Assembly: GCA_964408705.1 (NCBI GenBank)
Contig: CAYPAI010000003.1
Location: forward strand, 5,382 to 69,381
From: Candidatus Woesearchaeota archaeon
GTDB lineage: Archaea > Nanobdellota > Nanobdellia > SCGC-AAA011-G17 > PNOQ01
Length of the DNA: 64,000 nt
Reading direction: 5' to 3'
Shown here: in pieces, positions 1 to 64,000 of the stretch
Numbering within the stretch: position 1 is the stretch's first letter
Layout of the letters: each line of letters starts with the position of its first letter
The notes under the pieces: model-generated
What the model was told of the DNA's origin: nothing
What the model saw: the letters and a program-made list of their open reading frames with translations, nothing else
The model's database searches: none
Made by a program: the position numbers and the translations under genes

Positions 1-1
1 T

Positions 2-613
2 GAAATTTCTAACCATACTTCAGATGTACCTGGAAAAACTACAAAAGGAGGACAGAGTCAACAAAGATATGCTAGACTGAGGGAAGAAGCAGCACATAGG
101 TTTTTCCAAAGGGTTGCTGAAACTGCCAATAAAGAGTTTTCCCGTAAGGAAATAAAAGGGGTTATAATTGGGGGTCCTGGTCCAAGTAAGGAAGATTTTT
201 TCAATGGAGACTACTTGCAGACCCAAGTTAAAGATAAGGTGTTAGGGTTAAAAGATCTAAGTTATACTGGGGAATTTGGATTAAATGAATTAGTAGATAA
301 GAGTCATGATTTTCTAGCTGATGAAGAAATAGTTGAAGAAAAGAAGATTATGGAAAGATTTTTTCATTCATTATCTTCAAAAGGAGGAGGAAAGGCAGTG
401 TATAAGGAAAAGGATGTTTTAGATGCTTTAGCTAAGGGTGCAGCAGATACAGTATTATTATCTGAAGATTTAGAAGATGATTTTGTTGAAGAAATTGAAG
501 ATAAGGCAGAAAAGATTGGTGCAAAAGTAACGATGATCTCCTTAGAAACTCAAGAAGGAAAACAGTTAAAGGAGTTTGGAGGAGTTGCAGCAATATTAAG
601 ATTTAAAATTTAA
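2..613 (+). CDS. prf1: Peptide chain release factor aRF1, partial (5' end lies outside the window)
   Basis: The frame of ORF 215..613 stays open back to nt 2. It translates as ...PGKTTKGGQSQQRYARLREEAAHRF..., which carries the universal GGQ peptidyl-tRNA hydrolysis motif of eRF1/aRF1. The C-terminal part matches eRF1 domain 3. Confidence 0.8.
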   Translation, partial: EISNHTSDVPGKTTKGGQSQQRYARLREEAAHRFFQRVAETANKEFSRKEIKGVIIGGPGPSKEDFFNGDYLQTQVKDKVLGLKDLSYTGEFGLNELVDKSHDFLADEEIVEEKKIMERFFHSLSSKGGGKAVYKEKDVLDALAKGAADTVLLSEDLEDDFVEEIEDKAEKIGAKVTMISLETQEGKQLKEFGGVAAILRFKI

Positions 614-624
614 GATTGAGTTAC

Positions 625-634
625 TTTTATAAAT
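625..634 (+). promoter_or_regulatory. TATA-box-like element (ttttataaat) about 27 nt upstream of ATG 658, implying a leaderless transcript
   Basis: AT-rich octamer at the canonical archaeal -26 spacing. No Shine-Dalgarno between it and the ATG. Confidence 0.4.
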
Positions 635-657
635 ATTTAATTAATAATTATTTTGTT

Positions 658-1158
658 ATGGAAGAAAATAAAAACAAGATAGAAGCAGTTCTTTTTACTA
701 CAGGGAGGTTTTTGACTGTAGATGATATTAGTAGGCTTGTAGGCATTGGGAGTGTAGGGTACATTAAAAAAGCCCTTTTAGACTTAGAGGAAGATTATTC
801 AAATCGTAAAACTGCTTTGGAAATAATTAAAGATGAAAAAAATAGATGGAAGTTAAATATAAAAAATAGTTATTTGTATTTAACTGAAAGATTATTGACA
901 GATGCGGAGTTGGATAAACCTACTCAAGAGACTCTGGCAATTATTGCATATAGGCAACCTGCTATACAATCTGATGTAATAAATTATAGGGGAAATAAGG
1001 CTTATGATCATGTTAAAAAATTAAAAGAAGAAGGTTTCGTTCTTTCAGAGAGATTTGGTAGGACTAAACTATTAAAGTTGACTCCTAAGTTTTTTGATTA
1101 TTTTGATGTTGTTGAAGATGAATTGAAAGATAAGTTAAAAATCGGTCAAGGTGAGTGA
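658..1158 (+). CDS. scpB: Segregation and condensation protein B (ScpB-like, winged helix)
   Basis: IEAVLFTTGRFLTVDDISRLVGI... and LAIIAYRQPAIQSDVINYRG are typical of the two ScpB winged-helix domains. The start was trimmed to the internal Met that lies at promoter distance from the TATA. Confidence 0.55.
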   Translation: MEENKNKIEAVLFTTGRFLTVDDISRLVGIGSVGYIKKALLDLEEDYSNRKTALEIIKDEKNRWKLNIKNSYLYLTERLLTDAELDKPTQETLAIIAYRQPAIQSDVINYRGNKAYDHVKKLKEEGFVLSERFGRTKLLKLTPKFFDYFDVVEDELKDKLKIGQGE

Positions 1159-2387
1159 GTTTGGAATTTTTAACTTATATATATTTATTTTTTATTTTAG
1201 TTTCTTTATATTTGGGTTCTCTATTCCTTATTTTATACTATAAAAATAAAGAGTCTTTACAAGAAGATAGACCTACTACTGTGTTTCCCACAATTAGTGT
1301 TTTAGTTCCCGCATATAATGAAGAAGATACCATAGCACATACTATTACTGCAATCTTAGGTCAGGATTATCCAAAAGATAAACTGGAAATAATCGCAATT
1401 AATGATGGGAGCAAAGATAATACTTTGAAGGAAATGAAGAAATTTGGAAGTAAGATAACTGTTTTGGATAAAAAAAATTCAGGAAAGGCTGATTCATTAA
1501 ATGAGGGTTTAAAAATAGCTAAGGGAGAGTTGTTTGCAGTTATTGATGCAGATTCTTATCCTGGAAAAAATGCTATCACTAGTATGGTCGCATTTTTTGA
1601 AGAAGAAGGTGTTTCTGCTGTAACTTCAACAATTTTGGTTAAAAATAGAAAAAAAATTTTAGAGTATATGCAATCTGTTGAATATGCAGTTATTGCATGG
1701 GGTAGGAAATTATTGCAGTATTTAGAAGGTATTTATGTTACTCCAGGTCCACTAAGTATATACAAAAGAAAACAATTTATTAGTTATGGTGGTTTCGATT
1801 CTGAAAACTTAACTGAAGACATTGAAGCAACTTGGAAGATTTTAAGCCATAATAATAAAGTTAGAATAGATCTTAGATCTAAAGTGTATACGACAGTTCC
1901 TTCTAAAATAAGTGTATGGTGGAAACAAAGACTTAGGTGGAATTTAGGTGGGTTTCAAACAATGTGGAAATATAGGTCTACATTTTTTAATCCTAAACAT
2001 GGAATGATGGGTTTGTTTGTAGTTCCGTTTTTTATGTCACAATTTGTGTTAAGTTTGTTTGGGTTTGGAGTTTTTACTTATGTGTTAAGTAAAAAGGTAA
2101 TAAACACTTACTTAGTTTCTAAATATGCTTTGGCTGCCGAAAGTAATTTCCTTACATTGAGTGCATTGAATCTCAATCCTAATGTTTTTGCAGTTTTTGC
2201 AATGGTTTTGTTAGTTATGGGAGTTTTATATTTAATTTATTCTCAATTAGTTGTAGAAAATTCAAGAATCGGAGTAAAACAATATCATAAATTTGCAATA
2301 TATATGTTAGTATACTTAACTTTATATCCTCTTATTTATATTCACTCTTTATGGAGATTAATTATAACTAAGGAGAGAACATGGTAA
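1155..2387 (+). CDS. Processive family-2 glycosyltransferase (cellulose/chitin/hyaluronan-synthase-like, multi-TM)
   Basis: The GT2 core has a DxD-type signature (IDADS) and the Q(Q/R)xRW motif (WWKQRLRWNLGG) that marks processive beta-glycan synthases. There are N- and C-terminal TM helices. Confidence 0.6.
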   Translation: MSLEFLTYIYLFFILVSLYLGSLFLILYYKNKESLQEDRPTTVFPTISVLVPAYNEEDTIAHTITAILGQDYPKDKLEIIAINDGSKDNTLKEMKKFGSKITVLDKKNSGKADSLNEGLKIAKGELFAVIDADSYPGKNAITSMVAFFEEEGVSAVTSTILVKNRKKILEYMQSVEYAVIAWGRKLLQYLEGIYVTPGPLSIYKRKQFISYGGFDSENLTEDIEATWKILSHNNKVRIDLRSKVYTTVPSKISVWWKQRLRWNLGGFQTMWKYRSTFFNPKHGMMGLFVVPFFMSQFVLSLFGFGVFTYVLSKKVINTYLVSKYALAAESNFLTLSALNLNPNVFAVFAMVLLVMGVLYLIYSQLVVENSRIGVKQYHKFAIYMLVYLTLYPLIYIHSLWRLIITKERTW

Positions 2388-3055
2388 AACCTCAAACAGA
2401 TGTGTTTTGGAAAGCTTTAGTTTTTACAACAGTGGTGTTTATCATTGGAGTTTACTTGGGTGTAGTAATCGAAGATGCAAGACTAGAAGGATTTCAAGAA
2501 GAGTTTGATAATCTTGTAGTTAGATGGGGAGATTTGAGATTACAATCTTATTATTATCAAAATATAGATGAACTTTCTTGTGAAAAATCAATTGATGAAA
2601 ACTTAAAGTTTGGAGATAGGATTTATGAAGATGGATTAATTCTTGGAGAATATGAACAGGCTAATAGGTTGACTGATAAACTTGAATTTGAAAAGAAGAA
2701 GTATAATTTACTTAAAACTGAATTTTATATTAATTCAATGGTTTTAAAGGAAAAATGTGATGCAGATTATGATATTTTGCTTTATTTTTATATGGATTCT
2801 ACAGAAGATTTAGACATAAAAGCTCAACAGAATACTGTGTCTAGGGTTCTAGGAGATATCAAGGAACAGTATGGTCCTAATTTAATCTTAATACCTCTGG
2901 CAGCAGATATGGATATTTCTGTGATCAGTATTTTGTTAGAGACACATAATGTTCAATCTTTCCCTTCTGTATGGGTAGATTCTGGAGTAGTGCTTCAAGG
3001 AGTGTATAGTCTGGAAGAAATTTCTTCATTTTTATCGCCTCCCCCATCACCATAA
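2381..3055 (+). CDS. Hypothetical protein with one N-terminal TM helix; possible synthase partner
   Basis: Overlaps the GT2 gene by 7 nt and lies in the same orientation, which suggests a shared operon. I recognise no motif. Confidence 0.35.
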   Translation: MVKPQTDVFWKALVFTTVVFIIGVYLGVVIEDARLEGFQEEFDNLVVRWGDLRLQSYYYQNIDELSCEKSIDENLKFGDRIYEDGLILGEYEQANRLTDKLEFEKKKYNLLKTEFYINSMVLKEKCDADYDILLYFYMDSTEDLDIKAQQNTVSRVLGDIKEQYGPNLILIPLAADMDISVISILLETHNVQSFPSVWVDSGVVLQGVYSLEEISSFLSPPPSP

Positions 3056-3086
3056 TCTTTTTATTTTTGTTTAGTTTTCTAATTAT

Positions 3087-3545
3087 ATGGATATCTGTGA
3101 GATGTGTGGTAAAGAGGGTGAATTGGTTGATTCTATAGTCGAAGGAACAATGATGAATGTTTGTTTAGACTGTTCAAATTATGGTAAAGTTGTAATGATA
3201 AATAGGCCTGTGATAGATAGAAAGGTTAAAATGAAAAAAGAAACCGAAGAAGCAGGTTATGTGGAAGTTGTTGTTGATAATTATTCTGAAAGAATTAAAA
3301 AAGCTAGAGAAAATAAAAATATGAAACAAGAGGATTTGGCTAAAGCAATTGCTGAAAAAGAATCAGTGATACATCAACTTGAATCCTCAAAGTTAAAACC
3401 AAATTTTAAACTTGCTCAGAAACTAGAAATATTTCTTAATATAAAGATTTTAGAAAAGGCTGAAACCAATCTTTCCGAGAAAAAGAATGTAAATTTTAAA
3501 AGTTCTAATCTAACCATAGCAGATTTGATCAGCAAGAAAGACTAA
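3087..3545 (+). CDS. mbf1: Archaeal multiprotein-bridging factor 1 (aMBF1): Zn-ribbon plus HTH-XRE
   Basis: N-terminal CxxC...CxxC (CEMCGK...CLDCSNYGK). C-terminal cro/C1-type HTH (ERIKKARENKNMKQEDLAKAIAEKESVIHQLE). Confidence 0.65.
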   Translation: MDICEMCGKEGELVDSIVEGTMMNVCLDCSNYGKVVMINRPVIDRKVKMKKETEEAGYVEVVVDNYSERIKKARENKNMKQEDLAKAIAEKESVIHQLESSKLKPNFKLAQKLEIFLNIKILEKAETNLSEKKNVNFKSSNLTIADLISKKD

Positions 3546-3589
3546 CTAACCGAAAGGTTTAAAAGAATACCAAGTTCAATTTTTCTGAA

Positions 3590-3862
3590 ATGGAACTTAA
3601 TATTTTAGATAAGGGTAAGGATTTTATTAAGATTGAATTAGTTGGAGAAGATCATACTTTAGCTAATGCATTAGCAGATGAACTACATAATGATTCTCAT
3701 GTAACTGTTTCAGGATATAAAAGAGATCATCCTTTGGTAGGTAGTCCTGTGTTGGTAGTTAAGACCGATGGGAAAGAAGATCCCATTAAAGCTATTGAAG
3801 CATGTGTGGCTAGGTTGAAAAAGAAAAATTCGGAGTTCCTTTTACAGATTAAGGAAATATGA
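3590..3862 (+). CDS. rpoL: DNA-directed RNA polymerase subunit L (Rpo11)
   Basis: 90 aa. IELVGEDHTLANALADEL...VSGYKRDHPL is the conserved Rpb11/RpoL dimerisation fold sequence. Confidence 0.7.
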   Translation: MELNILDKGKDFIKIELVGEDHTLANALADELHNDSHVTVSGYKRDHPLVGSPVLVVKTDGKEDPIKAIEACVARLKKKNSEFLLQIKEI

Positions 3863-4434
3863 ACTCCTTAAGAAAAATCTGGAAATTTTTGTGGAATGAT
3901 GATACCCCATTAAGTTGGATTGTTTCTATAGGTTTAGCATTTGTTATTGTTAAGTTTTTGGTTTATCCTTCTATTGGGCTTTTGTTTGGAACTAGTTATC
4001 CAATTGTAGCAGTAGTATCAAGTAGTATGGAACATCCAGAAAATTTTGATAAATGGTGGGAGGATCATGAAGAGTGGTACACAGCTGCAGGGATAATTAA
4101 GGAAGATTTCTCAAATTTTAAGTTTAGAGATGGGTTCAATAAAGGAGATATTATGTTGGTTTTTGGTAAAAAATCAAAAGATATAAATATAGGTGATGTG
4201 CTAATTTTTGAGTCTACAACTCACTATCCAGTTATCCATAGAGTAGTCGGATTTTGGGAAGAAGGTGGAAGATATAATTTCCATACTAAAGGGGATAATA
4301 ACCAAGATAGCTATTCTAGGTTAAATGAAAAAGATATTCATGAGGATAGAGTTTTAGGAGTTGCTAGAATGAGGATACCTTTGTTGGGGTGGATAAAAAT
4401 TATGTTTACTAAACTATTAGGAGGGTTAATTTAA
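3859..4434 (+). CDS. Signal peptidase I, archaeal/ER type (Sec11/S26B)
   Basis: N-terminal TM, catalytic Ser box VVSSSMEHP, and the GDVLIF...HRV box. Confidence 0.65.
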   Translation: MNSLRKIWKFLWNDDTPLSWIVSIGLAFVIVKFLVYPSIGLLFGTSYPIVAVVSSSMEHPENFDKWWEDHEEWYTAAGIIKEDFSNFKFRDGFNKGDIMLVFGKKSKDINIGDVLIFESTTHYPVIHRVVGFWEEGGRYNFHTKGDNNQDSYSRLNEKDIHEDRVLGVARMRIPLLGWIKIMFTKLLGGLI

Positions 4435-4435
4435 A

Positions 4436-4762
4436 ATGGAAGAGTTATTTTGTTCGAAGTGTGAAAGTATAATGGTGTTAGATAGAGAAAAATCTAAACT
4501 TAGATGTATTAATTGTAATTTTATTCCTAGAAAAAAGGCCGGAAGTTTGGTGTTTAAGGAAAAAGTTGAATTGAGTAAAGATCAAGATATTGAAGTTCAA
4601 AGTAAGAAAGTTGAGACCCTTCCAAAAGTTAAAGAAGAATGTGGAAAGTGTGGAAATAAACATTCATATTATTGGACTCTTCAAACAAGGGCTTCTGATG
4701 AATCTGAAACTAGGTTTTTTGAGTGTACTAAGTGTACCCATAGATGGAGAGCCTATGACTAA
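4436..4762 (+). CDS. tfs: Transcription factor S (TFS / RpoM-like, TFIIS-type Zn ribbon)
   Basis: N-terminal Zn ribbon CSKC...CINC. C-terminal CGKCG...QTRASDESETRFFECTKCTHRWR with the acidic hairpin (RSADE-like). Confidence 0.75.
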   Translation: MEELFCSKCESIMVLDREKSKLRCINCNFIPRKKAGSLVFKEKVELSKDQDIEVQSKKVETLPKVKEECGKCGNKHSYYWTLQTRASDESETRFFECTKCTHRWRAYD

Positions 4763-4816
4763 ATGTCTAGTTTAGAATAGCAATTATTAAAAGGCATTGT
4801 GTATTCACTGTTTCTT

Positions 4817-5569
4817 ATGAAACTTGTTTTAGCTGAGCCTAGATTTTTGAAAGATAGTGTCAATATACTTTCAGATTTAGTTAGTGATGTAAGGATTAAG
4901 TTAGATTCAGATAAACTTGAAATTATTGCTATGGATCCTGCAAATGTTGCGATGATAGTCTTTAGATTATTGAATAGTGCATTTACAGAATATGATGTTA
5001 GTGGGATGGAAGTTGTTTCTGTTAATTTAGATAGTTTAAAACAAGTTTTAAGTCGTGCCAAACCTTCAGATAGTGTTGTTATAGAATTAGATGAAGAAAA
5101 AAATAAATTGAAGATAGGTCTTAGGGGAGAAACTAAAAGGAATTTTAGCCTTGGTTTAATAGATTATCATGAAAAAGATCAAAAAATTCCGGAGCTTAAT
5201 TTCCCAGGTTCAGTTAATATGAGTAGTTTAATTTTTAATGATGCAATAGAAGATATGAGTATAGTTTCAGATAGTGTTTCATTGAGCATGGTTCAAGGAA
5301 ATTTTTTAGTTGAAGCAGTTGGTACAAGTAATGATGCAAAAGTAGAAGTGAGAACTAATGAAAATACAGTTATAGATCTTGATAAAGAGAAAGAAGATAT
5401 AAAGTCTAAGTATTCTGTAACTTATTTAAAAAAAATTCTTAAAGGTGGAAAACTTACTGATAAAGTTAGTTTAAAGTTTGGTCAAGATTATCCTTTACAA
5501 ATAGAGTATAAAGTAACAGATAAATTACATCTGATGACGCTCTTAGCACCGCGTGTTAGTAATGATTAG
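4817..5569 (+). CDS. pcn: DNA polymerase sliding clamp PCNA
   Basis: MKLVLAEPRFLKDSVNILSDLVSDV... and the C-terminal LAPRVSND match the archaeal PCNA pattern. The start was trimmed to the internal Met. Confidence 0.7.
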   Translation: MKLVLAEPRFLKDSVNILSDLVSDVRIKLDSDKLEIIAMDPANVAMIVFRLLNSAFTEYDVSGMEVVSVNLDSLKQVLSRAKPSDSVVIELDEEKNKLKIGLRGETKRNFSLGLIDYHEKDQKIPELNFPGSVNMSSLIFNDAIEDMSIVSDSVSLSMVQGNFLVEAVGTSNDAKVEVRTNENTVIDLDKEKEDIKSKYSVTYLKKILKGGKLTDKVSLKFGQDYPLQIEYKVTDKLHLMTLLAPRVSND

Positions 5570-5575
5570 CGAAAT

Positions 5576-5584
5576 CTTTATAAA
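5576..5584 (+). promoter_or_regulatory. TATA box (tttataaat) about 27 nt upstream of ATG 5607; candidate promoter of the pilin-like operon
   Basis: Position and sequence fit the archaeal core promoter. It lies in the only sizeable gap before a run of six abutting genes. Confidence 0.4.
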
Positions 5585-5606
5585 TTTCTGAATAGAATCT
5601 TGTTTT

Positions 5607-6476
5607 ATGTCAAAAAGAGGCCAGATTACTATTTTTATAATCCTAGGAATTGTTATAATAACTGCCATTGCGTTATTTTTATACCTTGGTGATTTTTTTA
5701 CTAAAACCGATGTTGCCGAGGAAAATGTTGAGTCTTTTGTTTCTTCTCAAATTGAACCAAGTAAAAAAGTTGTAAGAGATTGTGTTAAGGAAAGTTTGAT
5801 TGATGCAGTTATTTTTGTTTCAAAAGGAGGAGGTTATTTTGATTCTCCAATGGGTGTTGATTTTTGTGAAGAATATTCTTCTGATTACGAAGATTGTTTA
5901 ATTCCATATGTAGCATCATATAGTTATTACCTTGGGCAGAATAGAGTTATAACAAAAGATAAATTTGCTATAGAGCTTAATGATTATATGACTAATTCTG
6001 ATAATTTTCAAGAAATTGTTGATTGTGTAAACATTAATCTAGATGTTGTCGAATCTTCAGGAGTAGACATTTCTGAGAGAGGTTTTAGTTTAAGTGTTCC
6101 TGAAGTTGGTGAAGATCGTATATATCAAACTGTTGATTTTTTTGATTTATTAACTATTAGTAAGCTTGATTATTCTGCTACAGTTTCTGAAGTTGGATTA
6201 AATATTGAAGCCCCAATAGGTAAAGTTCAACAAGTTGTATCAGATGTAGTAGGATGTTATTTAGGAGAGTATTTACCAAGTGATTATAATAGTTATTGTA
6301 ATCAAGACAATATTGTGTTTAATGCTGGATGGTATAATGTAGATGTACTTCAAGATCCAAGTATTAATATTGGAAATTTTAATGATTGTGTTGGAGAATG
6401 TGTAGATTGTTATTATGTAGGTTTTGATATAGAAGATAATGATGCTGAGTTTAATATAATATTAAAAGAATGTTAG
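5607..6476 (+). CDS. Type IV pilin-like protein (class III signal peptide), Cys-containing extracellular domain
   Basis: N-terminus MSKRGQ-ITIFIILGIVIITAIALFLYL: a short basic n-region, RG|Q, then about 22 hydrophobic residues. Confidence 0.5.
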   Translation: MSKRGQITIFIILGIVIITAIALFLYLGDFFTKTDVAEENVESFVSSQIEPSKKVVRDCVKESLIDAVIFVSKGGGYFDSPMGVDFCEEYSSDYEDCLIPYVASYSYYLGQNRVITKDKFAIELNDYMTNSDNFQEIVDCVNINLDVVESSGVDISERGFSLSVPEVGEDRIYQTVDFFDLLTISKLDYSATVSEVGLNIEAPIGKVQQVVSDVVGCYLGEYLPSDYNSYCNQDNIVFNAGWYNVDVLQDPSINIGNFNDCVGECVDCYYVGFDIEDNDAEFNIILKEC

Positions 6477-9400
6477 GAAAAAATAAGAAAAGGATGGCTG
6501 TATTTATGATTTGGTTAGTTATTTTTTCTTTTTTTAATTTTATAGCTATAGCTCCTAAAAGTGTTAGTGCAGAAGTTCCATATTGTTGTGTTCAAACTGA
6601 AGAAGATGATAATGGAAATAGGGAGTACTGTGTGTCTAGCGAAGACTCTGATGATTTTGGAGAACTGCAATGCGATGGTACTCCAGTTTATGGTTCTAAT
6701 TGTGCAGATGCTAATGCACCTCAAGATTGTGCATTAGAAACGTGTATACCTATTCTTGGTGATTCTTGTTTATCTAATTATCCTAAAGTTAAATGCTTGA
6801 ATGAAGGTGGTGTTTCTGATCCTGGAAATAAAGAGAACATAGCTGAATGTAGGCTTGGATGTTGCGACCTTGGAGGGTCTTGTACAATCGTTGAGCAAAA
6901 TGAATGCTTAGGCAGTCATGATTCTGGAATAACTAATCAAGTATCTTGTAGTCTTTCTTGTTCCCCTAGTCAGTTAGGTTGTTGTGAAATGGTAGGATCT
7001 TGTTCATTTACTAATTTAGGTGATTGTAATATAAATGATCCAAGTGTTGTTTTCCATCAAGATAGAAATTGTAATGAAGTGACCTCTTGTGCGGCAAGGG
7101 CAGATTCAAATTCATATCTTGGTTGTGGTGATTCTGGCCTAGAACAACATTCTGAACATAGTGTGTATTGGTATGATTCTGAAGGTAATCGCGAAAGTAT
7201 TCCTACTTCTGGTGTAAATTATGTTGGGCCATCTGGAGATATAATTAGTACTGGAGATGGGGCTTGCGGATATCCTGATTATACTTGTGAAGATCCTGAC
7301 GGGTTAGGAGTGGGCCAAGGGGCATATTGTAAAAGTACAGCATGTTTATTAGAAGGAGATTGTACTAATTGTAATCCTACTGAGTTCTTACATGGTGAAA
7401 CTATTTGTTTAAATCCTTGGGGTGGACATTTTACTAATGAAGCGAGAAGTAAGGAAATAAAGGGTTTTGTTTTAGAATGTAATTCTGGTCAAATAGTTGA
7501 GCCAACCGATGTATTTAGTAGGAGTGATTTTGTTTGTGTGAATGGTGAAAAAACATTTAATGATATAACTAGAAAGACTGCACGTAAGATTTCTAATGAA
7601 TATGAAAAATGTTTAGATTGTGGAGATGGCGGTTGGTCAATTTTAGACACAATATCTTATGTTCCTGGTTTTGGTGGTTTAATACAAGGTACCTTTGGAT
7701 TGCTTGGTTTTGATGATTTAGTGTGTACGTCTGGTTCTGGGTGGGATATTCTTGGTGCCGATTTTACAGGCACTAAATGTGAGGATGTTGGAAAAACTAG
7801 CGACGGTATTCAGATGTGTGAATATGATCATGATTTTTATGCGCCGATTGGATCTTGTAATCCTGTAAGCCCTCCCGAAGGAAACAGGTGTGATCTTTGT
7901 GGGAAAGGTGGAGATAAATATACAAATATTTGTACAATGGAAGAGTGTAATGTGCTTGGAGACTGTACTTTTGAACCTCAGACTGTAAATATAGAGAGTG
8001 CATTGGCAGCTGGTGCTTTATCTTTTGGAACTGCAGTATCAATATATACTGGTTGGTGGGTTGGATGTAAGGCCGCTAGTGCTTTAGGGTTTACAGGTTG
8101 TGAAGCTCCTCCAAGTTGGGCTACACCAGCTGAGTTATGGTATGGTACTGATAAAGTTGCATTATCTGTGTTTGGTCTAGATGTTACTACTTCTGCAATT
8201 TATTGGATGATTTTTGGATTAGTAGTGGATATTACAGGTGAGCTAACTAATGAAGAAGAGCAATATGTTTCTATTTTAGCAGATGAAGATGGATCCATTA
8301 ATCTTGCAAGAGCTTTGACTGTTGTGAATACTGTGTCTACTGAATCAGGGATAGAATATCATTGGATTTGGAAAAGATTATTGGGTTCATTATCTGCAGA
8401 AGTTTTTAACCCAAATCTTATTGGTGAGTTAATGTTGTCTGCAAAATTACATAAGATATATGAAAATATTATCACACGTGCAATTGAGGAAGGATATGGT
8501 CAAATGGGCTATTTATTTGTAGGTCAACCTTGTAATGCCGCTTGTGCTAATGCTATGGCCGAGGAAGTAGTAAATGCAGCTGCAGAGCAGGGTATAGAAA
8601 TTTCTCATGAAACTGCTCTTGAAGGGTTTAAGGAAATTGCAACATTTCATGGAACTCCTGCAACACCTTTAATCCCTGAAATCCCTGCAATTCCAGGAAC
8701 TTCTGCCTTAGGAGAATTTACAGATGCTAGTGGGAATATAATTACTTCAAATACTCCTGAAACTACTGTCACATGGACTGAAACTATTCCTGCAGATCCT
8801 GCAACATCTACACCTGCATTAGGAAATCTTGTAGATGCTGATGGAACTGTTTTATCTTCAGATGTTGCTCAAACCACAGTTACTTGGACTGAGACTACTC
8901 CTGCTGTAGCTGGTACGTCTGCAGTTCCTGAAGTTCCTGCTGCTGATGCAATTGCACCTGGTGCAGATTCTATAAGTGATGCTGCTGAAACTGCAGCTGA
9001 TGCTTCTGCAGATGTTGCTGATGATGCTGTAAAAAGTCAATTAGGTACTTGGACAAAACATATTCTTAGAACTGTTGGTGCAATAATCCATGTAGTTAGT
9101 ACTGCTAATTCATTGAAACCAGGAAAATGTGTTGCTGAAACTCCTTATGTTGGTAATGAGAAATGTGAAAATTGTGGAGGTGCTGAAGGACAGTGGTATT
9201 GTAGTCAAGAAAGATGTGATGTTTTAGGAGCAGTAAATAATCAATGTAAATATTTACAAGGTGAAGGTTTTGAAGATAGTAAATGTGTGTCTTTAGATCA
9301 TTCGGACGTAAACCCTCCTCAAATAACTAGGATTAGTGCTCAATTATTTGATTCATTAGGAGATTATGTTGAAACAAAAGAAGTAACTAGTAATAGTTTG

Positions 9401-10609
9401 AAAGTTAGCACTAGTTATAACTGGCCTGATTTAAACTCTATTTATTTAGAAATTCAAACTGATGAGGATGCTAAGTGTAAATATAGTAAACAAAGTAATT
9501 CGGATTTTGATATGATGGATTCTTTAGACTTTGAAGGAGGGATACATTATTCCTTGACCCATAATACAAATATTACTTTTACAGAGTTTGATAAAACTGG
9601 GGGAGACGTAGTTATTTATCTAAAATGTGAAGATATTAATGGAAATGTTCATACTGCTGGTGATGATTTTAATACTGTTGAATTTAGTTTTGGGGAGAGG
9701 CCCGACGAGTTACCCCCTGAAGTCATAGTTAAATCTCCTTCAAATGGTGCATTTTTGCCTGATACAGTGAGCACAATAGATTGGGTTCTTAATGTATATG
9801 ATAATAATGATATATCTGGTTGTAGATATACTCAAGATAACAGTACTCTTTATTCAGATATGGAATATGATTTTGAGTATAAAGGTTCAACTTCTTGTGC
9901 AGGTACTAATTATGGTTGCCAAGAGTATGACGCTAGCGTTATTTTAGAAGATTATGAAAGTTTAAATATAACCCAACTTGTTGATTATGGTGCTGGAAGT
10001 TTAAATTATAATTTTTATTTTAGTTGTATAGATGGATCTGGAAATGACAATAATCCACCTTATGGATATGCTTTTAATATTGTCCCAGGTTTTGATGTAA
10101 ATATAACTTCACCGGTTAATGGTTCAGAAATATATGAAATTAGTCCTGAGATAGTTGTTGAGACTTCAACTTCTGCATCGTGTAGTTATGAAATTGATGG
10201 AGTAGAATATGACTTTGAATATGGAGATTCTTTGTTAACTAATTTACATTCGATTTTCCACTCTGGAAATCTTACTGGAAGTCCTGCAGGAGTTTCACAT
10301 ATACTAACTGTAGGTTGTAATGATTTGGCTTATAACGAAGCTACTGATCAAATAGTTTTTGAGGTTATTCAAGATTTAGTTTCCCCTAATTTAGTTAGAT
10401 TATATACTTATAATGGGAAATTATGGTTAGTTTTAGATGAGGAATCTTCGTGTAGCTTTACAACTTTAGAAAATGATCAACCTGTAGATATGGTGAGTAT
10501 GTATGGTGAAGATAAATACTTTACAGATTTGATAGATGGAGTTGATTTGTATTATATAACTTGTGAAGATGTGTGGGAAAATGAAGCAAGTTTTACGATC
10601 TATCCATAA
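6470..10609 (+). CDS. Giant (1379 aa) cysteine-rich secreted surface protein; putative adhesin
   Basis: Sec-type signal peptide (MLGKNKKR-MAVFMIWLVIFSFFNFIAIA-PKSVSA|EV). About 500 aa of very Cys-dense sequence. A Pro/Thr-rich linker contains a 37-aa tandem repeat (TTVTWTET). A second Cys module repeats the C..C...C.VLG.C pattern. C-terminal beta-rich region. Confidence 0.6.
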   Translation: MLGKNKKRMAVFMIWLVIFSFFNFIAIAPKSVSAEVPYCCVQTEEDDNGNREYCVSSEDSDDFGELQCDGTPVYGSNCADANAPQDCALETCIPILGDSCLSNYPKVKCLNEGGVSDPGNKENIAECRLGCCDLGGSCTIVEQNECLGSHDSGITNQVSCSLSCSPSQLGCCEMVGSCSFTNLGDCNINDPSVVFHQDRNCNEVTSCAARADSNSYLGCGDSGLEQHSEHSVYWYDSEGNRESIPTSGVNYVGPSGDIISTGDGACGYPDYTCEDPDGLGVGQGAYCKSTACLLEGDCTNCNPTEFLHGETICLNPWGGHFTNEARSKEIKGFVLECNSGQIVEPTDVFSRSDFVCVNGEKTFNDITRKTARKISNEYEKCLDCGDGGWSILDTISYVPGFGGLIQGTFGLLGFDDLVCTSGSGWDILGADFTGTKCEDVGKTSDGIQMCEYDHDFYAPIGSCNPVSPPEGNRCDLCGKGGDKYTNICTMEECNVLGDCTFEPQTVNIESALAAGALSFGTAVSIYTGWWVGCKAASALGFTGCEAPPSWATPAELWYGTDKVALSVFGLDVTTSAIYWMIFGLVVDITGELTNEEEQYVSILADEDGSINLARALTVVNTVSTESGIEYHWIWKRLLGSLSAEVFNPNLIGELMLSAKLHKIYENIITRAIEEGYGQMGYLFVGQPCNAACANAMAEEVVNAAAEQGIEISHETALEGFKEIATFHGTPATPLIPEIPAIPGTSALGEFTDASGNIITSNTPETTVTWTETIPADPATSTPALGNLVDADGTVLSSDVAQTTVTWTETTPAVAGTSAVPEVPAADAIAPGADSISDAAETAADASADVADDAVKSQLGTWTKHILRTVGAIIHVVSTANSLKPGKCVAETPYVGNEKCENCGGAEGQWYCSQERCDVLGAVNNQCKYLQGEGFEDSKCVSLDHSDVNPPQITRISAQLFDSLGDYVETKEVTSNSLKVSTSYNWPDLNSIYLEIQTDEDAKCKYSKQSNSDFDMMDSLDFEGGIHYSLTHNTNITFTEFDKTGGDVVIYLKCEDINGNVHTAGDDFNTVEFSFGERPDELPPEVIVKSPSNGAFLPDTVSTIDWVLNVYDNNDISGCRYTQDNSTLYSDMEYDFEYKGSTSCAGTNYGCQEYDASVILEDYESLNITQLVDYGAGSLNYNFYFSCIDGSGNDNNPPYGYAFNIVPGFDVNITSPVNGSEIYEISPEIVVETSTSASCSYEIDGVEYDFEYGDSLLTNLHSIFHSGNLTGSPAGVSHILTVGCNDLAYNEATDQIVFEVIQDLVSPNLVRLYTYNGKLWLVLDEESSCSFTTLENDQPVDMVSMYGEDKYFTDLIDGVDLYYITCEDVWENEASFTIYP

Positions 10610-10610
10610 G

Positions 10611-11111
10611 ATGGAAAAAGGACAATTAATAGGGCAGCCTTTAGTTTTTTTATTTTATTTAATTGCTGCAAGTTTGATTTTATTTGTAGGAATTAAGGCA
10701 GTTACTTCATTAAATTGTTATAATGATAAAATAGAATATTATGATTTTATAAGGAGATTTGAGAGTAGAATCAGTACAATTAATAATGATGCAGTAGGAA
10801 GTAGGTTATCATTAAAGGAATTAAATTTACCTTCTAAATTTGATTATATTTGTTTTTTTGAAGATTCACAGAATTTAGATTTAGTAGAGAATTATAAATT
10901 AAGATTATTAATTGAAACTAGTATGAATCAAAATGATCCTCCTAATATGTTCGTTTATTCTTCTGATGCTTGCAGTGACTTTGAAGTAATGGTTGAAAAG
11001 ATTAAAGATTTGAATATAGGTGAAAATTTTTGTGATTCACTTACAGATAGATCTTTTAATGCTGTCCTTGAATCTATCCCAGGTGAAGTTAATATATCAA
11101 AATCTATTTAA
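10611..11111 (+). CDS. Type IV pilin-like protein (class III signal peptide)
   Basis: The ATG at 10611 lies immediately after the stop of the giant gene. MEKGQ-LIGQPLVFLFYLIAASLILFVGI. The listed ORF start at 10563 overlaps the upstream gene and adds a non-hydrophobic leader. Confidence 0.5.
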   Translation: MEKGQLIGQPLVFLFYLIAASLILFVGIKAVTSLNCYNDKIEYYDFIRRFESRISTINNDAVGSRLSLKELNLPSKFDYICFFEDSQNLDLVENYKLRLLIETSMNQNDPPNMFVYSSDACSDFEVMVEKIKDLNIGENFCDSLTDRSFNAVLESIPGEVNISKSI

Positions 11112-11127
11112 ATTACTTAATTAAAAA

Positions 11128-11985
11128 TTGAGTATGGAAAAGGGAGGACAAGGTATACAGTTTAATTGGATTTTTATTATTATTGCAGGAGGTTTAATTT
11201 TAATTTTTTTTATGTTTTTTATTAATAATTATTATGATCTTCATAAATTGAAAGTTGGGTCTGAAACTGCAAGGGGATTGGATCAGGTTTTTTTAAGTGC
11301 TAAATCCACTCCTCAATACAAAAATTTTGATTTGAAAGGAAATGAATTTGATTTAAATTTTGAGTGTGGTTTTTTTGTAGTAAATGATGAGTATAGGCAG
11401 GAAACAGATTATGTTGTGTTTGGGGAGGACTTAACTGAGGTGAGCGAATTAGTAATTTGGTCTAAAGAGTTTAAAAAACCATTTAATGTTGATAATGTGT
11501 TGTATGTTTTAGATGTAAGAAAAAAAGTTTATGTCGAAGGGAATCTAGATTTTTTAAAAGGTTTTCCTGAAGATATAGAGGTTGTTTCTAATGTTAATGA
11601 TGCAGAACTTGTTGTATTTTTTGATTATTGTCCTCCTGGGTATGAGAATAAGAAGAAAGTGTGCATTGTTGATGATAAAATAATTTTTGAGAATAATGTA
11701 TACCCTTATTATGATGATATCTTAGTGTATGCTATTCTATTTTCAGATCTCACTAGTTTTGAATGTGGAGTTACTCAACTCGAGAATAAATGGTCAAATC
11801 TTTTCAAGATATACTCTAAGAAAATAGATTTTATGTCAGGGTGTAGTTCACATTCTAATATCTTAAAATCTGAGTTGGATTCTGCCTTGAGCCAGGTGCT
11901 AAGTGGAGAAGGTATTTTTAATGAAGAGGAAATAATTTATGCTAACAGGAATTTAGCTAACCTTGGTTGCGGGGTGGTATTTTGA
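11128..11985 (+). CDS. Type IV pilin-like protein (class III signal peptide), Cys-containing
   Basis: MSMEKGGQ-GIQFNWIFIIIAGGLILIFFMFF. Confidence 0.5.
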   Translation: MSMEKGGQGIQFNWIFIIIAGGLILIFFMFFINNYYDLHKLKVGSETARGLDQVFLSAKSTPQYKNFDLKGNEFDLNFECGFFVVNDEYRQETDYVVFGEDLTEVSELVIWSKEFKKPFNVDNVLYVLDVRKKVYVEGNLDFLKGFPEDIEVVSNVNDAELVVFFDYCPPGYENKKKVCIVDDKIIFENNVYPYYDDILVYAILFSDLTSFECGVTQLENKWSNLFKIYSKKIDFMSGCSSHSNILKSELDSALSQVLSGEGIFNEEEIIYANRNLANLGCGVVF

Positions 11986-12419
11986 AAAAAGGACAAGTTC
12001 AAATACAAGAAACTACTCTTGTAATATTTATTTTTACTGTTATAGTCGGCTTAGGTTTGATTGGTTTTTACAAGTTTAGTATTAATAACATAGAAGATTT
12101 AGATATGAAGTACCAGGAAAATAAATTTAAACAATTAGTTGATGTTATACCAAATCTTTCTGAATTAAAATTATCTCAATTAGGAGTTGAGTCTGAGCCT
12201 TGTGTGGATTTAATTAAGGCTCAAATATTTAAGGAGATGCAAGAAGAATATGATTTCGGTTTTAAAAAAATACAAATTGTTGGTTCAACCCCGGTAATTA
12301 TATACGAGAAAAAGAAAGATTCAGATAGTTTAAGAAAGTATAGTTCTCCTATCTGCACATATGACCCCTACACCAAGAGGTTTGAAGTTGCAAAATTAGA
12401 GGTGGATTGGTATGTCTAA
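11967..12419 (+). CDS. Type IV pilin-like protein (class III signal peptide)
   Basis: MRGGILKKGQ-VQIQETTLVIFIFTVIVGLGLIGF. Overlaps the upstream gene by 19 nt. Confidence 0.5.
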   Translation: MRGGILKKGQVQIQETTLVIFIFTVIVGLGLIGFYKFSINNIEDLDMKYQENKFKQLVDVIPNLSELKLSQLGVESEPCVDLIKAQIFKEMQEEYDFGFKKIQIVGSTPVIIYEKKKDSDSLRKYSSPICTYDPYTKRFEVAKLEVDWYV

Positions 12420-12831
12420 AAAAGGACAAGTTGAAACGTTAGGTTTAGTTGTGATAATTATATTAATTTTATTTTTAGGTTTAATATTTTTAAGGTATTC
12501 AGGAAATAATGATGATCCTATCGACGATAAGTTTTTATCCCTAAAAGCTAATAATTTTCTTAGTGCAATTAAACAGTTAAGTATAGGTAATTATAATTTT
12601 GAGTATTATGTTTCTGATTGTTGCGTAGGTAATCCAAACTCTTGTAATAAAGTTAATGAGGCAGTTCTATCTTCTAAAGAATATTTGGAAGAGGATGCAG
12701 ATTTTAAATTAACTTGTTTTTCAGGAGTAGTTTATGATTTTAACATGGGAAATTGTGATTTTTATGTAAATTCTGAGACGTTTGTATTATCATCAGGAGA
12801 TAAGATATCTTTAAGAATATGTAGAATTTAG
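12412..12831 (+). CDS. Type IV pilin-like protein (class III signal peptide), Cys-rich
   Basis: MSKKGQ-VETLGLVVIIILILFLGLIFL. Overlaps the upstream gene by 8 nt. Confidence 0.5.
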   Translation: MSKKGQVETLGLVVIIILILFLGLIFLRYSGNNDDPIDDKFLSLKANNFLSAIKQLSIGNYNFEYYVSDCCVGNPNSCNKVNEAVLSSKEYLEEDADFKLTCFSGVVYDFNMGNCDFYVNSETFVLSSGDKISLRICRI

Positions 12832-12841
12832 TATTTTTGCT

Positions 12842-12865
12842 ATTTGGGGCCCTTATTGCCCAAAT
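12842..12865 (+). terminator. Hairpin (ATTTGGG-10 nt-CCCAAAT) followed by a T-rich tract, just downstream of the last pilin-like gene
   Basis: Inverted repeat read directly. Archaeal terminators are usually T-tracts, and this one is modest. Confidence 0.25.
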
Positions 12866-12898
12866 TTAGCTAAATTTAGCCTGTTTTATTTACTCAAA

Positions 12899-12917
12899 TG
12901 TATAAATGCTTATAAAG
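12899..12917 (+). promoter_or_regulatory. Tandem TATA-like elements (tgtataaa / ttataaag) about 140-160 nt upstream of the S-layer ATG; long 5' UTR
   Basis: These are the only TATA-like boxes in the 227-nt intergenic region. The downstream gene has a strong Shine-Dalgarno instead of being leaderless. Confidence 0.35.
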
Positions 12918-13042
12918 GGAAAATTTACGTAAAATAACTAGAAAAAACTTAGTTAGACGACGGTATATTGACTAAAAGTGATGACAGTAATGTTGATGCA
13001 AAAAGAGGTGATAAAAATAATATTAAAAACAATTAAACACGT

Positions 13043-13049
13043 GGAGGTG
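13043..13049 (+). promoter_or_regulatory. Shine-Dalgarno GGAGGTG 9 nt upstream of ATG 13059
   Basis: Perfect complement to the 16S 3' end. Rare in this window, where most genes appear leaderless. Confidence 0.55.
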
Positions 13050-13058
13050 TTTTGATTA

Positions 13059-15131
13059 ATGAAACAATTTATTAGAAAAGTTTCAGCTGTTGGTACTAGC
13101 GTAGCAATGTTAGGAATGACAGTTGGAGGCGCTGTGGCTGCAGATCTAGCAGATATGCCTGCTCCTTTCGTAGCAGATAATTCTTATGTTAGTACAGCTA
13201 TGGTTATTGGTAGTTCAAGTGATACTGCCGCTAGAAATACGTTAAAGACGTACTTCGACGGATTTGTTGAATCAAGTACTGCTGTTGGAGATGTTACTTC
13301 AAGTACAGATGAAGAAAAGATATATGTAGGTGAAAATCTTCTTGCAGAGTTTTCATCAACCTTAGATGATGGAGATTTAGATGGTCTATGGGACGATTCA
13401 ATCTCTTTTGAAGGTGAAAGCCTTGAAACTTCAGAAATTATTGAAGTTACAGGTAATGTTTACTTAACTACTTCAGGTGTTGAAAATGAAGAAGAATTAA
13501 GCGATAAAGTTGCTACATATACAAATGCATCAAATAGTTGGGCTTACAGATACACATTCGATGAAGATTTCAATGACACAGTTACAAGTTCAGATGAACT
13601 TAAAGTTGACTTTTTAGGTAAAGAACTTAGAATAACTAGTTTCACTGCTTCAAACAATAAAGTAGAATTTACTACAGGTGCTGATTATTCCTTAGGACAA
13701 GATTCTTCTGTTGCAGTAGGTGGACACACAGTTTATGTTGGAACTATCTTTGAATCTAAAGTTGAAATTTGGGCAGACAATGAAGATCATAAGTTTTTAT
13801 CAGATGGTGATGAAGAGACTTTCGATATAGGAAATGATCAAGTTGAAGTTAAAGTTGAAGACATAGGTTATACTGATGATGTAGCTTCAAGAACAGTTCT
13901 TGTAACTGTTGGTGAAGATATTACTACTTCAGTAAAAGATGATGACGCAGTTCAAACTGAGTTAGGTTCACCTGATGTTGATGATGATAACGACGATGCA
14001 GAGTGGAATTGGCATAATTCAATTACTAGAGATGGTGCACTTACTGCAGGAGATTACATCGGAATTCAATTCCATCAAAAGATGAATAATTACGATGACG
14101 ATCCAGCGCCATTAGGTAGTGGAGAAAGCATGTCTACACCATTCGGTTATTTGACACTAGATTTCGATGTTCCAGAACAAACCTACGATCAATATACTAT
14201 TGAGTTTGAACAAAACTACGATATCGATCATGGTGATGTTGATGAAGTACACGTTGTCTTGATTACTGCTAATGACGGAACTAGTAGTAATGAAGGAATT
14301 AGTATTGACGGAACTGACACTGCAAAACTAGCAGTATTGGATAATGGTTCAATATACTATGAAGATAACGATGGAGACTGGCAACCAGGATCAGTAGATG
14401 CAGGAAACTATTCTACTGGAAATTTATATCTTGAATCTGGAACAGGAACTACTAAAAAACTAGGATTGCTAAAAGCAAACGGAACTACTGGTATGGGTAG
14501 AGAAGGATTTATTCCTGGCGGATTAGGAGCTCTTAAGTTAGAAGATACAGAGTCTGGTGATGACGGTAGTATAACTGGAGATATTACATTTAATGTTTCA
14601 GTTAATTCTACACAGTTAGGTGAAACTGCTGAAGATTCAGATAGCGGAGACGTACAATATCAAAGAAACAGTGCTTACATTGGTACTGGTGGATGGGATG
14701 ATGGAGACATGGTAACTGCTTATGGTACTAAGTTTGTAAACTTAGAATCAAACTCAGATAATGACCAAGTTGTATTCTATTTGCCTTCTGAAGAATTGTA
14801 TGCAGATTACTCTTTTAGTTTAAGAGGATCTAGTAGTTCTTCAAGTACTGAAGCTGATTTGGTAACTGCTAGTGAAGATACATCAGGATACAGTAACTTA
14901 GTTCTTGTTGGTGGTCCTGCTGTTAACAGTGTAACTGCTAGCTTTATGGGTAAATCTTTCCCTAGTTACGGAGATGCATCTGGAATTGCTGCAGATACTG
15001 CATTAGTTCAACTTGTAGAACAAGCTGGACAAACTGCATTGATTGTAGCTGGTTGGGAAACTGCAGATACTCAAAGAGGAGCTAGTGCTGTAGCTGCAGG
15101 TGGATTGACTGGTTCAAGTCATATAGCGTAA
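13059..15131 (+). CDS. S-layer (surface layer) protein, Methanococcales/Thermococcales type
   Basis: Signal peptide ...VAMLGMTVGGAVA|ADL. Acidic Thr/Ser/Asp-rich 690-aa protein. The C-terminus (SNLVLVGGPAVNSVTASFMG...TALIVAGWETADTQRGASAVAAGG) resembles the conserved S_layer_C region (LVLVGGP...VAGW..DT..AA). The gene is visibly less AT-rich than its neighbours. Confidence 0.65.
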   Translation: MKQFIRKVSAVGTSVAMLGMTVGGAVAADLADMPAPFVADNSYVSTAMVIGSSSDTAARNTLKTYFDGFVESSTAVGDVTSSTDEEKIYVGENLLAEFSSTLDDGDLDGLWDDSISFEGESLETSEIIEVTGNVYLTTSGVENEEELSDKVATYTNASNSWAYRYTFDEDFNDTVTSSDELKVDFLGKELRITSFTASNNKVEFTTGADYSLGQDSSVAVGGHTVYVGTIFESKVEIWADNEDHKFLSDGDEETFDIGNDQVEVKVEDIGYTDDVASRTVLVTVGEDITTSVKDDDAVQTELGSPDVDDDNDDAEWNWHNSITRDGALTAGDYIGIQFHQKMNNYDDDPAPLGSGESMSTPFGYLTLDFDVPEQTYDQYTIEFEQNYDIDHGDVDEVHVVLITANDGTSSNEGISIDGTDTAKLAVLDNGSIYYEDNDGDWQPGSVDAGNYSTGNLYLESGTGTTKKLGLLKANGTTGMGREGFIPGGLGALKLEDTESGDDGSITGDITFNVSVNSTQLGETAEDSDSGDVQYQRNSAYIGTGGWDDGDMVTAYGTKFVNLESNSDNDQVVFYLPSEELYADYSFSLRGSSSSSSTEADLVTASEDTSGYSNLVLVGGPAVNSVTASFMGKSFPSYGDASGIAADTALVQLVEQAGQTALIVAGWETADTQRGASAVAAGGLTGSSHIA

Positions 15132-15168
15132 AGGAATTAATTCCTTTATTTTTTCTTTTTCTTTTTTT
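15131..15168 (+). terminator. Palindrome AAGGAATTAATTCCTT directly after the stop codon, followed by a run of about 22 T-rich nt
   Basis: Perfect 16-nt palindrome plus ttattttttctttttcttttttt. Fits the termination signal of a highly expressed gene. Confidence 0.55.
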
Positions 15169-15207
15169 AACAAAAGTTTTTTAACTTAATTGGTTCTCTA
15201 AATATAT

Positions 15208-15693
15208 ATGTCAAAGTCCAAAGAACAAAGAAATAAAATTATTTTTGGATTATTTATCATTTTTTTGATGGTAAGTAGTACTGCAGGATTCATTTATTCA
15301 GGAGGTTCAACTCAAAAAATAAATGGATTTAAATTCACTAATGTAGGGGATGGTTGGCAAGTTTGGATAGAAGAACTAAACTCTTACCTTATTTTTAGAT
15401 ATCTTCCAAATGAAATAAATTTTGATTTTGATTTTTTAGATAATAGCTCTAAGTTTAAAATATTAAATAAAAATTGGGATCAATCTTCTTTGGAAAAGTT
15501 GAGAACTGCTCTACTCTTTAGAAGTATTCAAACTGAGATTATTGATGATTTAAATTGTGAGGAGTATACTCTTGTGTTAAATAATCTTTATTCTGATTTA
15601 GTATTAACTAAAGAACAAAAATGTTTTTATATTGAAGGAGATTCATTAAAGTTTGTGGAAGGAGTTATTTACAAAGTGTTTAAGGTTATATGA
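15208..15693 (+). CDS. Hypothetical membrane-anchored protein
   Basis: N-terminal TM (IIFGLFIIFLMVSSTAGFIY). No recognisable domain. Confidence 0.3.
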   Translation: MSKSKEQRNKIIFGLFIIFLMVSSTAGFIYSGGSTQKINGFKFTNVGDGWQVWIEELNSYLIFRYLPNEINFDFDFLDNSSKFKILNKNWDQSSLEKLRTALLFRSIQTEIIDDLNCEEYTLVLNNLYSDLVLTKEQKCFYIEGDSLKFVEGVIYKVFKVI

Positions 15694-16337
15694 TGAAAAC
15701 TAATTTAAAACTTTTAGGACTATTCTTGTTGTTTTTATTTTCTTTTTTAGTTTTTACTAATCAAACTAGTAATCTATCTGAAGATGAAATTTTAACTAGT
15801 TATGAATATACTCATGCAGGAAGAACTTTTGAGTTTAATATAACTGAAATTAATGATAATACTAGGCATGTTTTGAATTATAAATATGTAAAAGGAAATT
15901 TTAATAGATTTGCATCAATCCCTTTTAGATATTCACCTTACGATTTAGAATATATGTATATGGAAGAGTTATCTGAATTTATACTTAACTCAGAAGTTAT
16001 TTACATAAGTAGAGATCACTCTTTAGAGGAATTAACAGATAGTAAAGATGGTATTGCAATGTTAACTTTAGCTAGGGTTTTAGATAGCGAGATGGATCCA
16101 GATATTTATGAATTTCCCTTAGCTATTGCTTTAACTTCTTATGTTGAAGGTATTCATTCTCCTATAGTTGGATGTGAGTATAGTAATCCTGAAGCAAGAG
16201 TTATAGAGTTAAGAGTTGGAAATAAAGATGCAGTATACAAAGAAGGAGAATATTGTGTTGTTATGGAGTTTGAAGAAGGAACAGATCCAATTAAAGTTGC
16301 TACAAAACTTACTTATCATGTCTTGGGTGTGATGTAG
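15690..16337 (+). CDS. Hypothetical secreted protein
   Basis: Signal-peptide-like N-terminus (LKLLGLFLLFLFSFLVFTNQTSN). Overlaps the upstream gene by 4 nt. Confidence 0.3.
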   Translation: MMKTNLKLLGLFLLFLFSFLVFTNQTSNLSEDEILTSYEYTHAGRTFEFNITEINDNTRHVLNYKYVKGNFNRFASIPFRYSPYDLEYMYMEELSEFILNSEVIYISRDHSLEELTDSKDGIAMLTLARVLDSEMDPDIYEFPLAIALTSYVEGIHSPIVGCEYSNPEARVIELRVGNKDAVYKEGEYCVVMEFEEGTDPIKVATKLTYHVLGVM

Positions 16338-16377
16338 ATACAAAGATTTTTAAAGAATATTTCTTCTTTTTTTTTAT

Positions 16378-16460
16378 GCCGAGATCGCATAATCTGGTAT
16401 TGCACCGGCCTTGAAAGCCGGGCCCGAAAGGGCATCTGGGTTCAAATCCCAGTCTCGGCG
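16378..16460 (+). tRNA. tRNA-Ser (anticodon TGA), type II with long variable arm; no encoded CCA
   Basis: Acceptor stem GCCGAGA/TCTCGGC with discriminator G. Anticodon stem CCGGC/GCCGG with loop CTTGAAA. Variable arm GCCCGAAAGGGC. T-arm CTGGG-TTCAAAT-CCCAG. Preceded by a T-tract. Confidence 0.85.
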
Positions 16461-16463
16461 TAT

Positions 16464-17936
16464 TTATTTAATAGTTATAGCTCCTTGGCAGAATGTTTTT
16501 GCGTAGTTTAATTTTTCCTTAGATTCAGAGTATATTGTAAACACAGTTTCATTTTTTTTAATTTTATCCTTTAGTTTTTTATGTAAATATATTCCTGCAG
16601 CTTTTTCAGAAGGAGCTCCAGCAATTCTTGCTATCTTAGTAATTTTTTTGTTATCTATTTCAATTATAGCTCCATGCTTTTTTGATTTAATGTCTACAGT
16701 GTATTTACCTAAGTGTATATTTTCAGGCTCTATCGTAGATTTACCACCTTGTGCTTTTATTATTTCCTTCATTTTAGAATATGCCTTTCCTGACTCTAAG
16801 ATTTCTCTTGCAGAAGCTTTTGTTTTGGCTAATTTGAGTAGTTTGTCTGCCATAATTATAGATTTTTCTTCTAAATCTTTTGGTGCACCTGGATGTCTTT
16901 TGAGGATGTATAATACATCTCTAGCTTCTAAATTTGGTCCAACACCGTTTCCAATTGGTTCCATTCCGTTTGTGATGATTACTTTTGTTTTCATGTTTAG
17001 TTTTTTACCTAAGTTTATGAATTTTTTACTTAATTTTTTGGCCCTTAACCTTGTTGGAATTTTTGCAGTTTTTCCAATAGGGATGTCTATTAATACGTGT
17101 GTCGATCCAACACTAGCTTTTTTTGCCATTATTGAAGAAAGCATTAATCCTTCTGGATCTAGCCTTAAGGGGTATCTTACTTTGATCAATTTATCGTCTG
17201 CTCCTGCTAGTTCCATCGCACCACCCCATATTATACATCCATTTGTTTTTTTTACTATCTGTTTTATTTTTTTTGAAGTAAAACTTACCTTGGCAAGAGT
17301 CTCCATGGTGTCTGCAGTTCCTGCTGCACTAGTGATAGATCTTGAACTACTTTTTGCCATAATAACTCCTGCTGCTGCAAGAATTGGTGTAATGAGCATA
17401 GTAGTTCTGTTATTAGGTATGCCTCCAAGGCAATGTTTATCTGCAACTATTTTTTTACCAAAATTTAATTTTTTTCCACCTTTAAGAACTGAGTTAGTGA
17501 AATTTACTGTTTCTTCTTGAGAAAGACCATTATGATAACATCCAGAAACGAAATAAGCAAGTTCAGTTTCTGTTAAGTCATTTTCACTTAAGTCTTTTAC
17601 TAATATTTCTATCTCATCTTTAGATAGTTTCTTCCCATCTAATTTATTTTTGATTAATTCTATAGATCTAGGTGTATGTGTTGGTTTGACCCTAATTTTA
17701 GTCCCTACACCTGGTTTAATTATATCAACTACTTCTTGAAATAATCCTATTGTACCTTTTCTAATGGTTCCAGAGAGGTCAGATATATTTACTGATACAA
17801 TTATTTCTTTTTTTCCTTTTTTTAATAGAATTCTATCTGCTGCCTGTACATCTAACTCTTCTGCATCTTCATGATTTAATGCTGCAACTAAAGTTCCGCC
17901 TGTTGCAACGTTTAATTCTTTAACCTTCAGTCGCAT
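16464..17936 (-). CDS. deoA: AMP phosphorylase (thymidine-phosphorylase family, DeoA-like)
   Basis: 490 aa. AMPpase-specific N-terminal domain (MRLKVKELNVATGG...). Glycosyl-transferase family 3 core (ADKHCLGGIPNNRTT, RSITSAAGTADTMETL). Confidence 0.7.
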   Translation of the reverse strand: MRLKVKELNVATGGTLVAALNHEDAEELDVQAADRILLKKGKKEIIVSVNISDLSGTIRKGTIGLFQEVVDIIKPGVGTKIRVKPTHTPRSIELIKNKLDGKKLSKDEIEILVKDLSENDLTETELAYFVSGCYHNGLSQEETVNFTNSVLKGGKKLNFGKKIVADKHCLGGIPNNRTTMLITPILAAAGVIMAKSSSRSITSAAGTADTMETLAKVSFTSKKIKQIVKKTNGCIIWGGAMELAGADDKLIKVRYPLRLDPEGLMLSSIMAKKASVGSTHVLIDIPIGKTAKIPTRLRAKKLSKKFINLGKKLNMKTKVIITNGMEPIGNGVGPNLEARDVLYILKRHPGAPKDLEEKSIIMADKLLKLAKTKASAREILESGKAYSKMKEIIKAQGGKSTIEPENIHLGKYTVDIKSKKHGAIIEIDNKKITKIARIAGAPSEKAAGIYLHKKLKDKIKKNETVFTIYSESKEKLNYAKTFCQGAITIK

Positions 17937-18939
17937 ATTCTTCCTCGTATAACTTATACACGGCTAAAATGATAGACAATGCCAATGGACCTATAATAAT
18001 TCCAGGAATCCCTACTAATTTGATCCCTCCAAACACGCCGACTAATAGTGCAACTTGATTTATTTTTGAAGTTTTACTCATTATTTGGTGCCTCAATATG
18101 TTATCTGTGTAACCTAAGGTGACTATTGAATATATGAGTAGAAGTATTGCATCAGTTGTAAACCCTGAGATCAAAAGATATATCGATGCAGGTACATAAA
18201 TTAAAGTTGGACCTAATAGTGGAACCATTGCTAAAACTATAACTAAAAATGACCAAACCAAAGGGGTAGGAATATTAAATAAATAAAATCCAATAAACGC
18301 AAGAACACCTTCAATAAGTGCTATAATTAATAATCCTAAAAATAATCCTCTAACTGAAGATACCACATCACTTTCAAATCTTTTTTTAATCCTATTTTCA
18401 AATGGAATTATTGATCTAAATTTCTTTATGAGATTTTTCCCATCTCTTAGGAAAAAGAATAAGCAAAAGAATATTACAAATATATTTAATAATCCTCCCA
18501 ATATATATCCTGTGATTTTTGAACTAGATGTTATGAATGACTGAGATAATCCAAGTACGGTTTCCTTAAAATATCTTTCATAGTTTATATCTAAATGAGT
18601 TAGTTTTTGTAATTGATTAGATTGTTCACTTAAATCCATTCCACTTGCAGCATTGTATAAATTTATTGTTTCTTGGAACATAGCATTAGCAAAGAATATC
18701 AAAGGAAGCAGGACTAGAAATATTAAGGAAAAAATCAAAATCATTGCTGATGAATTTTTATTTTTTATTTTTTTAACTAAAGCTAAGTATATAGGGTATA
18801 GGGCTATAGCTAAAACAATTGAAGTTAATAGTGCTATCTTGAACGGAGATATTATTTTATAACTAACATATAATAGTGCAATTACTGATGCTATAATTAT
18901 TAGTTTGCCATACTCCCCCTTGTCATTATTCTCCAACAT
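17920..18939 (-). CDS. AI-2E/PerM (UPF0118) family membrane transporter
   Basis: About 8 TM segments, with the typical length and hydropathy. Call is by resemblance only. Confidence 0.45.
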   Translation of the reverse strand: MLENNDKGEYGKLIIIASVIALLYVSYKIISPFKIALLTSIVLAIALYPIYLALVKKIKNKNSSAMILIFSLIFLVLLPLIFFANAMFQETINLYNAASGMDLSEQSNQLQKLTHLDINYERYFKETVLGLSQSFITSSSKITGYILGGLLNIFVIFFCLFFFLRDGKNLIKKFRSIIPFENRIKKRFESDVVSSVRGLFLGLLIIALIEGVLAFIGFYLFNIPTPLVWSFLVIVLAMVPLLGPTLIYVPASIYLLISGFTTDAILLLIYSIVTLGYTDNILRHQIMSKTSKINQVALLVGVFGGIKLVGIPGIIIGPLALSIILAVYKLYEEEYATEG

Positions 18940-19019
18940 TATTAATGATTCTGCTTAAAATATATATAAGGTTTTGGATTTTTAGAAATCTTTTTGAATG
19001 TTACTTTTTTTATTTTTGT

Positions 19020-19694
19020 ATGAGATTAGGTGTTTTATTTTCAGGAGGAAAGGATTCTTGTTTTGCTCTTGCTGAATCGGTGAAGCAAAATGAAGTAGTT
19101 TGTCTTTTGTCTATCCTTTCAGAAAACCAGGATAGTTATATGTTCCATACTCCTAACATTGAGTTAACAAGTTATCAATCTAAGGCTTTAGATATCCCCC
19201 TTTTAACTAAGGTAACCAAAGGTAAGAAGGAAGAAGAGTTGGAAGATTTGAAGATATTAATCAAAAGTGCTAAATCTAAATATAATATTGAAGGTGTTGT
19301 TACGGGTGCAGTAGGTTCAGTTTATCAATCTACGAGGGTGCAAAAAATTTGTGATGACCTAGGGCTATGGTGTTTCAATCCATTATGGCAAAAAGACCAG
19401 TTAAAGATATTGAACTATCTTGTTAAAAATAAGTTTGAAGTATTAATCACAGGGGTTTTTGGTTATCCTTTAGATGAGTCTTGGCTTGGAAAAAGAATAG
19501 ATTCTAAAATTATAGCTAAACTAGATAAACTTCATCAAAAGTATGGCCTAAATCCTGCCGGAGAAGGAGGAGAACTTGAAACTACTGTGTTAGATTCTCC
19601 ATTGTTTAAGAGGAAACTGATTGTTAAAGACTATGAGAAGGTTTATTCTAATTACTCAGGGGTTTTTAGAATAAAGGAGGTTTATTTGAAATGA
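19020..19694 (+). CDS. Diphthine-ammonia ligase-like PP-loop ATPase (Dph6 / MJ0570 family)
   Basis: MRLGVLFSGGKDSCFAL carries the PP-loop SGGxDS. The start was trimmed from 18945 to the Met preceding the motif. Confidence 0.5.
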   Translation: MRLGVLFSGGKDSCFALAESVKQNEVVCLLSILSENQDSYMFHTPNIELTSYQSKALDIPLLTKVTKGKKEEELEDLKILIKSAKSKYNIEGVVTGAVGSVYQSTRVQKICDDLGLWCFNPLWQKDQLKILNYLVKNKFEVLITGVFGYPLDESWLGKRIDSKIIAKLDKLHQKYGLNPAGEGGELETTVLDSPLFKRKLIVKDYEKVYSNYSGVFRIKEVYLK

Positions 19695-20221
19695 TTTTAA
19701 TTATTAGTACATCTAGTGCAAAATTAAGTGAAAATGAGTTTGTAAATCCTATAAAAAATATTGTTAAAGAAAAAGCAATAATTAAACATTATACTGATAT
19801 TAATAAAGATGATTTAATTAATTTTGATAAGATTATAATTTGTGGTACTGCCTTGAAAGATAATGAATATTTAGATCATATTAAAAAGTTTAAATGGATT
19901 GAGAATTATGATAAACCTTTGTTAGGTATTTGTTCAGGGATGCAAATTATTGGTTTGAGTTTTGGGGCAAAACTAATTGCTAATAAAGAAATTGGTATGG
20001 AAAAAATTAAAGTTCTTAAGAAAAATAAATTATTTTCTAAAGATTTTGAAGCATATGAATTGCATAATAATTCTTTAACTGAATTATTTGAATTTGAAAT
20101 ATTGGCAGAATCTGGTAATTCTGTGCAAGCGATAACTCATAAAGAGAAAGATATTTATGGAATTATATTTCATCCTGAGGTTAGAAATGAAAATATTATT
20201 TTGAATTTTGTTAATCTTTAA
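19691..20221 (+). CDS. Class I glutamine amidotransferase (GMP synthase subunit A-like)
   Basis: Catalytic triad context: LLGICSGMQIIG ... YGIIFHPEV. Confidence 0.5.
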   Translation: MILIISTSSAKLSENEFVNPIKNIVKEKAIIKHYTDINKDDLINFDKIIICGTALKDNEYLDHIKKFKWIENYDKPLLGICSGMQIIGLSFGAKLIANKEIGMEKIKVLKKNKLFSKDFEAYELHNNSLTELFEFEILAESGNSVQAITHKEKDIYGIIFHPEVRNENIILNFVNL

Positions 20222-21618
20222 TATACTATTCTTGGGCCATATCCCCATAATTTAACCGCTTTGGCTAGTTCAGATTCTGGATTTTGTTTTACCCATTTTT
20301 TTAAAGGTATTCTTTTTTCATAAATTTCTCTTGCTTGTTCTATTGCAATAGTTCCTCCAGTAGGTCCATCTGGATGACCTAATAACCCTCCTCCACATTG
20401 TATTAATATATCTTGTCCAAGTTGATCCATTACTGATTCAAAGTCTCCAGGATGTAGTCCTCCTGAGGCAGTCATCCATACTGGTTTAATATTATACCAT
20501 TTTTGACCAAGGCTAGGTATTTTTTTATGAGGTTTTAAGTTTTTTTCTTGAAGTACTTTTTGTATATACTTTGCTTCACCATAATCTTCCATTTTGGCTA
20601 AAGGGGATCCTCCGTGGAGTGAGTCTACACCTAATAATCTGAAGAGTTTAGCAAGTGCAATCATAGATATTGAGAAACCATTTAGTTCTCCCTTTCCATG
20701 TATCCCTTTAGAGTTATCCCTAGTAATAAATCCGTGCATTGCCCTATGTGCATGTATAGCTAATCCTGTATTAGATCTTCGCATTGTGTCTATTCCGGAA
20801 AATCCAGTAGTAATAACATCTATCATCATGAATATTCCTTTATTTTGCTTTATGATCTTTGCACGTTTTTTCATTATGTCTATATTTGAGTGAGTTATGT
20901 TACAAAGATAAAATTTTTTATTTTTTGTTAATTTTTCTGCTCTTCTTAGTTCCTTGAGAACCATCTTTGCTCTGTTATTAAATTTATTAAAATAAAGATT
21001 TGTAAGATTTTCATCATCTTTTATTCCATCATATGTCCCATTCCCGGAAGTAAATAATACTTTTGCAAGTATGGATTGTTCCTTGGCAGTTCTTCCTATT
21101 TTAGGTTTAGGTACTGTTGCAACCAAACATCCTTTTGGTTTTTTTAATAACTTTCTCACTCCCCTAATACCATATTTAGGTCCTGGAAATTTTTCTACCA
21201 TAGGTTTTGGAAATCTTATGTCAAAAACCCTCATGGCTGAAACCATTTTCATTCCCGCAATATTTCCAACAATGCCTGCAAGAAGTCCAGAAATATTATC
21301 TAATTCAAATAAGTCTAGGGGGTATGCAACTTTAAATGTTAGGTTTTTGTAATCTAAATCATAAGCTATTGCTCTTTTTTTTGAAGCCATAGGTATTCCT
21401 GAATCAGGCCCAGAATAAACTTTTGTCCAAGTTCCCGTAGAGGATTCTGCTGCTACAGAAGCTGCACCATCTTCAAATACCTTTCTTAAGGAAACTTTTT
21501 TTGCTTCATCTAATGCAGATTTGCTTAATTCAAGTTTTATAAATGTTATTAGATAATTTTTATCTGGATTTTTAGGTTTCCACCCTTTTTTAGCTAAATA
21601 ATCAAGTTGTACTGCCAT
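20218..21618 (-). CDS. rbcL: Ribulose-1,5-bisphosphate carboxylase large subunit, form III
   Basis: 466 aa. YDGIKDDEN (KDDEN active-site region), LIQCGGGLLGHPDG (compare GGGTLGHPWG), GLAIHAHRAMHG. Confidence 0.8.
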   Translation of the reverse strand: MAVQLDYLAKKGWKPKNPDKNYLITFIKLELSKSALDEAKKVSLRKVFEDGAASVAAESSTGTWTKVYSGPDSGIPMASKKRAIAYDLDYKNLTFKVAYPLDLFELDNISGLLAGIVGNIAGMKMVSAMRVFDIRFPKPMVEKFPGPKYGIRGVRKLLKKPKGCLVATVPKPKIGRTAKEQSILAKVLFTSGNGTYDGIKDDENLTNLYFNKFNNRAKMVLKELRRAEKLTKNKKFYLCNITHSNIDIMKKRAKIIKQNKGIFMMIDVITTGFSGIDTMRRSNTGLAIHAHRAMHGFITRDNSKGIHGKGELNGFSISMIALAKLFRLLGVDSLHGGSPLAKMEDYGEAKYIQKVLQEKNLKPHKKIPSLGQKWYNIKPVWMTASGGLHPGDFESVMDQLGQDILIQCGGGLLGHPDGPTGGTIAIEQAREIYEKRIPLKKWVKQNPESELAKAVKLWGYGPRIVY

Positions 21619-22264
21619 TTTTTTCCTCTTTTATCAATCTTGGAAGTTCTGTTATATCTTTAATAATAAAATTTGCATTTTTTAAACTTTTCCAAGTTTG
21701 TTTTGGCCCATGTTTTAGTATGATTGATTTTACTTTTGCAGATTTAGCAGTTTTTATATCTTGAATTGTGTCTCCTACCATAAATTTTATTTTTTTATTA
21801 AACTTTTTTTCTGCTGCATAAATTTCATCAGGAAAAGGTTTAGGTCTTTTAACTTCATCATCTCCGATGATTACTTCGAATAGTTTTTTATCTATTTTTG
21901 CTATTTCTAATATATTTATAACTTCTTTGTGTGGATTGTTTGATACAATTGCCAGATGATATTTTTTGTTTAAATTTTTTAATATTCTTTTAGTATGTGG
22001 AAAAACTTTTATCATTGATTTTGTTTTTTTTCTTATATTATAGAAATCTTTTCTTATTTTGTTTAATTCTTTTTTTGTTAGGTTAGTAGGAGATGATTTT
22101 TTAATTAAAAATCTTGAGTTTCTCCCCCAGTGTTCAAATATTTTGCTCTTAGTTGGAGCTTTTTTATGGTTTATTTTAAATGCTTCTTGGAATGAATAGA
22201 TGATCCAATCTTCAGTGTCTACCAATGTCCCATCTAAGTCGAAGCAAATTATCATTTTATCCAA
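21602..22264 (-). CDS. HAD-superfamily phosphatase (phosphoglycolate-phosphatase-like)
   Basis: Motif I ICFDLDGTLVDT. Motif IV MVGDTIQDIKTAK. Wedged between rbcL and the R15P isomerase gene. Confidence 0.55.
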   Translation of the reverse strand: MDKMIICFDLDGTLVDTEDWIIYSFQEAFKINHKKAPTKSKIFEHWGRNSRFLIKKSSPTNLTKKELNKIRKDFYNIRKKTKSMIKVFPHTKRILKNLNKKYHLAIVSNNPHKEVINILEIAKIDKKLFEVIIGDDEVKRPKPFPDEIYAAEKKFNKKIKFMVGDTIQDIKTAKSAKVKSIILKHGPKQTWKSLKNANFIIKDITELPRLIKEEKNGSTT

Positions 22265-23055
22265 GGATATGTTTTTTTTACTGTTTTTAGGAATTTTCTT
22301 ACAGAAAGTATACCAAGCTCAGAGATTATTCCTTTAATATATCTTGGATTTATTTTCTCAAAAGCTGGGTTTTCTATTTTTAAATAAGTTGAAGATTTAT
22401 TCCAAATCTCATTTGGATTTCTTTGTTCCATATCAAGGTTTTTATTTGAAAATTTCCAAGAGTTAGTACATATATAGACAGGAACATTATGCCTATATGC
22501 TATTTCTGCAAATAGGTTGCTCCCTATTTTGTTTATAACTTCTCCTTTGTTAGTTATCATATCTGCACCAATCATAAATAAATCTGATTTTTTTATAAAA
22601 TCATGTGCAGCAGAGTCTACAAAATGAGTATTTTTTATTTTGTTCTCTATCATTTCTTTACTTGTTTTTCTTCCCTGATTTAAAGGTCTAGTCTCTGTAT
22701 TAAAAACTTCCAGATTTTTGTTATTATTTTTGGATTTTATTATGGATTTAGTTACAGTGCTAGAGTGGCAATGTGTAAAGATCTTTGAATTATTTTTAAT
22801 TACTTTTTCACCATTATTTATTACTCTTTCTTGGATGTTTTTTACAAAATAGTAAGTCATATCAAGATTTGTAATTTTTGCATATTTTACTGAATTGTGT
22901 AAACATGGTTCAGTCGGTCTAGAAGATAGCAATTTTCTTATAGAAGTTGCATCGCTTTGAAGTTTAAGTGCTTTAATTCCCGCTAGTGCAACATTAGTTG
23001 CACCCTGTATTTTTAAGGTTTTAATATCGTTTAGTATTTTATTAAATGAGTTCAT
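22252..23055 (-). CDS. Ribose-1,5-bisphosphate isomerase (eIF2B-like family)
   Basis: eIF2B/MtnA-family motifs: IFTHCHSS, ETRPLNQG, IGADMITNKGEVINKIGS...VPVYICTNSWKF. Adjacent to rbcL and AMPpase. Confidence 0.6.
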   Translation of the reverse strand: MNSFNKILNDIKTLKIQGATNVALAGIKALKLQSDATSIRKLLSSRPTEPCLHNSVKYAKITNLDMTYYFVKNIQERVINNGEKVIKNNSKIFTHCHSSTVTKSIIKSKNNNKNLEVFNTETRPLNQGRKTSKEMIENKIKNTHFVDSAAHDFIKKSDLFMIGADMITNKGEVINKIGSNLFAEIAYRHNVPVYICTNSWKFSNKNLDMEQRNPNEIWNKSSTYLKIENPAFEKINPRYIKGIISELGILSVRKFLKTVKKTYPWIK

Positions 23056-23133
23056 TGTTAAATCTTTTAAGTTTTATTTATTTAAAACTTTCTGAGCAGA
23101 AAGTTATTTAAATCAAGTTTATACCTTAATATA

Positions 23134-23988
23134 TTGATGGCTTTAGAATCATTAATTAATCCTAAACGTGCAGTAGAAAGGCCTTGGGAAATGTTTTTTA
23201 TCGGTTTTTTATATGCTACTGTTGCAGTATTCCTTAGTATTTGGATTTTTAGAGGACATGCTAGTTTGATAATGGTTTTGTTGACAGTTGTAGCTTCAGT
23301 TCCATTTATGTATAAATCTATGAAAGTTCAAGAGAAATTTGATGTAACCTTAAAGAGTGAGCGGACAATCCTCAAGAGACATGGAGAAGTTATAAAATAT
23401 CTTTTGTTTTTGTTTGGAGGGTTTCTTTTTGCCTATTCAATATGGTTCATAGTTTTACCTGCAAGTACTATCCAAACTCTTTTCGCTAGTCAAATTGAAA
23501 CTATAAACGCTATAAACTCTAAAATAATGGGTGAGGCAATTAGTTCTAGTTCGATATTTTTGCAAATTTTTTTAAATAATTTTAAGGTACTTATGTTTGC
23601 AATATTTTTTGCATTTTTTTATGGTGCTGGAGCTATATTTGTCTTAACATGGAATGCTTCAGTAATCTCTGCTGCAATAGGTGGATTTGTTAAGGAAAAG
23701 ATTGCAATTTATGCTGCAAGTGTTGGTTCTGTGAGTATATTTAATTATTTTCATATGTTTTCATTAGGTTTGTTGAGATATAGCATACATGGTATTCCTG
23801 AAATTGCTGCTTACTTTATAGGTGGGCTTGCTGGAAGTATAATATCTGTTGCAGTAATCAATAGGGATTTAGAAGGAGAGCACTATAAGAGTATAATGGT
23901 TGATGTTATACACCTTGTTTTAATTGCAATAGGGATTTTAGTCTTAGCAGGTTTTTTAGAAGTGTATGTTACTCCTCTATTTTTTTAA
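23134..23988 (+). CDS. Polytopic membrane protein (DUF95/SpoIIM-like?)
   Basis: About 6 TM helices. Weak resemblance only. Confidence 0.3.
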   Translation: MMALESLINPKRAVERPWEMFFIGFLYATVAVFLSIWIFRGHASLIMVLLTVVASVPFMYKSMKVQEKFDVTLKSERTILKRHGEVIKYLLFLFGGFLFAYSIWFIVLPASTIQTLFASQIETINAINSKIMGEAISSSSIFLQIFLNNFKVLMFAIFFAFFYGAGAIFVLTWNASVISAAIGGFVKEKIAIYAASVGSVSIFNYFHMFSLGLLRYSIHGIPEIAAYFIGGLAGSIISVAVINRDLEGEHYKSIMVDVIHLVLIAIGILVLAGFLEVYVTPLFF

Positions 23989-24040
23989 TTTAATAATTTA
24001 GATTCATAATGTTTATAACTTGGTCACAATCTTTAATATT

Positions 24041-24772
24041 ATGAAAGCTTTAATTTTGGCTGCAGGTTATGCGACTAGGTTGTATCCTTTAACTAAGAAT
24101 TTACCTAAACCTTTGTTGAAAGTAGGAGATAATAAAGTAATAGAACATATTATCTCGAAAATAGAGTCTGTCAAGGATATTGACGAAATTTTTATAGTTA
24201 CTAATGAGAAATTTTATCCTGAATTTAATAAATGGTTAAATAATTATAAATCTTCAAAGAAGATAGAAATAATAAGTGATGGTACGTTGTCCAACGAGGA
24301 TAGGTTGGGATCCATAGGAGATATAGAGTTTGTTGTTAAATCTAAGGCCTTGCAAGATGATTTATTAGTTGTTGCAGGAGATAATCTTTTTGAGTTTTCC
24401 CTTAATAAGTTTGTAGATTTTTTTAAAATAAAAAATAATTATTTAGTTGCATTATGTGATTTGAAAGATAAAAATAAAATAAAAAATACTTTTGGGTGTG
24501 TAGAGCTAAAGAATGATAGTATTATTGGGTTTGAAGAAAAACCAAATTCTCCAAGGAGTAGTATTGCTGCTATAGCTTGTTATGTTTATCCTAGGCGACA
24601 TCTTCAGGATTTATTTATTAAAAATAGTTGTACTAATTTTGAGAATATAGAAGGGATTATAAATAAGTTTATAGTTAGTTCTGAAATAAATGGATATGTA
24701 TTTTCTGAAGATTGGTTTGATATAGGTAGTTTTGAGTTGTTAGAGCAAGCTAGAAAGAGGTATTCTTCATAA
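24041..24772 (+). CDS. Sugar-1-phosphate nucleotidyltransferase (G1P thymidylyl/uridylyltransferase-like)
   Basis: MKALILAAGYATRLYPLTKNLPKPLL signature. The start was trimmed to this Met. Confidence 0.6.
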   Translation: MKALILAAGYATRLYPLTKNLPKPLLKVGDNKVIEHIISKIESVKDIDEIFIVTNEKFYPEFNKWLNNYKSSKKIEIISDGTLSNEDRLGSIGDIEFVVKSKALQDDLLVVAGDNLFEFSLNKFVDFFKIKNNYLVALCDLKDKNKIKNTFGCVELKNDSIIGFEEKPNSPRSSIAAIACYVYPRRHLQDLFIKNSCTNFENIEGIINKFIVSSEINGYVFSEDWFDIGSFELLEQARKRYSS

Positions 24773-26079
24773 TGAACATAAGTGTTTTTGGTACAGGTTA
24801 TGTTGGGTTAGTTACAGGATTAGGATTAGCAGAGTTAGGCCACAAAGTAGTTTGTGTTGATTTAGATGAAGATAAGATAAGGGATCTATCCAATAGTAAG
24901 GTTTCATTTTATGAACCAGGTGTCCAAAAATTACTTGAAAAGAATATTGAAAAATCTAAAATTTCTTTTATTACAGATCCTCAGAAAGGAGTTGAGTTTG
25001 GTGAAGTTATTTTTAACTGCGTAGGGACCCCAGGTAGAGAAGATGGCTCTGCCAATTTAGATTATGTTTTAGATGTTGCTCGTAATGTTGCAGAGTATTC
25101 AACTGGAAAAAATAAACTCTTAGTAAATAAAAGCACGGTTCCACCAGGTACAGCAAGAAAATGTCAAGAAGTCATAAAGGACACAAATAATTTAAATAAT
25201 ATAACAGTTGTATCTAATCCAGAATTTCTTAGGGAAGGTAGTGCTTTTTATGATTTTACTCATCCAGATAAGATCGTAATAGGTGCACAAGATGATTTTG
25301 TTTTTGGAATAATGAGAAAAGTTTATACAGGAAGGCTTAGGACATATATTCCGATATTAGAAACTAATTGGGAAACTGCAGAGATCATAAAATATGCAAA
25401 TAATTCATTTTTAGCTACTAAAATTAGTTTTATTAATGAAATTGCTAATATTTGTGATAAAATAGGTGCAGATGTAAAAGTTGTTTCGCAGGCTATGGGC
25501 TTAGACAATAGAATAAGTCCCAAATTTCTTAGCGCAGGAATAGGATATGGCGGAAGTTGTTTCCCCAAGGATGTTAGGGCACTGAATAGTTTAGCACGTA
25601 ATAAAGGATATTCTTCAAGATTATTAAGAGAAGTAGATAGTCTTAATGAGCGTCAAAGAAAAATTATTATTGAGAAAGTTACTGATTTATTTGGACAAGA
25701 TCTTTCTAATAAACTTTTTACAATCTGGGGGTTAAGTTTTAAACCTAAAACTAGTGATATAAGGGAGTCTCCTGCTAGTGATGTAGTTATATCTCTCTTA
25801 GAGAAGGGTGCAAGGCTTAAAGTTTATGATCCTGTTGCTATGGATGAATTTAAGAAAATTTTTCCTAATCAAGTAGAGTATTCAAAGAATATTGAAGATT
25901 CGGTGTTAGGTAGTGAAGGGATTATTCTTTTGACAGAGTGGGATGAATTTAGGAATGTTAATTTTTTAGAAATAGGAAAGTCTATGAAGTCTAAATGTTT
26001 ATTTGATGGAAGAAATATTTATGAACCTGCATTGATTAATGAAGAGGGATTTAAATATCTGGGAATTGGTAGGAAGTAA
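24772..26079 (+). CDS. ugd: UDP-glucose / nucleotide-sugar 6-dehydrogenase
   Basis: Rossmann VFGTGYVGLVTG. Catalytic Cys region GYGGSCFPKD. 435 aa. Confidence 0.75.
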   Translation: MNISVFGTGYVGLVTGLGLAELGHKVVCVDLDEDKIRDLSNSKVSFYEPGVQKLLEKNIEKSKISFITDPQKGVEFGEVIFNCVGTPGREDGSANLDYVLDVARNVAEYSTGKNKLLVNKSTVPPGTARKCQEVIKDTNNLNNITVVSNPEFLREGSAFYDFTHPDKIVIGAQDDFVFGIMRKVYTGRLRTYIPILETNWETAEIIKYANNSFLATKISFINEIANICDKIGADVKVVSQAMGLDNRISPKFLSAGIGYGGSCFPKDVRALNSLARNKGYSSRLLREVDSLNERQRKIIIEKVTDLFGQDLSNKLFTIWGLSFKPKTSDIRESPASDVVISLLEKGARLKVYDPVAMDEFKKIFPNQVEYSKNIEDSVLGSEGIILLTEWDEFRNVNFLEIGKSMKSKCLFDGRNIYEPALINEEGFKYLGIGRK

Positions 26080-26646
26080 TTAACTATCTCTATTCCTGTA
26101 TAGTTTTTTGTCTATTACTTTAGTTATATGTTTAGAGTTTATATCTCTATTTAAGAATTTTTTTAATTTTATACATTCTTCTGAAGGGTTGTTTAATAGT
26201 TCATTATAATTAATGTATACTGCACTAATATTTTTTTGTGAGTTTATCCAATCTTCGGTTTTTTTAAGATGGTCTTTGAAAGATTTTAACATCAATTCTT
26301 CAGAAATTTTGTCTTCAGTTTCAAGATTTTCTAACATTTTTTTTTGAGACATTAAAATTTCATTTAAGTTTCTTTTAACAAAAATTATTTTGTAATTCAC
26401 GTTGGAAGGTAAAAATCTTAGTAAAGGTGATACAATTTTTATGGCCTTTCCCTTTGCAGAATTTATCCAAGAAGAGTCTTTATGTATTTTTTTTACTTTT
26501 TCAAATTCATAGTATCCTTTTGGATTGTTTATGTCAGATTTTCGGATTCCATCAGATAAAATTTCTATCTTAAGGCTGTCTAAGATCTTCATTAATAATG
26601 AAGTTCCAGATCTTGGTAATCCTGAAACAATTAATATTTCTTCCAT
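26080..26646 (-). CDS. Sulfotransferase-family protein (PAPS-dependent)
   Basis: 5'-PSB loop LPRSGTSLL near the N-terminus. Length is about 190 aa. Confidence 0.5.
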   Translation of the reverse strand: MEEILIVSGLPRSGTSLLMKILDSLKIEILSDGIRKSDINNPKGYYEFEKVKKIHKDSSWINSAKGKAIKIVSPLLRFLPSNVNYKIIFVKRNLNEILMSQKKMLENLETEDKISEELMLKSFKDHLKKTEDWINSQKNISAVYINYNELLNNPSEECIKLKKFLNRDINSKHITKVIDKKLYRNRDS

Positions 26647-26648
26647 TT

Positions 26649-26861
26649 TTATTCAAGGTATCCCAGTCCTCTTAATCTTTTTTTTACCCTTTCTTCATCT
26701 TCGGCAGAATAGACTTTTTTTTCATTTTCTTTTTCTTTTAGTTTGTTACATACTTCAGTTAATATATAGTTTATATATTCTTCAAGATCATTATAGTCCT
26801 TATTGGAATCTATTCTTTTTTTCAATTTTTCTGCTATTTCATTTTTTATATCGATTTTCAT
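26649..26861 (-). CDS. Small hypothetical protein (70 aa, charged/coiled)
   Basis: ORF abuts the sulfotransferase gene. No motif recognised. Confidence 0.2.
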   Translation of the reverse strand: MKIDIKNEIAEKLKKRIDSNKDYNDLEEYINYILTEVCNKLKEKENEKKVYSAEDEERVKKRLRGLGYLE

Positions 26862-26942
26862 GAGTATTTGGTTAGTTTTATTCTTTTAAAGATTTATGAA
26901 TTTGGATTCATAAACTTTTTAATGCTATAGTTTTGATTTAAT

Positions 26943-28427
26943 ATGATGGGTGCTTATACTAAAAAAGTGATAAGAGGTGCAACTTACTTATTTATCTTTT
27001 CAGTTTTAGCATCATTCATTTCTTATTTTACAAGGATTTATCTAGCTAGAAATCTCACTCTTGAAGAATTTGGTTTATTTTTTGCAGTTTTTTCTTTGTT
27101 TAATTTTTTGGTTATTTTTAAAGACCTAGGACTAGGTCAGGCCATGGTTAAATTTTTATCTGAATTTCAGGCTAATAATGAGTTTAATAAATCTAAGACT
27201 TCAATTTTTATCGTAACATCTATTCAATTGTCTTTAGCTTTTATAATATCTGCATTTATGATTTTTTTTGCAAAGTTTCTTAGTGAAAATTATTTTAAGA
27301 ATCCAGAATCTTTTTATCTAATCATTATTTTATCACTTTGGTTTTTCTTAAGTACTATTCAAGGAATTGTATTTCAAGTGTTTTATGGTTTAAAATATTT
27401 TTTTATTTTTTCACTAAAAGATTTTATTAAGAATTTTATTTTTATTTTATTACTTATTCTTTTATTTTCTTTAGGTTTCGGATTGTTTAGTCCTGCTCTT
27501 GCATGGTTGTTTACAACTATTTTACTTGCTTTATTTTTCTTTCCTTTAATGTTATCAAAATTTAATTTTTTTAAATATCGTTTAGTGAATCAATTTGAAA
27601 TTTCTAAAAAATTATTTTGGTTTGGAGTTCCTTTAATATTTTTAACTGCAGGTAGTTTGGTTATAGGGTATCTAGATACTTTGATGTTGACTTATTTTAG
27701 GAGTCTTGAAGAAGTTGGCATTTATAATGTAGTCTTGCCTTCTGCAATGCTTCTTATTTTTCTTGGGCGTTCTATTGCGCTTACGATCTTTCCAATAGGT
27801 TCCGAACTTTGGATAAAAAACCAAAAGAAAAAACTTTCTAATGGGTTAAGTTTAATGTTAAAGTATTCTTTTTTAGCTGTAATGCCTATAGCATTGTCTT
27901 TAATAATCTTCTCAGATTTATTTTTAAAAATATTTTTTGGTCCAGAGTATATTGCAGGAAGTTTATCTTTTAAAATACTATTAGTAGGAGTTATTTTCTA
28001 TATTATTGCACAAATAAATAATTCAATTATATCTTCGATAGGTATGCCTAAAAAAGTTACAAAAATTGTGTTGTGGGCAGCACTTCTGAATATTCTAGTT
28101 AATTTGATACTTATTCCTATTTTTGGAATTGTTGGAGCAGCTTTTGCCACTACTATGAGTTATATGTTGGTTTGTTTTTTAAGCATACTTGAAATAAGGA
28201 AAGTTTTTGATTTTAATCCACCTTGGAGCTCATGGATTAAGACACTATTTTCAGGAATATTATTTGTGTTATCTATTGAAGTTATGTCCAATCTATTTAA
28301 TTTTAATTTATGGTTAGAATTAATTGTTGTATTATTTGCTTCTATTCTTGTATACTTATTTGCATTATTTATTACTCGCGTTATAACATATTCTGAAATA
28401 AAAGGTCTTATTAAAAATATTATCTAA
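26943..28427 (+). CDS. Oligosaccharide flippase (Wzx / MOP superfamily polysaccharide biosynthesis protein)
   Basis: 494 aa, about 12-14 TM. The layout is typical of MOP flippases. Confidence 0.55.
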   Translation: MMGAYTKKVIRGATYLFIFSVLASFISYFTRIYLARNLTLEEFGLFFAVFSLFNFLVIFKDLGLGQAMVKFLSEFQANNEFNKSKTSIFIVTSIQLSLAFIISAFMIFFAKFLSENYFKNPESFYLIIILSLWFFLSTIQGIVFQVFYGLKYFFIFSLKDFIKNFIFILLLILLFSLGFGLFSPALAWLFTTILLALFFFPLMLSKFNFFKYRLVNQFEISKKLFWFGVPLIFLTAGSLVIGYLDTLMLTYFRSLEEVGIYNVVLPSAMLLIFLGRSIALTIFPIGSELWIKNQKKKLSNGLSLMLKYSFLAVMPIALSLIIFSDLFLKIFFGPEYIAGSLSFKILLVGVIFYIIAQINNSIISSIGMPKKVTKIVLWAALLNILVNLILIPIFGIVGAAFATTMSYMLVCFLSILEIRKVFDFNPPWSSWIKTLFSGILFVLSIEVMSNLFNFNLWLELIVVLFASILVYLFALFITRVITYSEIKGLIKNII

Positions 28428-29941
28428 AGGTTTATACTATCTATTGTTTCTTTTATCAAATTTTTAGTTTCGTCTGATTTTTTAATCTTTAAATCGTCCA
28501 TCAAATTTTCTATTACTTCTCCATCCATATCTGAGGGTATAGGTATTCCAAAATATGCTAGTGCTGTGGGAGTTATATTTAAAACATGAGTATTTATTTC
28601 TTTATTTTTTTTAACTTTATTTCCAAGTGCAATAAATATTCCATCTACATGGTGATCTGCTTGAATATGTTCATCATTTATTTCTGTTATTACTTTTTTT
28701 TCAATGTTATATCCTGTGTTTGACTTTACTGCTCCTTCTTCTGCAATAAAAACTATATCTGGTGCTTTCTCTAAGTAAGGACCATGATATAATTCCTCCC
28801 TAGTGTAGACTTCTAGTTTTATTTCTTTTTCCTTAAAGAATTTTTTTAAATCTTTCATTATTTTTTCCTTAGTCTCTACGTATTCTTCTTCAGAAACACT
28901 TCCTTCATTTTCTCTGCCTTTGAGATTTATGATTATTCTACCTTGTACTCCTGCAGAATAAGCTTTTGTTTTTTCCCAGTCTATTAAATTAGTTACATCT
29001 GTTTCTTTTTCATTTTTTATTATTGAGCCAATAAAGAATCTATATTTGTTTCTCACGTTTTTACTTATATATTTCATTAGTTTCAATTTTACTAATATTG
29101 AAACCATTGGATTAAATATTTTTTCATAGTTTTTTGAGTTTAATCCCAATTTTGCCAAAATACTGGGCTTTGCTTTCTTTTTTAAAGTTAAATATCCTTT
29201 TTCTTCTAACCAGTTGTTTATATTAAAATTTTTCTTTAGTTTTGTCATCCCATGATCTGAAACAATGATTAAACAAGTATCTTTATCTAATTTTTTTACA
29301 AATTTTTCTAATCTACTGTCTATTTTTTTAAGTGCAGTTTTTATAAATTCTTTATGATTCCACCTAAAGTGTAATATTGGATCATTTACATAAATGTTCA
29401 TAGATAATAAATTAAACTTTTTATTTTTTAGTATATAATCTAATTGATCAAATCTTAAGTCAAGAAGATCTAATAATCTTTGATTAAACATAGGGTTTCT
29501 TGAATTTAATCCTGCAGTTGTATCTTCTGGCCATGAGAAATTGAACCAATCTTTTCTTAAATGGTCTCCTTCACCAAAGCTTATTTCAGATCTGAAAGGA
29601 GAAGATAAAGGTATATTGATAAGTCCACATTTTAGATCTGATTCTTGAAGATATTCCCATAAAAATTTAGATTTTATATCGCTTGAGCATACATAATGGC
29701 CAGGTTTATAATTATTTATTGAACAAAAATCAAACACCCCATGTTTACCAGGGTTTTTACCTGTAAATATTGCTGGCCATGCTGTTGCTGTAATTGGTAA
29801 TATAACACTTCTTAGTTTTCCCCATGCTTTTTCTTTTTTTAGCTTATTAAAGAATTTTAAGTCGCCTGATTCGATTAAAGGATCTATTGCATTCCAAGTT
29901 GCCCCATCTAGGCCTAATATTATTAATTTTTTTTTATTCAT
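28424..29941 (-). CDS. Alkaline-phosphatase-superfamily protein (type I phosphodiesterase/nucleotide pyrophosphatase family)
   Basis: N-terminal LILGLDGATWNAID metal-binding motif, and VSDHGM. Confidence 0.5.
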   Translation of the reverse strand: MNKKKLIILGLDGATWNAIDPLIESGDLKFFNKLKKEKAWGKLRSVILPITATAWPAIFTGKNPGKHGVFDFCSINNYKPGHYVCSSDIKSKFLWEYLQESDLKCGLINIPLSSPFRSEISFGEGDHLRKDWFNFSWPEDTTAGLNSRNPMFNQRLLDLLDLRFDQLDYILKNKKFNLLSMNIYVNDPILHFRWNHKEFIKTALKKIDSRLEKFVKKLDKDTCLIIVSDHGMTKLKKNFNINNWLEEKGYLTLKKKAKPSILAKLGLNSKNYEKIFNPMVSILVKLKLMKYISKNVRNKYRFFIGSIIKNEKETDVTNLIDWEKTKAYSAGVQGRIIINLKGRENEGSVSEEEYVETKEKIMKDLKKFFKEKEIKLEVYTREELYHGPYLEKAPDIVFIAEEGAVKSNTGYNIEKKVITEINDEHIQADHHVDGIFIALGNKVKKNKEINTHVLNITPTALAYFGIPIPSDMDGEVIENLMDDLKIKKSDETKNLIKETIDSINL

Positions 29942-30947
29942 TTGTATATGGTTTGATCATTCTCATTATTTCAAGTATTGTTAAATGTTTGGAACTTCTT
30001 GAGTCATATTCAGTTTTTTGATTTTTTGATTCAAATCCTTTCTCAATCTCATGAGGATTAAAATGTCCAGGGTACAATACAAACATATCTTTTAAGTTTT
30101 TAACATTTCTTGATTCTTCTTGAGTTAGTAGTATTTCATGTAACTTTTCTCCTGGTCTTACTCCAGTTATTTTTATCCTTGACCTATTATTCTCTGAGGA
30201 GATGTTCATATTATTTATTACAGCTTTAGCTAGATCTATAATTCTTAAACTTTTCATTTTTAGTATAAAAATTTCTCTACCTTTAGAAATTTCTGCTGCC
30301 CTTAAGACAAGATTGGTTGCTTCTTTTATTGACATAAAAAATCTAGTCATATCTGTTGATGTTATTGTTATGGGTTTACCTTTTTTTATTTGATTTATGA
30401 AAGTAGGAATTACAGATCCGCTGGAGTTTAATACATTTCCAAATCTTACACAACAAAATTTTGTCTTGTAGGATCCGATATCATTTATTATTAATTTTTC
30501 ACTCAATAGTTTGGTTGCACCCATTGTGTTGATTGGATTTACTGCCTTATCTGTACTTATAAAAACTACTTTATCTATTTCTTCTTCTCTAGATATTTTA
30601 ATTACATTCTGAGTTCCTATCACGTTAGTTTTTACTGCTTCATAAGGATTATACTCACACAGAGGTACGTGTTTTAATGCAGCGCAATGGAATACTATAT
30701 TCGTATTTTTCATTGCAACTTTTAATCTCGTTTCATCTCTAATATCTCCTATTAAGTATCTTGCTTTTTTGAAATTATTTAATTCCTGCTGTATTTCGAA
30801 CATTTTTGCTTCGTCGTTATCAAATATTTTAATAAGTTTTGGTTTATGTTTTATTAATTGCCTAACTATCTCTGACCCTATTGATCCACATCCTCCTGTA
30901 ACAAGGATTTCTTTATTTTTGAATATATTTTTCTTTAAAAAATTCAT
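29934..30947 (-). CDS. UDP-GlcNAc 4,6-dehydratase (CapD/PseB/LegB-like)
   Basis: ILVTGGCGSIGSEI Rossmann. Polysacc_synt_2 pattern. Confidence 0.7.
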   Translation of the reverse strand: MNFLKKNIFKNKEILVTGGCGSIGSEIVRQLIKHKPKLIKIFDNDEAKMFEIQQELNNFKKARYLIGDIRDETRLKVAMKNTNIVFHCAALKHVPLCEYNPYEAVKTNVIGTQNVIKISREEEIDKVVFISTDKAVNPINTMGATKLLSEKLIINDIGSYKTKFCCVRFGNVLNSSGSVIPTFINQIKKGKPITITSTDMTRFFMSIKEATNLVLRAAEISKGREIFILKMKSLRIIDLAKAVINNMNISSENNRSRIKITGVRPGEKLHEILLTQEESRNVKNLKDMFVLYPGHFNPHEIEKGFESKNQKTEYDSRSSKHLTILEIMRMIKPYTNE

Positions 30948-32067
30948 TTATACTCTCAACCATATAGTTTAATTCTTCATTTTTTAGTTCTACATGCATA
31001 GGTAATGTTAAAACTTTGTTTGCAATATCTTCTGTGTTAGGTAGGTGTCCTTTAGCCAAATTTAGCTCTTTTTGATATAATTTACTTAAGTGAATTGGAT
31101 TAAAATATACTTTAGTCATTATTCCTTTTTGTTCTAAGAACTTTTGAAGGTTATTTCTTTGTTCATTATTTTTTAAAATAATTGTATACATCTGATATAC
31201 ATTAAAATGGTTTTTAGGTGCTATTGGTAAGATTATGTCATTTATCTTGGATAATTCTTGGTTAAGGTAACTTGCAATATCATTTCTTTTTTTTATTATC
31301 TTGTCTAATTTATTTAATTGACTTATTCCTAGTGCTGCATTTATTGTCGGTAGCCTAAAATTATATCCAATAGTAGTATATTCGTTTTCATTAATGTTAG
31401 AAAAATAATCTCCATGCTTTTCTTCAAATCTCCCATGGGATCTTATTAGTTTCATCTTTTCATATATTTTTTTAGACTTAGTTAGTGCAATTCCACCTTC
31501 ACCTGTTGTGATTATTTTATTTTGACAAAGACTAAATATTGAACTATCTCCCAATGTTCCAACGTGCTCTTCTTCAATTTTTGCACCAAATGCTTGTGCT
31601 GCATCTTCAATTAAAAGTATATTTTTTTCTTTTGCTAATTTTTTTAGTTTTATTGTGTCTCTTGCAGGACAACCCTGAAAATGTACTAATATTATTGCTT
31701 TTGTTTTATCACTTATTTTTCTTTTTACATCTTCAAAGTCTAAACCCAAAGTTTCTGTTTCAGATTCTGCAAAGATGGGTATACCTTTTGCAAGAAGTAC
31801 TGCATTAGATGTCGCTATAAATGTAAAAGAAGGCACTATAATCTCTTTTTCTTCTATATCATGAGCTAATAATAAAGTATGTAATGCTGAGGTTCCAGAG
31901 TTAAATGCAAGTACATTTTGCATGTCTAATAATTTTCCAATTTTATTTTCAAATTCTTTTATTTCTGGACCATCTGCCCAAAATGAACCCCTTCTTAGAA
32001 CTTTTTCTACTGAAGAAATGTCTTCTTCATCATAATGCATTTTGAATAAAGGTATTTTCCAGTTCAT
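30913..32067 (-). CDS. DegT/DnrJ/EryC1-family PLP-dependent sugar aminotransferase (PseC/LegC-like)
   Basis: AFNSGTSALHTLL, IVPSFTFIATSNAV, IEDAAQAFG, LCQNKIITTGEGG. Confidence 0.7.
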   Translation of the reverse strand: MNWKIPLFKMHYDEEDISSVEKVLRRGSFWADGPEIKEFENKIGKLLDMQNVLAFNSGTSALHTLLLAHDIEEKEIIVPSFTFIATSNAVLLAKGIPIFAESETETLGLDFEDVKRKISDKTKAIILVHFQGCPARDTIKLKKLAKEKNILLIEDAAQAFGAKIEEEHVGTLGDSSIFSLCQNKIITTGEGGIALTKSKKIYEKMKLIRSHGRFEEKHGDYFSNINENEYTTIGYNFRLPTINAALGISQLNKLDKIIKKRNDIASYLNQELSKINDIILPIAPKNHFNVYQMYTIILKNNEQRNNLQKFLEQKGIMTKVYFNPIHLSKLYQKELNLAKGHLPNTEDIANKVLTLPMHVELKNEELNYMVESINEFFKEKYIQK

Positions 32068-32070
32068 TAT

Positions 32071-33138
32071 TTATCTCCTATAATAAGGGAAAAAATTATC
32101 GTTTACTTTGCTTTTGTTATTCCCGTCTACCGAGTCTCTGAGAGCGCATAGTCTTTTATAAGTTTTATTATCGTGAATTATATTTGCAGTATAAAGCCTT
32201 CTCCTTAACTTAGAAAAACTTTTTTTGAACTTAAATAATGAATCACCATCATTCAATCCACCCCCCAAATGAAGGAACTTATTTTTATTTTTTTTACCCA
32301 TCTTTATTGCCTCCCAAATTATTAAATTATTTGGTGATAAGTTTAAGTATGTTTTATCTGAACCGGCAAAATGATAATTGATAAATTTATCCATCTGAAT
32401 AAATAATGCTGCAGATATCATTTGGCCATTATGTTCTGCTATTATTATTGAAATTTTGTTTTTTAAAAATTTTAGATGGTTTTCAAAAAATTTAATCGGG
32501 AATAAATATTTTAAATTTGCTTTATTTTTCTTCATAGTAGATAGATACAATTTTGTGAAATTTTTTAGGTCTTTCTTGTCTTTTGAAAATCTTATTTTAA
32601 CATTTTTTTTAATGGCTTTTCTAATTAAATTTCTAGTTTTTTTATTTAGCTCCATTAAAATATGTTCTTGGGTTAAGTCTACATATACTGTTTTATTTTG
32701 TTTTTTTAGTTTATATAATCTTGAGTATATCTTATGGTTTTCTATTAAAGGATGAAATCTTATGAAGCTTGTAACAATCCTTTTCTTCTTACATAAAGAG
32801 GAGTATTCTAATTTGAAATATTCTAATAATTTTTCTTTATTTTTTCCAAATTTAGATAAAGGTCCTGAATAACCATAAGGAGAGATCAAATCATAATACT
32901 TTTTTCCATTCAGGTTTATTTCCCTTTTAATCAAACTTAAAAGTATAAACTCATTTTTATTTCCAAAGAATAATAAGATTGGTTTTCCACAAAAGTTTTC
33001 ATCGATATGTTTGTTATAATTATCATTGTATATTTTTAAATATTCTGGTGTAAAATATACATCCTTATCTTTGATTTTAGAAAGAAGTTTATTCCATTCT
33101 TTAGTGTTTTCAATGTCAATTATTTTAGACTCAAACAT
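32071..33138 (-). CDS. FemAB-like / GNAT (Acetyltransf_6) acyltransferase
   Basis: C-terminal ...LHLGGG...LFKFKKSF, typical of the FemAB/BioF2-like acyltransferase family. Sits inside the nonulosonic acid cluster. Confidence 0.45.
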   Translation of the reverse strand: MFESKIIDIENTKEWNKLLSKIKDKDVYFTPEYLKIYNDNYNKHIDENFCGKPILLFFGNKNEFILLSLIKREINLNGKKYYDLISPYGYSGPLSKFGKNKEKLLEYFKLEYSSLCKKKRIVTSFIRFHPLIENHKIYSRLYKLKKQNKTVYVDLTQEHILMELNKKTRNLIRKAIKKNVKIRFSKDKKDLKNFTKLYLSTMKKNKANLKYLFPIKFFENHLKFLKNKISIIIAEHNGQMISAALFIQMDKFINYHFAGSDKTYLNLSPNNLIIWEAIKMGKKNKNKFLHLGGGLNDGDSLFKFKKSFSKLRRRLYTANIIHDNKTYKRLCALRDSVDGNNKSKVNDNFFPYYRR

Positions 33139-34186
33139 TTTTTAATATTATCTCCATAATTTTTTTTATATCTTTTTGAGAGTATCTTTGGTCAATAGGT
33201 ATTGTTAATATTGTTTTTGATATTTTCCAGCAGTTTTCGAATTCCTTACAGTTTATCTCTTCTGGAAGGGCCCAGTGAATAGGGGGGTATATTTTATTTT
33301 GGATTAATTTTTGTCTTATTTCATTTCTAACTTCATTAGACTGAAACAAAACTGGAAATCCTAAGGGGCATTCTTCATTAGTTAGATTAGTTATTACTGG
33401 TTTTAATTTATTAGTTCGATTTATTTGTGATAAGACGTAGTTATAATTTTTTTTTCTTTTTAGGTGGATCTCATTAAAATTAGTTCTTTCTATGATATAT
33501 TTTGATACTTTGGATATAGGTTTAGGTCTCCTATAGTTATTGATTAATTTTTCTTCTGATCTGATTATCAGTTTTCTTGCTAGTTTTTTAAAACCTACTA
33601 GTTTTAAGATTCCTGCATATAATCTTGTTTTATAAAATTTATTTGTATGTGTGTTTGGTAATATCTTTTTTTTAAAATCTCCAATTAAGAATGCCCCATC
33701 TGGGACTGGTAAAAACTTTCGATAACTATTGAAATTAAAATCACCATATTTAATATGGGAAGAGATAAATGATTGTACATTGTCTTCAACTAGTTTAATC
33801 TTTCTTTTTTCACAAACTTTCTTTATTTCTTTTATTTTTGGTTGAATTTTTCCGAAATAATTAATTAAAAAAAGTAATTTTATTGATTTATCTTTTAGTT
33901 TATTTTTAATATCTGTTAAATTTGGTTCCAAGTTATTATTAAGTTTATAGAATTTATAGCCTATATTATTTTTTTTTAATGGTTCCAGTATTGAGTCGCA
34001 TAAATATGAAGGGACTAAAACTTTTGATTTAAAAGTTATATTTTGAGATTTTATTATGTAATCTATACAATCCCTTCCATTAGATAATAATATCATTTTT
34101 GGATGGATATTTTTTATTTTTTTAGTAAAGATTGGAAGTTTTATCTTAAAATCTCCTCCAATCTCTTTTTTAAGATTAGTAATCAT
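33131..34186 (-). CDS. DegT-like fold-type-I enzyme (second putative sugar aminotransferase/dehydratase)
   Basis: VLVPSYLCDSI, KLVEDNVQSF and FNSYRKFLPVPDG resemble the DegT pattern loosely. Confidence 0.35.
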   Translation of the reverse strand: MITNLKKEIGGDFKIKLPIFTKKIKNIHPKMILLSNGRDCIDYIIKSQNITFKSKVLVPSYLCDSILEPLKKNNIGYKFYKLNNNLEPNLTDIKNKLKDKSIKLLFLINYFGKIQPKIKEIKKVCEKRKIKLVEDNVQSFISSHIKYGDFNFNSYRKFLPVPDGAFLIGDFKKKILPNTHTNKFYKTRLYAGILKLVGFKKLARKLIIRSEEKLINNYRRPKPISKVSKYIIERTNFNEIHLKRKKNYNYVLSQINRTNKLKPVITNLTNEECPLGFPVLFQSNEVRNEIRQKLIQNKIYPPIHWALPEEINCKEFENCWKISKTILTIPIDQRYSQKDIKKIMEIILKNV

Positions 34187-35300
34187 TTTTTTTATCTATT
34201 AATTTTTTGTTTAATTCTATTTTTTCTAAGATTTTACATATTTTTCCTTCAAAATTTTTTGACTTATAAGGATTTTTCAAATTTTCTAGTTTTTTTATAA
34301 AATTTTTATTTATTGCCTTTTGTATAGCTCTAGTTATTTCTTTTTGATTATGTTTAACATTTAATACATTATTTCCTTGTTCTCTGCCTCTTTGTCTATT
34401 TCCTATATTGATGCAAGGGGTCTTGAATTGAGGAGTTTCAACTATTCCAGAACTTGAGTTCCCAACTATAGCTGAACAATTCTTTAGTAGGCCCAAATAT
34501 GTGGATGGTTTCAAATTCTGAAAAGCTATAAAATTATCTTTTGAACTATACTCTTCAATTAAATCAATCATTTCTTTGGAGCCAGGTTCACCATTGGGAT
34601 AGATGATTATTGATTTTAGGTTAAGATTTTCTATTGACTTTAGGGTTTCTTCTAATTGTTTTTTAGATTTTTTTATTTCAGAAAAAACTGGGTGTTGCAA
34701 TACTAAGATAATCTCTTTGGATAAATCTATTTTTAAAATTTTTTCTAATTTTTCTTTTTTTGTTATTTTATTAAACAAAGGAGTTCCTATCATATGGATT
34801 CTCCACTTTTCCTCTCCCATCTTGATTATTCTTTGTTTGCTTTTTTTACTTCCTGGAAAGTGTATGTGGGAAAGTTTAGTTAATGCATGGCGAATTCTAT
34901 CATCTATAGATCCTGATATGTCTCCCCCTGAAATGTGGATTAAAGGAATATTAAGATGCATTCCTGCTATTGCAGTTGCTAATTGTTCATATCTATCTCC
35001 TTCTATCAAAATCAAATCTGGTTTTATTTCTTCAAAGGTTTTTGATAGTTCAATCAATAATTCTCCTGTAAAAACTGAAGTGTTTAATCCCTTATGGGAG
35101 ATGTTTACTGATCCTCTAATTTTTTTAAAAATAGGTAATTTTGTTTTTTCCAAAATTTTGATTCCAAGTTTATTAGTTAGATGTGTTCCAGTTACAATAA
35201 GTTGTAATTCTAGGTTCTTATTTTGATTTATCTGTTGTAAGGTGGGTAACATTAATCCAAACTCAGATCTTGATCCTGTAACATAAGCTATTTTTCTCAT
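34176..35300 (-). CDS. neuC: UDP-N-acetylglucosamine 2-epimerase, hydrolysing (NeuC/LegG-like)
   Basis: MRKIAYVTGSRSEFG, GDRYEQLATA, HISGGD. Confidence 0.7.
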   Translation of the reverse strand: MRKIAYVTGSRSEFGLMLPTLQQINQNKNLELQLIVTGTHLTNKLGIKILEKTKLPIFKKIRGSVNISHKGLNTSVFTGELLIELSKTFEEIKPDLILIEGDRYEQLATAIAGMHLNIPLIHISGGDISGSIDDRIRHALTKLSHIHFPGSKKSKQRIIKMGEEKWRIHMIGTPLFNKITKKEKLEKILKIDLSKEIILVLQHPVFSEIKKSKKQLEETLKSIENLNLKSIIIYPNGEPGSKEMIDLIEEYSSKDNFIAFQNLKPSTYLGLLKNCSAIVGNSSSGIVETPQFKTPCINIGNRQRGREQGNNVLNVKHNQKEITRAIQKAINKNFIKKLENLKNPYKSKNFEGKICKILEKIELNKKLIDKKNDY

Positions 35301-36379
35301 TCTAAATCTTCCATAACTATTATTTTATTTTTTTGTATACTTTTTTTGGTTTTTTTACCTAAAATTTTCTTAATTTCTTCTGGTCTGATACCCTTACCAT
35401 CTGCTCTTTTCATAGATGTGTTATTTTTAGTTAGTGTATCTCCTTTTTCTAAATTGAAGCTAGATACTATCGACTTTTGAAGGACTTTTTTATTTTTTAG
35501 TTCTGTCTTAGTAGGTATTTTATCATAAGAACCCCTTATTAGGTCATAGAATTTAGTTCCAATTTTGTTTTTTACATATTCTTTCTTGTTTTGTATTTTT
35601 TCTAATTTTCTAATTTCAAGCACTAATTCCTTTAATTGAGAAGAAGATAGTGCAAATTTATGATCTGGCCCATCTGCTAATGGATCATGGGTAAAGTGTT
35701 TTTCTATTATCTTTGCTCCGAGTGATACGGCTACAAGTGAACATTCAATGCCTAAAGTGTGGTCCGAGTATCCTACTATTCCTCCAGTTTTTTCCCTTAT
35801 AGTTAGCATTGAATTTAAATTTGCATCTTCATATTTAGTAGGATATTCACTTGTACAATGGAGAAAAATTAAGTTATTATTTATTTTACTAATTTTTTTT
35901 TGAATATCTGTTATTTGTTCAATATTGCTCATTCCAGTAGAAATAATTATTTTTTTTTGATAACTTGCAACATATTTTAAAAAACCTATGTTTGTTAATT
36001 CTCCTGAGCCAATTTTGATTATAGGTAAGTTTAGTTCTTCTATTAAAAATTTTGCACTTTTTTCTTCATCTGGAGTAGATAAAAATAATATATTTTTTTC
36101 TTCACAATATCTTTTTAATTTTTCAAAGTCTTTGTAAGTGAGTTCTAAGTTTTTTATCATATCAAATTGGCTTTCATTAGAACTTGTTCTTTCTTTTTGA
36201 TAATCTGCTTTTTTAGTGTTAGGAATAATTAACTCTTCAGTGATCCATGTTTGAAATTTAACTGCATCTGCTCCAGAGTCTTTAGCAATATCTACTAATA
36301 GTTTAGCTTTATCTAAACTACCGTCGTGACAAACTCCTGCTTCAGCAATAATAAAACAGCTATTATCTTCAGATAACAT
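35297..36379 (-). CDS. neuB: N-acylneuraminate (nonulosonic acid) synthase, NeuB/LegI-like with SAF domain
   Basis: CFIIAEAGVCHDGSLDKAKLLVDIAKDSGADAVKFQTW plus a C-terminal antifreeze-like domain. Confidence 0.8.
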   Translation of the reverse strand: MLSEDNSCFIIAEAGVCHDGSLDKAKLLVDIAKDSGADAVKFQTWITEELIIPNTKKADYQKERTSSNESQFDMIKNLELTYKDFEKLKRYCEEKNILFLSTPDEEKSAKFLIEELNLPIIKIGSGELTNIGFLKYVASYQKKIIISTGMSNIEQITDIQKKISKINNNLIFLHCTSEYPTKYEDANLNSMLTIREKTGGIVGYSDHTLGIECSLVAVSLGAKIIEKHFTHDPLADGPDHKFALSSSQLKELVLEIRKLEKIQNKKEYVKNKIGTKFYDLIRGSYDKIPTKTELKNKKVLQKSIVSSFNLEKGDTLTKNNTSMKRADGKGIRPEEIKKILGKKTKKSIQKNKIIVMEDLE

Positions 36380-36428
36380 AGTAGATTATACTCCCATTAT
36401 AGGCATTATAAGTCTTGTGAAAAAAAGA

Positions 36429-36986
36429 TTAAGAACTGTTATTTTGGTTGTATTCTTCTATTTCCATCCAGATTGAGTTTGGTGGAAACATAAACATAAG
36501 AAAGCTTTTTTCATAATATGTTTGCATTCTTTCTGATTTATTTATTAATTTTTTAATTAAATTTATTGGAAAATATTTATCAAAGTTTAAATTAAACCAT
36601 ATCTTATTTATTTTTAGGTTATAGTCTCTATTTATCCAATCATTCTTCTTTTTTCTTCTCTTGTCTAAATTTCTTAAATCAGTTATAGAGTATCCCATTG
36701 AAGAGATATCCTTTTCAAATATTACTGTCGACCTATAAATCAAAGGTGTGAAGTTTATTATTACTTTTTGTCCAATCCTACATAGTTCTTTCAAACTTGG
36801 TATGATCTCAGAAGTTTTTATATATGGTGTTACGCTTTTGCAGTATACCACACTAAACTCTTTATTTTTGAAAGGTTGTAGTTTAGGTAGAGGGGGTACA
36901 ACTTTATCAGGATTTACTTCTTTAGTTATATCTACATTTAAATATTCTTTTAATTTTTCTTTCCCGCATCCATAATTAATCTTCAT
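36429..36986 (-). CDS. Small class-I SAM methyltransferase-like protein
   Basis: INYGCGKEKLKEYLNVDI resembles Methyltransf_11/23 motif I. Confidence 0.3.
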   Translation of the reverse strand: MKINYGCGKEKLKEYLNVDITKEVNPDKVVPPLPKLQPFKNKEFSVVYCKSVTPYIKTSEIIPSLKELCRIGQKVIINFTPLIYRSTVIFEKDISSMGYSITDLRNLDKRRKKKNDWINRDYNLKINKIWFNLNFDKYFPINLIKKLINKSERMQTYYEKSFLMFMFPPNSIWMEIEEYNQNNSS

Positions 36987-38299
36987 TTTTTCTCTCTGAA
37001 TACAGGTCTTATTGAATCTCCTGTGAGGTGTTTTTTTATGTTTTCATCTTTCATTAAACATTTCATTGAAACCATGGCTTCACCATATATCTTTAATGCT
37101 AAATCTATGTCTTTTTCATTATGGGCGTAGCATGGTGCATGGTATAATCCTGCCAAAAGTCCCCTTTTCATACATTCTTGCTGAAATAAACTTTTAAACT
37201 CAAGATTTTCGATATCTAAATCATTGCTGTCCACTTCTATATCTGTCCAAGGAGCATATCCTTCGCACCAAAAATAATTTTTCAAGTTTAATTCTTCTGA
37301 TTTTTTGTTAAATCCGTCCTTGAGTTTAGAACCCATATGCCATATATGATCTATTATGTTATTTTTTTTAATTAAATCTATACATTTTATTGCTCCAGCT
37401 AATGATGCGCATTCTCCTCCAAAAGTTGATGAAAAAAATACTCCATCGAAAGTAAAATTATCCATTAGTTCAGCCTTTCCAACTAATGCAGATATCGGCA
37501 TCCCATTACCTATTGCTTTTCCAAATGTTGCTAAGTCTGGAGTTACGTTAAAATATTTTTGTGCACCCCCTAAACTAAATCTAAATCCAGTTATAATTTC
37601 ATCAAATATATATATTGCACCATGTTTGTGTGTCAATTCTTTTGATTTTTGTAAGAAATTATCTTTGGGTTCAGAAAGCTGTACTGGTTCCAATATTACT
37701 GCGGCTATCTCATTTGGATGTTCTCTAAATAGTTTTTTTAAAGATTCTAAGTTATTGTACTCAAATTTTAAAGTTAATTCTCTTATCTCATTTGGTATCC
37801 CTTTTTTCCTGTTCGTAGTCCCTATAAACCAATCATGAAATCCATGATATCCTCCGACTGCTATTTTTTTTCTTCCAGTTACTGCTCTTGCTAATCTTAT
37901 TGCCATAGTTGTTACATCTGATCCATTTTTTGCAAATTTAACTCTTTCAGCACAAGGAATATTTTCAATTAGTTTTTTTGCAGCCTCATTTTCTATAGGG
38001 CTTGGCATTGGAAAAAGTAATCCTTTTTTTAACTGATTAGTTATTGCTTTGTTAAATTCTTCATTATTATATCCTAAAATTGCAGGAAATCCTCCTGGTG
38101 CTAAATCTAGGAATTTATTCCCATCTACATCCCAGACATAACAACCCTCTCCCCTTTCTAAAAATTTAGGAGATGAGTTTGATACGTATTGAGTAGATCC
38201 ATGGCTTAAGGTATGGCACTGTGCAGGGATCGTAGTTTTTGCTTCAGAAAATATTTCTTCAGATTTTTTGTAATTATAATTTTTTAAATATTCATCCAT
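36983..38299 (-). CDS. Class-III PLP aminotransferase (glutamate-1-semialdehyde aminomutase-like)
   Basis: IFDEIITGFR; the PLP lysine region TFGKAIGNG. Confidence 0.65.
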   Translation of the reverse strand: MDEYLKNYNYKKSEEIFSEAKTTIPAQCHTLSHGSTQYVSNSSPKFLERGEGCYVWDVDGNKFLDLAPGGFPAILGYNNEEFNKAITNQLKKGLLFPMPSPIENEAAKKLIENIPCAERVKFAKNGSDVTTMAIRLARAVTGRKKIAVGGYHGFHDWFIGTTNRKKGIPNEIRELTLKFEYNNLESLKKLFREHPNEIAAVILEPVQLSEPKDNFLQKSKELTHKHGAIYIFDEIITGFRFSLGGAQKYFNVTPDLATFGKAIGNGMPISALVGKAELMDNFTFDGVFFSSTFGGECASLAGAIKCIDLIKKNNIIDHIWHMGSKLKDGFNKKSEELNLKNYFWCEGYAPWTDIEVDSNDLDIENLEFKSLFQQECMKRGLLAGLYHAPCYAHNEKDIDLALKIYGEAMVSMKCLMKDENIKKHLTGDSIRPVFREKK

Positions 38300-39026
38300 C
38301 TTGAGTTTCCTCCTTCATAATTAGTTCTGCTAACTTGAATTGAATAATATCATCTATTTCTATACTTCTTTTTTTTGGCATCAAAACTATTTTTGTTTTT
38401 AAGTGACTGTTTTCCCCATATGGATTAAATATTTTTGTGTTTGGGTCAAATAAGGTGTTATAAGTTATAGCATATACACCACCATTTATTATTAATTTAT
38501 TAAACTTATCATCTTGTCTTCTACTGTTTAATTTTTCTGTGTTTTCATATGGCTCAATATATCCATCTAATTTTTTAACCATTATGTCTGAGTTATCTAT
38601 TTCAAAAGGTGTAACTCCTACTACTGTGTTGACATCCTCTTTTTTTATTTCTTTAATTGCATTTTCAATATCTTCAATACTTCTTAGTGGGCTTGTCGGT
38701 TCTAATAAAATTATATACTCATAATGTTCCCCATTTTTTTCAAGGAATTTAGTTGCATGTCTTACTACTTCCATTGATGATGCACTATCTGTAGCTAAGT
38801 GTTCTGGCCTAATAAATGGTACTTCTGCACCATATTTTTTAGATATTTCTGCAATTTCCAAGTCATCTGTTGATACTATAGTTTTGTCTATTGATCTACA
38901 TTTGAGGGATTTTTCTATAGTATGGGCTATAAGTGGTTTTTTATTAAACTTTTTAATGTTTTTTCTAGGAATTCCTTTTGATCCGCCCCTTGCAGGTATT
39001 ACTGCTAATACTTTATTTTTTTCCAT
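38292..39026 (-). CDS. neuA: CMP-nonulosonic acid synthetase (acylneuraminate cytidylyltransferase, NeuA/LegF-like)
   Basis: VLAVIPARGGSKGIPRKNIKKFNKKPLIAHTI. Confidence 0.75.
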   Translation of the reverse strand: MEKNKVLAVIPARGGSKGIPRKNIKKFNKKPLIAHTIEKSLKCRSIDKTIVSTDDLEIAEISKKYGAEVPFIRPEHLATDSASSMEVVRHATKFLEKNGEHYEYIILLEPTSPLRSIEDIENAIKEIKKEDVNTVVGVTPFEIDNSDIMVKKLDGYIEPYENTEKLNSRRQDDKFNKLIINGGVYAITYNTLFDPNTKIFNPYGENSHLKTKIVLMPKKRSIEIDDIIQFKLAELIMKEETQDG

Positions 39027-40020
39027 TTTTTACTGATATTTGTTTTTTTTCTTTAGAACTTTCTTCAATTAGTTCTAAAATTTTTAGATTATAAAGATCT
39101 TCTTCTAAAGGATAAGGATATTTTGTTTTATTGTTTAGTGCAGAAATAAAACTTTTCATTTCTTCAATGTAGGGTTCTTCCTTATGGATGTATCCTTTTT
39201 CAATAGTTCCAGTTTCTTCACTATACTTTTTCCATTTTTTGTCTTTAGTTGTATAAACTTTGACTTGATTTTCTTTTTTATCCCATATGATTGTTCCTTT
39301 TTCCCCAATTATCTTTAATGATCTTTCAGGAATTCTTGAAATAACATCAACTATGATATTTCCTAAGGTATGTTCAAATCTTAAACTTATATTATATGTG
39401 TCCTCATAGTTTATATCTAGTGTTGAAAATTTACCTTTCATACAGTTTAAACTGTATATTTTTCCAAAAATCCAAGTTAGCCAAGTAAGTTCTCCAGGTA
39501 TTATTTCCCTACAGCCTCCAACTTCTTTATCTGACATGAAAAATTCATTAAAATTTTCCCAAGGGTGCCAATCTGGAAGATACTGTCCAACATGATAATT
39601 AAATGAGGAAACATTTCCTATTGTTTTTTTGTCCATTATCTGTTTAATCTTTTTAATTGATTCTAAGTTCCTCATATCATGTGATGCTGCAGCAAGTATA
39701 TTTTTTTCTTTTGCTAATTTAACAACTTTGTCTAATCCATTATTGATTATATTTAGTTCTGTAAAGAAAGGTTTATTTGCTTCTAATGATTTTTTTGCAT
39801 ACTCTGAATGATGTTGAGGAGGTGTAGATATAATTACAGCATCAGGGTCTTTACTCATGGCTTTTTGAAAATTATCAAATGTTTTTATCCCCATGCTCTC
39901 TACTTCCTTACGCCTATCTTCTCTTATATCAAATCCAATTATGTTGTTTTGTTTTAAGAATTTTAAATTTCTTATTCTTCTCTTTCCCATAGATCCTAAT
40001 CCTGCTATTAGAAATTTCAT
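39013..40020 (-). CDS. Gfo/Idh/MocA-family NAD(P) oxidoreductase
   Basis: MKFLIAGLGSMGKRRIRNL. Length 335 aa. Confidence 0.6.
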   Translation of the reverse strand: MKFLIAGLGSMGKRRIRNLKFLKQNNIIGFDIREDRRKEVESMGIKTFDNFQKAMSKDPDAVIISTPPQHHSEYAKKSLEANKPFFTELNIINNGLDKVVKLAKEKNILAAASHDMRNLESIKKIKQIMDKKTIGNVSSFNYHVGQYLPDWHPWENFNEFFMSDKEVGGCREIIPGELTWLTWIFGKIYSLNCMKGKFSTLDINYEDTYNISLRFEHTLGNIIVDVISRIPERSLKIIGEKGTIIWDKKENQVKVYTTKDKKWKKYSEETGTIEKGYIHKEEPYIEEMKSFISALNNKTKYPYPLEEDLYNLKILELIEESSKEKKQISVKNGKK

Positions 40021-40268
40021 AGTTTTACCTCTATAATTTGGTTTAGTTCTATTACTAGTTTTTCTTTTTGTTCATTAGACAGACCATGGGTCTCCATAGC
40101 TTCACCAAGTGTTTCTTTCCAGCTTCTCCTTCTACACATTGAACAGTAAAGGCCATACCTTCCCATGATCTTGCTTAAAATTTCATTGTCTGTAGATAAT
40201 ATTTTTTCTATAGGTGTATTTTTGTTTATGTTACTAGTATTTTCTTTTTTTATTTCTTTATCTTTCAT
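40017..40268 (-). CDS. DUF1858-like small protein (hybrid-cluster-associated redox-disulfide domain)
   Basis: GLYCSMCRRRSWKETLGEAMETHGL...LVIELNQI matches the DUF1858 pattern (C..C...TLEEA...HG). Confidence 0.35.
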   Translation of the reverse strand: MKDKEIKKENTSNINKNTPIEKILSTDNEILSKIMGRYGLYCSMCRRRSWKETLGEAMETHGLSNEQKEKLVIELNQIIEVKL

Positions 40269-41859
40269 AGTTTTTTATTATGTCCTTTATTTCCTTTATG
40301 ATCCTAGTTGTTGTCTTTCCATCTAATTTATAGCAATATTTTTTTATAAATTCCTTATTCTCCTTGTTTAATTTCTCTTTATATCTTTTATTAAATAGAA
40401 TTTTTTTGCTTTCTTTGTATAATTCTTCTGGTTTTTTAATTTTAGGGATTCCTTTGCTGTTTTTGTGAAAAACTCCATCCTTATCTATCATCTCACATGG
40501 ATAAATATCTATAAGTACTACTGGTTTTTTTAGAATACTAGCTTCCCATATTACTGAAGAGTAAAATGTTATTAACATATCTGAGTTTTTGATTAAAGAG
40601 TATAGGTGTTTTTTTCCTAGTTTTGCCTTTTTTATCTTGAAGTTTGTTAAATTTTTATTTTTAATTATTTTCGAGTATTCTACTATATTTTTTTCAAGAG
40701 GATGTGGTTTTATGATTATGTCATATCCCTCTATTTTTGATAATTTTTCTAGATATTTAGATATGTGTTTGAAGTATTTATCTTTTGAAATTACGTTTTC
40801 TTCAACCATAGGAGAGGTGCTGAATAAGATATATTTTTTCTTCTTTTTTTTATCTTCTGTTTTTGAAAATCTTATGAGTTTATTGTTAAAAATACTTCCA
40901 ACTACTCTTATTTGGTTTTTATTTGCACCTTTAGCTATGAACATTTTTTTTTGTAATTCGCCTGCTGTAAGAATGTGATGTGTATTTGGTAAATCCCATC
41001 TATATCCTGTAAGTCCGATTCCGTGAGAGATAGTTATACTTGGAATATTTAATTTATCTGAGGAGTATACTAGACACCTATCAGTTATATTATTTGGGGC
41101 ATAGAGGATTGATCCTTTAGTATTATTAATTTTTAATATTTTTTTGAAAGTTTCATAGTATAATATGGTAATAAATATCATTTCTTTTGAAAAAAAGAAG
41201 TTAAATGAATCATGATATATGTTAAATATTTGTTTATTTAATCCAGAAAATCTTATTTTTTTATTAACTATTTTCCAGTTATTAGATATTATTTTAGAAG
41301 CTAATTTAGCTTTTTTAATTTCTTTTAAGCCAACAAAACTGTTTAATAAATTTTTATGCTTTAATATGGAAAAGGAAATTTTTTCAGATAAGGGACTGAT
41401 TATGACCATATTTTTTTTTAAAGTTTTTTCCTTATCTATCAAGTTTAATACTTCTTCTATTCTGTCTATTTTATGTTTATGCTTGGTGAAAGATATTGCA
41501 TTAGTGTGTATTTGAAATAAGAGGTTTGAGTTCATATTTTTATTTAATCTTTTTTCTGTTAGTTTAGATAGTATTATTTTTCCAATTTCATTAAATAAAA
41601 TTCCTTTCCTTCTTAAATAATTTTTTAATCTTTTTCTTTTTGAATGTTTTTTTCTAATTAGTTTTATAATTGTAGAATCAAAATTATTAAAACCAGGGGG
41701 TAACATATTTCTTGCAAATCTTCTCCTATAGAAATTATCCCAAATAGAGTATCCATCATGTTTGAAATATTCTGAGAATTTAATTTCTCCGATTTTCTTG
41801 GTGGAAAGTTTATCAAAAAAATCTTCTAATTTACTGTATAATTCCTTTTTTAATTGCAT
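40258..41859 (-). CDS. CDP-glycerol glycerophosphotransferase-like (TagB/TagF family) putative phospho-alcohol transferase
   Basis: Basic 533-aa protein. DIIIKPHPLEK resembles the KPHP catalytic-His motif of the Glyphos_transf family. The call rests on one motif. Confidence 0.35.
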   Translation of the reverse strand: MQLKKELYSKLEDFFDKLSTKKIGEIKFSEYFKHDGYSIWDNFYRRRFARNMLPPGFNNFDSTIIKLIRKKHSKRKRLKNYLRRKGILFNEIGKIILSKLTEKRLNKNMNSNLLFQIHTNAISFTKHKHKIDRIEEVLNLIDKEKTLKKNMVIISPLSEKISFSILKHKNLLNSFVGLKEIKKAKLASKIISNNWKIVNKKIRFSGLNKQIFNIYHDSFNFFFSKEMIFITILYYETFKKILKINNTKGSILYAPNNITDRCLVYSSDKLNIPSITISHGIGLTGYRWDLPNTHHILTAGELQKKMFIAKGANKNQIRVVGSIFNNKLIRFSKTEDKKKKKKYILFSTSPMVEENVISKDKYFKHISKYLEKLSKIEGYDIIIKPHPLEKNIVEYSKIIKNKNLTNFKIKKAKLGKKHLYSLIKNSDMLITFYSSVIWEASILKKPVVLIDIYPCEMIDKDGVFHKNSKGIPKIKKPEELYKESKKILFNKRYKEKLNKENKEFIKKYCYKLDGKTTTRIIKEIKDIIKNYER

Positions 41860-43060
41860 TTTTTAATTTTGCTCTCCTTATAGATTTGCTTATTACTAAA
41901 AATAATTTATGTGCAAATGATTTAGTAATTAAATAATCAAATTTCATGATTGGTTTAAAATAAAACTTATTTTTGTTAAGAAAATCTATTTCTTCCCTAT
42001 ATAGCTTAAATCTTTTATTTAATACTTTCAGATATTCCTTTTTAATCTTAAAATTTTTTAAAGATTTATGTTTTATTAAATAGTCAAGGTAAATTCTTTG
42101 GTAAAAAAATTCTATAGGTAATACTGAATTTATTTCTTTTGTTTTTTTATAGATTCGGTTAGTTTTTTCGAATGAATCTTTTGAATCCCATTTTTTCAAG
42201 AATATACAGCTGTGTTCTTTTTCGATAAAAATGGCTATTTTTAAGTTTGAGTTAATGAATTTATTTTTTTTATATTCTTTTTTTAATTCTTCTATTAAGA
42301 AATAATTAAAAATTATGTTTTTTTTCATAATTTTGATAAGAGTGTCATATTTTTTGGGACCTAGTTTAAACCAATCTCTTCTTAATTTGTCTATACTGAG
42401 CATGTGTTTTTCCCATTCTGGGTACTTTTTGTTTGTTATTTCTTTCAATAGGTGCAAAGGATATTTCATGGAATTAAGTCTAGATAATACATTCCGTATA
42501 GGAATTTCCAATTTTCCTAAATTTATACCAAAAAGTTTAGATATTTCTTTAAAAATATATGAATATTTATTATTTGTTTTTATTTTCTTTTCTAAAAAGT
42601 ATCTTGTAAACTCTCTTGGCCAGTGAAAATTTATGTAGTCAGTTAATATTATTGTAGAGATTATTTTTTTATTTTTTATTTTTTTTATTTTTATGCTATT
42701 CCCATGCAACTTTTTTATAGAGAATACTGGGAATAAGTAATTTAATTCTGAAAAGTTTTTTTCACTTATCATTAAAGGATGGTGCATAATCAAGTAAGGA
42801 TGGGTCTTCATTGATTTTTCGATATAAGTTATGGTATTTTTTGTATCTACAATTTTATTTTTTAGTACAACTATAAAATCTAAGTCAGACATACCTAGTC
42901 TTGATACTTCACCGATTTGGTATATTGCACTAACATCTTTAGATTTTGAAACATATCTAATGAAATCTTTTTTTGCTTTATCATAATCAAGATTATTACG
43001 TTTTTTTGGAACATCTCTAAAGGTGAAGTTATCTTTTTGAATATCATTAAAAATTTTCAT
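41831..43060 (-). CDS. Nucleotidyltransferase-fold protein (minimal pol-beta-like motif), paralogous to the next gene
   Basis: QIGEVSRLGMSDLDFIVVL (G..S...DxD) near the N-terminus. Extremely Lys/Ile/Asn-rich. Confidence 0.3.
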   Translation of the reverse strand: MKIFNDIQKDNFTFRDVPKKRNNLDYDKAKKDFIRYVSKSKDVSAIYQIGEVSRLGMSDLDFIVVLKNKIVDTKNTITYIEKSMKTHPYLIMHHPLMISEKNFSELNYLFPVFSIKKLHGNSIKIKKIKNKKIISTIILTDYINFHWPREFTRYFLEKKIKTNNKYSYIFKEISKLFGINLGKLEIPIRNVLSRLNSMKYPLHLLKEITNKKYPEWEKHMLSIDKLRRDWFKLGPKKYDTLIKIMKKNIIFNYFLIEELKKEYKKNKFINSNLKIAIFIEKEHSCIFLKKWDSKDSFEKTNRIYKKTKEINSVLPIEFFYQRIYLDYLIKHKSLKNFKIKKEYLKVLNKRFKLYREEIDFLNKNKFYFKPIMKFDYLITKSFAHKLFLVISKSIRRAKLKNAIKKGIIQ

Positions 43061-44262
43061 TATTTCTCCTTTCTTAATTTTTTTTCCATCTTTGTTGCTA
43101 AGCTATCTGAAGCTATGATTAGTTTTTTCTTTTGTTTATCTAACTTAATAGGTTGTAAGTATGTTATCAAAGATGGTAGGTGTGGATTCCCTAATTTTGC
43201 CATTACTTTTAATATTTTTTTTAAAAGTTTATTCTCTTCTTTCCAGTTTTTCCTTATTTCTGTTGCCAAATCTATTGGTTCCCAATAATCAGTAAATTCT
43301 TTTTTAGCTGTATTGAAAGATTTTTTTTTATGAATATGGTGTCCTTTAGCTTGAAGATATAGTGTTGGAAGTAATAAGAGTTTAGATAAAAATAGTTTCC
43401 ATTGATATTTATTTTTTATTTTTATTTTATTATTTTTTACTTTGTTAAAATATTCTGTAAATTTTAAAAATATTTTTTTTCTTTCATCAAAATCATCTAA
43501 TACATCAAATTTTAATTCCTTTTTTCGGTTAGTTATTGCAATACAATGTTTGAATAGGTTTATTGGAAAATAATTTTGAGGATAGTTTTTCATTTCTTGT
43601 TCCAGAATTATTGAAAAACCATGGTGTTGTGCTGAGTCTAGAGTATAGAATTTGGATCTTAGTTTGGCAACTTCTTTCCTTAAACTAATTATTTTTTTCC
43701 ATTTCCAAGTGGTTTTTTCTTTTATTATAATCAGTGTATCAAGATCACTAAACCCTTTATAGTAATCTAAGGTAGACATACTTCCCTGTAAATAAATTCC
43801 ATCTACCCACTTTGATAAATCTTTAGATTTTTCTTCTATTTTGAATATGGGTTTTAAAAATTCTTTATCATTTGTTCTATTTTTCCAGTCATAGTAGTTT
43901 ATTATATCTTTTTTATTAATTATTTTTTTTGTTTTTGATAGGTTTAATGTAATAATTTGCTCATAAAATTCTTGTATTAGTAAGCTAATTATTTTTGAAT
44001 ATTTCTTAGAACTGAGATTTTTGTTTTTATTAGATTTGACTATCACATAACTGTATCTTAATATGTTGTTATATTCTTTGTTTATAGTTTTTATTTCTTT
44101 TAGAAGATGAGTTAGGTCATTTTTTGTTGTATCTATCATTGGGAAAAATAATTTGCTGCTAATTGTTAAGTTATCTAGATTTATGAACTCCTTAATTCTT
44201 TTGTGTAAACTGTTTTGATAGTTTAAGATTACATTTATTCTTGACATTTTTATTATCTTCAT
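43060..44262 (-). CDS. LicD-like nucleotidyltransferase-fold protein (candidate phospho(no)alcohol transferase)
   Basis: LQGSMSTLDYYKGFSDLDTLIII parallels the LicD core ([20 protein letters not shown]): G[ST]-x6-[HY]KGF-x-DxD. Confidence 0.4.
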   Translation of the reverse strand: MKIIKMSRINVILNYQNSLHKRIKEFINLDNLTISSKLFFPMIDTTKNDLTHLLKEIKTINKEYNNILRYSYVIVKSNKNKNLSSKKYSKIISLLIQEFYEQIITLNLSKTKKIINKKDIINYYDWKNRTNDKEFLKPIFKIEEKSKDLSKWVDGIYLQGSMSTLDYYKGFSDLDTLIIIKEKTTWKWKKIISLRKEVAKLRSKFYTLDSAQHHGFSIILEQEMKNYPQNYFPINLFKHCIAITNRKKELKFDVLDDFDERKKIFLKFTEYFNKVKNNKIKIKNKYQWKLFLSKLLLLPTLYLQAKGHHIHKKKSFNTAKKEFTDYWEPIDLATEIRKNWKEENKLLKKILKVMAKLGNPHLPSLITYLQPIKLDKQKKKLIIASDSLATKMEKKLRKEK

Positions 44263-44344
44263 TCATTAGATTAATTTAAAACGTTTATTATATAGAGATT
44301 CATGGTTGTTTTTGAATAAACTTATAAAATTTAAGGTATAGCTT

Positions 44345-45331
44345 TTGAAGATGAATCCAGAAGTATCAATAATCATTGTGACATGGAATCAGCCTAGTTA
44401 TACTATTCCTTGTGTAAGGTCTGTTCTTCAGCAAACTGGAAGTTTTGAGGTCATTATAGTAGATAATGGGTCTAAAGACGATTCAATTAGGAAGTATAGG
44501 GATAACTTTGGAAAAAATGGAAAAGTTAAGATTATAGCTTCTAATAGAAACTTGGGGTATGCTGGTGGAAATAATCTTGGAGTAAAAAAAAGTAAGGGTA
44601 AATATATTGTTATTTTGAATAATGATACTACTGTAGAACAAAACTGGTTAAATGAGCTTATCAAACCCTTAAAAGAGGATGAGGATGTTGGTGCAGTTAA
44701 TTCACATGAGATTAGGAATGGCAAAAGAATAAGTATAAATTATTTTAAAAATTTTGAGGTTAAAATGAATGTGCTTCAGTATGGGGTTAAACAAAAAAGA
44801 AAAAAGCAATTAAAAGATTTAGAAATTATCGATTCTGGAAGTATAAAAGGTGCTTGTTTTGCATACAGGAGAGAACTTATTGGGATCCCATTCGATAAAG
44901 ATTATTTTATCTACGGGGAAGATACTAAACTGGGATGGATTATAAAATGTAAAGGATATAAGATTAAGACTGCCATTAAGTCTGTATTTAACCATCATCA
45001 TAATGTTACACGTAAGGAAAATAAAACTTTCAATAAACATGCGGCATTTTTAGGTGAGAGAAATATGATTATGAATTTACTTACTTTTTATAATCTTTTT
45101 AATACTCTTAGGATTATTCCATTTTTAATTTTAAGAATATTTGTTATAAATATTTTACAACCTAGAGATATTTTTATGAGAATTAAGGCATATCTGTGGT
45201 TGTGTTTAAACTTAAAATTAGTTTTTAAAAAAAGAAAAGAAATTTCTTTCTTAAAAATCAACAAAGACAAAGAATTATTTAAGGATCTGACTTGGAAATT
45301 TTTTTCACGTACCTCAGAGGATTACAATTAA
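44345..45331 (+). CDS. Family-2 glycosyltransferase
   Basis: VSIIIVTWNQ...IIVDNGSKDDS...NLGYAGGNN...LNNDT. Confidence 0.7.
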   Translation: MKMNPEVSIIIVTWNQPSYTIPCVRSVLQQTGSFEVIIVDNGSKDDSIRKYRDNFGKNGKVKIIASNRNLGYAGGNNLGVKKSKGKYIVILNNDTTVEQNWLNELIKPLKEDEDVGAVNSHEIRNGKRISINYFKNFEVKMNVLQYGVKQKRKKQLKDLEIIDSGSIKGACFAYRRELIGIPFDKDYFIYGEDTKLGWIIKCKGYKIKTAIKSVFNHHHNVTRKENKTFNKHAAFLGERNMIMNLLTFYNLFNTLRIIPFLILRIFVINILQPRDIFMRIKAYLWLCLNLKLVFKKRKEISFLKINKDKELFKDLTWKFFSRTSEDYN

Positions 45332-46449
45332 TATATTTTTTTTAATATCTCGATTAAGTTTTGCTTTTTGATTCTTCTTGGATTATTTTTCATTCTGTCT
45401 TTGTTAAATCCATTGTTTATAATGATATCAATATCTTTCTTTGTATTAATTTTTAGACTATTTAGTGAAGTTTCTAAATTAATTTTTTTTAATAATTTTT
45501 TTAAGTCTTGCCTAGGATTTTTGAATTTTGTTAAATCTTTTAATTTGTCCATAGTTTGTTTTACATATTTTAAACCCCGAATATCTTCGCAATCCTTAGA
45601 GTTTGTTTTTAAATTATATTCAAATATTTCTCCTAGGGTTAATGAAACTGCATGTCCATGAGGGATCCCAAAATAGGAAGTTAATGGGTAGGAGATTGAA
45701 TGACATGCTGTAGTTTGAGATATATTTATTGCTTTTCCTGCTAAGTTAGATGCTTTTGACATCATAATCCTATTTTTCTTACTTGGATTGTTTACTGCAT
45801 CTTCAATGTTTTCTATAGTTAGAGTTATTGCTTTTTTTGCATACATTTTAGATTCTTCTGTAGATTTAATTGACCAGTAACTCTCTATGGCCTGACTTAA
45901 TGCATCCATTCCAGTACTTGCAGTGATATGTGGTGGCAGATTAAATGTTAATTCAGGATCAATTATGGAATAATCTGGTAATATCTTTTTGTTATTTAAT
46001 GAATGTTTATTTTTTCCAATATACACTGTAGCAAATTGAGTTGCTTCGCTTCCAGTTCCCGAAGTTGTGGGGATTGCAATTAATTTATTGTTTTTTTTAA
46101 TTAGACTTTTATTTTTTAGAATATAACTTATTGGGTTTTCTTTTTGATAAGCTAGAATATTTATCGATTTTGCTATATCTATCACGCTACCTCCGCCAAT
46201 TGCAATAATCATATCATAATCTTTTTTATTGTATTCTTTAATTCCTTTTTCTATATCTTTTAATTTGTTATTTTTTGAAAAATTGTTAAATTGAGTAAAA
46301 TTATAACTGGATAAAATATTTTCTAATTTTTGTTTTATTTTGCTGTATGATCTTTTACCAGTAATTAAAAAAATATTTTTAGAATTCTCCTTTTTTAAGA
46401 TATCCTCTAAATGGTGTATACTTCCTGTTCCAAAATATTCTTTTTGCAT
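45328..46449 (-). CDS. Group-III iron-containing alcohol dehydrogenase (candidate phosphonoacetaldehyde reductase, PhpC/FomC-like)
   Basis: DMIIAIGGGSVIDIAKS metal/NAD motif. Immediately downstream of the phosphonopyruvate decarboxylase gene, in the same operon orientation. Confidence 0.6.
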   Translation of the reverse strand: MQKEYFGTGSIHHLEDILKKENSKNIFLITGKRSYSKIKQKLENILSSYNFTQFNNFSKNNKLKDIEKGIKEYNKKDYDMIIAIGGGSVIDIAKSINILAYQKENPISYILKNKSLIKKNNKLIAIPTTSGTGSEATQFATVYIGKNKHSLNNKKILPDYSIIDPELTFNLPPHITASTGMDALSQAIESYWSIKSTEESKMYAKKAITLTIENIEDAVNNPSKKNRIMMSKASNLAGKAINISQTTACHSISYPLTSYFGIPHGHAVSLTLGEIFEYNLKTNSKDCEDIRGLKYVKQTMDKLKDLTKFKNPRQDLKKLLKKINLETSLNSLKINTKKDIDIIINNGFNKDRMKNNPRRIKKQNLIEILKKIY

Positions 46450-46450
46450 T

Positions 46451-47578
46451 TTATTTTTTTAAAAATTTCATGAATGATTTTTTGTTTTCAATTGGTAAGG
46501 TTTTTGGTCTTCCCAAATCATTCCTACTGCCCTTTCTTATTTTTATTTCTAATAGTATTGGCCCATTTTTTTCCTTTAAAAATTTTAAATTATGTTTTAA
46601 TTCCTGTTTATTTTTTGCTTCTAGAGTATGTTTATAATTACAGGCTCTTGCAATTTTTTGGAGATCTATATATCTGCTAGATGTTGGTTGACCACCTACT
46701 GAATCATGTGATTCGTTGTTAAAAATTATGTGTTTAAAATTAGTTGGAGAAATTGATCCTATTGTTGCTAATGCCCCCATATGCATGATTAAAGATCCAT
46801 CACCATCTAAACAGAATATACTTTTGTCTTTTTTTTGTAAAGCTATGCCCAATGCAATTGAAGATGTGTGCCCCATTGATCCAACTGTATAAAAATCATT
46901 TTCATGTTTTTGATAGTTTTTTTCTCTAAACTCAAATAACTCTCTAGATAGTTTTCCCGTAGTAGAAACTATTACGTTTTCCTTATTTAAACCTTTAACA
47001 ACTTCAGTTAATGCTTCTTCTCTTGAAAGGTTATACTTCTTTGGCGATTCTTCAAGTAATTCATATTGTTCAAAAGTATTTTTTTTAATTACTAATGCAT
47101 AAGGAGAATTATTCTTTTCAGAATAATTTACTGCTTCGGTTATAATTTTAGAAATTTCCTTTGTTTCAGACGATATTATCTTGTAAGGTATTTCTAAATC
47201 TTCTAATAATCTTAAAGTAATTTTTCCTTGTTTTATATGTTGTGGCTCATCCTTTAATCCTGGTTCCCCCCTCCACCCTATCATTAATAATAATGGGATG
47301 CTATAAACTTCTTTGTCAGTTAATGAGCTTAAAGGATTTATTGCGTTTCCTTGTCCAGAATTTTGTAAGTATGCTAGTCCAATTTTTTTAGTAGATAAGT
47401 GATATCCTGCAGCTAATGCTATAGAATTTCCTTCATTTGCAGCAATTATATGGTTTTGTTTATCTACATTATCTTGAAGATATGCGCAAAATGATTTCAG
47501 TAAGGAATCTGGGACCCCTGTGAAAAATTCTATCCCATTTTTCTTTAAAATATTATAAAATTCTTTTATATTTATCAT
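46451..47578 (-). CDS. ppd: Phosphonopyruvate (sulfopyruvate-type) decarboxylase, TPP-dependent
   Basis: [14 protein letters not shown]-domain. TPP motif [16 protein letters not shown]...[11 protein letters not shown]. About 375 aa. The start was trimmed to Met 16, giving a 4-nt overlap with the upstream gene. Confidence 0.65.
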
Positions 47579-48873
47579 TTGTGTTCTGGAATTAAGTTTA
47601 TTATCTCCTTGATAGGCATACATATTTTATTGTTAGCTTCAAAAGATCTTCCTTCTTTTAAGATAGATTCTGCAGTTTTTATCATTGCAGGGTATGCACT
47701 TCTTAAAAGATGATTTGCATAAATTACTACACTAATTCCCTCTTTTTTTAATTCTTTTTCTGTGATATGGCAATATGTGGAAGGTACTACTACTAATGGT
47801 ACTTTATTCTCTATTTTGGAGAATTCCTTGCAAAACTCTAATATCTCTGTTGATTCTTTTTCTTTACTATGAATCATTATTCCATCGGCCCCTGCCGAAA
47901 TGTATGCTTTTGATCTTTTTATTGCGTCTTCTATTCCCTTTCCTAGAATTAGACTTTCTATCCTTGCAATTATCATAAAATCTTCCGATATCTGTGATTT
48001 TTTTCCTGCTTTTATTTTTTTACTGAACAATTCCATACTGTCTTGTTTTTGGTTAGCATCTTTTCCGAATAATGAATTTTTTTTGAATCCTATTTTGTCT
48101 TCTATTATTATTGCAGATACTCCAAGTCGTTCTAATGTCCTAATTGTAAATGGAAAATGTTCTGTTCTCCCTCCAGTATCTCCATCAACTATAATTGGTT
48201 TTGTAGTTGTTTCTATTACTTGATTTAAGGTATCCATTCTTTCAACTAGTTCTATGTCAGGTTTTCCTTTTGCAGTTGAATCAGTTAAACTACTTATCCA
48301 AATTCCATCAAATTCTTCTTTTTTATTATTTTTTATTATTTTTGTATTTTCTACTATGAGTCCACTTAAGCCATTATGTGCTTCTAAAAATCTAATAATC
48401 TCTTTTGCATTCAATAATCTTCTTAATTTTTTCATTCTAATCTCAGGAGTGGTTCCAATTTTTTTAATTAGTTGATGTAATTGGGTTGAAGAGATTCCTG
48501 GAGTATATGGTATTTCTATTAGTTCCCCACCCCATAAGGAAATAGTGTCTAAAACTCTTTTTCTTGTTTCTTTTTGTATTCCTTCTTTCCAATCATCTCC
48601 ATGTACAACATAATCTGGTTTTATTTTCATTAAATTTGGAACATAATCTAAGGTATCTTGAGGGACAACTTGGCTAATTCCCTTGATATTCTCAATTACT
48701 TTTTTTCTTTGTTCATAAGTCAGGGCAGGCAATCTTTTGTAGCTGGCTATCGCTTTGTCAGTTAGTAATCCCAATGTCACTTCCCCATATTTTTTTGCTT
48801 CGTTGATTATGTTTAGGTGTCCGTGATGTATTAAATCTGCACTCATCCCAATATACACTTTTTTAGCTTTCAT
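47575..48873 (-). CDS. pepM: Cytidylyltransferase-PEP mutase fusion (N-terminal HxGH nucleotidyltransferase, C-terminal phosphoenolpyruvate phosphomutase)
   Basis: N-terminal [16 protein letters not shown] (CTP-transferase HxGH). C-terminal [12 protein letters not shown]...DGDTGG...[14 protein letters not shown], that is the PepM-specific EDKxxxxxNS motif that separates PepM from other ICL-family members. Confidence 0.75.
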
Positions 48874-48968
48874 TTTATAATTTTAGATTTTAAACTATTA
48901 ATAAAAGTTGTTTATCTATGTTCTATATTAAAAATTGATGATTATATCGAAAATTAAATAAACATATC

Positions 48969-49631
48969 TTGATTTATAAGGATATGAGTCAGATTATGAA
49001 TTTAAGAAAAAAGCCATATAGTGAGTCTTATTTAACTCAATTATTTAGATTTTTTTCTTATCCATTTACATATTTACTTTGTAAGATTAATGTTACACCT
49101 AATCAAATCTCATTTTTTAGTTTTATTTTAGTTTTATTTTCAGCATATCTTTTTTCTACAGGATTAAGTAATTATTTAGTAGTTGGTGGTCTAATTTATT
49201 TTTTTAGTGCAATTTTAGACCATTCAGATGGTGAAGTTGCAAGAGTAAAGGGTGTTGAGAGTAAATTTGGTATGTGGTTTGATGGAGTTTTAGATAGGGT
49301 TGGAGATGTTTTTGTTTTAATAGGTATCTCTATAGGTGTTTTTGTTAAATCTCCTAAAATAGAAATTTTAATATTAGTTTTATTTGCAGTTATTAGTACT
49401 ACCATCTGGAGATTTTTAACTCTTTATACTGATTCAATTTTAAATTTTGATAAAAATACTACTATAAAAGCTAAAAAGATTGGTTTTGATGCTCCTATGA
49501 TGTATTTTTTAGTAACTTTAGCAGCGTTATTTGATAAATTTGTTTATCTTTTGTTATTTTTTGCAATTTTAGTAAATTTGGCATGGGTAAGAAATTTAAT
49601 TATTTGGTCCATTAAATATAGAAAAACCTAA
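48969..49631 (+). CDS. CDP-alcohol phosphatidyltransferase-family membrane protein
   Basis: DHSDGEVARVKGVESKFGMWFDGVLDRVGD matches D-G-x2-A-R-x8-G-x3-D-x3-D. Multi-TM. Confidence 0.65.
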   Translation: MIYKDMSQIMNLRKKPYSESYLTQLFRFFSYPFTYLLCKINVTPNQISFFSFILVLFSAYLFSTGLSNYLVVGGLIYFFSAILDHSDGEVARVKGVESKFGMWFDGVLDRVGDVFVLIGISIGVFVKSPKIEILILVLFAVISTTIWRFLTLYTDSILNFDKNTTIKAKKIGFDAPMMYFLVTLAALFDKFVYLLLFFAILVNLAWVRNLIIWSIKYRKT

Positions 49632-50735
49632 TTTTTTGTAAACATTATTGTATTTCTTTATGATGTTTTCCCATTTGTACTTTTTTGATTCCTTAATTAT
49701 TTTTGATTTATTCCATTCCTGGTGTAGTGAAGAAGATATTGCATTACTCAAGGCCTTGGAATCTTTTGTTGGAACTAACTTTCCATTATAGTTAGATATA
49801 ATATCTTCAGGCCCACCGCACTTAGTAGTTACAATAGGTAGGCCGCATGCTAGTGAATCAACGTAAACTATTCCAAATCCTTCATATAAACTAGGTAGTG
49901 TGAAAAGGTCTGATTGTTCATAATAATTTTTTAATCTATTGTCAGGGATAAATCCAGTAAATATTATATTTTCATTAATTTCTAATTTTCTTGATAATCT
50001 TTCTAATCTTTCTTTTTCAGGGCCCTTTCCACCTATTAAAAATTTTATATTTTTTGTTTTGGTTAATATTTCTGGTATAGCTCTTATCAAGTATTCCATT
50101 CCCTTTCTTGGATATAGTCTTTGTATGCTCAGAACTATTTTATCTTCTTCTTTTATGTTATGGGCCTTTCTAATATCGAAGGATGGGTCTGATTTTTCAT
50201 TAAACATATTTGTTCCATGAGGTATTTTTATTATTTCATTTTTGCATCCTTGTTTTTTTGCACTTTTAATCATATGGTCACACATCGTAGTTATATACTC
50301 AGAGTTATTCATAATATAACTTATATATGGGTTGAAGAGTTTTGGAATTGGTTTTATTGGATCATAAGTGTCCCATCCAGTTAGGCTAGTTATTAATGGG
50401 ATTTTCAATCTTTTTTTAATAGGTATAACTATCCCACCTAGTTGGTATGTGTGAAACATGTGAATAATATCTATATTATTTTTTTTAATAAATTTTGATA
50501 AGATTGTTCCTAGGCTGATCTGAGAAGATAGTGTGTTAAGTATTGGTAAGTTTATGAAAGGAAACCTATAAACTTCAATGTTATCTATTACTTCCCATTT
50601 TTTGGATCCCTTTAGTTTAGGGGTAAGTATATATATCTTATTAGTTTTTGCAAATCTTTTTGCAATTTCAAGTATTATTTGTTCTGTTCCACCCCTTGTT
50701 GGTAAAAAGGTAGGCGTAATCATTAATATTTTCAT
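49596..50735 (-). CDS. Family-4 (GT-B) glycosyltransferase
   Basis: GGxE...E motif region YEGFGIVYVDSLACGLPIVTTKCGGPEDII. Confidence 0.7.
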   Translation of the reverse strand: MKILMITPTFLPTRGGTEQIILEIAKRFAKTNKIYILTPKLKGSKKWEVIDNIEVYRFPFINLPILNTLSSQISLGTILSKFIKKNNIDIIHMFHTYQLGGIVIPIKKRLKIPLITSLTGWDTYDPIKPIPKLFNPYISYIMNNSEYITTMCDHMIKSAKKQGCKNEIIKIPHGTNMFNEKSDPSFDIRKAHNIKEEDKIVLSIQRLYPRKGMEYLIRAIPEILTKTKNIKFLIGGKGPEKERLERLSRKLEINENIIFTGFIPDNRLKNYYEQSDLFTLPSLYEGFGIVYVDSLACGLPIVTTKCGGPEDIISNYNGKLVPTKDSKALSNAISSSLHQEWNKSKIIKESKKYKWENIIKKYNNVYKKLGFSIFNGPNN

Positions 50736-51262
50736 TTTTTTACTTCCAATAAAAAATGTACTTCTGATGAAGGAACGGTAAAACTAAATAATCTTTGATA
50801 AAAAATTGGCGCTAAATTTATTAAAATATCAAAAATTGATGATAGTTTGTTACTTTTCATAAATTTTCTTGAGGAGAGGAAAAATATTTTTCTTTTTTTA
50901 ATTTTAAATCTTGCCGAAGAATAATATCCTCCTTCAAAATATTCAAAAGTTTTGTATGTAAAAAATCTTTTATGAGTAGGATCATTAAAGGCACCTTGTC
51001 CGGAAAAATAAGGCACTATTATTTTTATTTTTGCACCATTTTTACATATTCTGTGTAATTCTTCCATAACTTTGACTAAGTCATTTAAATGTTCCAATGT
51101 GTGTTGAGTATATACTTCACTGATTTCATTATCTTCAAAAGGGTATGGGAATTTTTCAAGGTCTTGGATTATGTCTACACCTTTTAAGTTTGCTATATCT
51201 ATATTGATGTATCCTTCTTTTATATTGTTCCCACAGCCTAAATGTAATCTTTTTGACTTCAT
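50732..51262 (-). CDS. Class-I SAM-dependent methyltransferase (Methyltransf_11-like)
   Basis: LHLGCGNNIKEGYINIDI ... TLEHL. Confidence 0.5.
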   Translation of the reverse strand: MKSKRLHLGCGNNIKEGYINIDIANLKGVDIIQDLEKFPYPFEDNEISEVYTQHTLEHLNDLVKVMEELHRICKNGAKIKIIVPYFSGQGAFNDPTHKRFFTYKTFEYFEGGYYSSARFKIKKRKIFFLSSRKFMKSNKLSSIFDILINLAPIFYQRLFSFTVPSSEVHFLLEVKK

Positions 51263-52485
51263 TTCATATATTCCTTGATTATCTTTTTTATTACTATGTC
51301 TTTTTTGAATTTGTTGTTAAATATTTTTTTACTATTTTTACCCATCTCATTTCTTAATTGAGAATTATTTATAAGTATCATCATTTTATCTTCCAATTCT
51401 TTTTGAGATTTAATTAAAAAACCATTTATCGAATCTTTAACAAACTCTTCATTACCTCCACTATTAGTAGATATAATTGGTTTTCCAAAATAAGTTGCTT
51501 CAAATAAAACTCTAGGTAGTGGTTCTGGCCATAGCGATGATTGAATTATTATGTCTGATTGTTCATATATTGAAGGAATATATTTGTAGTCTATATTACC
51601 ATAAAAATTTATATTTTTATTTGATATTTTTTTTAAATAATTTTTTTGAGATCCTTCTCCAAATATAGAAAGATAAGTATTTTTTGGGTTGAGTTTGGTG
51701 AATGCTTTGATTAATAGCTCGGTCCCTTTAATTTTTTCTAAAGTTCCAATATAACTTATATTTATTTTATTTTTTTTGATTTTAAACTCAGATTTTTTTA
51801 CGGTTATATCAAACAAGTTTGGGATTTTAGGTATTTTATGTTTTGCTATATTATTCTTTAGTAATATCTTTATGGAGTAATCAGATAGTGCGATATACTT
51901 GTCAATATTCTTTAAACTTTTGTTATTTTTTTTGTATACTAAGTATAGTGCTATCCAAAATAAAGGATTATATCTAAGGTATTTTGGCATTTCATATTTG
52001 CCTATGAATTTGGAGTTAGATATGCAGTTAACACATTTTGTGAATTTTGCCCCGGAACATGATGTTTTTTCTTTGTAAAACAAGTTTCTTTTTGGGCAAA
52101 AATTTGTGTAACTGTTAAATGTTGCTATCTTTTTTGCTTTTGATTTGATTTTAAAACTAGGGATGGTTGTAGTATTTAGAAAATGGATAACATCATAATT
52201 TTCTTTTTTTATTATTTTTTTTATTTCAGTTTTTAAACTATGCTGTAGAAAGATTATTCTTTTAATATTTTCATATAAACTTGATGGATTTTTTCCAGTT
52301 TTCAATAATCTGAATATTCTAATTCCATTTTTATTTTCTATAGTTTTTTTATTAAATTTTTTTGAGGTTAGCACATCTACTTCTATTTTATTTTCTTTTA
52401 ATTCTTTAGCTAAGTTGAATGCACTTATTTCTCCGCCTCCAAAAATTAAAGGAGGAAAATATTCTGTAACGATTAAAACTTTCAT
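51259..52485 (-). CDS. Family-4 glycosyltransferase
   Basis: C-terminal LWPEPLPRVLFEATYFGKPIISTNSGGNEEFV. Confidence 0.7.
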   Translation of the reverse strand: MKVLIVTEYFPPLIFGGGEISAFNLAKELKENKIEVDVLTSKKFNKKTIENKNGIRIFRLLKTGKNPSSLYENIKRIIFLQHSLKTEIKKIIKKENYDVIHFLNTTTIPSFKIKSKAKKIATFNSYTNFCPKRNLFYKEKTSCSGAKFTKCVNCISNSKFIGKYEMPKYLRYNPLFWIALYLVYKKNNKSLKNIDKYIALSDYSIKILLKNNIAKHKIPKIPNLFDITVKKSEFKIKKNKINISYIGTLEKIKGTELLIKAFTKLNPKNTYLSIFGEGSQKNYLKKISNKNINFYGNIDYKYIPSIYEQSDIIIQSSLWPEPLPRVLFEATYFGKPIISTNSGGNEEFVKDSINGFLIKSQKELEDKMMILINNSQLRNEMGKNSKKIFNNKFKKDIVIKKIIKEYMK

Positions 52486-53615
52486 ATTGTCTCCAAATAT
52501 ATCTTTTCTATTTTCTTAGATATTTCTTTCCAGTCATATTCTTTTGAGATGGTTTTTGTTTCATTATATTTTTTTAAATATAAATCTTGATCATAGATTA
52601 GTTTTAATAATTTTTTACTTAAGTCTCTACTATTTTCTTTTTCAAAAAATAGTCCACCCCTACCTTGTTTAGTTGTTTCTTTTAATACTTCTATGTCTGC
52701 ACATACATAAGGGATATTTGCAGAACATGATTCTATTAGCACTATACCAAATCCTTCTAGAACACTTGGTAAACAGAAAATATCGCTTTTTTTGAGAATT
52801 TTTATTACTTCTTTATGGTCTTTCACATATCCTTTTAGAATTATATTTTCATTTAGTTTTAATTTGTTTATTGTTTCTTTTATTTCATTTTCTTCTGGAC
52901 CTTGCCCAATTATTATGCAACTTATGTTGGGAACTATTTTTTTTAGTTTGTTTATTGCAAGAATTAAGTCTTTTACTCTTTTTTGTTTAGTTAGCCTAGA
53001 TACACAACATACTGTGGGTTTATCATATTTTTTTTCAATTTTTGAATATTCTTTTATATTTATTCCGTTAGGGATTATGATTATATCTTCTCTTTTGGTT
53101 TTAGATTTTATTCTATCTTTTGTATATTTACTAACTGAAATTATTTTGTCCCATTTTTTAGATAATACTGCTCTCTCCCAGACCTCTCCGAACATACCAG
53201 AGATAAATCCTTTATTTTTTATCCATTCTCCTTTCCAAGTTTCATGATATGTTGCTATGTTTTTGCAGTTAGTTTTTTTTGATGCAAAGTAAGCAGGAAG
53301 ATAACTTATGAAATTATAACCATCTATTATATCGGATTTTATTGATTTTGCTTTTTTATATGCAGCTATCGCAAATATAAATCTAGAGATCAAGTTTCCT
53401 TTATTGCTGTAAGGATGATTAATTCCAACTTTGTGTATGTTTATATTTTTTAAGTTATAATTTCTTTTTTCATTTTTTTTCCAAGAAGTTATTACATTTA
53501 TTTTATGTTTTTTTGCTAGTTGTTTAGCGATATTAAAACAACGAGATTCTACTCCTCCAGTTATATCTCCTGCTCCAGAATACGGAAAATATTCAGAGAT
53601 TAAAGTAATATTCAT
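52482..53615 (-). CDS. Family-4 glycosyltransferase
   Basis: LEGFGIVLIESCSANIPYVCADI... Confidence 0.7.
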   Translation of the reverse strand: MNITLISEYFPYSGAGDITGGVESRCFNIAKQLAKKHKINVITSWKKNEKRNYNLKNINIHKVGINHPYSNKGNLISRFIFAIAAYKKAKSIKSDIIDGYNFISYLPAYFASKKTNCKNIATYHETWKGEWIKNKGFISGMFGEVWERAVLSKKWDKIISVSKYTKDRIKSKTKREDIIIIPNGINIKEYSKIEKKYDKPTVCCVSRLTKQKRVKDLILAINKLKKIVPNISCIIIGQGPEENEIKETINKLKLNENIILKGYVKDHKEVIKILKKSDIFCLPSVLEGFGIVLIESCSANIPYVCADIEVLKETTKQGRGGLFFEKENSRDLSKKLLKLIYDQDLYLKKYNETKTISKEYDWKEISKKIEKIYLETI

Positions 53616-53938
53616 TTTGCTTTTTTTATTGCAATTGTCCTTATGATTTTGGTTATTCTTTTATTTGTGTCTACTAAATGTATATAAACTCTAAATATTA
53701 GGTAGCAGATTACGACTAATCCGGAGTATACTATTGCATCTGTACCTCTTTCTATCCCTAATGTTTTAGCAATAATGCTTAAATAATTAGGAAATATTAA
53801 TACTAAAATTATGAATACCCATAAAACTGTCCAAAATATTGCCTCTACTCCTTTTAGATTTTTATTTTTTATTTGTAAAAAAACTCTACTTATTGCAAAT
53901 AATGAGAAGATTATGAACACTATTTGAAATATTTCCAT
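53612..53938 (-). CDS. Small 3-TM membrane protein (DUF2304/GtrA-like partner of the adjacent GT2)
   Basis: 108 aa, hydrophobic. Overlaps the stop/start of neighbouring genes. Confidence 0.35.
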   Translation of the reverse strand: MEIFQIVFIIFSLFAISRVFLQIKNKNLKGVEAIFWTVLWVFIILVLIFPNYLSIIAKTLGIERGTDAIVYSGLVVICYLIFRVYIHLVDTNKRITKIIRTIAIKKAK

Positions 53939-53939
53939 T

Positions 53940-54629
53940 TTATTTTAATTTCTCCAATATCATTTTTAGTAATATACTTATTGAGTTTAGGTTACTTTGC
54001 CCATTTTTTAAACTTTCTGATGTATATTTTATTGTAACAGGCACTTCTTTATATTTTAATTTATTTTTTTTAACCTGATTGATTATTTCTGATGCATGTT
54101 CCATACCTTCTGGAAGTCTAAATTTTTTTGCAGCTGAGTTAGATATTGCTCTAAATCCGTTATGTGCATCTGTTAATTTCATACCATACATTGCCCATAT
54201 GATCAGAATTGCACCTTTTAGGATTATTTTTCTAGATAATGGTATGTTTTGTTTTTTCATAAATCTAGATCCTAAACAAATTTCTGCCTCATTATTTAAA
54301 ATTGGTTTTACTAATTTTGAAATTTCTTTCGCATCGTGTTGATTATCTCCATCGAATGTTATTATTATTTTTGCATTATTTATCAATGCATAATCTATTC
54401 CAGTTTGTAATGCTGCACCTTGGCCACAATTAAGTATGTGAGTTAAGACTTTAACTTTTTTTGATTTTACTATTTCTTCAGTTTTATCTTTAGACCCATC
54501 ATTTACTATTATTATATTAGTATAACCTTCCTTTTTTAGAGAGTCTATTGTTTTAGAAATATTTCTTTCTTCATTATATGCAGGAGTTATGATAAATATT
54601 TCTTTTTTGTTCATAAATTTAAGACACAT
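53940..54629 (-). CDS. GT2 dolichyl-phosphate-sugar synthase-like glycosyltransferase
   Basis: IFIITPAYNEERNI...IIIVNDGSKDKT...FDGDNQHD (the DxD motif). Confidence 0.65.
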   Translation of the reverse strand: MCLKFMNKKEIFIITPAYNEERNISKTIDSLKKEGYTNIIIVNDGSKDKTEEIVKSKKVKVLTHILNCGQGAALQTGIDYALINNAKIIITFDGDNQHDAKEISKLVKPILNNEAEICLGSRFMKKQNIPLSRKIILKGAILIIWAMYGMKLTDAHNGFRAISNSAAKKFRLPEGMEHASEIINQVKKNKLKYKEVPVTIKYTSESLKNGQSNLNSISILLKMILEKLK

Positions 54630-54722
54630 ATATTAATTTAAAAGAGTTATGCACTAAAAATCTTTTATTAATTTATTTCCGATTAATAAGTTATTTAAAT
54701 AGAAGGTTTTTACATTAAGATA

Positions 54723-55730
54723 GTGGAAAAAACAATATTTATAACTGGTATTGCTGGATTTCTTGGAAGTCATTTAGCTGATAGATTTTTACAGGAAGGA
54801 CATAGAGTTATTGGAACTGATAGTTTGATAGGTGGTTATACAGATAATGTTCCTAAAGGTGCAGAATTTTATACTTATGATTGTAATCATTATAATTCCA
54901 TGAAGAAAATAACTAAAGGAGTAGATGTAGTTTATCATTGTGCTGCTACAGCATATGAAGGGCTTAGTGTTTTTTCACCTTATTTTGTTAATAAAAATGT
55001 TTATCAGAATACTGCTTCTGTTTTAAGTGCTTCAGTTTCAAATGGGGTTAAAAGGTTTGTTTTTACTTCATCTATGGCTAGATACGGGAGTAATAAAGTT
55101 CCATTTACTGAAGATATGATACCAAAACCTCAAGACCCATATGGGATAGCAAAATATTCTTCCGAATTACTTATAAAAAATTTAGCAGAAACTCATGGAA
55201 TGGAACATGTTATTGCAGTACCTCACAATATAATTGGACCTAGGCAAAAATATGACGATCCTTATCGTAATGTTGCTTCAATATTTATTAATCGTATGTT
55301 AAAAGGTCAGCAGCCAATCATTTATGGAGACGGTGAACAAAAGAGATGTTTTTCATTTGTTCAAGACTGTATACAATGTTTAGAACGTGTTGCTTTTGAC
55401 AAAAAAGTAGATGGTGAAATAATAAATATTGGCCCAGATGAAGAGTTTGTAACTATAAATAAACTTGCTAAAACTATTGCAGATCTAACTAAATTTAATC
55501 TTAAACCTATATATTATCCAGATAGACCTCAGGAAGTTAAACTTGCTACATGTTCTGCAGATAAAGCAAGAAAGTTATTGAATTATGAAACTAAATATAC
55601 CCTTAACCAAGGTTTATCTGAAATGATAAATTCTATAAAAGAAAGAGGTACCAAACCATTTAGATACCACATTGATCTAGAAATTGTTAATAATAAAACC
55701 CCTAAGACTTGGAAGGATAAATTATTTTAA
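54723..55730 (+). CDS. NAD-dependent nucleotide-sugar epimerase/dehydratase (SDR, UDP-glucuronate decarboxylase / 4-epimerase-like)
   Basis: IFITGIAGFLGSHL, catalytic YGIAKYSSE. Confidence 0.7.
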   Translation: MEKTIFITGIAGFLGSHLADRFLQEGHRVIGTDSLIGGYTDNVPKGAEFYTYDCNHYNSMKKITKGVDVVYHCAATAYEGLSVFSPYFVNKNVYQNTASVLSASVSNGVKRFVFTSSMARYGSNKVPFTEDMIPKPQDPYGIAKYSSELLIKNLAETHGMEHVIAVPHNIIGPRQKYDDPYRNVASIFINRMLKGQQPIIYGDGEQKRCFSFVQDCIQCLERVAFDKKVDGEIINIGPDEEFVTINKLAKTIADLTKFNLKPIYYPDRPQEVKLATCSADKARKLLNYETKYTLNQGLSEMINSIKERGTKPFRYHIDLEIVNNKTPKTWKDKLF

Positions 55731-55731
55731 G

Positions 55732-57375
55732 ATGAATTTTAATTTAAAACTACTTTTCAAATCTAAGAAGAATTTAGTTTTATTATTATTATTATTATTA
55801 GTATTAGCATTTGCTTTTTATCTTAGAGTATATCATGTTGATTATCCTGTAATAGGATATCATAATTGGAAAGAAACTCATTATTTAACAGAGTCTAGGA
55901 ATTTTGCTTCTGATGGTTTTTTTCAAAATGGATTTTTAGTTCCTGCCTGGGATTATCCTTCAATCAATTCAGATCCTTCCGGTGCACACTCAGATAGTTT
56001 TCCATCTGGCCCAATTATTTTAGGTATTTTGTTTATGATTTTTGGACCTAGCTTAATTTTAGCTAGATTAGTTTCAATATTCCTTTCACTTGGTTCAATA
56101 TTTTTAGTTTATTTAATTGTAAAAAAACTTTTTAAGAGAACTGACCTTGCATTAATTTCTTCCTTAGTTTTAGCTATTGCACCATTACATATATTTTTTG
56201 GAAGACAAGTCCAATTAATTAGTTATGCCTTGTTTTTTGTATTGTTGGGTACTTATTATTATCTTGATTGGAGAAAAAATTTTAGTTGGAAAAATACAGT
56301 CCTATTTTCTTTTTTTATGGGGTTGGGTATTTTAACAAAATACAGTTATTTTCTTTTTGCTTTACCAATAATTTTTACAATTCCTTACAAAAGGTTTTTC
56401 AGAAAAATAAATTTTAAAAAAATTATGTTTATATTTTGTTTATGTTTGATTTTTCTTTCATGGATACCTTATTCTTATTCAATTTCAGAGAATACTAATT
56501 CTTCACATCAATTGACTAATGCAATAAATTTAGGTACAATTAAAGATTCTGGTTTTTGGGATGCAATGAAAGTTTATGGAGTAGATAATTATTCAAAAGT
56601 TGGATTAATATTTGTAGTATTAGGGTTGCTATTCTATCTTTTTTTGATTAATCTAGATAAAAATAGTTTTCAATATAAATTTATATTTTTTCATATTCTT
56701 TTTGTTTTTATTTGGTTTTTCTTAATGGCAAATAAACTTAAGGGACACAGTTATCATCAGTTTCCTTTATTGTTTATTTTTAGTTTTTTGGTTGCAGTCT
56801 TTATTTTATCAAGTTCAATATTTTTAAGTAGAATCATATATCTTAAAAAATTAAAATGGCTAATTGTTTCAGGATTTATTATTTTATTTTTTTTAAGTAG
56901 TCTTGCCCCAGTTAATAGGATGTTTGATACTCAATTTTTTGGTATAGAGTTGGGCGGAAAATATCTTAATGACTATGGCCTTGAAGGAGAAAGAGTTATG
57001 CATAGTTCACACCAAGCATTTGGATTGCTTTGGCATGCGGATATGATGGGGACTAGAGGAATACCTTCGACTGTTGAAGAGATGGAACGTTCAAGAATTG
57101 AACTGAATGCTACTTGGTTATTTATTTACGAGTGGGATAATCACATATTATATGGTAGTGATGAAAGGTCAGAATATATAAAAAATAATTATCAATTAAA
57201 CCAGTTTGGATTTAAAATTGAGGGTGATAAAATTGTTCCAATCTACTCTTTGTTGAAGTATGGTGGTCAGTTTTCTGAGGAAGAATTAACAACTAGGATT
57301 CAACAAGGGGATTTTTTAAGCAAAACTTATGAATTAAGTCAGAGAGATGTAACACTAAATTATCTCGATTTATGA
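55732..57375 (+). CDS. Polytopic glycosyltransferase of the PMT/ArnT (GT39/GT83) type
   Basis: About 11 N-terminal TM helices and a soluble C-terminal domain. The start was trimmed to the ATG at 55732, right after the upstream stop. Family call by architecture only. Confidence 0.45.
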   Translation: MNFNLKLLFKSKKNLVLLLLLLLVLAFAFYLRVYHVDYPVIGYHNWKETHYLTESRNFASDGFFQNGFLVPAWDYPSINSDPSGAHSDSFPSGPIILGILFMIFGPSLILARLVSIFLSLGSIFLVYLIVKKLFKRTDLALISSLVLAIAPLHIFFGRQVQLISYALFFVLLGTYYYLDWRKNFSWKNTVLFSFFMGLGILTKYSYFLFALPIIFTIPYKRFFRKINFKKIMFIFCLCLIFLSWIPYSYSISENTNSSHQLTNAINLGTIKDSGFWDAMKVYGVDNYSKVGLIFVVLGLLFYLFLINLDKNSFQYKFIFFHILFVFIWFFLMANKLKGHSYHQFPLLFIFSFLVAVFILSSSIFLSRIIYLKKLKWLIVSGFIILFFLSSLAPVNRMFDTQFFGIELGGKYLNDYGLEGERVMHSSHQAFGLLWHADMMGTRGIPSTVEEMERSRIELNATWLFIYEWDNHILYGSDERSEYIKNNYQLNQFGFKIEGDKIVPIYSLLKYGGQFSEEELTTRIQQGDFLSKTYELSQRDVTLNYLDL

Positions 57376-57980
57376 TTTTCTTTTATTTCAATTATAATGA
57401 AAGTAGGGGATAAAAAATTTATCCTTTTTTTTATTGTAAATTTTTTTATTAAATAAGGGAAGAATCCATAAATTTTTCCATTAGGAAATAGAGTTACAAT
57501 ATCCTTTTCGGAAAAGAAATGTTTATGTCCTTTATTTTGTAAATCTTTTGGGCTTTTATTGAATAGTTTTGCTAGTTTATATAGCCAAAAAAAGGAGTTT
57601 GGAGTTGTTATTACTAATTTTCCCCCTGGTCTTAATACTCTTCTAAACTCAGATACGCTTTTAACAGGATCTTCTAAATGTTCTATAACTTCACTACACC
57701 ATATTATGTCAAATTCTCCATCTTTGAAAGGCAATTCTTTATCTGCGTTAACTATCACACATTTTTCATATTTGTTTTCTATGTCTGTTGAAGTAGTATT
57801 ATATCCCTTACTTTCTAACCACCTAGATTGAATACCTTCCCTACATCCTACATCTAATGCCTTTTTGTTTTTTCCAAATGGAATATGGGACATTGCGATT
57901 ATCTTTCCTTGTGTAGTTTTTCTAAGATTTCCTTGCCCTAGGTCAATAGGTATCCTTTTTAGAAGATTAATTATGTTCAT
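57360..57980 (-). CDS. Class-I SAM-dependent methyltransferase
   Basis: ALDVGCREGIQSRWL...DIIWCSEVIEHLEDP. Confidence 0.6.
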   Translation of the reverse strand: MNIINLLKRIPIDLGQGNLRKTTQGKIIAMSHIPFGKNKKALDVGCREGIQSRWLESKGYNTTSTDIENKYEKCVIVNADKELPFKDGEFDIIWCSEVIEHLEDPVKSVSEFRRVLRPGGKLVITTPNSFFWLYKLAKLFNKSPKDLQNKGHKHFFSEKDIVTLFPNGKIYGFFPYLIKKFTIKKRINFLSPTFIIIEIKENHKSR

Positions 57981-58177
57981 TCTGTAAATCCTGTTTTCTT
58001 ATACATATAAAATTTTAATATAAAAAGTCCTCCAACAATGATCGTACTACTAAGTATAGTTGGGATGTTTAATAAATCTATGAAGATCCACAGTAAAATA
58101 ATATTCAAAAAAGTTATGAATAATCCTACATAACTATAAGTTATAAAATTTTTATTTTTTTCAAACATTTTTTTCAT
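57977..58177 (-). CDS. Small 2-TM membrane protein (GtrA-like fragment/partner)
   Basis: 66 aa. Sits directly upstream of the GT2 Dol-P-sugar synthase-like gene, the usual GtrA position. Confidence 0.3.
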   Translation of the reverse strand: MKKMFEKNKNFITYSYVGLFITFLNIILLWIFIDLLNIPTILSSTIIVGGLFILKFYMYKKTGFTE

Positions 58178-58179
58178 TT

Positions 58180-59118
58180 TTATGATTTCATTATTGAATA
58201 ACTTTCCTTATCTTTATAATATATTTTTACCAAAATATCTGCTAATAATCCAAATACAAGTAAGATCAATCCACTAACAATTAATAGTGCAGATAACACT
58301 AGTAATGGCCTGTTTGCAATAGCTTCTCCATTAATCAGTTTTATGTAAGTTAGATATATTCCAATTAAGAATCCACTTATTCCACTTAATATTCCTAGTC
58401 CTCCAAAAAGATGTATTGGTTTTGTAGAATATTTCATCCAAAATTTTAGTAGGATCATGTCTAAAAATCCATTCAATGTTCTTTTGAATGTATAGTTGGT
58501 TTTTCCAAATTTTCTTTTTCGATGGTTGACTTTCATTTCTGATATTTTAAAACCGTTTAGACTAAGTAAGGCTGGGATAAATCTATGCATTTCTCCATAA
58601 AGTTTTAAATCTTTAAAACATTCTCTCCGATATGCCTTTAATGTGCACCCTGAATCGGTTATTGTATCATTTATGATTAATTTTCTTAAAATATTTGCAC
58701 CTCTTGACAATACTCTTTTTGAAAAATTATCTTTTCTATTGTATCTCCACCCAGATACTACATCATATCCTCTGCTTAATTCCTTGATCAAGTTAGGTAT
58801 ATCTCTTGGGTCGTTTTGTAAATCACTATCCATAGTGATAATTATTTTTCCAAGCGAATTTTTGATCCCTGCATCTAATGCTGCAGTTTGTCCAAAATTT
58901 TTCCTAAATCTGATAAGTTTTATATTGTTGTCTTTTTTAGATATTTCTTCTATAATCTTTGAACTTTTATCCATAGATTTATCATCAACAAAGATTATTT
59001 CATAATTTTTGTCTAATTTATCTAGTACGAGTACTAGTTCATGATATAATATTTCTATGTTTTTCTCTTCATTGTATACTGGAAGTACTACAGATATGTC
59101 TACCATTTTATTTTCCAT
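58180..59118 (-). CDS. GT2 dolichyl-phosphate hexose synthase-like glycosyltransferase with C-terminal TM anchor
   Basis: ISVVLPVYNEEKNI...IIFVDDKSMDKS...MDSDLQND, then two C-terminal TM helices (AglK/ArnC-like). Confidence 0.65.
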   Translation of the reverse strand: MENKMVDISVVLPVYNEEKNIEILYHELVLVLDKLDKNYEIIFVDDKSMDKSSKIIEEISKKDNNIKLIRFRKNFGQTAALDAGIKNSLGKIIITMDSDLQNDPRDIPNLIKELSRGYDVVSGWRYNRKDNFSKRVLSRGANILRKLIINDTITDSGCTLKAYRRECFKDLKLYGEMHRFIPALLSLNGFKISEMKVNHRKRKFGKTNYTFKRTLNGFLDMILLKFWMKYSTKPIHLFGGLGILSGISGFLIGIYLTYIKLINGEAIANRPLLVLSALLIVSGLILLVFGLLADILVKIYYKDKESYSIMKS

Positions 59119-61658
59119 GTTTCTATCCTGAAACCATCTATTCCTATGTTTGTGTTAAAACTTTCGAATTTATTTAAATTTTTTCCTTCATAATAAAATA
59201 ATTCTGTAAACATGCTACCTATTAATTCAGGACTCATTAGCATAATCTGAGAAGTTTTTGGTAGATAAGCTATACTTATTTCTTCAGTACCTTCTTCAGA
59301 TGAATAAACTTGTAAATCGTCTCTATAATTTTTTATTAAAATTTGTCCTTCTTCAGTTTGTAATATTGCGATCTTATTTTCATTATCGATTATTATTCCA
59401 TTATCACAGATAATGAGATTTTCTTGTGTGTTACAGTTAATTTTTTCTTGATTATAAGTTGGATAATGGTATATCCATGAGTTTATTTGTTTATCTGACA
59501 TTAGATTTATTTCGTCATAAACTGAATTTGCTTCTTCCAAAGTATATCCCAATTCTTCAATAATTATGTTTATTGCATCTTCTTTTTTATGATCTTTTAT
59601 AGTATTATACATGAAAGATTTATCAAAATTCCAACCTCCAAAGTGGGACCATACTCCTGATTTTGATACCATATCTTGAGAAGTTATTAAATAGCCTTCA
59701 GGAGGGTCACAATGTGTATTTTTTAATATTTCTTCAGGATTAGCTACATATTCTTTAAGAATTTCTTTTGCTGAATTTTCTTCTTTGGTTAATATTGAAT
59801 CAACTATTCTTTTTGTAAGAACTGGATTTTCTGTTTCACTTAGGATCAAGTCGTATGCATTATTTCCACCACAATCTAGCATTCTTATAATCCCTACAGA
59901 TTCTTCTTCATTGGAAGTAAGTAATGCCTTTCCAACCCAATGTGCTTGTGGCCTATTTTGTGTACCTCCGTCAAAAGTCACAGGTCTATCTGCTACTGCC
60001 TTAAACCAGTGTCCGAAGTCCCACCATGAAGTAATTATTGAGTTTTTAGGTGTTTCTTCTTCTATCTTGTTAAGAGTATGGATCCAGCCATCATTGATAC
60101 TTGGTACTCCATGTTTTGAAATTGATTTTGCTTCATTAAATAAAGGAACTAATGGAATGAATAGTAAGAAGATTAATATTACAGATATAATTTTTTTATT
60201 TATTTCAAGTTCTTTAATTGTCCAATTTAGAGTTAAATTATATAATTTTGAGAAAAATGATCCTAACCCTATTGCAAATATAGGAATAACTAGCATAACA
60301 AATCTTGTACCTTTTGAAGTTGTGAATAGAGTAGTTACAAACCATACAGCTAACAATATTCCATATTTTATGTCTAATTGTATTTTGTTTTTTTTGAGCA
60401 GGATTAGTATTATTCCTATCATTGATCCGGTAAATAAAAATTTTCCACCAAGAACAGAAATTACTTGAGAGAAACTTACATCACTTAGTTCTGCAACTGT
60501 AGTGTAAACATTGGGCCATAAGTCTGATTTTACAGCTTCTTTTAAAAATAAGAAGTTGAATGGGGCTTTTATGGTTGTTAAAATTTTATTGAAATTTGTA
60601 AATAATGTAACAAAGATTATGGAAGATATTATGTAAGATCCAGCAGTTATTGCTAGGTTTTTGGTTTTTAATTTTTTAAAAAGTTTAGATCTATATTTTA
60701 TAATTAAGTACATTAGATATATGGCCATGCTTGCTAATATTATATCAAATATGTACCACCATCCTGCCCATGCAAATGAAAATATTCCTGTAACTGCTCC
60801 TGCAGCTATGCCCAAGTATATTTTCTTTTTTTTGTTCATAGTAACAAATGCTTCCGAGAAACACCATAATATAATTAGAGGTAAAAGAATTGTGTAAGAG
60901 TCTGTATCTGAAAAACCTGCAGTGGTTCTAGCTAAGAAACTAGGGTGGATTGCTAGAACAAAAGATGCTATAAATCCTCCTAAGTTTCCACTGATCTTCC
61001 TAGCTATAAAAAAAATTGGAATTAAAGTTAAACTTGCTAAAATGAGTGGTAGTATGAACATAGTTTTGAGTAATGAATCATTACCAAAAATAGAGCTTAT
61101 TTTGTGTGAAAATGCTCCAACCGAGGAGTGCAAGTCATTTGATACCTTTTTCCCATTTGGGGCAACAATGTAGGAATCATACGTTTCATAATCTCTCACT
61201 TCATTTCCAACTTGACCATAATCAATTAAGTTTTGTGCTCTTCTATAAAAATGATAAGGGTCTATCGCTAAAAGGTATGTTTGGCCACTTTTATCTTGAT
61301 AATAGTTTTTTAGTTGAAGAGATATTTCTTCTTGTTTTATTTTTATTTCATCAGGCCTTTCTTTAAGTAGTTGAGAATATTGTTGTGAAACTGCTAGTTC
61401 CAAATCTTCCATAGTTATTTCAGGGTATTGAGATATTATTTCATTTCTGAGACTATTCTTTAAGTCTTGTTCTAATGAATTTTCTGCCCAATCATCAGTG
61501 ATAGGTAGATCGTAAGATTGCATCCTAAGAAATACCGAGAAGATTAATGCAATAATTATTAAAAAAATAGCTTTATTGTTTATTATAAATTTATGATAGG
61601 TTGTGAATTTATTTTTTAAGTTTTTTATTTTTAAATTTATATTAAATTCTTCTGCCAT
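59100..61658 (-). CDS. aglB: Archaeal oligosaccharyltransferase AglB (STT3 homologue)
   Basis: 852 aa with 13 N-terminal TM helices. WWDYG-type motif TSWWDFGHW. Large C-terminal soluble domain. Confidence 0.8.
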   Translation of the reverse strand: MAEEFNINLKIKNLKNKFTTYHKFIINNKAIFLIIIALIFSVFLRMQSYDLPITDDWAENSLEQDLKNSLRNEIISQYPEITMEDLELAVSQQYSQLLKERPDEIKIKQEEISLQLKNYYQDKSGQTYLLAIDPYHFYRRAQNLIDYGQVGNEVRDYETYDSYIVAPNGKKVSNDLHSSVGAFSHKISSIFGNDSLLKTMFILPLILASLTLIPIFFIARKISGNLGGFIASFVLAIHPSFLARTTAGFSDTDSYTILLPLIILWCFSEAFVTMNKKKKIYLGIAAGAVTGIFSFAWAGWWYIFDIILASMAIYLMYLIIKYRSKLFKKLKTKNLAITAGSYIISSIIFVTLFTNFNKILTTIKAPFNFLFLKEAVKSDLWPNVYTTVAELSDVSFSQVISVLGGKFLFTGSMIGIILILLKKNKIQLDIKYGILLAVWFVTTLFTTSKGTRFVMLVIPIFAIGLGSFFSKLYNLTLNWTIKELEINKKIISVILIFLLFIPLVPLFNEAKSISKHGVPSINDGWIHTLNKIEEETPKNSIITSWWDFGHWFKAVADRPVTFDGGTQNRPQAHWVGKALLTSNEEESVGIIRMLDCGGNNAYDLILSETENPVLTKRIVDSILTKEENSAKEILKEYVANPEEILKNTHCDPPEGYLITSQDMVSKSGVWSHFGGWNFDKSFMYNTIKDHKKEDAINIIIEELGYTLEEANSVYDEINLMSDKQINSWIYHYPTYNQEKINCNTQENLIICDNGIIIDNENKIAILQTEEGQILIKNYRDDLQVYSSEEGTEEISIAYLPKTSQIMLMSPELIGSMFTELFYYEGKNLNKFESFNTNIGIDGFRIETWKIKW

Positions 61659-61710
61659 TAAATTACGCTTTCAATTAAGATTATAAAGTTTACTCTTGTT
61701 TTAAATTTAT

Positions 61711-61792
61711 GCCAGCGTGGCGGAATTGGTATACGCGCACGTCTCGAAAACGTGTGTCTTAGGACATCCAGGTTCAACTCCTGGCGCTGGCG
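61711..61792 (+). tRNA. tRNA-Ser (anticodon CGA), type II with long variable arm; no encoded CCA
   Basis: Acceptor stem GCCAGCG/CGCTGGC with discriminator G. Anticodon stem CACGT/ACGTG with loop CTCGAAA. Variable arm TGTCTTAGGACA. T-arm CCAGG-TTCAACT-CCTGG. The listed ORF 61717.. spuriously runs through it. Confidence 0.85.
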
Positions 61793-61800
61793 TTCATAAG

Positions 61801-61810
61801 TTTTATAAAA
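61801..61810 (+). promoter_or_regulatory. TATA box (ttttataaaa) about 26 nt upstream of ATG 61831
   Basis: Canonical spacing. It lies between the tRNA 3' end and the epimerase start. Confidence 0.4.
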
Positions 61811-61830
61811 ACTTAGTAGTTTCTGTCATT

Positions 61831-62766
61831 ATGAATTATTTGGTTACAGGTGGAGCAGGATTCATTGGAAGCAATCTAGTAGATAAATTACTTAAAGACG
61901 GCCAAAATGTATCAATTATTGATGATTTTTCTTCTGGAAAAATTAAAAATATAGATCATCATAAAAAAAATAAAAATCTTACTATTTATGAAAGAGATAT
62001 CTGTGGGAATTTGGAAGATATTTTTGATAATAATTCCTTTGACGGGGTATTTCATTTTGCTGCAATACCAAGAGTACAATATTCTATTCAAAATCCGGAT
62101 AAATCTCATAAAGCAAATGTAGATGGAACTTTTAATCTTTTGATGAATTGTAAAAATAAAAATGTTAAGAGGTTTGTTTTTTCATCAAGTTCTTCAATTT
62201 ATGGGGATCAAGATGAGTTACCATTAACAGAAGATATGTCTCCAAATCCATTGTCACCATATGCATTACATAAATTAATTGGTGAACAATATTGTAAGAT
62301 GTTCAATGGATTATATGGTCTTGAAACTGTAAGTTTAAGATATTTTAATGTTTATGGTCCAAGGCAAGATCCAAAAGGAGATTATGCTTGTTTAATACCA
62401 AAATTTATAGACATGGTGAATAAAAATGAATCTCCAATAATTAATGGGGATGGAGAACAGACTAGAGATTTTACTTATGTGGAGGATGTAGTAAATGCTA
62501 ATATTTCTGCTATGAATACTGCCAATCCTAAATCATTTGGACAAGCTTTTAATGTTGGTGCAGCTAATAGCTATTCAGTTAATGATATTACTTCTAAAAT
62601 AACTAAAAATTTTGAGAATGGTGTAGAACCAGTGTATGGTCCTTCTGTGATTGAAGCTAAACATAGTCTAGCTAGTATAGATAAAACTAAAAATTATTTA
62701 TCTTGGAGTCCTGAAGTAAGTTTAACCAAGGGTATGAAAAATACTATGGATTATTTAGTTAAATAA
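61831..62766 (+). CDS. UDP-glucose 4-epimerase-like NAD-dependent epimerase
   Basis: MNYLVTGGAGFIGSNLV, catalytic YALHKLIGE. The start was moved from 61717 to the Met after the tRNA. Confidence 0.7.
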   Translation: MNYLVTGGAGFIGSNLVDKLLKDGQNVSIIDDFSSGKIKNIDHHKKNKNLTIYERDICGNLEDIFDNNSFDGVFHFAAIPRVQYSIQNPDKSHKANVDGTFNLLMNCKNKNVKRFVFSSSSSIYGDQDELPLTEDMSPNPLSPYALHKLIGEQYCKMFNGLYGLETVSLRYFNVYGPRQDPKGDYACLIPKFIDMVNKNESPIINGDGEQTRDFTYVEDVVNANISAMNTANPKSFGQAFNVGAANSYSVNDITSKITKNFENGVEPVYGPSVIEAKHSLASIDKTKNYLSWSPEVSLTKGMKNTMDYLVK

Positions 62767-62902
62767 TAAGGCTTATAAATTTGTTTTTTTATTATTGACT
62801 ATGGTTAAAAAAGAAAATAAGGATTTTTTTAAAGAAGCATTAGAATTACTTAAAGAGTATGATGAAGATTTTGAACCAAGAAAAGTAGAGGAGGATATGT
62901 GA

Positions 62903-63013
62903 ATGAATATAGATCCAATGTATGGTCCAGTAAAGAGTACAATTAATTATCTAGGTGCTTTTGTTTTTTTAGTTATTATTTATATTATATACAAAATTAT
63001 GAAGAAGAACTAA
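62903..63013 (+). CDS. Tiny (36 aa) single-TM protein, hypothetical
   Basis: GGAGGA Shine-Dalgarno 8 nt upstream. MNIDPMYGPVKSTINYLGAFVFLVIIYIIYKIMKKN. Preceded by another 33-aa acidic ORF (62801..62902) that has a TATA box at 62771-62780. Confidence 0.25.
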   Translation: MNIDPMYGPVKSTINYLGAFVFLVIIYIIYKIMKKN

Positions 63014-64000
63014 TCATTCTTCATTCAATTTTTCTACTATAGCTGCAAATGCTGGTCTTGTAATAAAGACTCCCACTGTAACTCCAACTATTGTTATTAA
63101 TGCAAACCCTCTTAGTAATCCTGCTCCTGCTCCAAAAAGTGGAACCATTGCTGCTAAAGTAGTTATATATGCTGCAAAAATTATAAAAAATGCTTTTTTT
63201 AGTTTTTCTTTCCATCTATAAGAATATCCTGTTGTCCCTTGGGTAACTTCGTCTATTATTACTATATTATCATCTATTCCTGTTCCAACTGCAGCTATCA
63301 GTCCCGCTATTGCAGCTAAGTCTAAGTTGTATTTACTAAACGCTGAAAAACCTAGTATAATTATTACTTCGGATAATAATGCTATTACAATTGGAATAGA
63401 TATTTTTAGATTTCTGTACCTTATAAATATTATAAGAGATACTCCAAGAATTGCAAGCATTCCTACTTGTATTGCATTTTTTGTAAACTCTTCACCATAT
63501 ACTGCAGGGATTGGATTTAAGTCTTCTATTTCTAATTCCGTAGGGAATGATCCAGTTAGCAATATGGTTTGAAGTTGATTCATCTGGAATAATGCTTCTT
63601 CTACTGCTTGTTCTCTATTATCTCCGCTGCCAGGTCCAGAAATAATTATTTTTGTTGCTTCTAATCCTTTTAGATCGCTACCAATGTTTAAACTATCTAC
63701 TAAATTTTCATCTAAGTAGAAGTCTATTGTTTCAGATAAGTAACCTTCTACAATTTCTAAATTTTCAGTTAATTCTGCATGTCTTTTTGCAGCATCTTGG
63801 CTAAGGTGTATTAAAAACTCAAATTTACAATAATGCCCACCACTTTCCAAAGGAACACACTGTCTTATTCCTGAACAAGTTCCATCACTTCTACAGACAT
63901 AAGTTATGTCTTTAGAGCCACCACTAAAAACTGTTTCATTTCCTATTCTTGCTTCAAAGACTCCTTGGGAGGCAATTAAATCTGAAATTTCTTGATTAGT
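63014..64000 (-). CDS. secD: SecD-like protein-export membrane protein, partial (5' end beyond window)
   Basis: The listed ORF 63014..63850 'starts' at TTG. The same frame stays open to nt 64000 (...TNQEISDLIASQGVFEARIGNETVFSGGSKDITYV...), which is SecD periplasmic-domain-like. The C-terminus has the SecD/F RND-like TM bundle (AIAGLIAAVGTGIDDNIVIIDE). Confidence 0.6.
   Translation of the reverse strand, partial: TNQEISDLIASQGVFEARIGNETVFSGGSKDITYVCRSDGTCSGIRQCVPLESGGHYCKFEFLIHLSQDAAKRHAELTENLEIVEGYLSETIDFYLDENLVDSLNIGSDLKGLEATKIIISGPGSGDNREQAVEEALFQMNQLQTILLTGSFPTELEIEDLNPIPAVYGEEFTKNAIQVGMLAILGVSLIIFIRYRNLKISIPIVIALLSEVIIILGFSAFSKYNLDLAAIAGLIAAVGTGIDDNIVIIDEVTQGTTGYSYRWKEKLKKAFFIIFAAYITTLAAMVPLFGAGAGLLRGFALITIVGVTVGVFITRPAFAAIVEKLNEE

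Follow-up and report, generated by a model that had tools for sequence, protein, structure and literature searches.

The window (the whole 64-kb stretch of DNA analyzed), from a small-genome, Woesearchaeota-type (DPANN) archaeon, contains a strongly conserved block of six co-oriented genes. This block most likely supplies the minor pilins and the adhesin of a type IV pilus, with the motor encoded elsewhere. More specifically, we give a somewhat better than even chance to an Epd-like (clade 1/system 1) archaeal type IV filament whose pilins and adhesin the locus would encode.

Results

Organization of the six-gene block

All six ORFs were located on the plus strand, as originally predicted, and metagenome gene calls concurred with their coordinates. 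The first gene encodes the pilin-like protein pA (5607..6476; 289 aa; N-terminus MSKRG/QITIFIILGIV, the slash marking the predicted cleavage site) and is followed by the gene for a giant secreted protein (6470..10609; 1379 aa) and those for four further pilin-like proteins: pB (10611..11111; 166 aa; MEKG/QLIGQPLVFLFY), pC (11134..11985; 283 aa; MEKGG/QGIQFNWIF), pD (11982..12419; 145 aa; TTG start; MKKG/QVQIQETT) and pE (12412..12831; 139 aa; MSKKG/QVETLGLVVII). Overlaps of 7 nt (ATGTTAG), 4 nt and 8 nt join pA to the giant, pC to pD and pD to pE, respectively, and gaps of 1 nt and 22 nt separate the giant from pB and pB from pC. None of the six genes carries an annotation; databases call them 'hypothetical'.

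The TATA box that had been placed at 5576 is present as the TATA-like sequence TTTATAAA at 5578..5585 on the plus strand, 22 nt 5′ of the pA ATG; as read from the sequence, this position would imply a leaderless or near-leaderless pA transcript. The terminator hairpin proposed at 12842 did not hold up: its stem has only 6 bp, and its stability was no better than that of shuffled sequences (z −0.59). This weak hairpin lies together with a U-tract, TATTTTTG, directly 3′ of the pE stop codon (12832..12868, plus strand); the U-tract appears to be the more credible terminator, and the transcript probably ends there.

Five proteins with prepilin-type N-termini

A six-frame scan of the window for a start codon, [KR][GA]G?Q within 10 aa and a hydrophobic stretch, in ORFs of at least 80 aa, matched exactly pA–pE and gave 0 matches in 50 codon shuffles. 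The five N-termini quoted in the original prediction were all correct, and its [K/R]G(G)Q signature with a preceding short basic leader was found in the window proteins, except that pC reads EKGGQ, with the Lys at −3 and not −2. In pA–pE, a short positive leader with K/R at −2 (−3 in pC) and G/A at −1 precedes an uninterrupted hydrophobic domain of about 20 residues that begins directly past the cleavage site (Kyte-Doolittle maximum 2.7–3.7 in all five), and Gln occupies +1 in all five and in most orthologs. The motif was kept in orthologs of all five families (25–50% identity), where −1 was always G or A and +1 was mostly Q; the +1 residue of pC was the least conserved (Q, E, L or M). Within the pA family, −1 was G/A/S in 135 of 147 representatives. 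Such a restriction at −1, combined with Gln at +1, follows the rule for prepilin peptidase substrates. KG/Q is a known EppA-type site (PMC4371748, PMC3875500); KG/QV is the EppA site of EpdB and EpdC (PMC4371748, PMC3875500), and Gln at +1 is an EppA requirement (PMC4371748). The five families resemble each other only over their N-terminal 25–55 residues, a pattern typical of pilins, and the [KR]GQ motif is absent from the anchored neighbors d1, d2 and u224. Motif conservation, the −1/+1 pattern and this absence support the predicted class III (prepilin-type) signal peptides, and pA–pE would be candidates for cleavage at this site.

pA belongs to a very large DPANN family, which counts more than 9000 sequence clusters, and represents its short form. 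It was the only one of the five that was modeled (pLDDT 71.5), with a predicted helix at residues 3–73 followed by helices and a sheet; in the pilin fold, an extended N-terminal alpha-helix packs its C-terminal half against a beta-sheet or beta-sandwich. A GQP motif is conserved in pB, Glu at +6 is invariant in pD, and pE, which is better conserved than the other four, carries Glu at +3 along with a C-terminal Cys...Cys loop. Regarding the Cys content claimed for the mature domains, pD has only 2 Cys. All five genes are single-copy and encode large globular domains, none resembling a major subunit; no candidate for a small major pilin was found in the window.

Domain layout of the giant protein

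The giant, described in the original prediction as a Sec-exported protein with dense Cys, is indeed a non-pilin with a Sec-type signal peptide (residues 1–34; predicted cleavage ...APKSVSA/EV) and many invariant Cys. An N-terminal Cys-rich region (35–505) ends in Cys-knot motif 1 (461–503), and a variable, acidic, Ala/Gly-rich and nearly Cys-free center (about 506–883), with weakly hydrophobic Gly-rich helices at its bounds, is followed by Cys-knot motif 2 (884–930) and four tandem beta-sandwich domains (about 945–1379). Foldseek matches of the tandem beta-sandwiches in the AF2 model were Ig-like, cadherin and adhesin modules; the C-terminus is a run of Ig-like domains resembling those of adhesins and cadherins. 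A Thr/Pro/Ala-rich repeat insertion (8642..8974, plus strand; residues about 725–835), in which TTVTWTET occurs twice, was missing in the ortholog P0009 in pairwise alignment. Three Gly-rich hydrophobic segments at conserved positions flank the center, outside which the protein is Cys-rich; the central segments have Kyte-Doolittle values of 1.0–2.0 and AF2 confidence below 50. The conserved, weakly hydrophobic central helices could anchor the giant in the membrane, and such anchoring would make it a poor fit with a tip adhesin. The tip-adhesin pilus originally proposed is supported in part, by the five class III proteins, the conserved block and the non-pilin giant, but does not readily fit these helices.

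Conservation, neighborhood and assembly genes

Comparison across related genomes, suggested along with the original prediction, revealed that the block is kept with its motif in orthologous loci (strong synteny). The locus is core-genome, single-copy and vertically inherited. pA is always encoded directly 5′ of the giant, and the two are duplicated as a pair in three loci (L029, L030 and L037); long-form pA homologs likewise precede Cys-rich giants in the members examined. The block is set among housekeeping genes at a position fixed between PCNA and the S-layer gene, and lies directly 5′ of the S-layer gene, d1 and d2 in every long-enough locus except L009, L026 and L028. The S-layer gene predicted to follow the block (13059..15131, plus strand; PF05124, E 9.8e-08, above the gathering score) is a conserved neighbor of pE with its own promoter region; its product has a Sec signal peptide, read from the sequence, and no C-terminal membrane anchor. 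The conserved, N-terminally anchored d1 (161 aa) and d2 (215 aa) are encoded 3′ of it (15208..16337, plus strand). In some genomes, inserted toxin-antitoxin genes part the block from the S-layer gene. The conserved neighborhood also includes a gene for signal peptidase I. The fixed core-genome site beside the S-layer gene counts against the pilus reading and could indicate an envelope role rather than an appendage.

The assembly machinery is absent from the window, as had been stated: none of the 59 window ORFs gave a Pfam match to T2SSE, T2SSF or Peptidase_A24. Neither the 64-kb window with the 7.6 kb upstream of it nor about 30 related loci yielded an ATPase, platform or peptidase gene; EppA, a clade 1 ATPase and the pair of TadC-like platform genes were absent from the window and every related locus examined, and the block never adjoins pilus machinery in related loci. 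Most Woesearchaeota MAGs are reported to carry homologs of flaI, flaJ and flaK (PMC11606122).

Discussion

In the favored Epd-like filament, we infer that pA–pE would enter the membrane via their hydrophobic N-termini and be cut after the −1 Gly/Ala by a class III signal peptidase (EppA/FlaK/PibD-type) whose gene lies elsewhere, leaving mature proteins that start with Gln. Their N-terminal helices would come together as a short pilus-like stem or a priming complex. The Sec-exported, disulfide-rich giant, whose translation would be coupled to that of its constant partner pA, would be carried by or docked on this stem, with its tandem Ig-like domains and Cys-rich head as the adhesive surface. 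Extrusion would depend on an ATPase and platform from another locus, and the assembly may ride on a major pilin that is likewise encoded elsewhere. The five-fold motif with its −1/+1 pattern, the purely N-terminal resemblance of the families, the Ig-like C-terminus of the giant, the duplicated pA–giant pair and the scattered loci of clade 1 pili speak for this reading. The missing assembly genes, the lack of a small major pilin candidate and of pilin-model matches, and a giant with central helices and without DUF2341 or PilY1 domains speak against it.

It is a real possibility, although an unlikely one, that the genes instead encode a membrane-anchored envelope complex. pA–pE, with leaders cut or uncut, would stay membrane-held by their helices without needing a dedicated ATPase and, with the giant perhaps anchored by a central helical hairpin, would make up an immobile stalk or scaffold within the pseudo-periplasm that organizes or tethers the anchorless S-layer protein from the adjoining gene. 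The conserved location beside the S-layer gene, d1 and d2, among housekeeping genes and never beside pilus machinery, is consistent with such a scaffold, although the toxin-antitoxin insertions indicate that co-transcription with the S-layer gene is not required. S-layer-like proteins also recur beside archaeal T4P loci (PMC4858521). Five single-copy genes for large globular domains, with no evident major subunit, would also suit it. The positionally conserved hydrophobic segments around the nearly Cys-free center of the giant point in the same direction; however, their low hydrophobicity and model confidence make them marginal as membrane helices, and the window copy bears its Thr/Pro-rich insert, typical of extracellular linkers, in the supposedly intracellular part. 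The conserved peptidase-type cleavage motif is also hard to reconcile with plain anchors.

We also regard it as rather doubtful that the block is a DPANN-specific core-genome envelope organelle and not a conventional pilus. The five prepilin-type proteins would here make a short fixed stem holding the disulfide-rich giant in or through the S-layer, the giant being perhaps membrane-inserted by its central glycine-rich hairpin; the organelle would be the host-contact or exchange site of the lineage, and thousands of Nanoarchaeota lineages would share this principle of a pA-like protein plus a giant, the giants diverging fast.

It is improbable that pA–pE are plain membrane or secreted proteins with signal anchors (type II) in a mere set of surface proteins, their basic-Gly-Gln start going back to shared ancestry or to a preference in translation or targeting rather than to prepilin processing. 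None of pA–pE matched PF04021 (Class_IIIsignal/DUF361), PF07790 (Pilin_N) or the NCBIfam pilin models (Pfam E≤1, NCBIfam E≤5), Foldseek with the pA model gave no pilin among its matches, and machinery genes were not found nearby; what we take to be the strict FlaFind-style pattern fits pA alone. Against this, the globular parts are unrelated although the proteins have leader, cleavage motif and H-domain in common, so common descent of whole proteins is unlikely; a −1 position limited to G/A/S and a nearly fixed +1 Gln extend across thousands of divergent proteins, three anchored proteins of the same neighborhood have no such motif, and the motif is an experimentally verified EppA site (PMC4371748).

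By analogy with the Sulfolobus bindosome or the bacterial T2SS pseudopilus, a short class III assembly that captures substrates or aids export or insertion of the giant and S-layer protein would suit five pilin-like proteins of graded sizes without an evident major subunit, Sec-exported cargo-like neighbors and the nearby signal peptidase I gene, but is most improbable given that the window ORFs include no ABC transporter, solute-binding domain or BasEF-like ATPase/platform by Pfam, that archaea have no outer membrane that would need a T2SS piston, and that the pA and giant models show nothing suggesting ligand-binding folds.

Woesearchaeota, Pacearchaeota and related DPANN archaea are abundant, almost all uncultured and thought to live attached to other cells. 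The block is a good candidate for their cell-contact apparatus, supplying five prepilin-type proteins and a Cys-rich giant with Ig-like repeats as concrete targets. The coupling of pA-family proteins with giant Cys-rich partners, in the members examined, suggests a general, previously unrecognized pairing in DPANN surface architecture. Because pilin/adhesin modules can occur entirely apart from the genes for their assembly, surveys that start from ATPase or platform genes will miss them.

Comparison with known systems

The Sulfolobus bindosome (sugar-binding proteins plus BasABC/BasEF) is likewise built with class III signal-peptide proteins, in a surface assembly that is not a long pilus; however, its solute-binding domains, adjacent ABC transporters and own ATPase/platform are all missing here. 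In the bacterial T4aP minor-pilin operon fimU-pilVWXY1E of Pseudomonas and the Myxococcus minor pilin/PilY1 tip complexes, several pilin-like genes surround a Sec-exported non-pilin of more than 1100 aa, in a unit believed to initiate pilus assembly and to act as the adhesin at the tip. There is no sequence or fold relation to the present block, which belongs to another domain of life with another peptidase specificity. PilY1 has a vWA-like N-terminal domain and a C-terminal beta-propeller, in contrast to the Cys-rich modules, hydrophobic/variable center and tandem Ig-like domains of the giant. The giant was also considered as a PilY1-type tip adhesin and rejected, as it had no PilC/PilY1 or vWA Pfam match and AF2/Foldseek indicated Ig-like beta-sandwiches.

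Thermoproteales T4P loci (clade 4G and related; PMC4858521) combine Cys-rich minor pilins with two large proteins and an S-layer-like protein. They resemble the block in their multiple small class III proteins, whose cysteines are conserved, in a giant that bears a signal peptide and is taken to be an adhesin, and in the S-layer-like partner, but they contain an ATPase and TadC, and by description their families are different and lineage-specific. From the Epd/clade 1 (system 1) pilus of Methanococcus, Methanobacteriales and Thermococcales (Makarova et al. 2016, PMC4858521; Nair et al. 2013, PMC3875500) the block differs in that it has no linked EppA, ATPase, double TadC or FleN/MinD and no visible major pilin of roughly 70 aa, and in that the giant gave no Pfam match to DUF2341, which the clade 1 adhesins carry. 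None of pA–pE matches PF04021, the acidic residue stands at +3 (pE) or +6 (pD) and not at +5, with none in pA–pC, and the present block is fixed between PCNA and the S-layer gene. System 1 has been reported in DPANN (bioRxiv 10.64898/2026.04.22.720090), and the likenesses to it include KG/QV class III peptides with K/R at −2, G at −1 and Gln at +1, and, in some members, an acidic residue soon after the cleavage site. Clade 1 pili also combine five or more minor pilins, whose globular domains are sizeable, with large secreted adhesin-like proteins, encoded over at least four loci with the pilin genes able to sit apart from those for ATPase and platform (PMC4858521, PMC3875500); the arrangement is therefore less novel in kind than the original prediction implied.

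Gene organization and transcription signals

All six open reading frames of the block lay where the original prediction placed them and agreed with independent metagenome gene calls. The pilin-like gene pA (5607–6476; 289 aa, N-terminus MSKRGQITIF...) is followed by the gene for the giant (6470–10609), a 1379-aa Cys-rich protein with a Sec signal peptide, and by four further pilin-like genes: pB (10611–11111; 166 aa, MEKGQLIGQP...), pC (11134–11985; 283 aa, MEKGGQGIQF...), pD (11982–12419; 145 aa, TTG start, MKKGQVQIQE...) and pE (12412–12831; 139 aa, MSKKGQVETL...). The genes are tightly packed: neighbors either overlap by 4–8 nt, with ATGTTAG common to the end of pA and the start of the giant gene, or lie 1–22 nt apart. 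The TATA-like box (TTTATAAA) was found 22 nt 5' of the pA ATG. The hairpin proposed as a terminator at 12842 was rejected, since its stem is only 6 bp and its stability was not significant relative to shuffled sequence (z −0.59); a U-tract immediately 3' of the pE stop is a more plausible terminator. As predicted, the S-layer gene (PF05124) directly follows the block, beginning 227 nt past pE (13059), and has its own promoter-like region.

Prepilin-type N-termini of pA–pE

A six-frame scan of the 64 kb for a start codon, [KR][GA]G?Q no more than 10 residues on, followed by a strongly hydrophobic segment, in ORFs of at least 80 aa, returned exactly pA, pB, pC, pD and pE, and the same scan on 50 codon shuffles gave no matches. 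Overall identity among the orthologues of each gene was 25–50%, with the start nearly fixed within each family: M.KRGQVTIFIILGI in pA, MKKGQ.(M/L)GQP.IYIF in pB, M.K(K/R)GQG.QFNWIF in pC, M.KKGQ.QIQE(T/S) in pD and MKKGQ(V/I)E..GLVIIV in pE. Relative to the putative class III cleavage site, the orthologues have only Gly/Ala at −1, Lys/Arg at −2 and Gln at +1, with few exceptions at +1, chiefly in pC. pC departs most from the canonical pattern: the window protein begins MEKGGQ (11134–11160), whose extra Gly puts the basic residue at −3, and its orthologues read K(K/R)GQ, some with E, L or M in place of the +1 Gln. In prepilin peptidase substrates, G/A/S is obligatory at −1 and the site lies ahead of the H-domain; EppA-dependent pilins of Methanococcus maripaludis are cut at KG|QV, where the +1 Gln is required by EppA and was confirmed via mass spectrometry (PMC4371748, PMC3875500). 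The residues kept at −1, −2 and +1 fit these published rules, in support of the predicted class III signal peptides. The [KR]GQ motif was absent from u224, d1 and d2, N-terminally anchored proteins of the same conserved neighborhood, which thus serve as an internal control.

Profile–profile comparison revealed that the five families are alike only across their first 25–55 residues, the pattern expected of pilins, which have a common assembly helix and unrelated heads. By the same result, the idea that pB–pE are mutual paralogues past the N-terminus was rejected. The AF2 model of pA (17 sequences, mean pLDDT 71.5, pTM 0.64) consists of an N-terminal helix at residues 3–73, more helices and an antiparallel sheet. 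Type IV pilin-class structures were 4 of its top 17 matches (PilJ 6.0, PilA5 5.9, PilX 5.5, GspK 5.3), alongside unrelated alpha+beta proteins, and Foldseek gave no significant match for the model. On balance, the pA model leans towards compatibility with a pilin fold. Searches with all six proteins and their family alignments against Pfam, NCBIfam and PDB-sequence profiles gave no matches; the six families are missing from Pfam and NCBIfam.

The pA family and its paired giants

A search with the concatenated profile of the five families retrieved at least eight long pA homologues, and the long-form pA family was thereby found. When 1.84 billion representative proteins were searched exhaustively with a profile, 9227 clusters fell into the pA family at E ≤ 0.001, 2229 of them at E ≤ 1e-30; most members are ~650 aa long, and the named ones are from Nanoarchaeota or Woesearchaeota and labelled "hypothetical". 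None of ten members tested had a Pfam match. A [KR][GAS]Q start was found in 135 of the 147 family representatives; the median leader length is 5 residues, and the consensus reads Q-(I/V)-T-(V/I/L)-F-I-I-(I/L)-G. A fusion of pA with pB–pE was considered as the origin of the long form and rejected.

At four loci with long-form members (L032, 10001–16008; L033, 10001–18762; L034, 131–7857; L035, 10001–18272), the long-form pA gene (648–810 aa) is followed by a gene for a secreted Cys-rich giant of 1182–2208 aa. The succession of a pA-like prepilin and a Cys-rich giant therefore seems to be a general arrangement within this section of the DPANN radiation. The giants differ among these loci, and three whose Cys residues were counted contain 25–58. 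HMM comparison found no kinship to the window giant for the three of four tested, and these giants were rejected as its homologues. L034 also contains bacterial-type genes (M23 peptidase/amidase, RelA/SpoT) beside the long-form pA and its giant.

Anatomy of the giant

The predicted character of the giant as a Sec-dependent, Cys-rich secreted protein was corroborated. Its signal peptide (residues 1–34) is followed by Cys-rich modules, among them two GCC...C...C repeats, and by an invariant motif, GSCNP..C..CG.GGD..N.CT..EC..LGDC (residues 461–503). The center, 57–281 residues long, is variable and acidic, rich in Ala and Gly and almost devoid of Cys; beyond it, at residues 884–930, lies a second motif related to the first, G.C.PE...C..CG..EGQ..C...RC..LG, and the C-terminal part comprises four beta-sandwich domains with a conserved Cys pair in each. 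Three Gly-rich, positionally conserved segments flank the center and are only weakly hydrophobic (Kyte–Doolittle 1.0–2.05) compared with the pilin-like anchors of pA–pE (2.7–3.7); they could form a membrane hairpin or a mere hinge. Within the center, the window giant has a Thr/Pro/Ala-rich tandem repeat (8642–8974; residues ~725–835) with TTVTWTET occurring twice, which is missing in the orthologue P0009. This insert resembles O-glycosylated extracellular linkers, a point relevant to the topology.

A model of residues 35–1234 (20 sequences, mean pLDDT 59.9) had pLDDT values of 70–84 in the N-terminal Cys-rich region, below 50 in the center, which was helical and unreliable, and 76–90 in the tandem C-terminal beta-sandwich domains. 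These last domains matched adhesin, cadherin and Ig-like tandem modules (E ~1e-4 to 1e-5). Identification of the giant as an adhesin of the PilY1 or DUF2341 type was rejected, because Pfam gave no match and the model has tandem beta-sandwich domains with Ig-like, cadherin and adhesin matches.

Conservation and synteny

A search of 5.8 billion proteins returned 20 homologues of the giant, all "hypothetical" and none with a Pfam domain; its relatives in genomes were all from Woesearchaeota, Pacearchaeota or Nanoarchaeota MAGs. Comparison of the locus among related genomes (26 distinct loci) revealed that the order PCNA–pA–giant–pB–pC–pD–pE–S-layer(–d1–d2) recurs in all contigs of sufficient length, with three exceptions: L009 has two pB-like genes with ribosomal genes next, L028 has the giant alone, and L026 has only a divergent S-layer-like ORF after pE, which the family tally did not retrieve. 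In three more distant lineages, a tandem duplication comprises the pA–giant pair as one unit (L029, 209–9688; L030, 6106–16180; L037, 868–11249), and pB–pE are single-copy. Genes of toxin–antitoxin-like, HEPN/nucleotidyltransferase, Fic and ParE types are inserted within the block in L010 (15692–16626), L024 (14217–14714 and 16877–19167) and L038 (5713–8917 and 10284–10832); the order is maintained there, although a single operon is impossible. The recurrent order, undisturbed by inserts, indicates that the block is a vertically inherited core-genome module and not a mobile accessory island.

Genomic neighborhood

The neighbors identify the organism as a DPANN archaeon and include the information-processing genes eRF1, ScpB, RpoL, TFS and PCNA, together with archaeal signal peptidase I, form III RuBisCO, AMP phosphorylase and a large AglB/STT3 glycosylation island. 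The exact window proteins are present on a 246-kb JGI metagenome contig, and in the 7.6 kb upstream of the window only housekeeping genes were found. The signal peptidase I gene (3859–4434; TIGR02228, E 1.7e-17) lies three genes 5' of the block in the conserved neighborhood; its product would process the giant, the S-layer protein and d2. In nearly all related genomes, the S-layer gene is succeeded by the genes for d1 and d2 (15208–16337), small N-terminally anchored proteins that matched no known family; conservation is high in the d1 anchor, F(L/I)MVSSTIGF.Y. Both proteins might act as membrane partners for the S-layer protein, which has no anchor of its own.

An AMP salvage set typical of DPANN (16464–23055) comprises, all on the minus strand, AMP phosphorylase (16464–17936), form III RuBisCO (20218–21618) and an IF-2B-family ribose-1,5-bisphosphate isomerase-like gene (22252–23055). 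The glycan island (~26900–62800; GC 24–30%) encodes a flippase, NeuB (nonulosonic acid synthase), UDP-GlcNAc 2-epimerase, DegT aminotransferases, a phosphonate branch (PEP mutase, TPP decarboxylase, Fe-ADH), several GT1/GT2/GT4 enzymes, a PMT-like mannosyltransferase and AglB/STT3 (59100–61658, minus strand). This gene set points to elaborate N-glycans on the surface proteins, possibly of phosphonate- and sialic-acid-like kinds. Two adjacent ORFs of 400–409 aa in the island (41831–44262, minus strand) had no Pfam match at E ≤ 1e-5.

Assembly machinery and interpretation of the locus

Consistent with the original prediction, comparison of the 59 ORFs of the window with Pfam revealed no type II/IV secretion ATPase, TadC/FlaJ platform or A24 peptidase, and ATPase, platform and peptidase genes were likewise not found in the 7.6 kb upstream or in ~30 related loci. 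M. maripaludis pilus genes occupy at least four loci, with ATPase and platform genes apart (PMC3875500), and Haloferax adhesion pilins are unlinked from pilB/pilC (PMC4371748); the absence of machinery is therefore compatible with a pilus. Homologues of flaI, flaJ and flaK were reported from most Woesearchaeota MAGs in one study (PMC11606122), and TFF system 1 was placed in DPANN by a survey of 2026 (10.64898/2026.04.22.720090).

We lean towards reading the locus as a minor-pilin/adhesin module of an Epd-like type IV filament. Gene content, the motif and its evolutionary constraint, synteny and domain layout are demonstrated, and processing, assembly and adhesion are inferred to proceed as follows. 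pA–pE would be inserted into the membrane via Sec/SRP, a class III peptidase from another locus would cleave them behind Gly/Ala, and their five N-terminal helices would bundle to form a short stem or a priming complex. The disulfide-rich giant would dock on this stem, probably via pA, since the pA gene is translationally coupled to that of the giant and was duplicated with it. An unlinked ATPase and platform would then extrude the assembly, possibly on a major pilin encoded elsewhere, and the Ig-like repeats and Cys-rich head of the giant would form the adhesive surface.

The principal alternative, which we consider rather unlikely, is a fixed envelope complex linked to the S-layer and requiring no ATPase; the invariant place of the block beside an anchorless S-layer gene, its core-genome context, the lack of a major-pilin candidate in the window and the possible membrane hairpin within the giant would all suit such a complex. 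That pA–pE are ordinary signal-anchored proteins is improbable, given the constraint at −1 and +1 and the motif-free anchors of u224, d1 and d2. A bindosome- or pseudopilus-like device for export or capture deserves the least credence, as supporting transporter or binding domains are absent.

Relation to known systems

Among described architectures, the archaeal clade 1/Epd pilus, modelled with at least five minor pilins and large PilY-like adhesins (PMC4858521), comes closest. The block resembles this pilus in the +1 Gln and the five class III proteins; however, the search for EppA, the ATPase and the double TadC found none of them here (window, 7.6 kb upstream and ~30 loci), the giant lacks DUF2341, and PF04021 does not match pA–pE. 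Membership of the locus in the Epd system is not established. The bacterial fimU-pilVWXY1E operon resembles the block by analogy. The giant is not homologous to PilY1. Our literature search found no published description of the block; the locus is real, strongly conserved and undescribed, and its kind of system, prepilin-type proteins with a giant adhesin, is known. The novelty lies in the protein families, in the complete separation of the locus from assembly genes and in the fixed PCNA/S-layer context.

Follow-up and report, generated by a model that had tools for sequence, protein, structure and literature searches.

The main finding of this analysis is a giant protein that probably belongs to the attachment apparatus of the cell, a function that we infer because the protein is almost always encoded beside pilin-like proteins. 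Its gene lies in the window, i.e. the whole stretch of 64,000 nucleotides of Candidatus Woesearchaeota DNA that was analysed. More specifically, we give about an even chance to a surface apparatus of Woese- and Pacearchaeota (DPANN archaea) that is related to type IV filaments and has the giant protein as its large, disulfide-rich subunit that is not a pilin; such an apparatus would most likely serve adhesion or contact between cells. The most telling facts are the size of the protein family, its restriction to Woese- and Pacearchaeota, and its near-obligate pairing with a protein carrying a class III signal peptide.

Architecture of the giant protein

The features of the giant gene are as follows.
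6470–10609, + strand: giant ORF, 1379 aa with 64 Cys, with collinear homologues
6470–6571, + strand: Sec-type signal peptide, aa 1–34, with likely cleavage after VSA
6572–7984, + strand: N-terminal Cys-rich ectodomain, aa 35–505, 43 Cys
6839–7099, + strand: two tandem GCC-x5-C-x7-C modules, aa 124–166 and 165–210
7850–7972, + strand: 6-Cys module A, aa 461–501 (C463, C474, C477, C488, C493, C499)
7994–8245, + strand: charge-poor central block, candidate membrane hairpin, aa 509–592, with two AF2-predicted helices
8246–9022, + strand: hypervariable linker, aa 593–851, unalignable among homologues
8705–8929, + strand: tandem 37/38-aa duplication, ALGEFTDASG...TTVTWTET... and ALGNLVDADG...TTVTWTET...
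9023–9109, + strand: conserved amphipathic helix, aa 852–880, directly before module B, helical in the AF2 model
9122–9286, + strand: 6-Cys module B with C939, aa 885–939 (C887, C899, C902, C911, C916, C926)
9323–10606, + strand: four tandem Ig-like beta-sandwich domains, aa 952–1074, 1084–1205, 1210–1300 and 1308–1377

That the ORF is an artefact, with two genes joined through an assembly error or a frameshift, is extremely improbable. Collinearity with 22 full-length homologues (1119–1497 aa), running from the signal peptide to the C-terminal TIYP, already refutes a joined-gene ORF, the protein is 100% identical across the NCBI, ENA and Logan assemblies, and 144 relatives occur in species-representative genomes; no point in support of an artefact was found. 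The preliminary description had named such a fusion, or homology to an intracellular enzyme, as what would overturn it; no homology to enzymes was found either. The motifs that it quoted were all recovered in place, i.e. the module motifs (aa 475–505 and 897–933), the hydrophobic stretches (aa 512–532 and 577–590) and the repeats (aa 746–782 and 783–820). Its picture of an exported, Cys-rich, modular protein with a true duplicated module agrees with the signal peptide, the Cys counts and the profile comparison given below, while its count of about 70 Cys within some 500 aa was too high: there are 43 in aa 35–499 and 64 over the full length, and 52 of the 64 are kept in at least 90% of the homologues.

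The giant protein begins with MLGKNKKRMAVFMIWLVIFSFFNFIAIAPKSVSA, followed by EV, and this Sec-type signal peptide combines basic residues in its n-region with a hydrophobic core of 20 residues (Hessa-scale dG −2.0) and a small-x-small site, all conserved in the homologues. In the N-terminal ectodomain, 35 of the 43 Cys are kept by 90% or more of 20 homologues, and the invariant motifs include YWYDSxGNRE and CxDPDGKGG. The AF2 model of this domain is partly confident (mean pLDDT 60, with block means of 66–90 for aa 35–205). The two GCC-x5-C-x7-C modules resemble each other with an hhalign probability of 82.5% and an E-value of 1e-5 over 22 columns, and they sit inside a run of about four units, each predicted as a beta-hairpin plus a short helix. 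A PDB sequence search gave no match for the N-domain, and no fold match in PDB or BFVD was better than E 0.38, a weak negative at a mean pLDDT of 60. Hevein or chitin-binding type 1 domains, tried for their C-x3-CC-x5-C-x7-C spacing, were rejected since PF00187 was absent at E ≤ 5 among 20 members and no fold match was found. A multihaem cytochrome was likewise rejected; CxxC pairs are present (C381/384, C474/477 and C899/902) but no CxxC in the protein has His next to it, so CxxCH is absent.

Judged from their profiles, modules A and B are homologous and the duplication goes beyond chance: built from 20 homologues, the two profiles align with an hhalign probability of 93% and an E-value of 3e-7 over 42 columns, with six aligned Cys in each. 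All six Cys of module A are invariant among the homologues, as is C939 adjoining the six of module B. The second copy lies 422 aa further on, and the unit, G-x-C-x(10-13)-C-x2-C-G-x(7-9)-C-[TS]-x3-C-x3-G-x(1-5)-C, is longer than first described. The module profile found no relative in PDB (best E 0.09), and a zinc-ribbon identity was rejected, the weak matches (E ≥ 0.09) being compositional only.

Between the modules lies a central block of about 85 residues, rich in Gly, Ala, Ser, Thr and aromatic residues, in which K+R amount to 0.2–2.7% and D+E to 2–3% across 20 homologues, compared with 18–23% D+E in the flanks. AF2 predicts helices at aa 508–538 and 571–593, with Hessa-scale dG values of +1 to +5 kcal/mol, marginal for membrane spanning. 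About 80% of 95 superfamily representatives have two long runs without charge at the corresponding position. The preliminary description had called the stretch between the modules amphipathic and hydrophobic; it is not amphipathic, the two helices each having a helical hydrophobic moment of 0.07. The amphipathic one is the third helix, aa 852–880, with a moment of 0.44, the counterpart of which is strongly hydrophobic in some distant relatives (dG −2 to −8).

The hypervariable linker contains a segment rich in Pro, Thr and Ala (aa ~727–850; A 19%, T 18%, P 10%). Its two repeat copies (aa 746–782 and 783–820) agree in 19/37 aa and 75/111 nt, and their BLOSUM62 local score of 102 compares with 23 ± 5 in 5000 shuffled versions of the stalk, the best of which stayed below it (z = 15); the copies are too diverged to be called by Tandem Repeats Finder. 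The duplication reported earlier is thus real, but it does not represent a family architecture: stalk and repeat are absent from every homologue aligned and private to this protein. Being lineage-specific, the stalk cannot be central to the function of the giant protein. The glycosylation machinery, noted earlier in connection with a possible O-glycosylation of the stalk, was found again in the window, including AglB/STT3, a PMT_2-type mannosyltransferase and many glycosyltransferases. No sequons are present in aa 35–880.

The C-terminal half is confidently folded by AF2 (mean pLDDT 84) into four beta-sandwiches and in this model resembles the rods of adhesins or filaments. In Foldseek against PDB, it had 444 matches at E ≤ 0.001, all of them tandem Ig-like arrays, the best at about 1e-10. 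By hhalign, five of the six domain pairs are related at a probability of 70–97%, Ig2 versus Ig3 reaching 29%, and all four domains close with a Y-x-[IF]-x-C-x-D-x2-GN-x5-6-F-x-[VI] strand pair. Each domain has an invariant Cys pair, domain 2 has two, and the protein ends in a conserved [FY]T[IV]YP. As first described, the last ~430 aa are Cys-poor (10 Cys), beta-rich in the AF2 model and made up of N, Y and D to 24%. The earlier suggestion of a lectin or Ig-like domain holds for the second option, in the form of four mutually homologous tandem sandwiches, while no evidence for a lectin was found. Weak to sub-threshold Pfam matches occurred in two of 20 homologues (Big_13 at 6e-5 and HYR at 0.078, with Big_7 also weak). 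The giant protein itself had no Pfam match at E ≤ 0.1, and thus none above an Ig-like gathering threshold. It shares the beta-sandwich fold of its four C-terminal domains with HYR, Big_13 and Big_7 domains, while the conserved intradomain Cys pairs are specific to its own family.

Gene neighbourhood and family distribution

The following genes flank the giant gene.
5607–6476, + strand: partner gene, 289 aa, class III (prepilin-type) signal peptide, MSKRGQ followed by ITIFIILGIVIITAIALFLYLG
10611–11111, + strand: pilin-like gene 2, MEKGQ followed by LIGQPLVFLFYLIAASLILFVG; starts 2 nt past the giant's stop
11134–11985, + strand: pilin-like gene 3, MEKGGQ followed by GIQFNWIFIIIAGGLILIFFMFF
11967–12419, + strand: pilin-like gene 4, ..LKKGQ followed by VQIQETTLVIFIFTVIVGLGLIGF
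12412–12831, + strand: pilin-like gene 5, MSKKGQ followed by VETLGLVVIIILILFLGLIFL
13059–15131, + strand: S-layer protein gene, PF05124 S_layer_C, E 1e-7, above the curated cut-off

The end of the partner gene overlaps the start of the giant gene by 7 nt. Partner homologues were found by phmmer in 68 of 74 giant-bearing loci and were directly adjacent in 61. Among 16 aligned homologues, Gln is invariant at position +1, after [KR]-[GA]; this residue is said (Szabo et al. 2007) to mark an EppA-type site. The partner has no relative in Pfam or PDB. Homologues of pilin-like gene 2 adjoin the giant gene in 29 loci. All five neighbours, like their counterparts at loci L001, L003, L006 and L008, carry the class III motif, a short basic stretch with a [KR]-[GA] cleavage site followed by about 20 hydrophobic residues. 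Neither Pfam nor NCBIfam nor PDB recognises these neighbours, and they were identified by their N-terminal motif. Across 74 genomes, class III-like N-termini were found in 40% of the ORFs flanking the giant gene versus 4.7% elsewhere in the loci (odds ratio 13, p 6e-49).

In the clade of the giant protein, the operon is followed immediately by the S-layer gene, which is syntenic in L001, L003 and L006; homologues of this gene were found by phmmer in 23 of 74 loci, and L008 is without one. The giant protein was rejected as an S-layer protein itself, having no PF05124-type match. The order pilin-like gene, giant gene, pilin-like genes and S-layer gene is repeated in independent Woesearchaeota contigs, in a neighbourhood of housekeeping genes (aRF1, ScpB, RpoL, TFS and PCNA) with conserved synteny. 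The Walker motif of assembly ATPases, GxTGSGKTT, was found neither in the 64-kb window nor within about 8 kb around the giant gene (74 loci, 1,125 ORFs), and T2SSE, T2SSF and Peptidase_A24 were absent from the 30 window ORFs scanned with Pfam. The assembly machinery, if it exists, would be encoded elsewhere in the genome.

The superfamily comprises 4,235 clusters at 50% identity, and all its named members come from Woese-, Pace- and Nanoarchaeota; none of these carries a Pfam, NCBIfam or PDB annotation. No relatives were found on viral contigs. For the N-terminal half and the module, searches of Pfam, NCBIfam, PDB sequences and PDB/BFVD folds were empty, in line with the earlier remark that no characterised family could be recognised. 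Usually there is one copy of the giant gene per locus among the loci examined; one locus has two divergent paralogues, each with its own partner. Between close relatives, the N-domain is 48% identical versus 41% for the C-terminal part. The C-terminal half is common to most of the 4,235 clusters, and the N-terminal region is strongly divergent across the superfamily.

Proposed role and alternative explanations

The Sec signal peptide, the conserved Cys and the invariant Cys pairs of the Ig-like domains point to export and an extracellular location. The giant protein would be exported via Sec, losing the signal peptide recognised in its sequence. The charge-free hairpin (aa 509–592), acidic on both sides, may keep it in or at its own membrane with its arms outside. 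One arm would be the conserved Cys-rich N-domain and the other a spacer of variable length, lengthened here by the private Pro/Thr stalk, then module B and the rod of four Ig-like domains. The protein would be made with the five linked prepilin-type proteins, foremost the overlapping partner of ~280 aa, and may form a complex with them. By analogy with minor pilins and PilY1 and with archaeal models, a short filament or a tip or priming complex could then assemble and present it on the surface. Since module B and the Ig rod are common across the superfamily, they are likely the docking part; the N-terminal Cys-rich region is more divergent among distant members and is therefore likely the ligand-binding part.

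About five minor pilins are typical of archaeal type IV pilus loci, together with large "adhesins" that have signal peptides, with proteins resembling S-layer proteins and with a wealth of conserved cysteines (PMC4858521). Adhesin-like proteins that are large and rich in Ig domains turn up repeatedly in archaeal TFF loci, and system 1 has been found in DPANN (bioRxiv 10.64898/2026.04.22.720090). Several observations speak against the adhesion reading. No ATPase, platform protein or prepilin peptidase was linked among the window ORFs scanned, and the pilin identity of the neighbours rests on an N-terminal motif. A membrane hairpin, here of marginal hydrophobicity, is ill-suited to a subunit that a long pilus would carry away at its end, and the conservation of the N-domain among close relatives (48% versus 41% for the C-terminal part) is unusual for the tip of a host-specific adhesin.

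The giant protein could instead be a structural envelope component without a task in adhesion, i.e. a pillar or spacer fixed in the membrane to organise or anchor the S-layer in the manner of SlaB or the S-layer-binding FlaF/FlaG, with its "pilin-like" neighbours being membrane-anchored accessory proteins and not filament subunits. The S-layer gene downstream, the missing ATPase linkage, the acidic flanks of the hairpin and the good conservation of both ectodomains would fit such a role, the syntenic housekeeping surroundings suggest constitutive use, and a possible priming of the cell wall by Ig-rich TFF-associated proteins has been put forward in a preprint (bioRxiv 10.64898/2026.04.22.720090). 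However, S-layer linkage (23/74 loci, with L008 lacking the gene) is far below that of the pilin-like partner (68/74), two paralogous giants with their own partners in one locus look more like diversification of a binding function, and superfamily members differ strongly in their N-terminal region; on balance we find this combined reading rather unlikely. A soluble or loosely attached protein with another role, such as metal or redox chemistry via its Cys or an enzymatic activity, would render the linkage to pilin genes functionally meaningless. The several CxxC pairs and the sequon-free aa 35–880 could be taken in its favour, and many such organisms inhabit anoxic sites, in which disulfides outside the cell are less self-evident. 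As there is no CxxCH haem motif and no match to enzyme or metal-binding families, the zinc-ribbon resemblance of the module is compositional, and the gene pairing is kept in over 90% of the loci, overlapping reading frames included, we regard this as very improbable.

The charge-free segment could also serve as a fusion peptide or a glycine-zipper pore former, in a device that inserts into or fuses with the membrane of a partner cell, helps putative symbionts to open a cytoplasmic bridge and is pushed or positioned by the pilin-like proteins. The conserved uncharged block, directly behind a disulfide-rich ectodomain and only marginally hydrophobic for a resident transmembrane segment, is compatible with this idea, as is the confinement of the family to DPANN lineages whose members are thought to need hosts; cultured DPANN have been reported to form cytoplasmic bridges and attachment organelles (PMC11420986). 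On the other side, no fold likeness to viral or cellular fusogens (class I–III, fusexins) was seen, the best PDB/BFVD E-value being 0.38 with an N-terminal model of pLDDT 60, viral contigs lack relatives, and the ordinary, strongly hydrophobic helices at the equivalent position in some distant members fit a plain anchor. We hold this joint proposal to be improbable. Similarly doubtful is the most far-reaching version, in which the giant protein, its obligate ~280-aa partner and the other pilin-like proteins would form a host-contact organelle of Woese- and Pacearchaeota whose uncharged Gly/Ala/aromatic hairpin enters the partner membrane and opens a cytoplasmic connection. If true, it would be a new archaeal membrane-breaching device driven by a type IV filament, with two Cys-rich folds not described before as its basis.

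Few uncultured archaea are as abundant and diverse as Woesearchaeota and Pacearchaeota, which are assumed to depend on hosts. To our knowledge, these lineages have no cultured members and no attachment machinery has been known for them. Since the family is large, unannotated and tied to its partner in over 90% of the loci examined, it is a concrete candidate for the core of a surface-contact apparatus in these archaea. Two unrecognised building blocks are added, a 6-Cys module of ~45 residues and a Cys-rich domain of ~470 residues, and a family name would make thousands of "hypothetical proteins" usable as an operon-level marker of DPANN envelope biology. If the function is generic adhesion only, the result would be a useful yet unsurprising extension of the arrangement of a pilin cluster plus an adhesin.

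Comparison with known systems

The fimU-pilVWXY1E operon of P. aeruginosa (PilY1/PilC) likewise encodes about five small prepilin-type proteins beside a non-pilin protein of more than 1,000 aa with a Sec signal. PilY1 docks through its conserved C-terminal part and turns its more variable N-terminal part towards the ligand; a comparison across the superfamily of the giant protein gives the same division into a conserved C-terminal and a variable N-terminal part. Membership in the PilY1/PilC family (PF05567) was rejected, as no propeller match was found for the giant protein (E ≤ 0.1) or 20 homologues (E ≤ 5) and four beta-sandwiches were found instead. The archaeal protein differs from PilY1 in lacking the beta-propeller, vWA and DUF2341, in having four Ig-like domains as its C-terminal part and in its central charge-free hairpin, which PilY1 lacks, and its locus differs in having no nearby secretin, ATPase or platform gene.

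Class III signal peptides with Gln at +1 are shared with the Epd pilus of Methanococcus maripaludis (TFF system 1) and the locus models of Makarova et al. 2016, as are at least five minor-pilin-like genes, large signal-peptide proteins, an S-layer-like protein and common conserved cysteines. The large Epd proteins carry DUF2341, which is absent from the Pfam matches of the giant protein and its homologues, so that this identity was rejected. The Epd locus also includes peptidase, ATPase and platform genes, which were not found at the locus of the giant gene, and, unlike there, none of the six proteins formed by the giant and its five neighbours matches any Pfam or NCBIfam model.

The giant protein shares its rod of tandem Ig-like beta-sandwiches with large, Ig-rich proteins of adhesin type encoded in archaeal TFF loci (arCOG05616, arCOG07037 and UpsX) and with GhpA, the grappling-hook protein of bacteria; fragments of GhpA were the top Foldseek matches of the C-terminal half (E 1e-10). 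The comparison with GhpA has likewise been drawn for archaeal TFF adhesins (bioRxiv 10.64898/2026.04.22.720090). The likeness of the giant protein to GhpA and Ig-rich adhesins is at the level of the generic fold (9–14% identity, TM 0.2 over the whole rod), and its Cys-rich N-domain, duplicated 6-Cys module and central hairpin have no counterpart in GhpA or the Ig-rich TFF adhesins. By analogy with these systems, the arrangement is best read as a previously undescribed variant of the known layout of a pilin cluster plus a large adhesin.

The giant ORF and its homologues

The window is an archaeal segment with a GC content of about 30%, and the ORF at its centre of interest (6470..10609, +) encodes a Cys-rich exported protein of 1379 aa, here called the giant. 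A protein 100% identical to it occurs in three public sources. With a word-indexed search, 20 full-length homologues (1141-1497 aa) were obtained, and with a profile search 22; all are unannotated, and those with a named source come from Woesearchaeota or an "archaeon". The giant and its homologues align collinearly from the signal peptide through a conserved C-terminal [FY]T[IV]YP motif, and an assembly error or frameshift fusion as the origin of the ORF was therefore ruled out. The conserved parts are aa 35-505 and aa 885-1379, while aa ~593-851 are unalignable among homologues.

As the word-indexed search with the family profile gained just two proteins, the true family size had to be taken from a profile search run exhaustively over 1.84 billion cluster representatives. 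This yielded 4,235 proteins at an E-value of 1e-3, 2,674 at 1e-10, and 1,532 at 1e-30. Close relatives align over their full length and most others match the C-terminal half (profile positions ~650-1179); the named members belong to Pacearchaeota or Woesearchaeota. One peptide pattern, searched in species-representative genomes, brought up 144 relatives, and the 77 loci kept from this search are on Woese-, Pace-, and Nanoarchaeota MAGs and on one MAG labelled "bacterium isolate CSMAG_44" (L057, JAUUWR010000018.1). As every other match is archaeal, this bin is probably mislabelled or contaminated. No relatives were found on IMG/VR viral contigs, and a viral origin was dropped.

Domain architecture

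The giant starts with a signal peptide of ordinary Sec type, in which a basic n-region is followed by a core of 20 residues (dG -2.0 in a simple Hessa-scale scan) and the junction VSA/EV. Such a protein would require a peptidase of the type I signal peptidase kind. Two kb upstream, at a position syntenic in all close relatives, lies a gene for a 191-aa protein (3859-4434, +) with motifs resembling archaeal type I signal peptidase (SSSMEHP...GDIMLV...HRV) and no Pfam match.

The motifs quoted in the preliminary description were each found in place, but its "roughly 70" cysteines in the first 500 residues were an overcount: there are 43 in aa 35-499 and 64 in the entire protein, 52 of which are kept in at least 90% of the aligned sequences. 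The two Cys-rich modules A (aa 461-501) and B (within aa 885-939) are homologous by profile-profile comparison (93% probability, E 3e-7, 42 columns), and their joint alignment defines a unit of ~45 residues with six invariant cysteines. Searched against the PDB, the module profile found no relative, only zinc-ribbon and toxin compositional noise at E ≥ 0.09. Two further tandem units of the form GCC-x5-C-x7-C (aa 124-210) are related at 82% probability.

An AF2 model of aa 845-1379, built from a 22-sequence alignment, was confident (mean pLDDT 84); in it, four beta-sandwich domains follow a long helix (aa 852-880) and the small module B. Foldseek matched this half in the PDB exclusively to tandem Ig-like arrays (E ~1e-10, 9-14% identity), including the GhpA grappling hook, titin, protocadherins, and complement MG domains. 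The four domains are mutually homologous, with hhalign probabilities of 70-97% in five of the six pairs and 29% for Ig2 versus Ig3; each bears an invariant Cys pair, and a few homologues gave weak matches to Big_13, Big_7 or HYR. Of the lectin or Ig-like C-terminus suggested earlier, the Ig-like part stands and the lectin is without support. The 17 cysteines of aa 887-1365 (window 9122-10606) are all retained without exception across 20 homologues; module B contributes six, C939 is one, and the Ig domains add five pairs. Since this total is odd, one of them may be unpaired or bonded intermolecularly, the others presumably forming disulfides. The Ig-like rod (window 9323-10606) has six N-glycosylation sequons, a density as expected, and aa 35-880 (window 6572-9109) have none against ~6.6 expected from composition.

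The N-terminal half has no sequence relative in the PDB. The AF2 model of aa 35-630 was poor (mean pLDDT 60; block means of 66-90 in aa 35-205 only), and this weak model matched nothing better than E 0.38 among PDB and viral BFVD folds. The whole-family profile found nothing among PDB sequences, and Pfam (E ≤ 0.1, or E ≤ 5 on 20 homologues) and NCBIfam gave nothing useful for the giant or its neighbours; a DUF1655 match (E 0.026) was below threshold and dismissed. Resemblances seen by eye to hevein, YD repeats (VYWYDSEGNRE), and thrombospondin type 3 (CxDPDGKGG) were backed by no search and are visual leads.

The TTVTWTET repeat of the Pro/Thr/Ala-rich stalk is a genuine duplication, its copies being identical at 19/37 aa and 75/111 nt; the local score of 102, against 23 ± 5 in 5000 shuffles, is significant at the protein level. 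Tandem Repeats Finder did not report the 111-nt duplication because it is too diverged (68% nt identity). The stalk and the repeat lie in the unalignable stretch and are absent from every homologue.

Ahead of the stalk, AF2 places helices at aa 508-538 and 571-593. In 20 homologues the region aa 509-592 is nearly charge-free (K+R 0.2-2.7%, D+E 2-3%), with strongly acidic flanks of 18-23% D+E on either side. Both helices have a moment of 0.07, so that the term "amphipathic" given to this stretch does not hold; it does apply to the third helix, aa 852-880. The central helices are just marginally hydrophobic (dG +1 to +5), and the corresponding helices of some distant members are strongly hydrophobic (dG -2 to -8). 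Among 95 superfamily representatives, two long runs without charged residues (medians 37 and 25 aa) lie in the 330 residues preceding module B, compared with longest runs of 17-18 aa elsewhere in the same proteins. We take the central segment to be a putative membrane hairpin whose two arms would both lie outside.

Gene neighbourhood

Upstream of the giant are genes for aRF1, ScpB, a GT2 glycosyltransferase, RpoL, TFS, and PCNA, and directly before it is that of its pilin-like partner of ~280 aa. The next gene begins 2 nt beyond the giant stop.

Partner gene and listed genes of the glycosylation island
5607-6476 (+), partner, beginning MSKRGQ/ITIFIILGIV..., with a 7-nt overlap with the giant start
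24772-26079, UDP-glucose dehydrogenase, listed with the island
26080-26646 (-), sulfotransferase
26943-28427, Wzx/MurJ-type flippase
55684-57375, PMT_2-type protein mannosyltransferase
59100-61658 (-), AglB/STT3

Four genes downstream of the giant encode N-termini with [KR]-G-Q followed by ~20 hydrophobic residues. As the N-termini of these four and of the partner fit the accepted definition of a class III (prepilin-type) signal peptide in archaea, all five are predicted to be pilin-like. The order PCNA, ~280-aa pilin-like gene, giant, pilin-like genes, S-layer gene is repeated in independent contigs. Across 74 genomes, 40% of the ORFs flanking the giant have a class III-like N-terminus, compared with 4.7% of other ORFs in the same loci (odds ratio 13, p 6e-49). 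A homologue of the partner is present in 68 of the 74 loci, each of the other four pilin-like genes in 28-35, and the S-layer gene in 23. The partner family has an invariant Gln at +1 and no relatives in Pfam, NCBIfam or the PDB. A search for the secretion-ATPase Walker motif was negative for the surroundings of the giant in all loci and for the whole window, where the scanned ORFs are housekeeping, nucleoside-salvage, and glycosylation genes.

One Woesearchaeota contig (L006) carries two divergent paralogous giants (1653-6146, 1497 aa; 7503-11249, 1248 aa). Patches of the two are ~25-31% identical, and in front of each lies a separate partner of ~265 aa with a class III signal peptide. In the window, about twenty co-oriented genes (1-16337, +) run from aRF1 through two small membrane proteins past the S-layer gene, with tiny or overlapping intergenic gaps and an order kept in two other Woesearchaeota contigs (L001 and L003). 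The two small proteins (15208-15693 and 15690-16337, +) have a single N-terminal hydrophobic segment each, are syntenic in L001 and L003, and have no Pfam or NCBIfam matches. The surface operon adjoins a nucleoside-salvage (AMP-pathway-like) set (16464-17936, 20218-21618, and 22252-23055, all -) which consists of a gene of the thymidine-phosphorylase type, assigned from its synteny with L001 and L003, a gene for the RuBisCO large subunit, and one for a member of the IF-2B family, perhaps a ribose-1,5-bisphosphate isomerase. The large glycosylation island (~26000-62800, GC 0.23-0.29) also holds several GT2 genes and sugar epimerases/dehydratases.

Interpretation and known systems

In the published models, an archaeal type IV pilus locus brings together some five minor pilins, large "adhesins" with signal peptides, proteins resembling S-layer proteins, and many conserved cysteines; the analogy of PilY1 at the tip is openly used (PMC4858521). 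Large Ig-rich adhesin-like proteins, function unknown, recur in archaeal TFF loci, and TFF system 1 is reported in DPANN (2026 preprint, bioRxiv 10.64898/2026.04.22.720090). As the operon matches this published pattern, we read the giant, at about even confidence, as the large subunit, itself no pilin, of a surface apparatus related to type IV filaments, which most likely serves adhesion or cell contact. It would form a physical complex with the pilin-like proteins.

The S-layer gene that closes the conserved order would also suit a structural protein anchoring the S-layer; with this gene in under a third of the loci, we consider such a role unlikely. A device putting the uncharged segment into a partner membrane would suit the charge-free runs and the marginal hydrophobicity of the giant's own central helices; the strongly hydrophobic helices of some distant members fit a plain anchor instead, and we hold the partner-membrane reading to be improbable. 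The many cysteines might instead point to a metal, redox or enzymatic role, which appears very improbable; the multihaem cytochrome version is ruled out, as the CxxCH motif is absent. That the ORF is an artefact is hardly credible given its collinear homologues. For the DPANN specialist the giant family is useful and testable, and it would be surprising only if the improbable membrane-breaching reading were true.

No prior description of the family was found in the searchable literature, the coverage of which is incomplete, and which did hold general archaeal pilus-locus models. By analogy, the proposed surface apparatus might function as minor pilins do together with PilY1, or as the Epd-type loci do. 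The giant does not belong to those families: tests for PilY1, vWA, and DUF2341 domains were negative. New here are the Cys-rich domain of the N-terminal half, the duplicated 6-Cys module, the putative hairpin at the centre, and the obligate partner of ~280 aa.

Follow-up and report, generated by a model that had tools for sequence, protein, structure and literature searches.

The window analysed here is a 64,000-nt stretch of DNA that encodes PCNA, diphthamide synthase, AglB/STT3, AMP phosphorylase, and type III RuBisCO, and is therefore archaeal; the host is marine and probably belongs to the DPANN. A previous sequence-only reading had described ten co-oriented, overlapping ORFs at 29934-40020 as a nonulosonic acid pathway, and all ten were recovered at these coordinates on the minus strand, with every family assignment upheld in searches of Pfam and NCBIfam (Table 1). 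Adjacent genes in this range overlap by 4-35 nt, the only exceptions being two gaps, of 3 nt and 49 nt; the co-orientation and most of the overlaps thus stood, but the extent did not, as the co-oriented and mostly overlapping run comprises 15 ORFs at 28424-44262. The additions are a Phosphodiest-family gene, which overlaps the dehydratase gene by 8 nt and is not in the version of the cluster on another archaeal contig (L008), and, upstream at 40017..44262 with overlaps of 1-29 nt, an 83-aa ORF, a TagB-like GT-B protein, and two ORFs lacking a Pfam match above the cut-off. The TagB-like protein, a candidate nonulosonate transferase, belongs to the same operon, although it lies outside the range first noted; the clusters of L008 and of the Bathyarchaeota locus L092 also have upstream genes with this Pfam signature, and a TagB domain is present in both the pseudaminic (Pse) and legionaminic (Leg) acid transferases of T. 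forsythia (PMC5420450). The sulfotransferase and phosphonate genes mentioned in the earlier reading are both present in the window.

Table 1. Coordinates and family evidence for the 15 ORFs of the co-oriented run
Position	Strand	Assignment	Family evidence
28424..29941	-	Phosphodiest (alkaline-phosphatase superfamily) gene	PF01663, E 1e-37
29934..30947	-	UDP-GlcNAc 4,6-dehydratase, short soluble form	Polysacc_synt_2, E 4e-110
30913..32067	-	DegT-family sugar 4-aminotransferase (PglE/LegC role)	DegT, E 3e-101
32071..33138	-	Fem-family (double-GNAT) transferase (Fem)	FemAB/Acetyltransf_6
33131..34186	-	Divergent DegT-fold PLP enzyme (PLPx), Fem partner	Weak DegT, E 7e-7
34176..35300	-	Hydrolysing UDP-sugar 2-epimerase (NeuC/LegG)	TIGR03568 NeuC_NnaA; Epimerase_2, E 4e-76
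35297..36379	-	Nonulosonate synthase (NeuB/LegI type) with SAF domain	NeuB, E 2e-84
36429..36986	-	Small divergent class I SAM methyltransferase-like protein, 185 aa	Methyltransf_11 matches of homologues
36983..38299	-	Class III (GSA-aminomutase-like) aminotransferase	Aminotran_3, E 2e-50
38292..39026	-	CMP-nonulosonate synthetase (NeuA/LegF type)	CTP_transf_3, E 4e-27
39013..40020	-	Gfo/Idh/MocA NAD(P) oxidoreductase (Gfo), 335 aa	Three Gfo/Idh/MocA domains
40017-40268	-	83-aa ORF	Sub-threshold DUF1858 match only
40258..41859	-	GT-B/TagB-like protein, candidate nonulosonate transferase	Epimerase_2 and Glyphos_transf matches
41831-43060	-	ORF of the upstream overlapping run	No match above Pfam cut-off
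43060-44262	-	ORF	No match above Pfam cut-off; sub-threshold NTP_transf_2 match only

By their families, the proteins cover all steps to a CMP-activated di-amino nonulosonate, which bears out the earlier reading of a complete pathway in an archaeon. The 2-epimerase scored 396 bits on TIGR03568, well over the curated cut-off of 235.9, and the synthase scored 370 bits on NeuB_NnaB (below the TIGR03569 cut-off of 399.65) versus 229 bits on PseI and 18.5 bits on the DAHP synthase model. It is a NeuB, and the outcome that the earlier reading had named as refuting, a homologue within the KDO-8-P or DAHP synthases, did not occur. Its best PDB match is SpsE, and its KIGSGE motif is that of Neisseria meningitidis NeuB, whereas the PseI controls carry KIASFE. 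The active-site motif of the dehydratase, STDKAVNPINTMGATK, has the pattern of the long PglF-like enzymes, with Met, in comparison to LYGATK in true PseB controls and AMGISK in CapE-like enzymes; its PDB matches are Pen, CapE, FlaA1, and PglF, and by overall score PglF comes slightly behind Pen, CapE, and PseB. Its stereochemical outcome is a tentative assignment from one motif and a weak neighbour-joining tree. The DegT 4-aminotransferase is 48% identical to the DegT enzyme of L092, a Leg-type cluster, and the top PDB matches of the cytidylyltransferase are the CMP-Neu5Ac synthetases 6IFD and 1EYR. Given the NeuC score over cut-off, the Neu/Leg-type synthase motif, and the PglF-type dehydratase motif, the route is best described as Leg-type.

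Where a canonical pathway has an N-acetyltransferase, the window has Fem and PLPx. A scan of window ORFs of at least 110 aa yielded no acetyltransferase of the hexapeptide (PglD/LegH) or PseH type, and Fem sits at the position that the hexapeptide acetyltransferase occupies in L092; it fills the slot of the missing enzyme rather than being extra. A profile of the Fem family matched FemX at E 7e-18, with the catalytic F304-K305 of FemX aligned to an invariant Phe-Lys of the family. In a fold search with the Fem model (pLDDT 92.8), the first 18 matches were all aminoacyl-tRNA-dependent enzymes (TM 0.49-0.73), including FemX, FemA, MprF-type synthases, and Sba18/Sbb17, the last of these bound to the amino-sugar acceptor streptothrisamine. 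We propose from these sequence and model comparisons that Fem may carry out an aminoacyl-tRNA-dependent N-acylation of the 4-amino sugar. The fold and the catalytic Phe-Lys, together with the occupation of the acetyltransferase slot by Fem and PLPx, therefore make an amino-acid-derived N7 acyl group likely, which agrees with the earlier suggestion of an unusual N-acyl modification.

PLPx, the second of the two DegT-like enzymes previously noted, was likewise confirmed. In addition to its weak family match, its profile matches sugar aminotransferases, its model (pLDDT 94.7) has Foldseek TM scores of 0.65-0.71 to DegT enzymes, and neither of the PLP-binding residues, Asp135 and Lys157, varies among 40 homologues; sequence and model together thus identify it as a true DegT-fold enzyme. 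Its gene lies directly upstream of the Fem gene in 35 of 82 Fem loci.

Within the same Leg pathway, Fem could instead be a GNAT that uses acyl-CoA to acetylate the 4-amine, giving Leg5Ac7Ac, with PLPx redundant or unrelated. Acetyltransf_6 was also matched in Pfam, 'GNAT family N-acetyltransferase' is among the database names, and CoA-using tandem GNATs do appear further down the fold search. We nevertheless regard this as unlikely: those CoA-dependent GNATs rank below the aminoacyl-tRNA-dependent matches with TM < 0.5, the catalytic Phe-Lys of FemX is invariant in the family, and genes suited to a free alpha-amine (PLPx, a RimJ/L-type GNAT, and an Fmt-like formyltransferase) are tightly clustered with Fem, which argues against acetyl, a substituent that requires none of them.

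The arrangement is not due to chance, as the block recurs on other archaeal contigs (L008/L009 and L010, 41-56% identity) and its core is kept, without the PLP enzyme, in L019. The gene order of L092 (TagB-like, Gfo, class III aminotransferase, NeuB, NeuC, hexapeptide acetyltransferase, DegT, dehydratase) is that of the window except for the hexapeptide acetyltransferase, which stands where the window has PLPx and Fem; six proteins common to both are 38-51% identical, and the TagB-like proteins 22%. Across the 82 Fem loci, a DegT gene and a PglC-like transferase were each found in 63, a PglF-like dehydratase in 38, and hexapeptide acetyltransferases in only 7 by a crude repeat-pattern scan.

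In most of the loci where it occurs, the dehydratase/DegT/Fem/PLPx module stands without NeuB or NeuC, so a separate sugar is possible in the window too: NeuC, NeuB, and NeuA would produce CMP-Neu5Ac from UDP-GlcNAc, and the module a UDP-linked, aminoacylated bacillosamine-type hexose for a glycan. About 95% of the examined Fem loci lack NeuB or NeuC, the module is paired with a PglC-like transferase in such loci, and HMM scores and motifs of NeuB and NeuC do not separate Leg from Neu5Ac synthesis. We judge two products to be improbable all the same, since one arrangement is found in at least four divergent lineages: NeuB-NeuC directly beside an acyltransferase (Fem in the window, L008, and L019; the hexapeptide acetyltransferase in L092), then DegT, then the dehydratase. 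L010 also retains NeuB-NeuC-PLPx-Fem up to its contig end, the window has an 11-nt overlap between its NeuC and PLPx genes, the layout of L092 is that of a textbook Leg cluster with the acetyltransferase in the same slot, and there is no PglC-like initiating transferase in the window. The earlier wording, "legionaminic or pseudaminic", holds for its first half; a pseudaminic acid pathway (PseB, PseC, acyltransferase, hydrolase, PseI, PseF) is highly improbable, as PseB, PseC, and PseF are the top NCBIfam matches of the dehydratase (309 bits; cut-off 407.75), the DegT enzyme (288 bits; also below cut-off on LegC, at 232), and the cytidylyltransferase (154 bits) but these Pse scores all fall far below the curated cut-offs, true PseB, PseC, and PseI controls from loci L090 and L091 reach 487-538 bits compared to 229-309 for the window proteins, PseG and PseH were not found in the gene set and a NeuC-type epimerase was, and the synthase and dehydratase have Gly and Met in place of the Pse-type Phe and PseB Tyr.

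The sequence-only reading had counted the class III aminotransferase and Gfo among extra tailoring enzymes. Neither is a lineage-specific addition: many archaeal and bacterial clusters for Leg or Pse contain the same block of Gfo, cytidylyltransferase, and class III aminotransferase. Our literature search found no paper giving this block a function. Gfo shares 43-55% identity with its positional counterparts in L008, L092, and L093. The class III aminotransferase scored 422 bits on PRK06209, below its cut-off, and appears functionally tied to the cytidylyltransferase: many of its homologues carry a CTP_transf_3 fusion, and in P0137, a close relative, the cytidylyltransferase portion of the fusion shares 55% identity with the window cytidylyltransferase. 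The 185-aa protein had no direct match in Pfam or NCBIfam, and its designation as methyltransferase-like was confirmed through relatives only; of its 86 homologues, 35 were scanned and 31 matched Methyltransf_11, it retains the motif residues G6, C7, G8, D19, and D27, and it is 26% identical over its full length to a syntenic Methyltransf_11 gene in L008.

In outline, then, the cluster is real and ordinary; what is unusual is a Fem-type transferase and a divergent PLP enzyme instead of an N-acetyltransferase. We favor, with a probability of roughly 0.62, an operon that produces a CMP-activated Leg-type nonulosonate via the UDP-linked (bacillosamine) route, with an N7 substituent other than acetyl. 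UDP-GlcNAc would be converted to the UDP-4-keto-6-deoxy sugar by the PglF-type dehydratase and aminated at C4 by the DegT enzyme, and the new 4-amine would be acylated by Fem, most likely with an amino acid from aminoacyl-tRNA, whose free alpha-amine PLPx could then subject to epimerisation, transamination, or elimination. NeuC would remove UDP and epimerise C2, NeuB would carry out the PEP condensation, and the NeuA-type enzyme would make the CMP-sugar, which the upstream TagB-like protein would probably transfer to a glycan; the neighbouring flippase would flip this glycan, and AglB may attach it. For the remaining genes we can only guess among at least two models: Gfo, the class III aminotransferase, and the cytidylyltransferase might supply a hexosamine precursor in a PtmF/PtmA-like manner, or might replace a nonulosonate hydroxyl with an amine before activation in a KdnB/KdnA-like manner, the small methyltransferase then methylating an amine or hydroxyl.

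Gfo is possibly PtmF-like. In bacterial Leg clusters the gene for PtmF, a ~326-aa oxidoreductase, lies next to legF and ptmE (PMC4481668), a size and position comparable to those of the window Gfo beside the cytidylyltransferase, and Gfo is 43% identical to that of the actinobacterial Leg cluster L093, which has a PtmE-like gene. In the Campylobacter-type system, however, the partner is the SDR-type PtmA rather than a class III aminotransferase, a PtmE-like nucleotidyltransferase is present that the window operon lacks, and the dehydratase is of LegB type, whereas that of the window belongs to Polysacc_synt_2, as do the UDP-GlcNAc enzymes PseB, PglF, and CapE. In the KdnB/KdnA system of Shewanella (Kdo8N), CMP activation is preceded by the conversion of a hydroxyl of the free ulosonic acid to an amine by a dehydrogenase and an aminotransferase (PDB 5K8B), a logic that would account for the fusion of class III aminotransferases to cytidylyltransferases; KdnA is nonetheless DegT-type and KdnB an Fe-ADH, and no tri-amino nonulosonate was found in our literature search.

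The likeness of Fem to FemX of Weissella viridescens and to the Sba18/Sbb17/Orf11-type enzymes of streptothricin-like antibiotics lies in the double-GNAT fold (TM 0.62-0.73) and the catalytic Phe-Lys, at only 13-17% identity. The acceptors of the antibiotic enzymes include an amino sugar, and the aminoacylation by Orf11 is of an amino-sugar intermediate, which provides a precedent for the chemistry proposed here; Fem would differ in its acceptor (UDP-4-amino-4,6-dideoxy-HexNAc), its role in glycan biosynthesis, and its archaeal host.

The window shares with the UDP-linked Leg pathway (PglF/PglE/PglD-type, NeuC/LegG, NeuB/LegI, NeuA/LegF) an adjacent dehydratase, DegT enzyme, 2-epimerase, synthase, and CMP-synthetase, and differs in having neither a hexapeptide (PglD/LegH/NeuD) acetyltransferase nor a formyltransferase; L092 is the canonical version of this pathway in the window gene order. 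An archaeal example is Halorubrum sp. PV6, whose product is 5-N-formyl-Leg and whose cluster as listed lacks genes for Fem, a class III aminotransferase, and Gfo (PMC6137143); it shares with the window an archaeal host, and AglB is encoded nearby in the window. The predicted product is of the same kind as Leg5Ac7AcAla of Vibrio vulnificus CMCP6, which is cited in PMC7371886 as bearing an (N-acetyl)alanyl group at N7. The window has no GNAT for capping the amino acid; the natural occurrence of an alanyl-bearing legionaminic acid, as cited there, supports an aminoacyl-type N7 product.

The ten minus-strand open reading frames (ORFs) at 29934-40020 were present exactly as the sequence-only reading had described them, and their families were confirmed with Pfam and NCBIfam models (see table). 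Judged by these family assignments and by synteny, its interpretation of the run as a nonulosonate pathway was essentially right: the genes probably form a legionaminic (Leg)-type CMP-nonulosonate operon in an archaeon, a variant of a known pathway. Neighboring genes overlapped by 4-35 nt, with the exception of two gaps of 3 and 49 nt, and the overlapping run continued past the ten genes on both sides, reaching 44262 at its upstream end; the unit thus comprises about 15 genes over about 16 kb. Its upstream members include a 533-aa TagB/Glyphos_transf-like GT-B protein, an 83-aa ORF, and two proteins without a family match above the Pfam cut-off. The downstream Phosphodiest gene, a type I phosphodiesterase/nucleotide pyrophosphatase of the alkaline-phosphatase superfamily, is missing from the otherwise syntenic cluster of another archaeal locus, L008; nucleotide-sugar hydrolysis and phospho- or phosphono-group transfer are candidate roles.

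Features of the window, with positions, strands where recorded, and supporting matches
Feature	Position	Strand	Match or remark
AMP phosphorylase (archaeal AMP-salvage trio)	16464-17936		
Type III RuBisCO (AMP-salvage trio)	20218-21618		
IF-2B-family protein (AMP-salvage trio)	22252-23055		
Phosphodiest-family gene, downstream of the ten genes	28424-29941	-	8-nt overlap with dehydratase gene
Polysacc_synt_2 dehydratase	29934-30947	-	E 4e-110
DegT aminotransferase	30913-32067	-	DegT E 3e-101
FemAB/Acetyltransf_6 protein (Fem)	32071-33138	-	FemAB E 3e-15
PLPx	33131-34186	-	weak and partial DegT match, E 7e-7
NeuC	34176-35300	-	TIGR03568, 396 bits (cut-off 235.9)
NeuB + SAF	35297-36379	-	E 2e-84
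185-aa ORF	36429-36986	-	no direct match
Class III aminotransferase	36983-38299	-	PRK06209, 422 bits
CTP_transf_3 cytidylyltransferase	38292-39026	-	E 4e-27
Gfo/Idh/MocA oxidoreductase (Gfo)	39013-40020	-	E 2e-12
TagB/Glyphos_transf-like GT-B protein, upstream	40258-41859		
Fe-ADH (phosphonate set)	45328-46449	-	
TPP enzyme resembling phosphonopyruvate decarboxylase (phosphonate set)	46451-47623	-	
PEP mutase with N-terminal cytidylyltransferase-like domain (phosphonate set)	47575-48873	-	
CDP-alcohol phosphatidyltransferase, beside phosphonate set	48969-49631	+	
PMT_2-family (dolichyl-phosphate-mannose-type) glycosyltransferase	55684-57375		
AglB/STT3	59100-61658		

No acetyltransferase of the hexapeptide (PglD/LegH/NeuD) or PseH type was found among the scanned window ORFs of at least 110 aa. 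In the Bathyarchaeota Leg-type cluster L092/L094 the order is a TagB-like protein, then Gfo, class III aminotransferase, NeuB, NeuC, hexapeptide acetyltransferase (136 aa), DegT aminotransferase, and dehydratase; the window genes follow this same order, with 38-51% identity for six common proteins and 22% for the TagB-like protein, and the slot of the L092 acetyltransferase corresponds to the position of the divergent PLP enzyme PLPx and the FemX-like protein Fem. The main rival explanation divides the operon into halves with separate sugar products; it is disfavored by this conserved synteny. The comparison with L092 supports, at the level of sequence, a reading in which the whole block would serve one pathway and Fem would be the enzyme that N-acylates the 4-amino sugar.

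A pseudaminic (Pse) product was excluded by several features. On the PseB, PseC, and PseI models (cut-offs 407.75, 424, and 340), the dehydratase, DegT aminotransferase, and synthase reached 309, 288, and 229 bits, whereas the true Pse enzymes of two control loci (L090 and L091, originally fetched for another reason) scored 487-538 bits on the same models. Neither a PseG UDP-sugar hydrolase nor a PseH GNAT was found in the operon or the window with Pfam and NCBIfam, and the place of PseG is taken by a NeuC-type epimerase that scored above its cut-off, giving the operon the hydrolysing NDP-sugar 2-epimerase (NeuC/LegG) of the pathway. The best model for the synthase was NeuB_NnaB (370 bits, just below the cut-off of 399.65), and its motif KIGSGE is the same as that of Neisseria meningitidis NeuB, the PseI controls reading KIASFE. 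The Gly/Phe discriminator between Leg and Pse synthases (PMC7371886) held on our own PseI controls; the published "position 184" rule for the same distinction was wrong on these controls and was dropped. The dehydratase is certainly a member of the Polysacc_synt_2 family, in which overall similarity and a neighbor-joining tree did not separate retaining from inverting types; its motif, STDKAVNPINTMGATK, agrees with that of the long PglF-like enzymes (STDKAVNPTNIMGATK) and not with the CapE-like (STDKAAYPINAMGISK) or PseB (...LYGATK) controls. The DegT aminotransferase is 48% identical to that of the canonically arranged cluster L092. Taken with the dehydratase and aminotransferase, the evidence against Pse points to a UDP-linked Leg route, although NeuB and NeuC alone would fit Leg or Neu5Ac synthesis equally. 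The cytidylyltransferase was assigned as the activating enzyme because CMP-Neu5Ac synthetases were its best PDB matches by sequence. The NCBIfam model scores ruled out reading NeuB as a KDO-8-P or DAHP synthase.

The proposed acyltransferase resembles enzymes that use aminoacyl-tRNA. A family profile built from 24 Fem sequences matched the FemX proteins of Weissella (E 7e-18) and Staphylococcus aureus together with a peptide synthase that depends on aminoacyl-tRNA, and all 24 members carry an invariant Phe-Lys pair aligned with FemX F304-K305, the lysine of which has a catalytic role (PMC12945691). The AlphaFold model of Fem (pLDDT 92.8) has a double-GNAT fold, and a fold search returned FemX first (TM 0.63-0.73), followed by Sba18/Sbb17 with bound streptothrisamine, which contains an amino sugar, and then by FemA and by the aminoacyl-lipid synthases of the MprF type; tandem GNATs that use acyl-CoA ranked lower (TM <0.5). 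From profile and model, Fem is thus predicted to be, probably, an aminoacyl-tRNA-dependent transferase. Literature searches for Fem genes in nonulosonate pathways and for nonulosonates in DPANN archaea returned nothing specific.

The direct Pfam DegT match of PLPx was partial (29.3 bits, cut-off 19.8), and its family profile matched sugar aminotransferases including QdtB and ColD. Two PLP-binding residues, Asp135 and Lys157, were invariant across 40 homologues, and the structural model (pLDDT 94.7) aligned by Foldseek with DegT-family structures at TM 0.65-0.71, with identities of just 10-18%. On its modeled structure PLPx is a genuine DegT-fold enzyme of fold type I, and we read it as a DegT-fold PLP enzyme without earlier description. 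That it might be a decayed pseudogene was rejected, the fold and catalytic residues being intact and the family conserved. PLPx was present in 43 of 82 Fem loci, directly upstream of Fem in 35, and is regarded as accessory because Fem also occurs without it; it may act on the alpha-amine of the residue added by Fem, through any of several reaction types.

The Fem family has at least 720 members, and its gene neighborhoods were counted in 82 loci, mostly from Bacillota. A DegT gene and a PglC-like phosphoglycosyl transferase each lay near Fem in 63 of these loci, a GT4 glycosyltransferase in 51, a PglF-like dehydratase in 38, and a hexapeptide-repeat acetyltransferase, by a crude repeat-pattern count, in 7; the Fem module would therefore be a general substitute for PglD in pathways of the bacillosamine type. 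In the bacterial loci L011-L089, from Bacillota and other bacteria, the PLPx-Fem pair was observed in eps/pgl-like settings with a PglF-like dehydratase, DegT, and a PglC-like transferase, usually accompanied by a RimJ/L-type GNAT or ATP-grasp ligases (L006, 8372-12768, is an example of the bacterial pair). NeuB and NeuC accompanied the module in only a few archaeal loci: L008/L009, L010 (Woesearchaeota), and L019 (Methanoregula). Genes tightly adjoining Fem encoded ATP-grasp ligases in 22 loci (PLPx being present in 19 of them), a RimJ/L-type GNAT in 12, and an Fmt-like formyltransferase in 7 that all lack PLPx. A free amine or carboxylate is a possible substrate for all of these neighbors, which fits an aminoacyl group that Fem supplies and that is capped, extended, or remodeled afterwards. 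Gene content in the bacterial loci implies a family of putative bacillosamine sugars with aminoacyl or peptidyl substituents; we found no publication that describes them. Cross-matching of three homologue lists by the length of the longest contig suggests that at least six lineages carry both a class III aminotransferase and PLPx, several of them with Fem.

The presence of the Fem and PLPx module in place of an acetyltransferase predicts an aminoacyl-derived group at N7, for which Leg5Ac7AcAla is a natural precedent (cited in PMC7371886). The most far-reaching version of this reading, to which we would give a probability of roughly 40%, is that a DPANN-type archaeon attaches the N7 amino acid of Leg with aminoacyl-tRNA and Fem, that PLPx remodels it, and that the same module has gone unrecognized as the substitute for PglD at hundreds of bacterial loci for bacillosamine-type polysaccharides. 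If true, it would connect the translation machinery directly with the biosynthesis of nucleotide sugars and nonulosonates in both domains. From the cluster together with about 80 bacterial loci, the candidate N-acylating enzyme for 4-amino-4,6-dideoxy-hexosamines is a transferase of the Fem type that probably depends on tRNA. Such an activity would account for the making of aminoacyl-substituted bacillosamines and legionaminic acids, and the module, often partnered with the new DegT-fold PLPx, would help predict glycan chemistry from genomes. To our knowledge, nonulosonic acids have been chemically shown in very few archaea, and a complete, conserved pathway in Woesearchaeota-like genomes therefore widens their range; the enzymology of Fem-type N-acylation is the more useful point.

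We infer that the host is DPANN/Woesearchaeota-like. The window (G+C ~28%) is archaeal, with genes for AMP phosphorylase, type III RuBisCO, PCNA, diphthamide synthase, an AglB/STT3 oligosaccharyltransferase, and an eRF1 domain; marine metagenome contigs carry identical genes, Woesearchaeota MAGs were the nearest named relatives for three cluster proteins, and the top match in a scan of GTDB representatives was a Woesearchaeota MAG (41% identity). Within the AMP-salvage trio, the IF-2B-family protein is probably a ribose-1,5-bisphosphate isomerase, and a HAD hydrolase lies between its gene and that of RuBisCO. A run of plus-strand ORFs at 5607-15693, including proteins of 1379 aa (6470-10609) and 690 aa (13059-15131), had no family match in the libraries scanned and may encode surface or secreted proteins of the host lineage. 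The operon is part of a glycan island that also encodes a flippase, a UDP-glucose dehydrogenase, a number of GT2 and GT4 enzymes, and both the sulfotransferase and the phosphonate genes that had been claimed from sequence. The phosphonate set and the adjacent phosphatidyltransferase suggest that a glycan or lipid may receive a cytidylyl-activated phosphonate as its head group. The PMT_2 gene lies near AglB/STT3, a GT2, and a Methyltransf_11 gene (55684-61658), so that both lipid-linked glycan transfer systems are encoded beside the operon.

Three genes had been proposed as extra tailoring functions. For the 185-aa ORF, labeled methyltransferase-like, no Pfam or NCBIfam model matched directly even at E 10; the label is fairly supported through relatives, the activity being uncertain. 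It has 86 relatives, and Methyltransf_11 matched 31 of 35 that were scanned; in the ORF itself, motif I (GCG) and two acidic residues (D19 and D27) are retained and the consensus VLEH motif is absent. L008 has two methyltransferase genes, and the syntenic one is 26% identical to the ORF. Gfo and the class III aminotransferase are not tailoring genes peculiar to this lineage, since the oxidoreductase, cytidylyltransferase, and class III aminotransferase block also occurs in bacterial and archaeal clusters of both the Leg and the Pse type; its genes are therefore conserved and pathway-associated. The oxidoreductase of the block is a Gfo in a Scalindua Pse cluster (L091, 7155-10290) and an aldo-keto reductase in a second Pse cluster (L090, 9001-11070); the block recurred as well in Bathyarchaeota (L092) and, alongside PglD-like and PtmE-like genes, in an actinobacterial Leg cluster (L093, 6217-9293). 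In L008, an extra DHDPS-family (N-acetylneuraminate-lyase-like) gene lies between Gfo and the cytidylyltransferase (2451-3356). A second outcome of this work is thus that the widespread block is flagged as a conserved module of Leg and Pse clusters.

We found no published function for this block, and our literature searches on the class III aminotransferase in nonulosonate clusters yielded only a gene-table mention for the Legionella serogroup 6 LPS locus, where it adjoins the cytidylyltransferase. The aminotransferase has thousands of relatives, many with a fused CTP_transf_3 domain; the fused part shares 55% identity with the window cytidylyltransferase in one close relative (P0137), and in bacterial P0163 it is a different, SpsF-like cytidylyltransferase. 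In a Vibrio Pse cluster, an SpsF-like cytidylyltransferase is fused to an aldo-keto reductase (PMC7371886). Two models may be considered. The block could dehydrogenate and transaminate the free nonulosonate before CMP activation, as in Kdo8N formation, which would explain the aminotransferase-cytidylyltransferase fusions. It could instead supply a precursor in the manner of PtmF and PtmA. The PDB and NCBIfam matches of Gfo were too weak to point to a substrate; PtmF is a 326-aa oxidoreductase of bacterial Leg clusters (PMC4481668), and the features that liken the window Gfo to it are size, annotation, and gene neighborhood.
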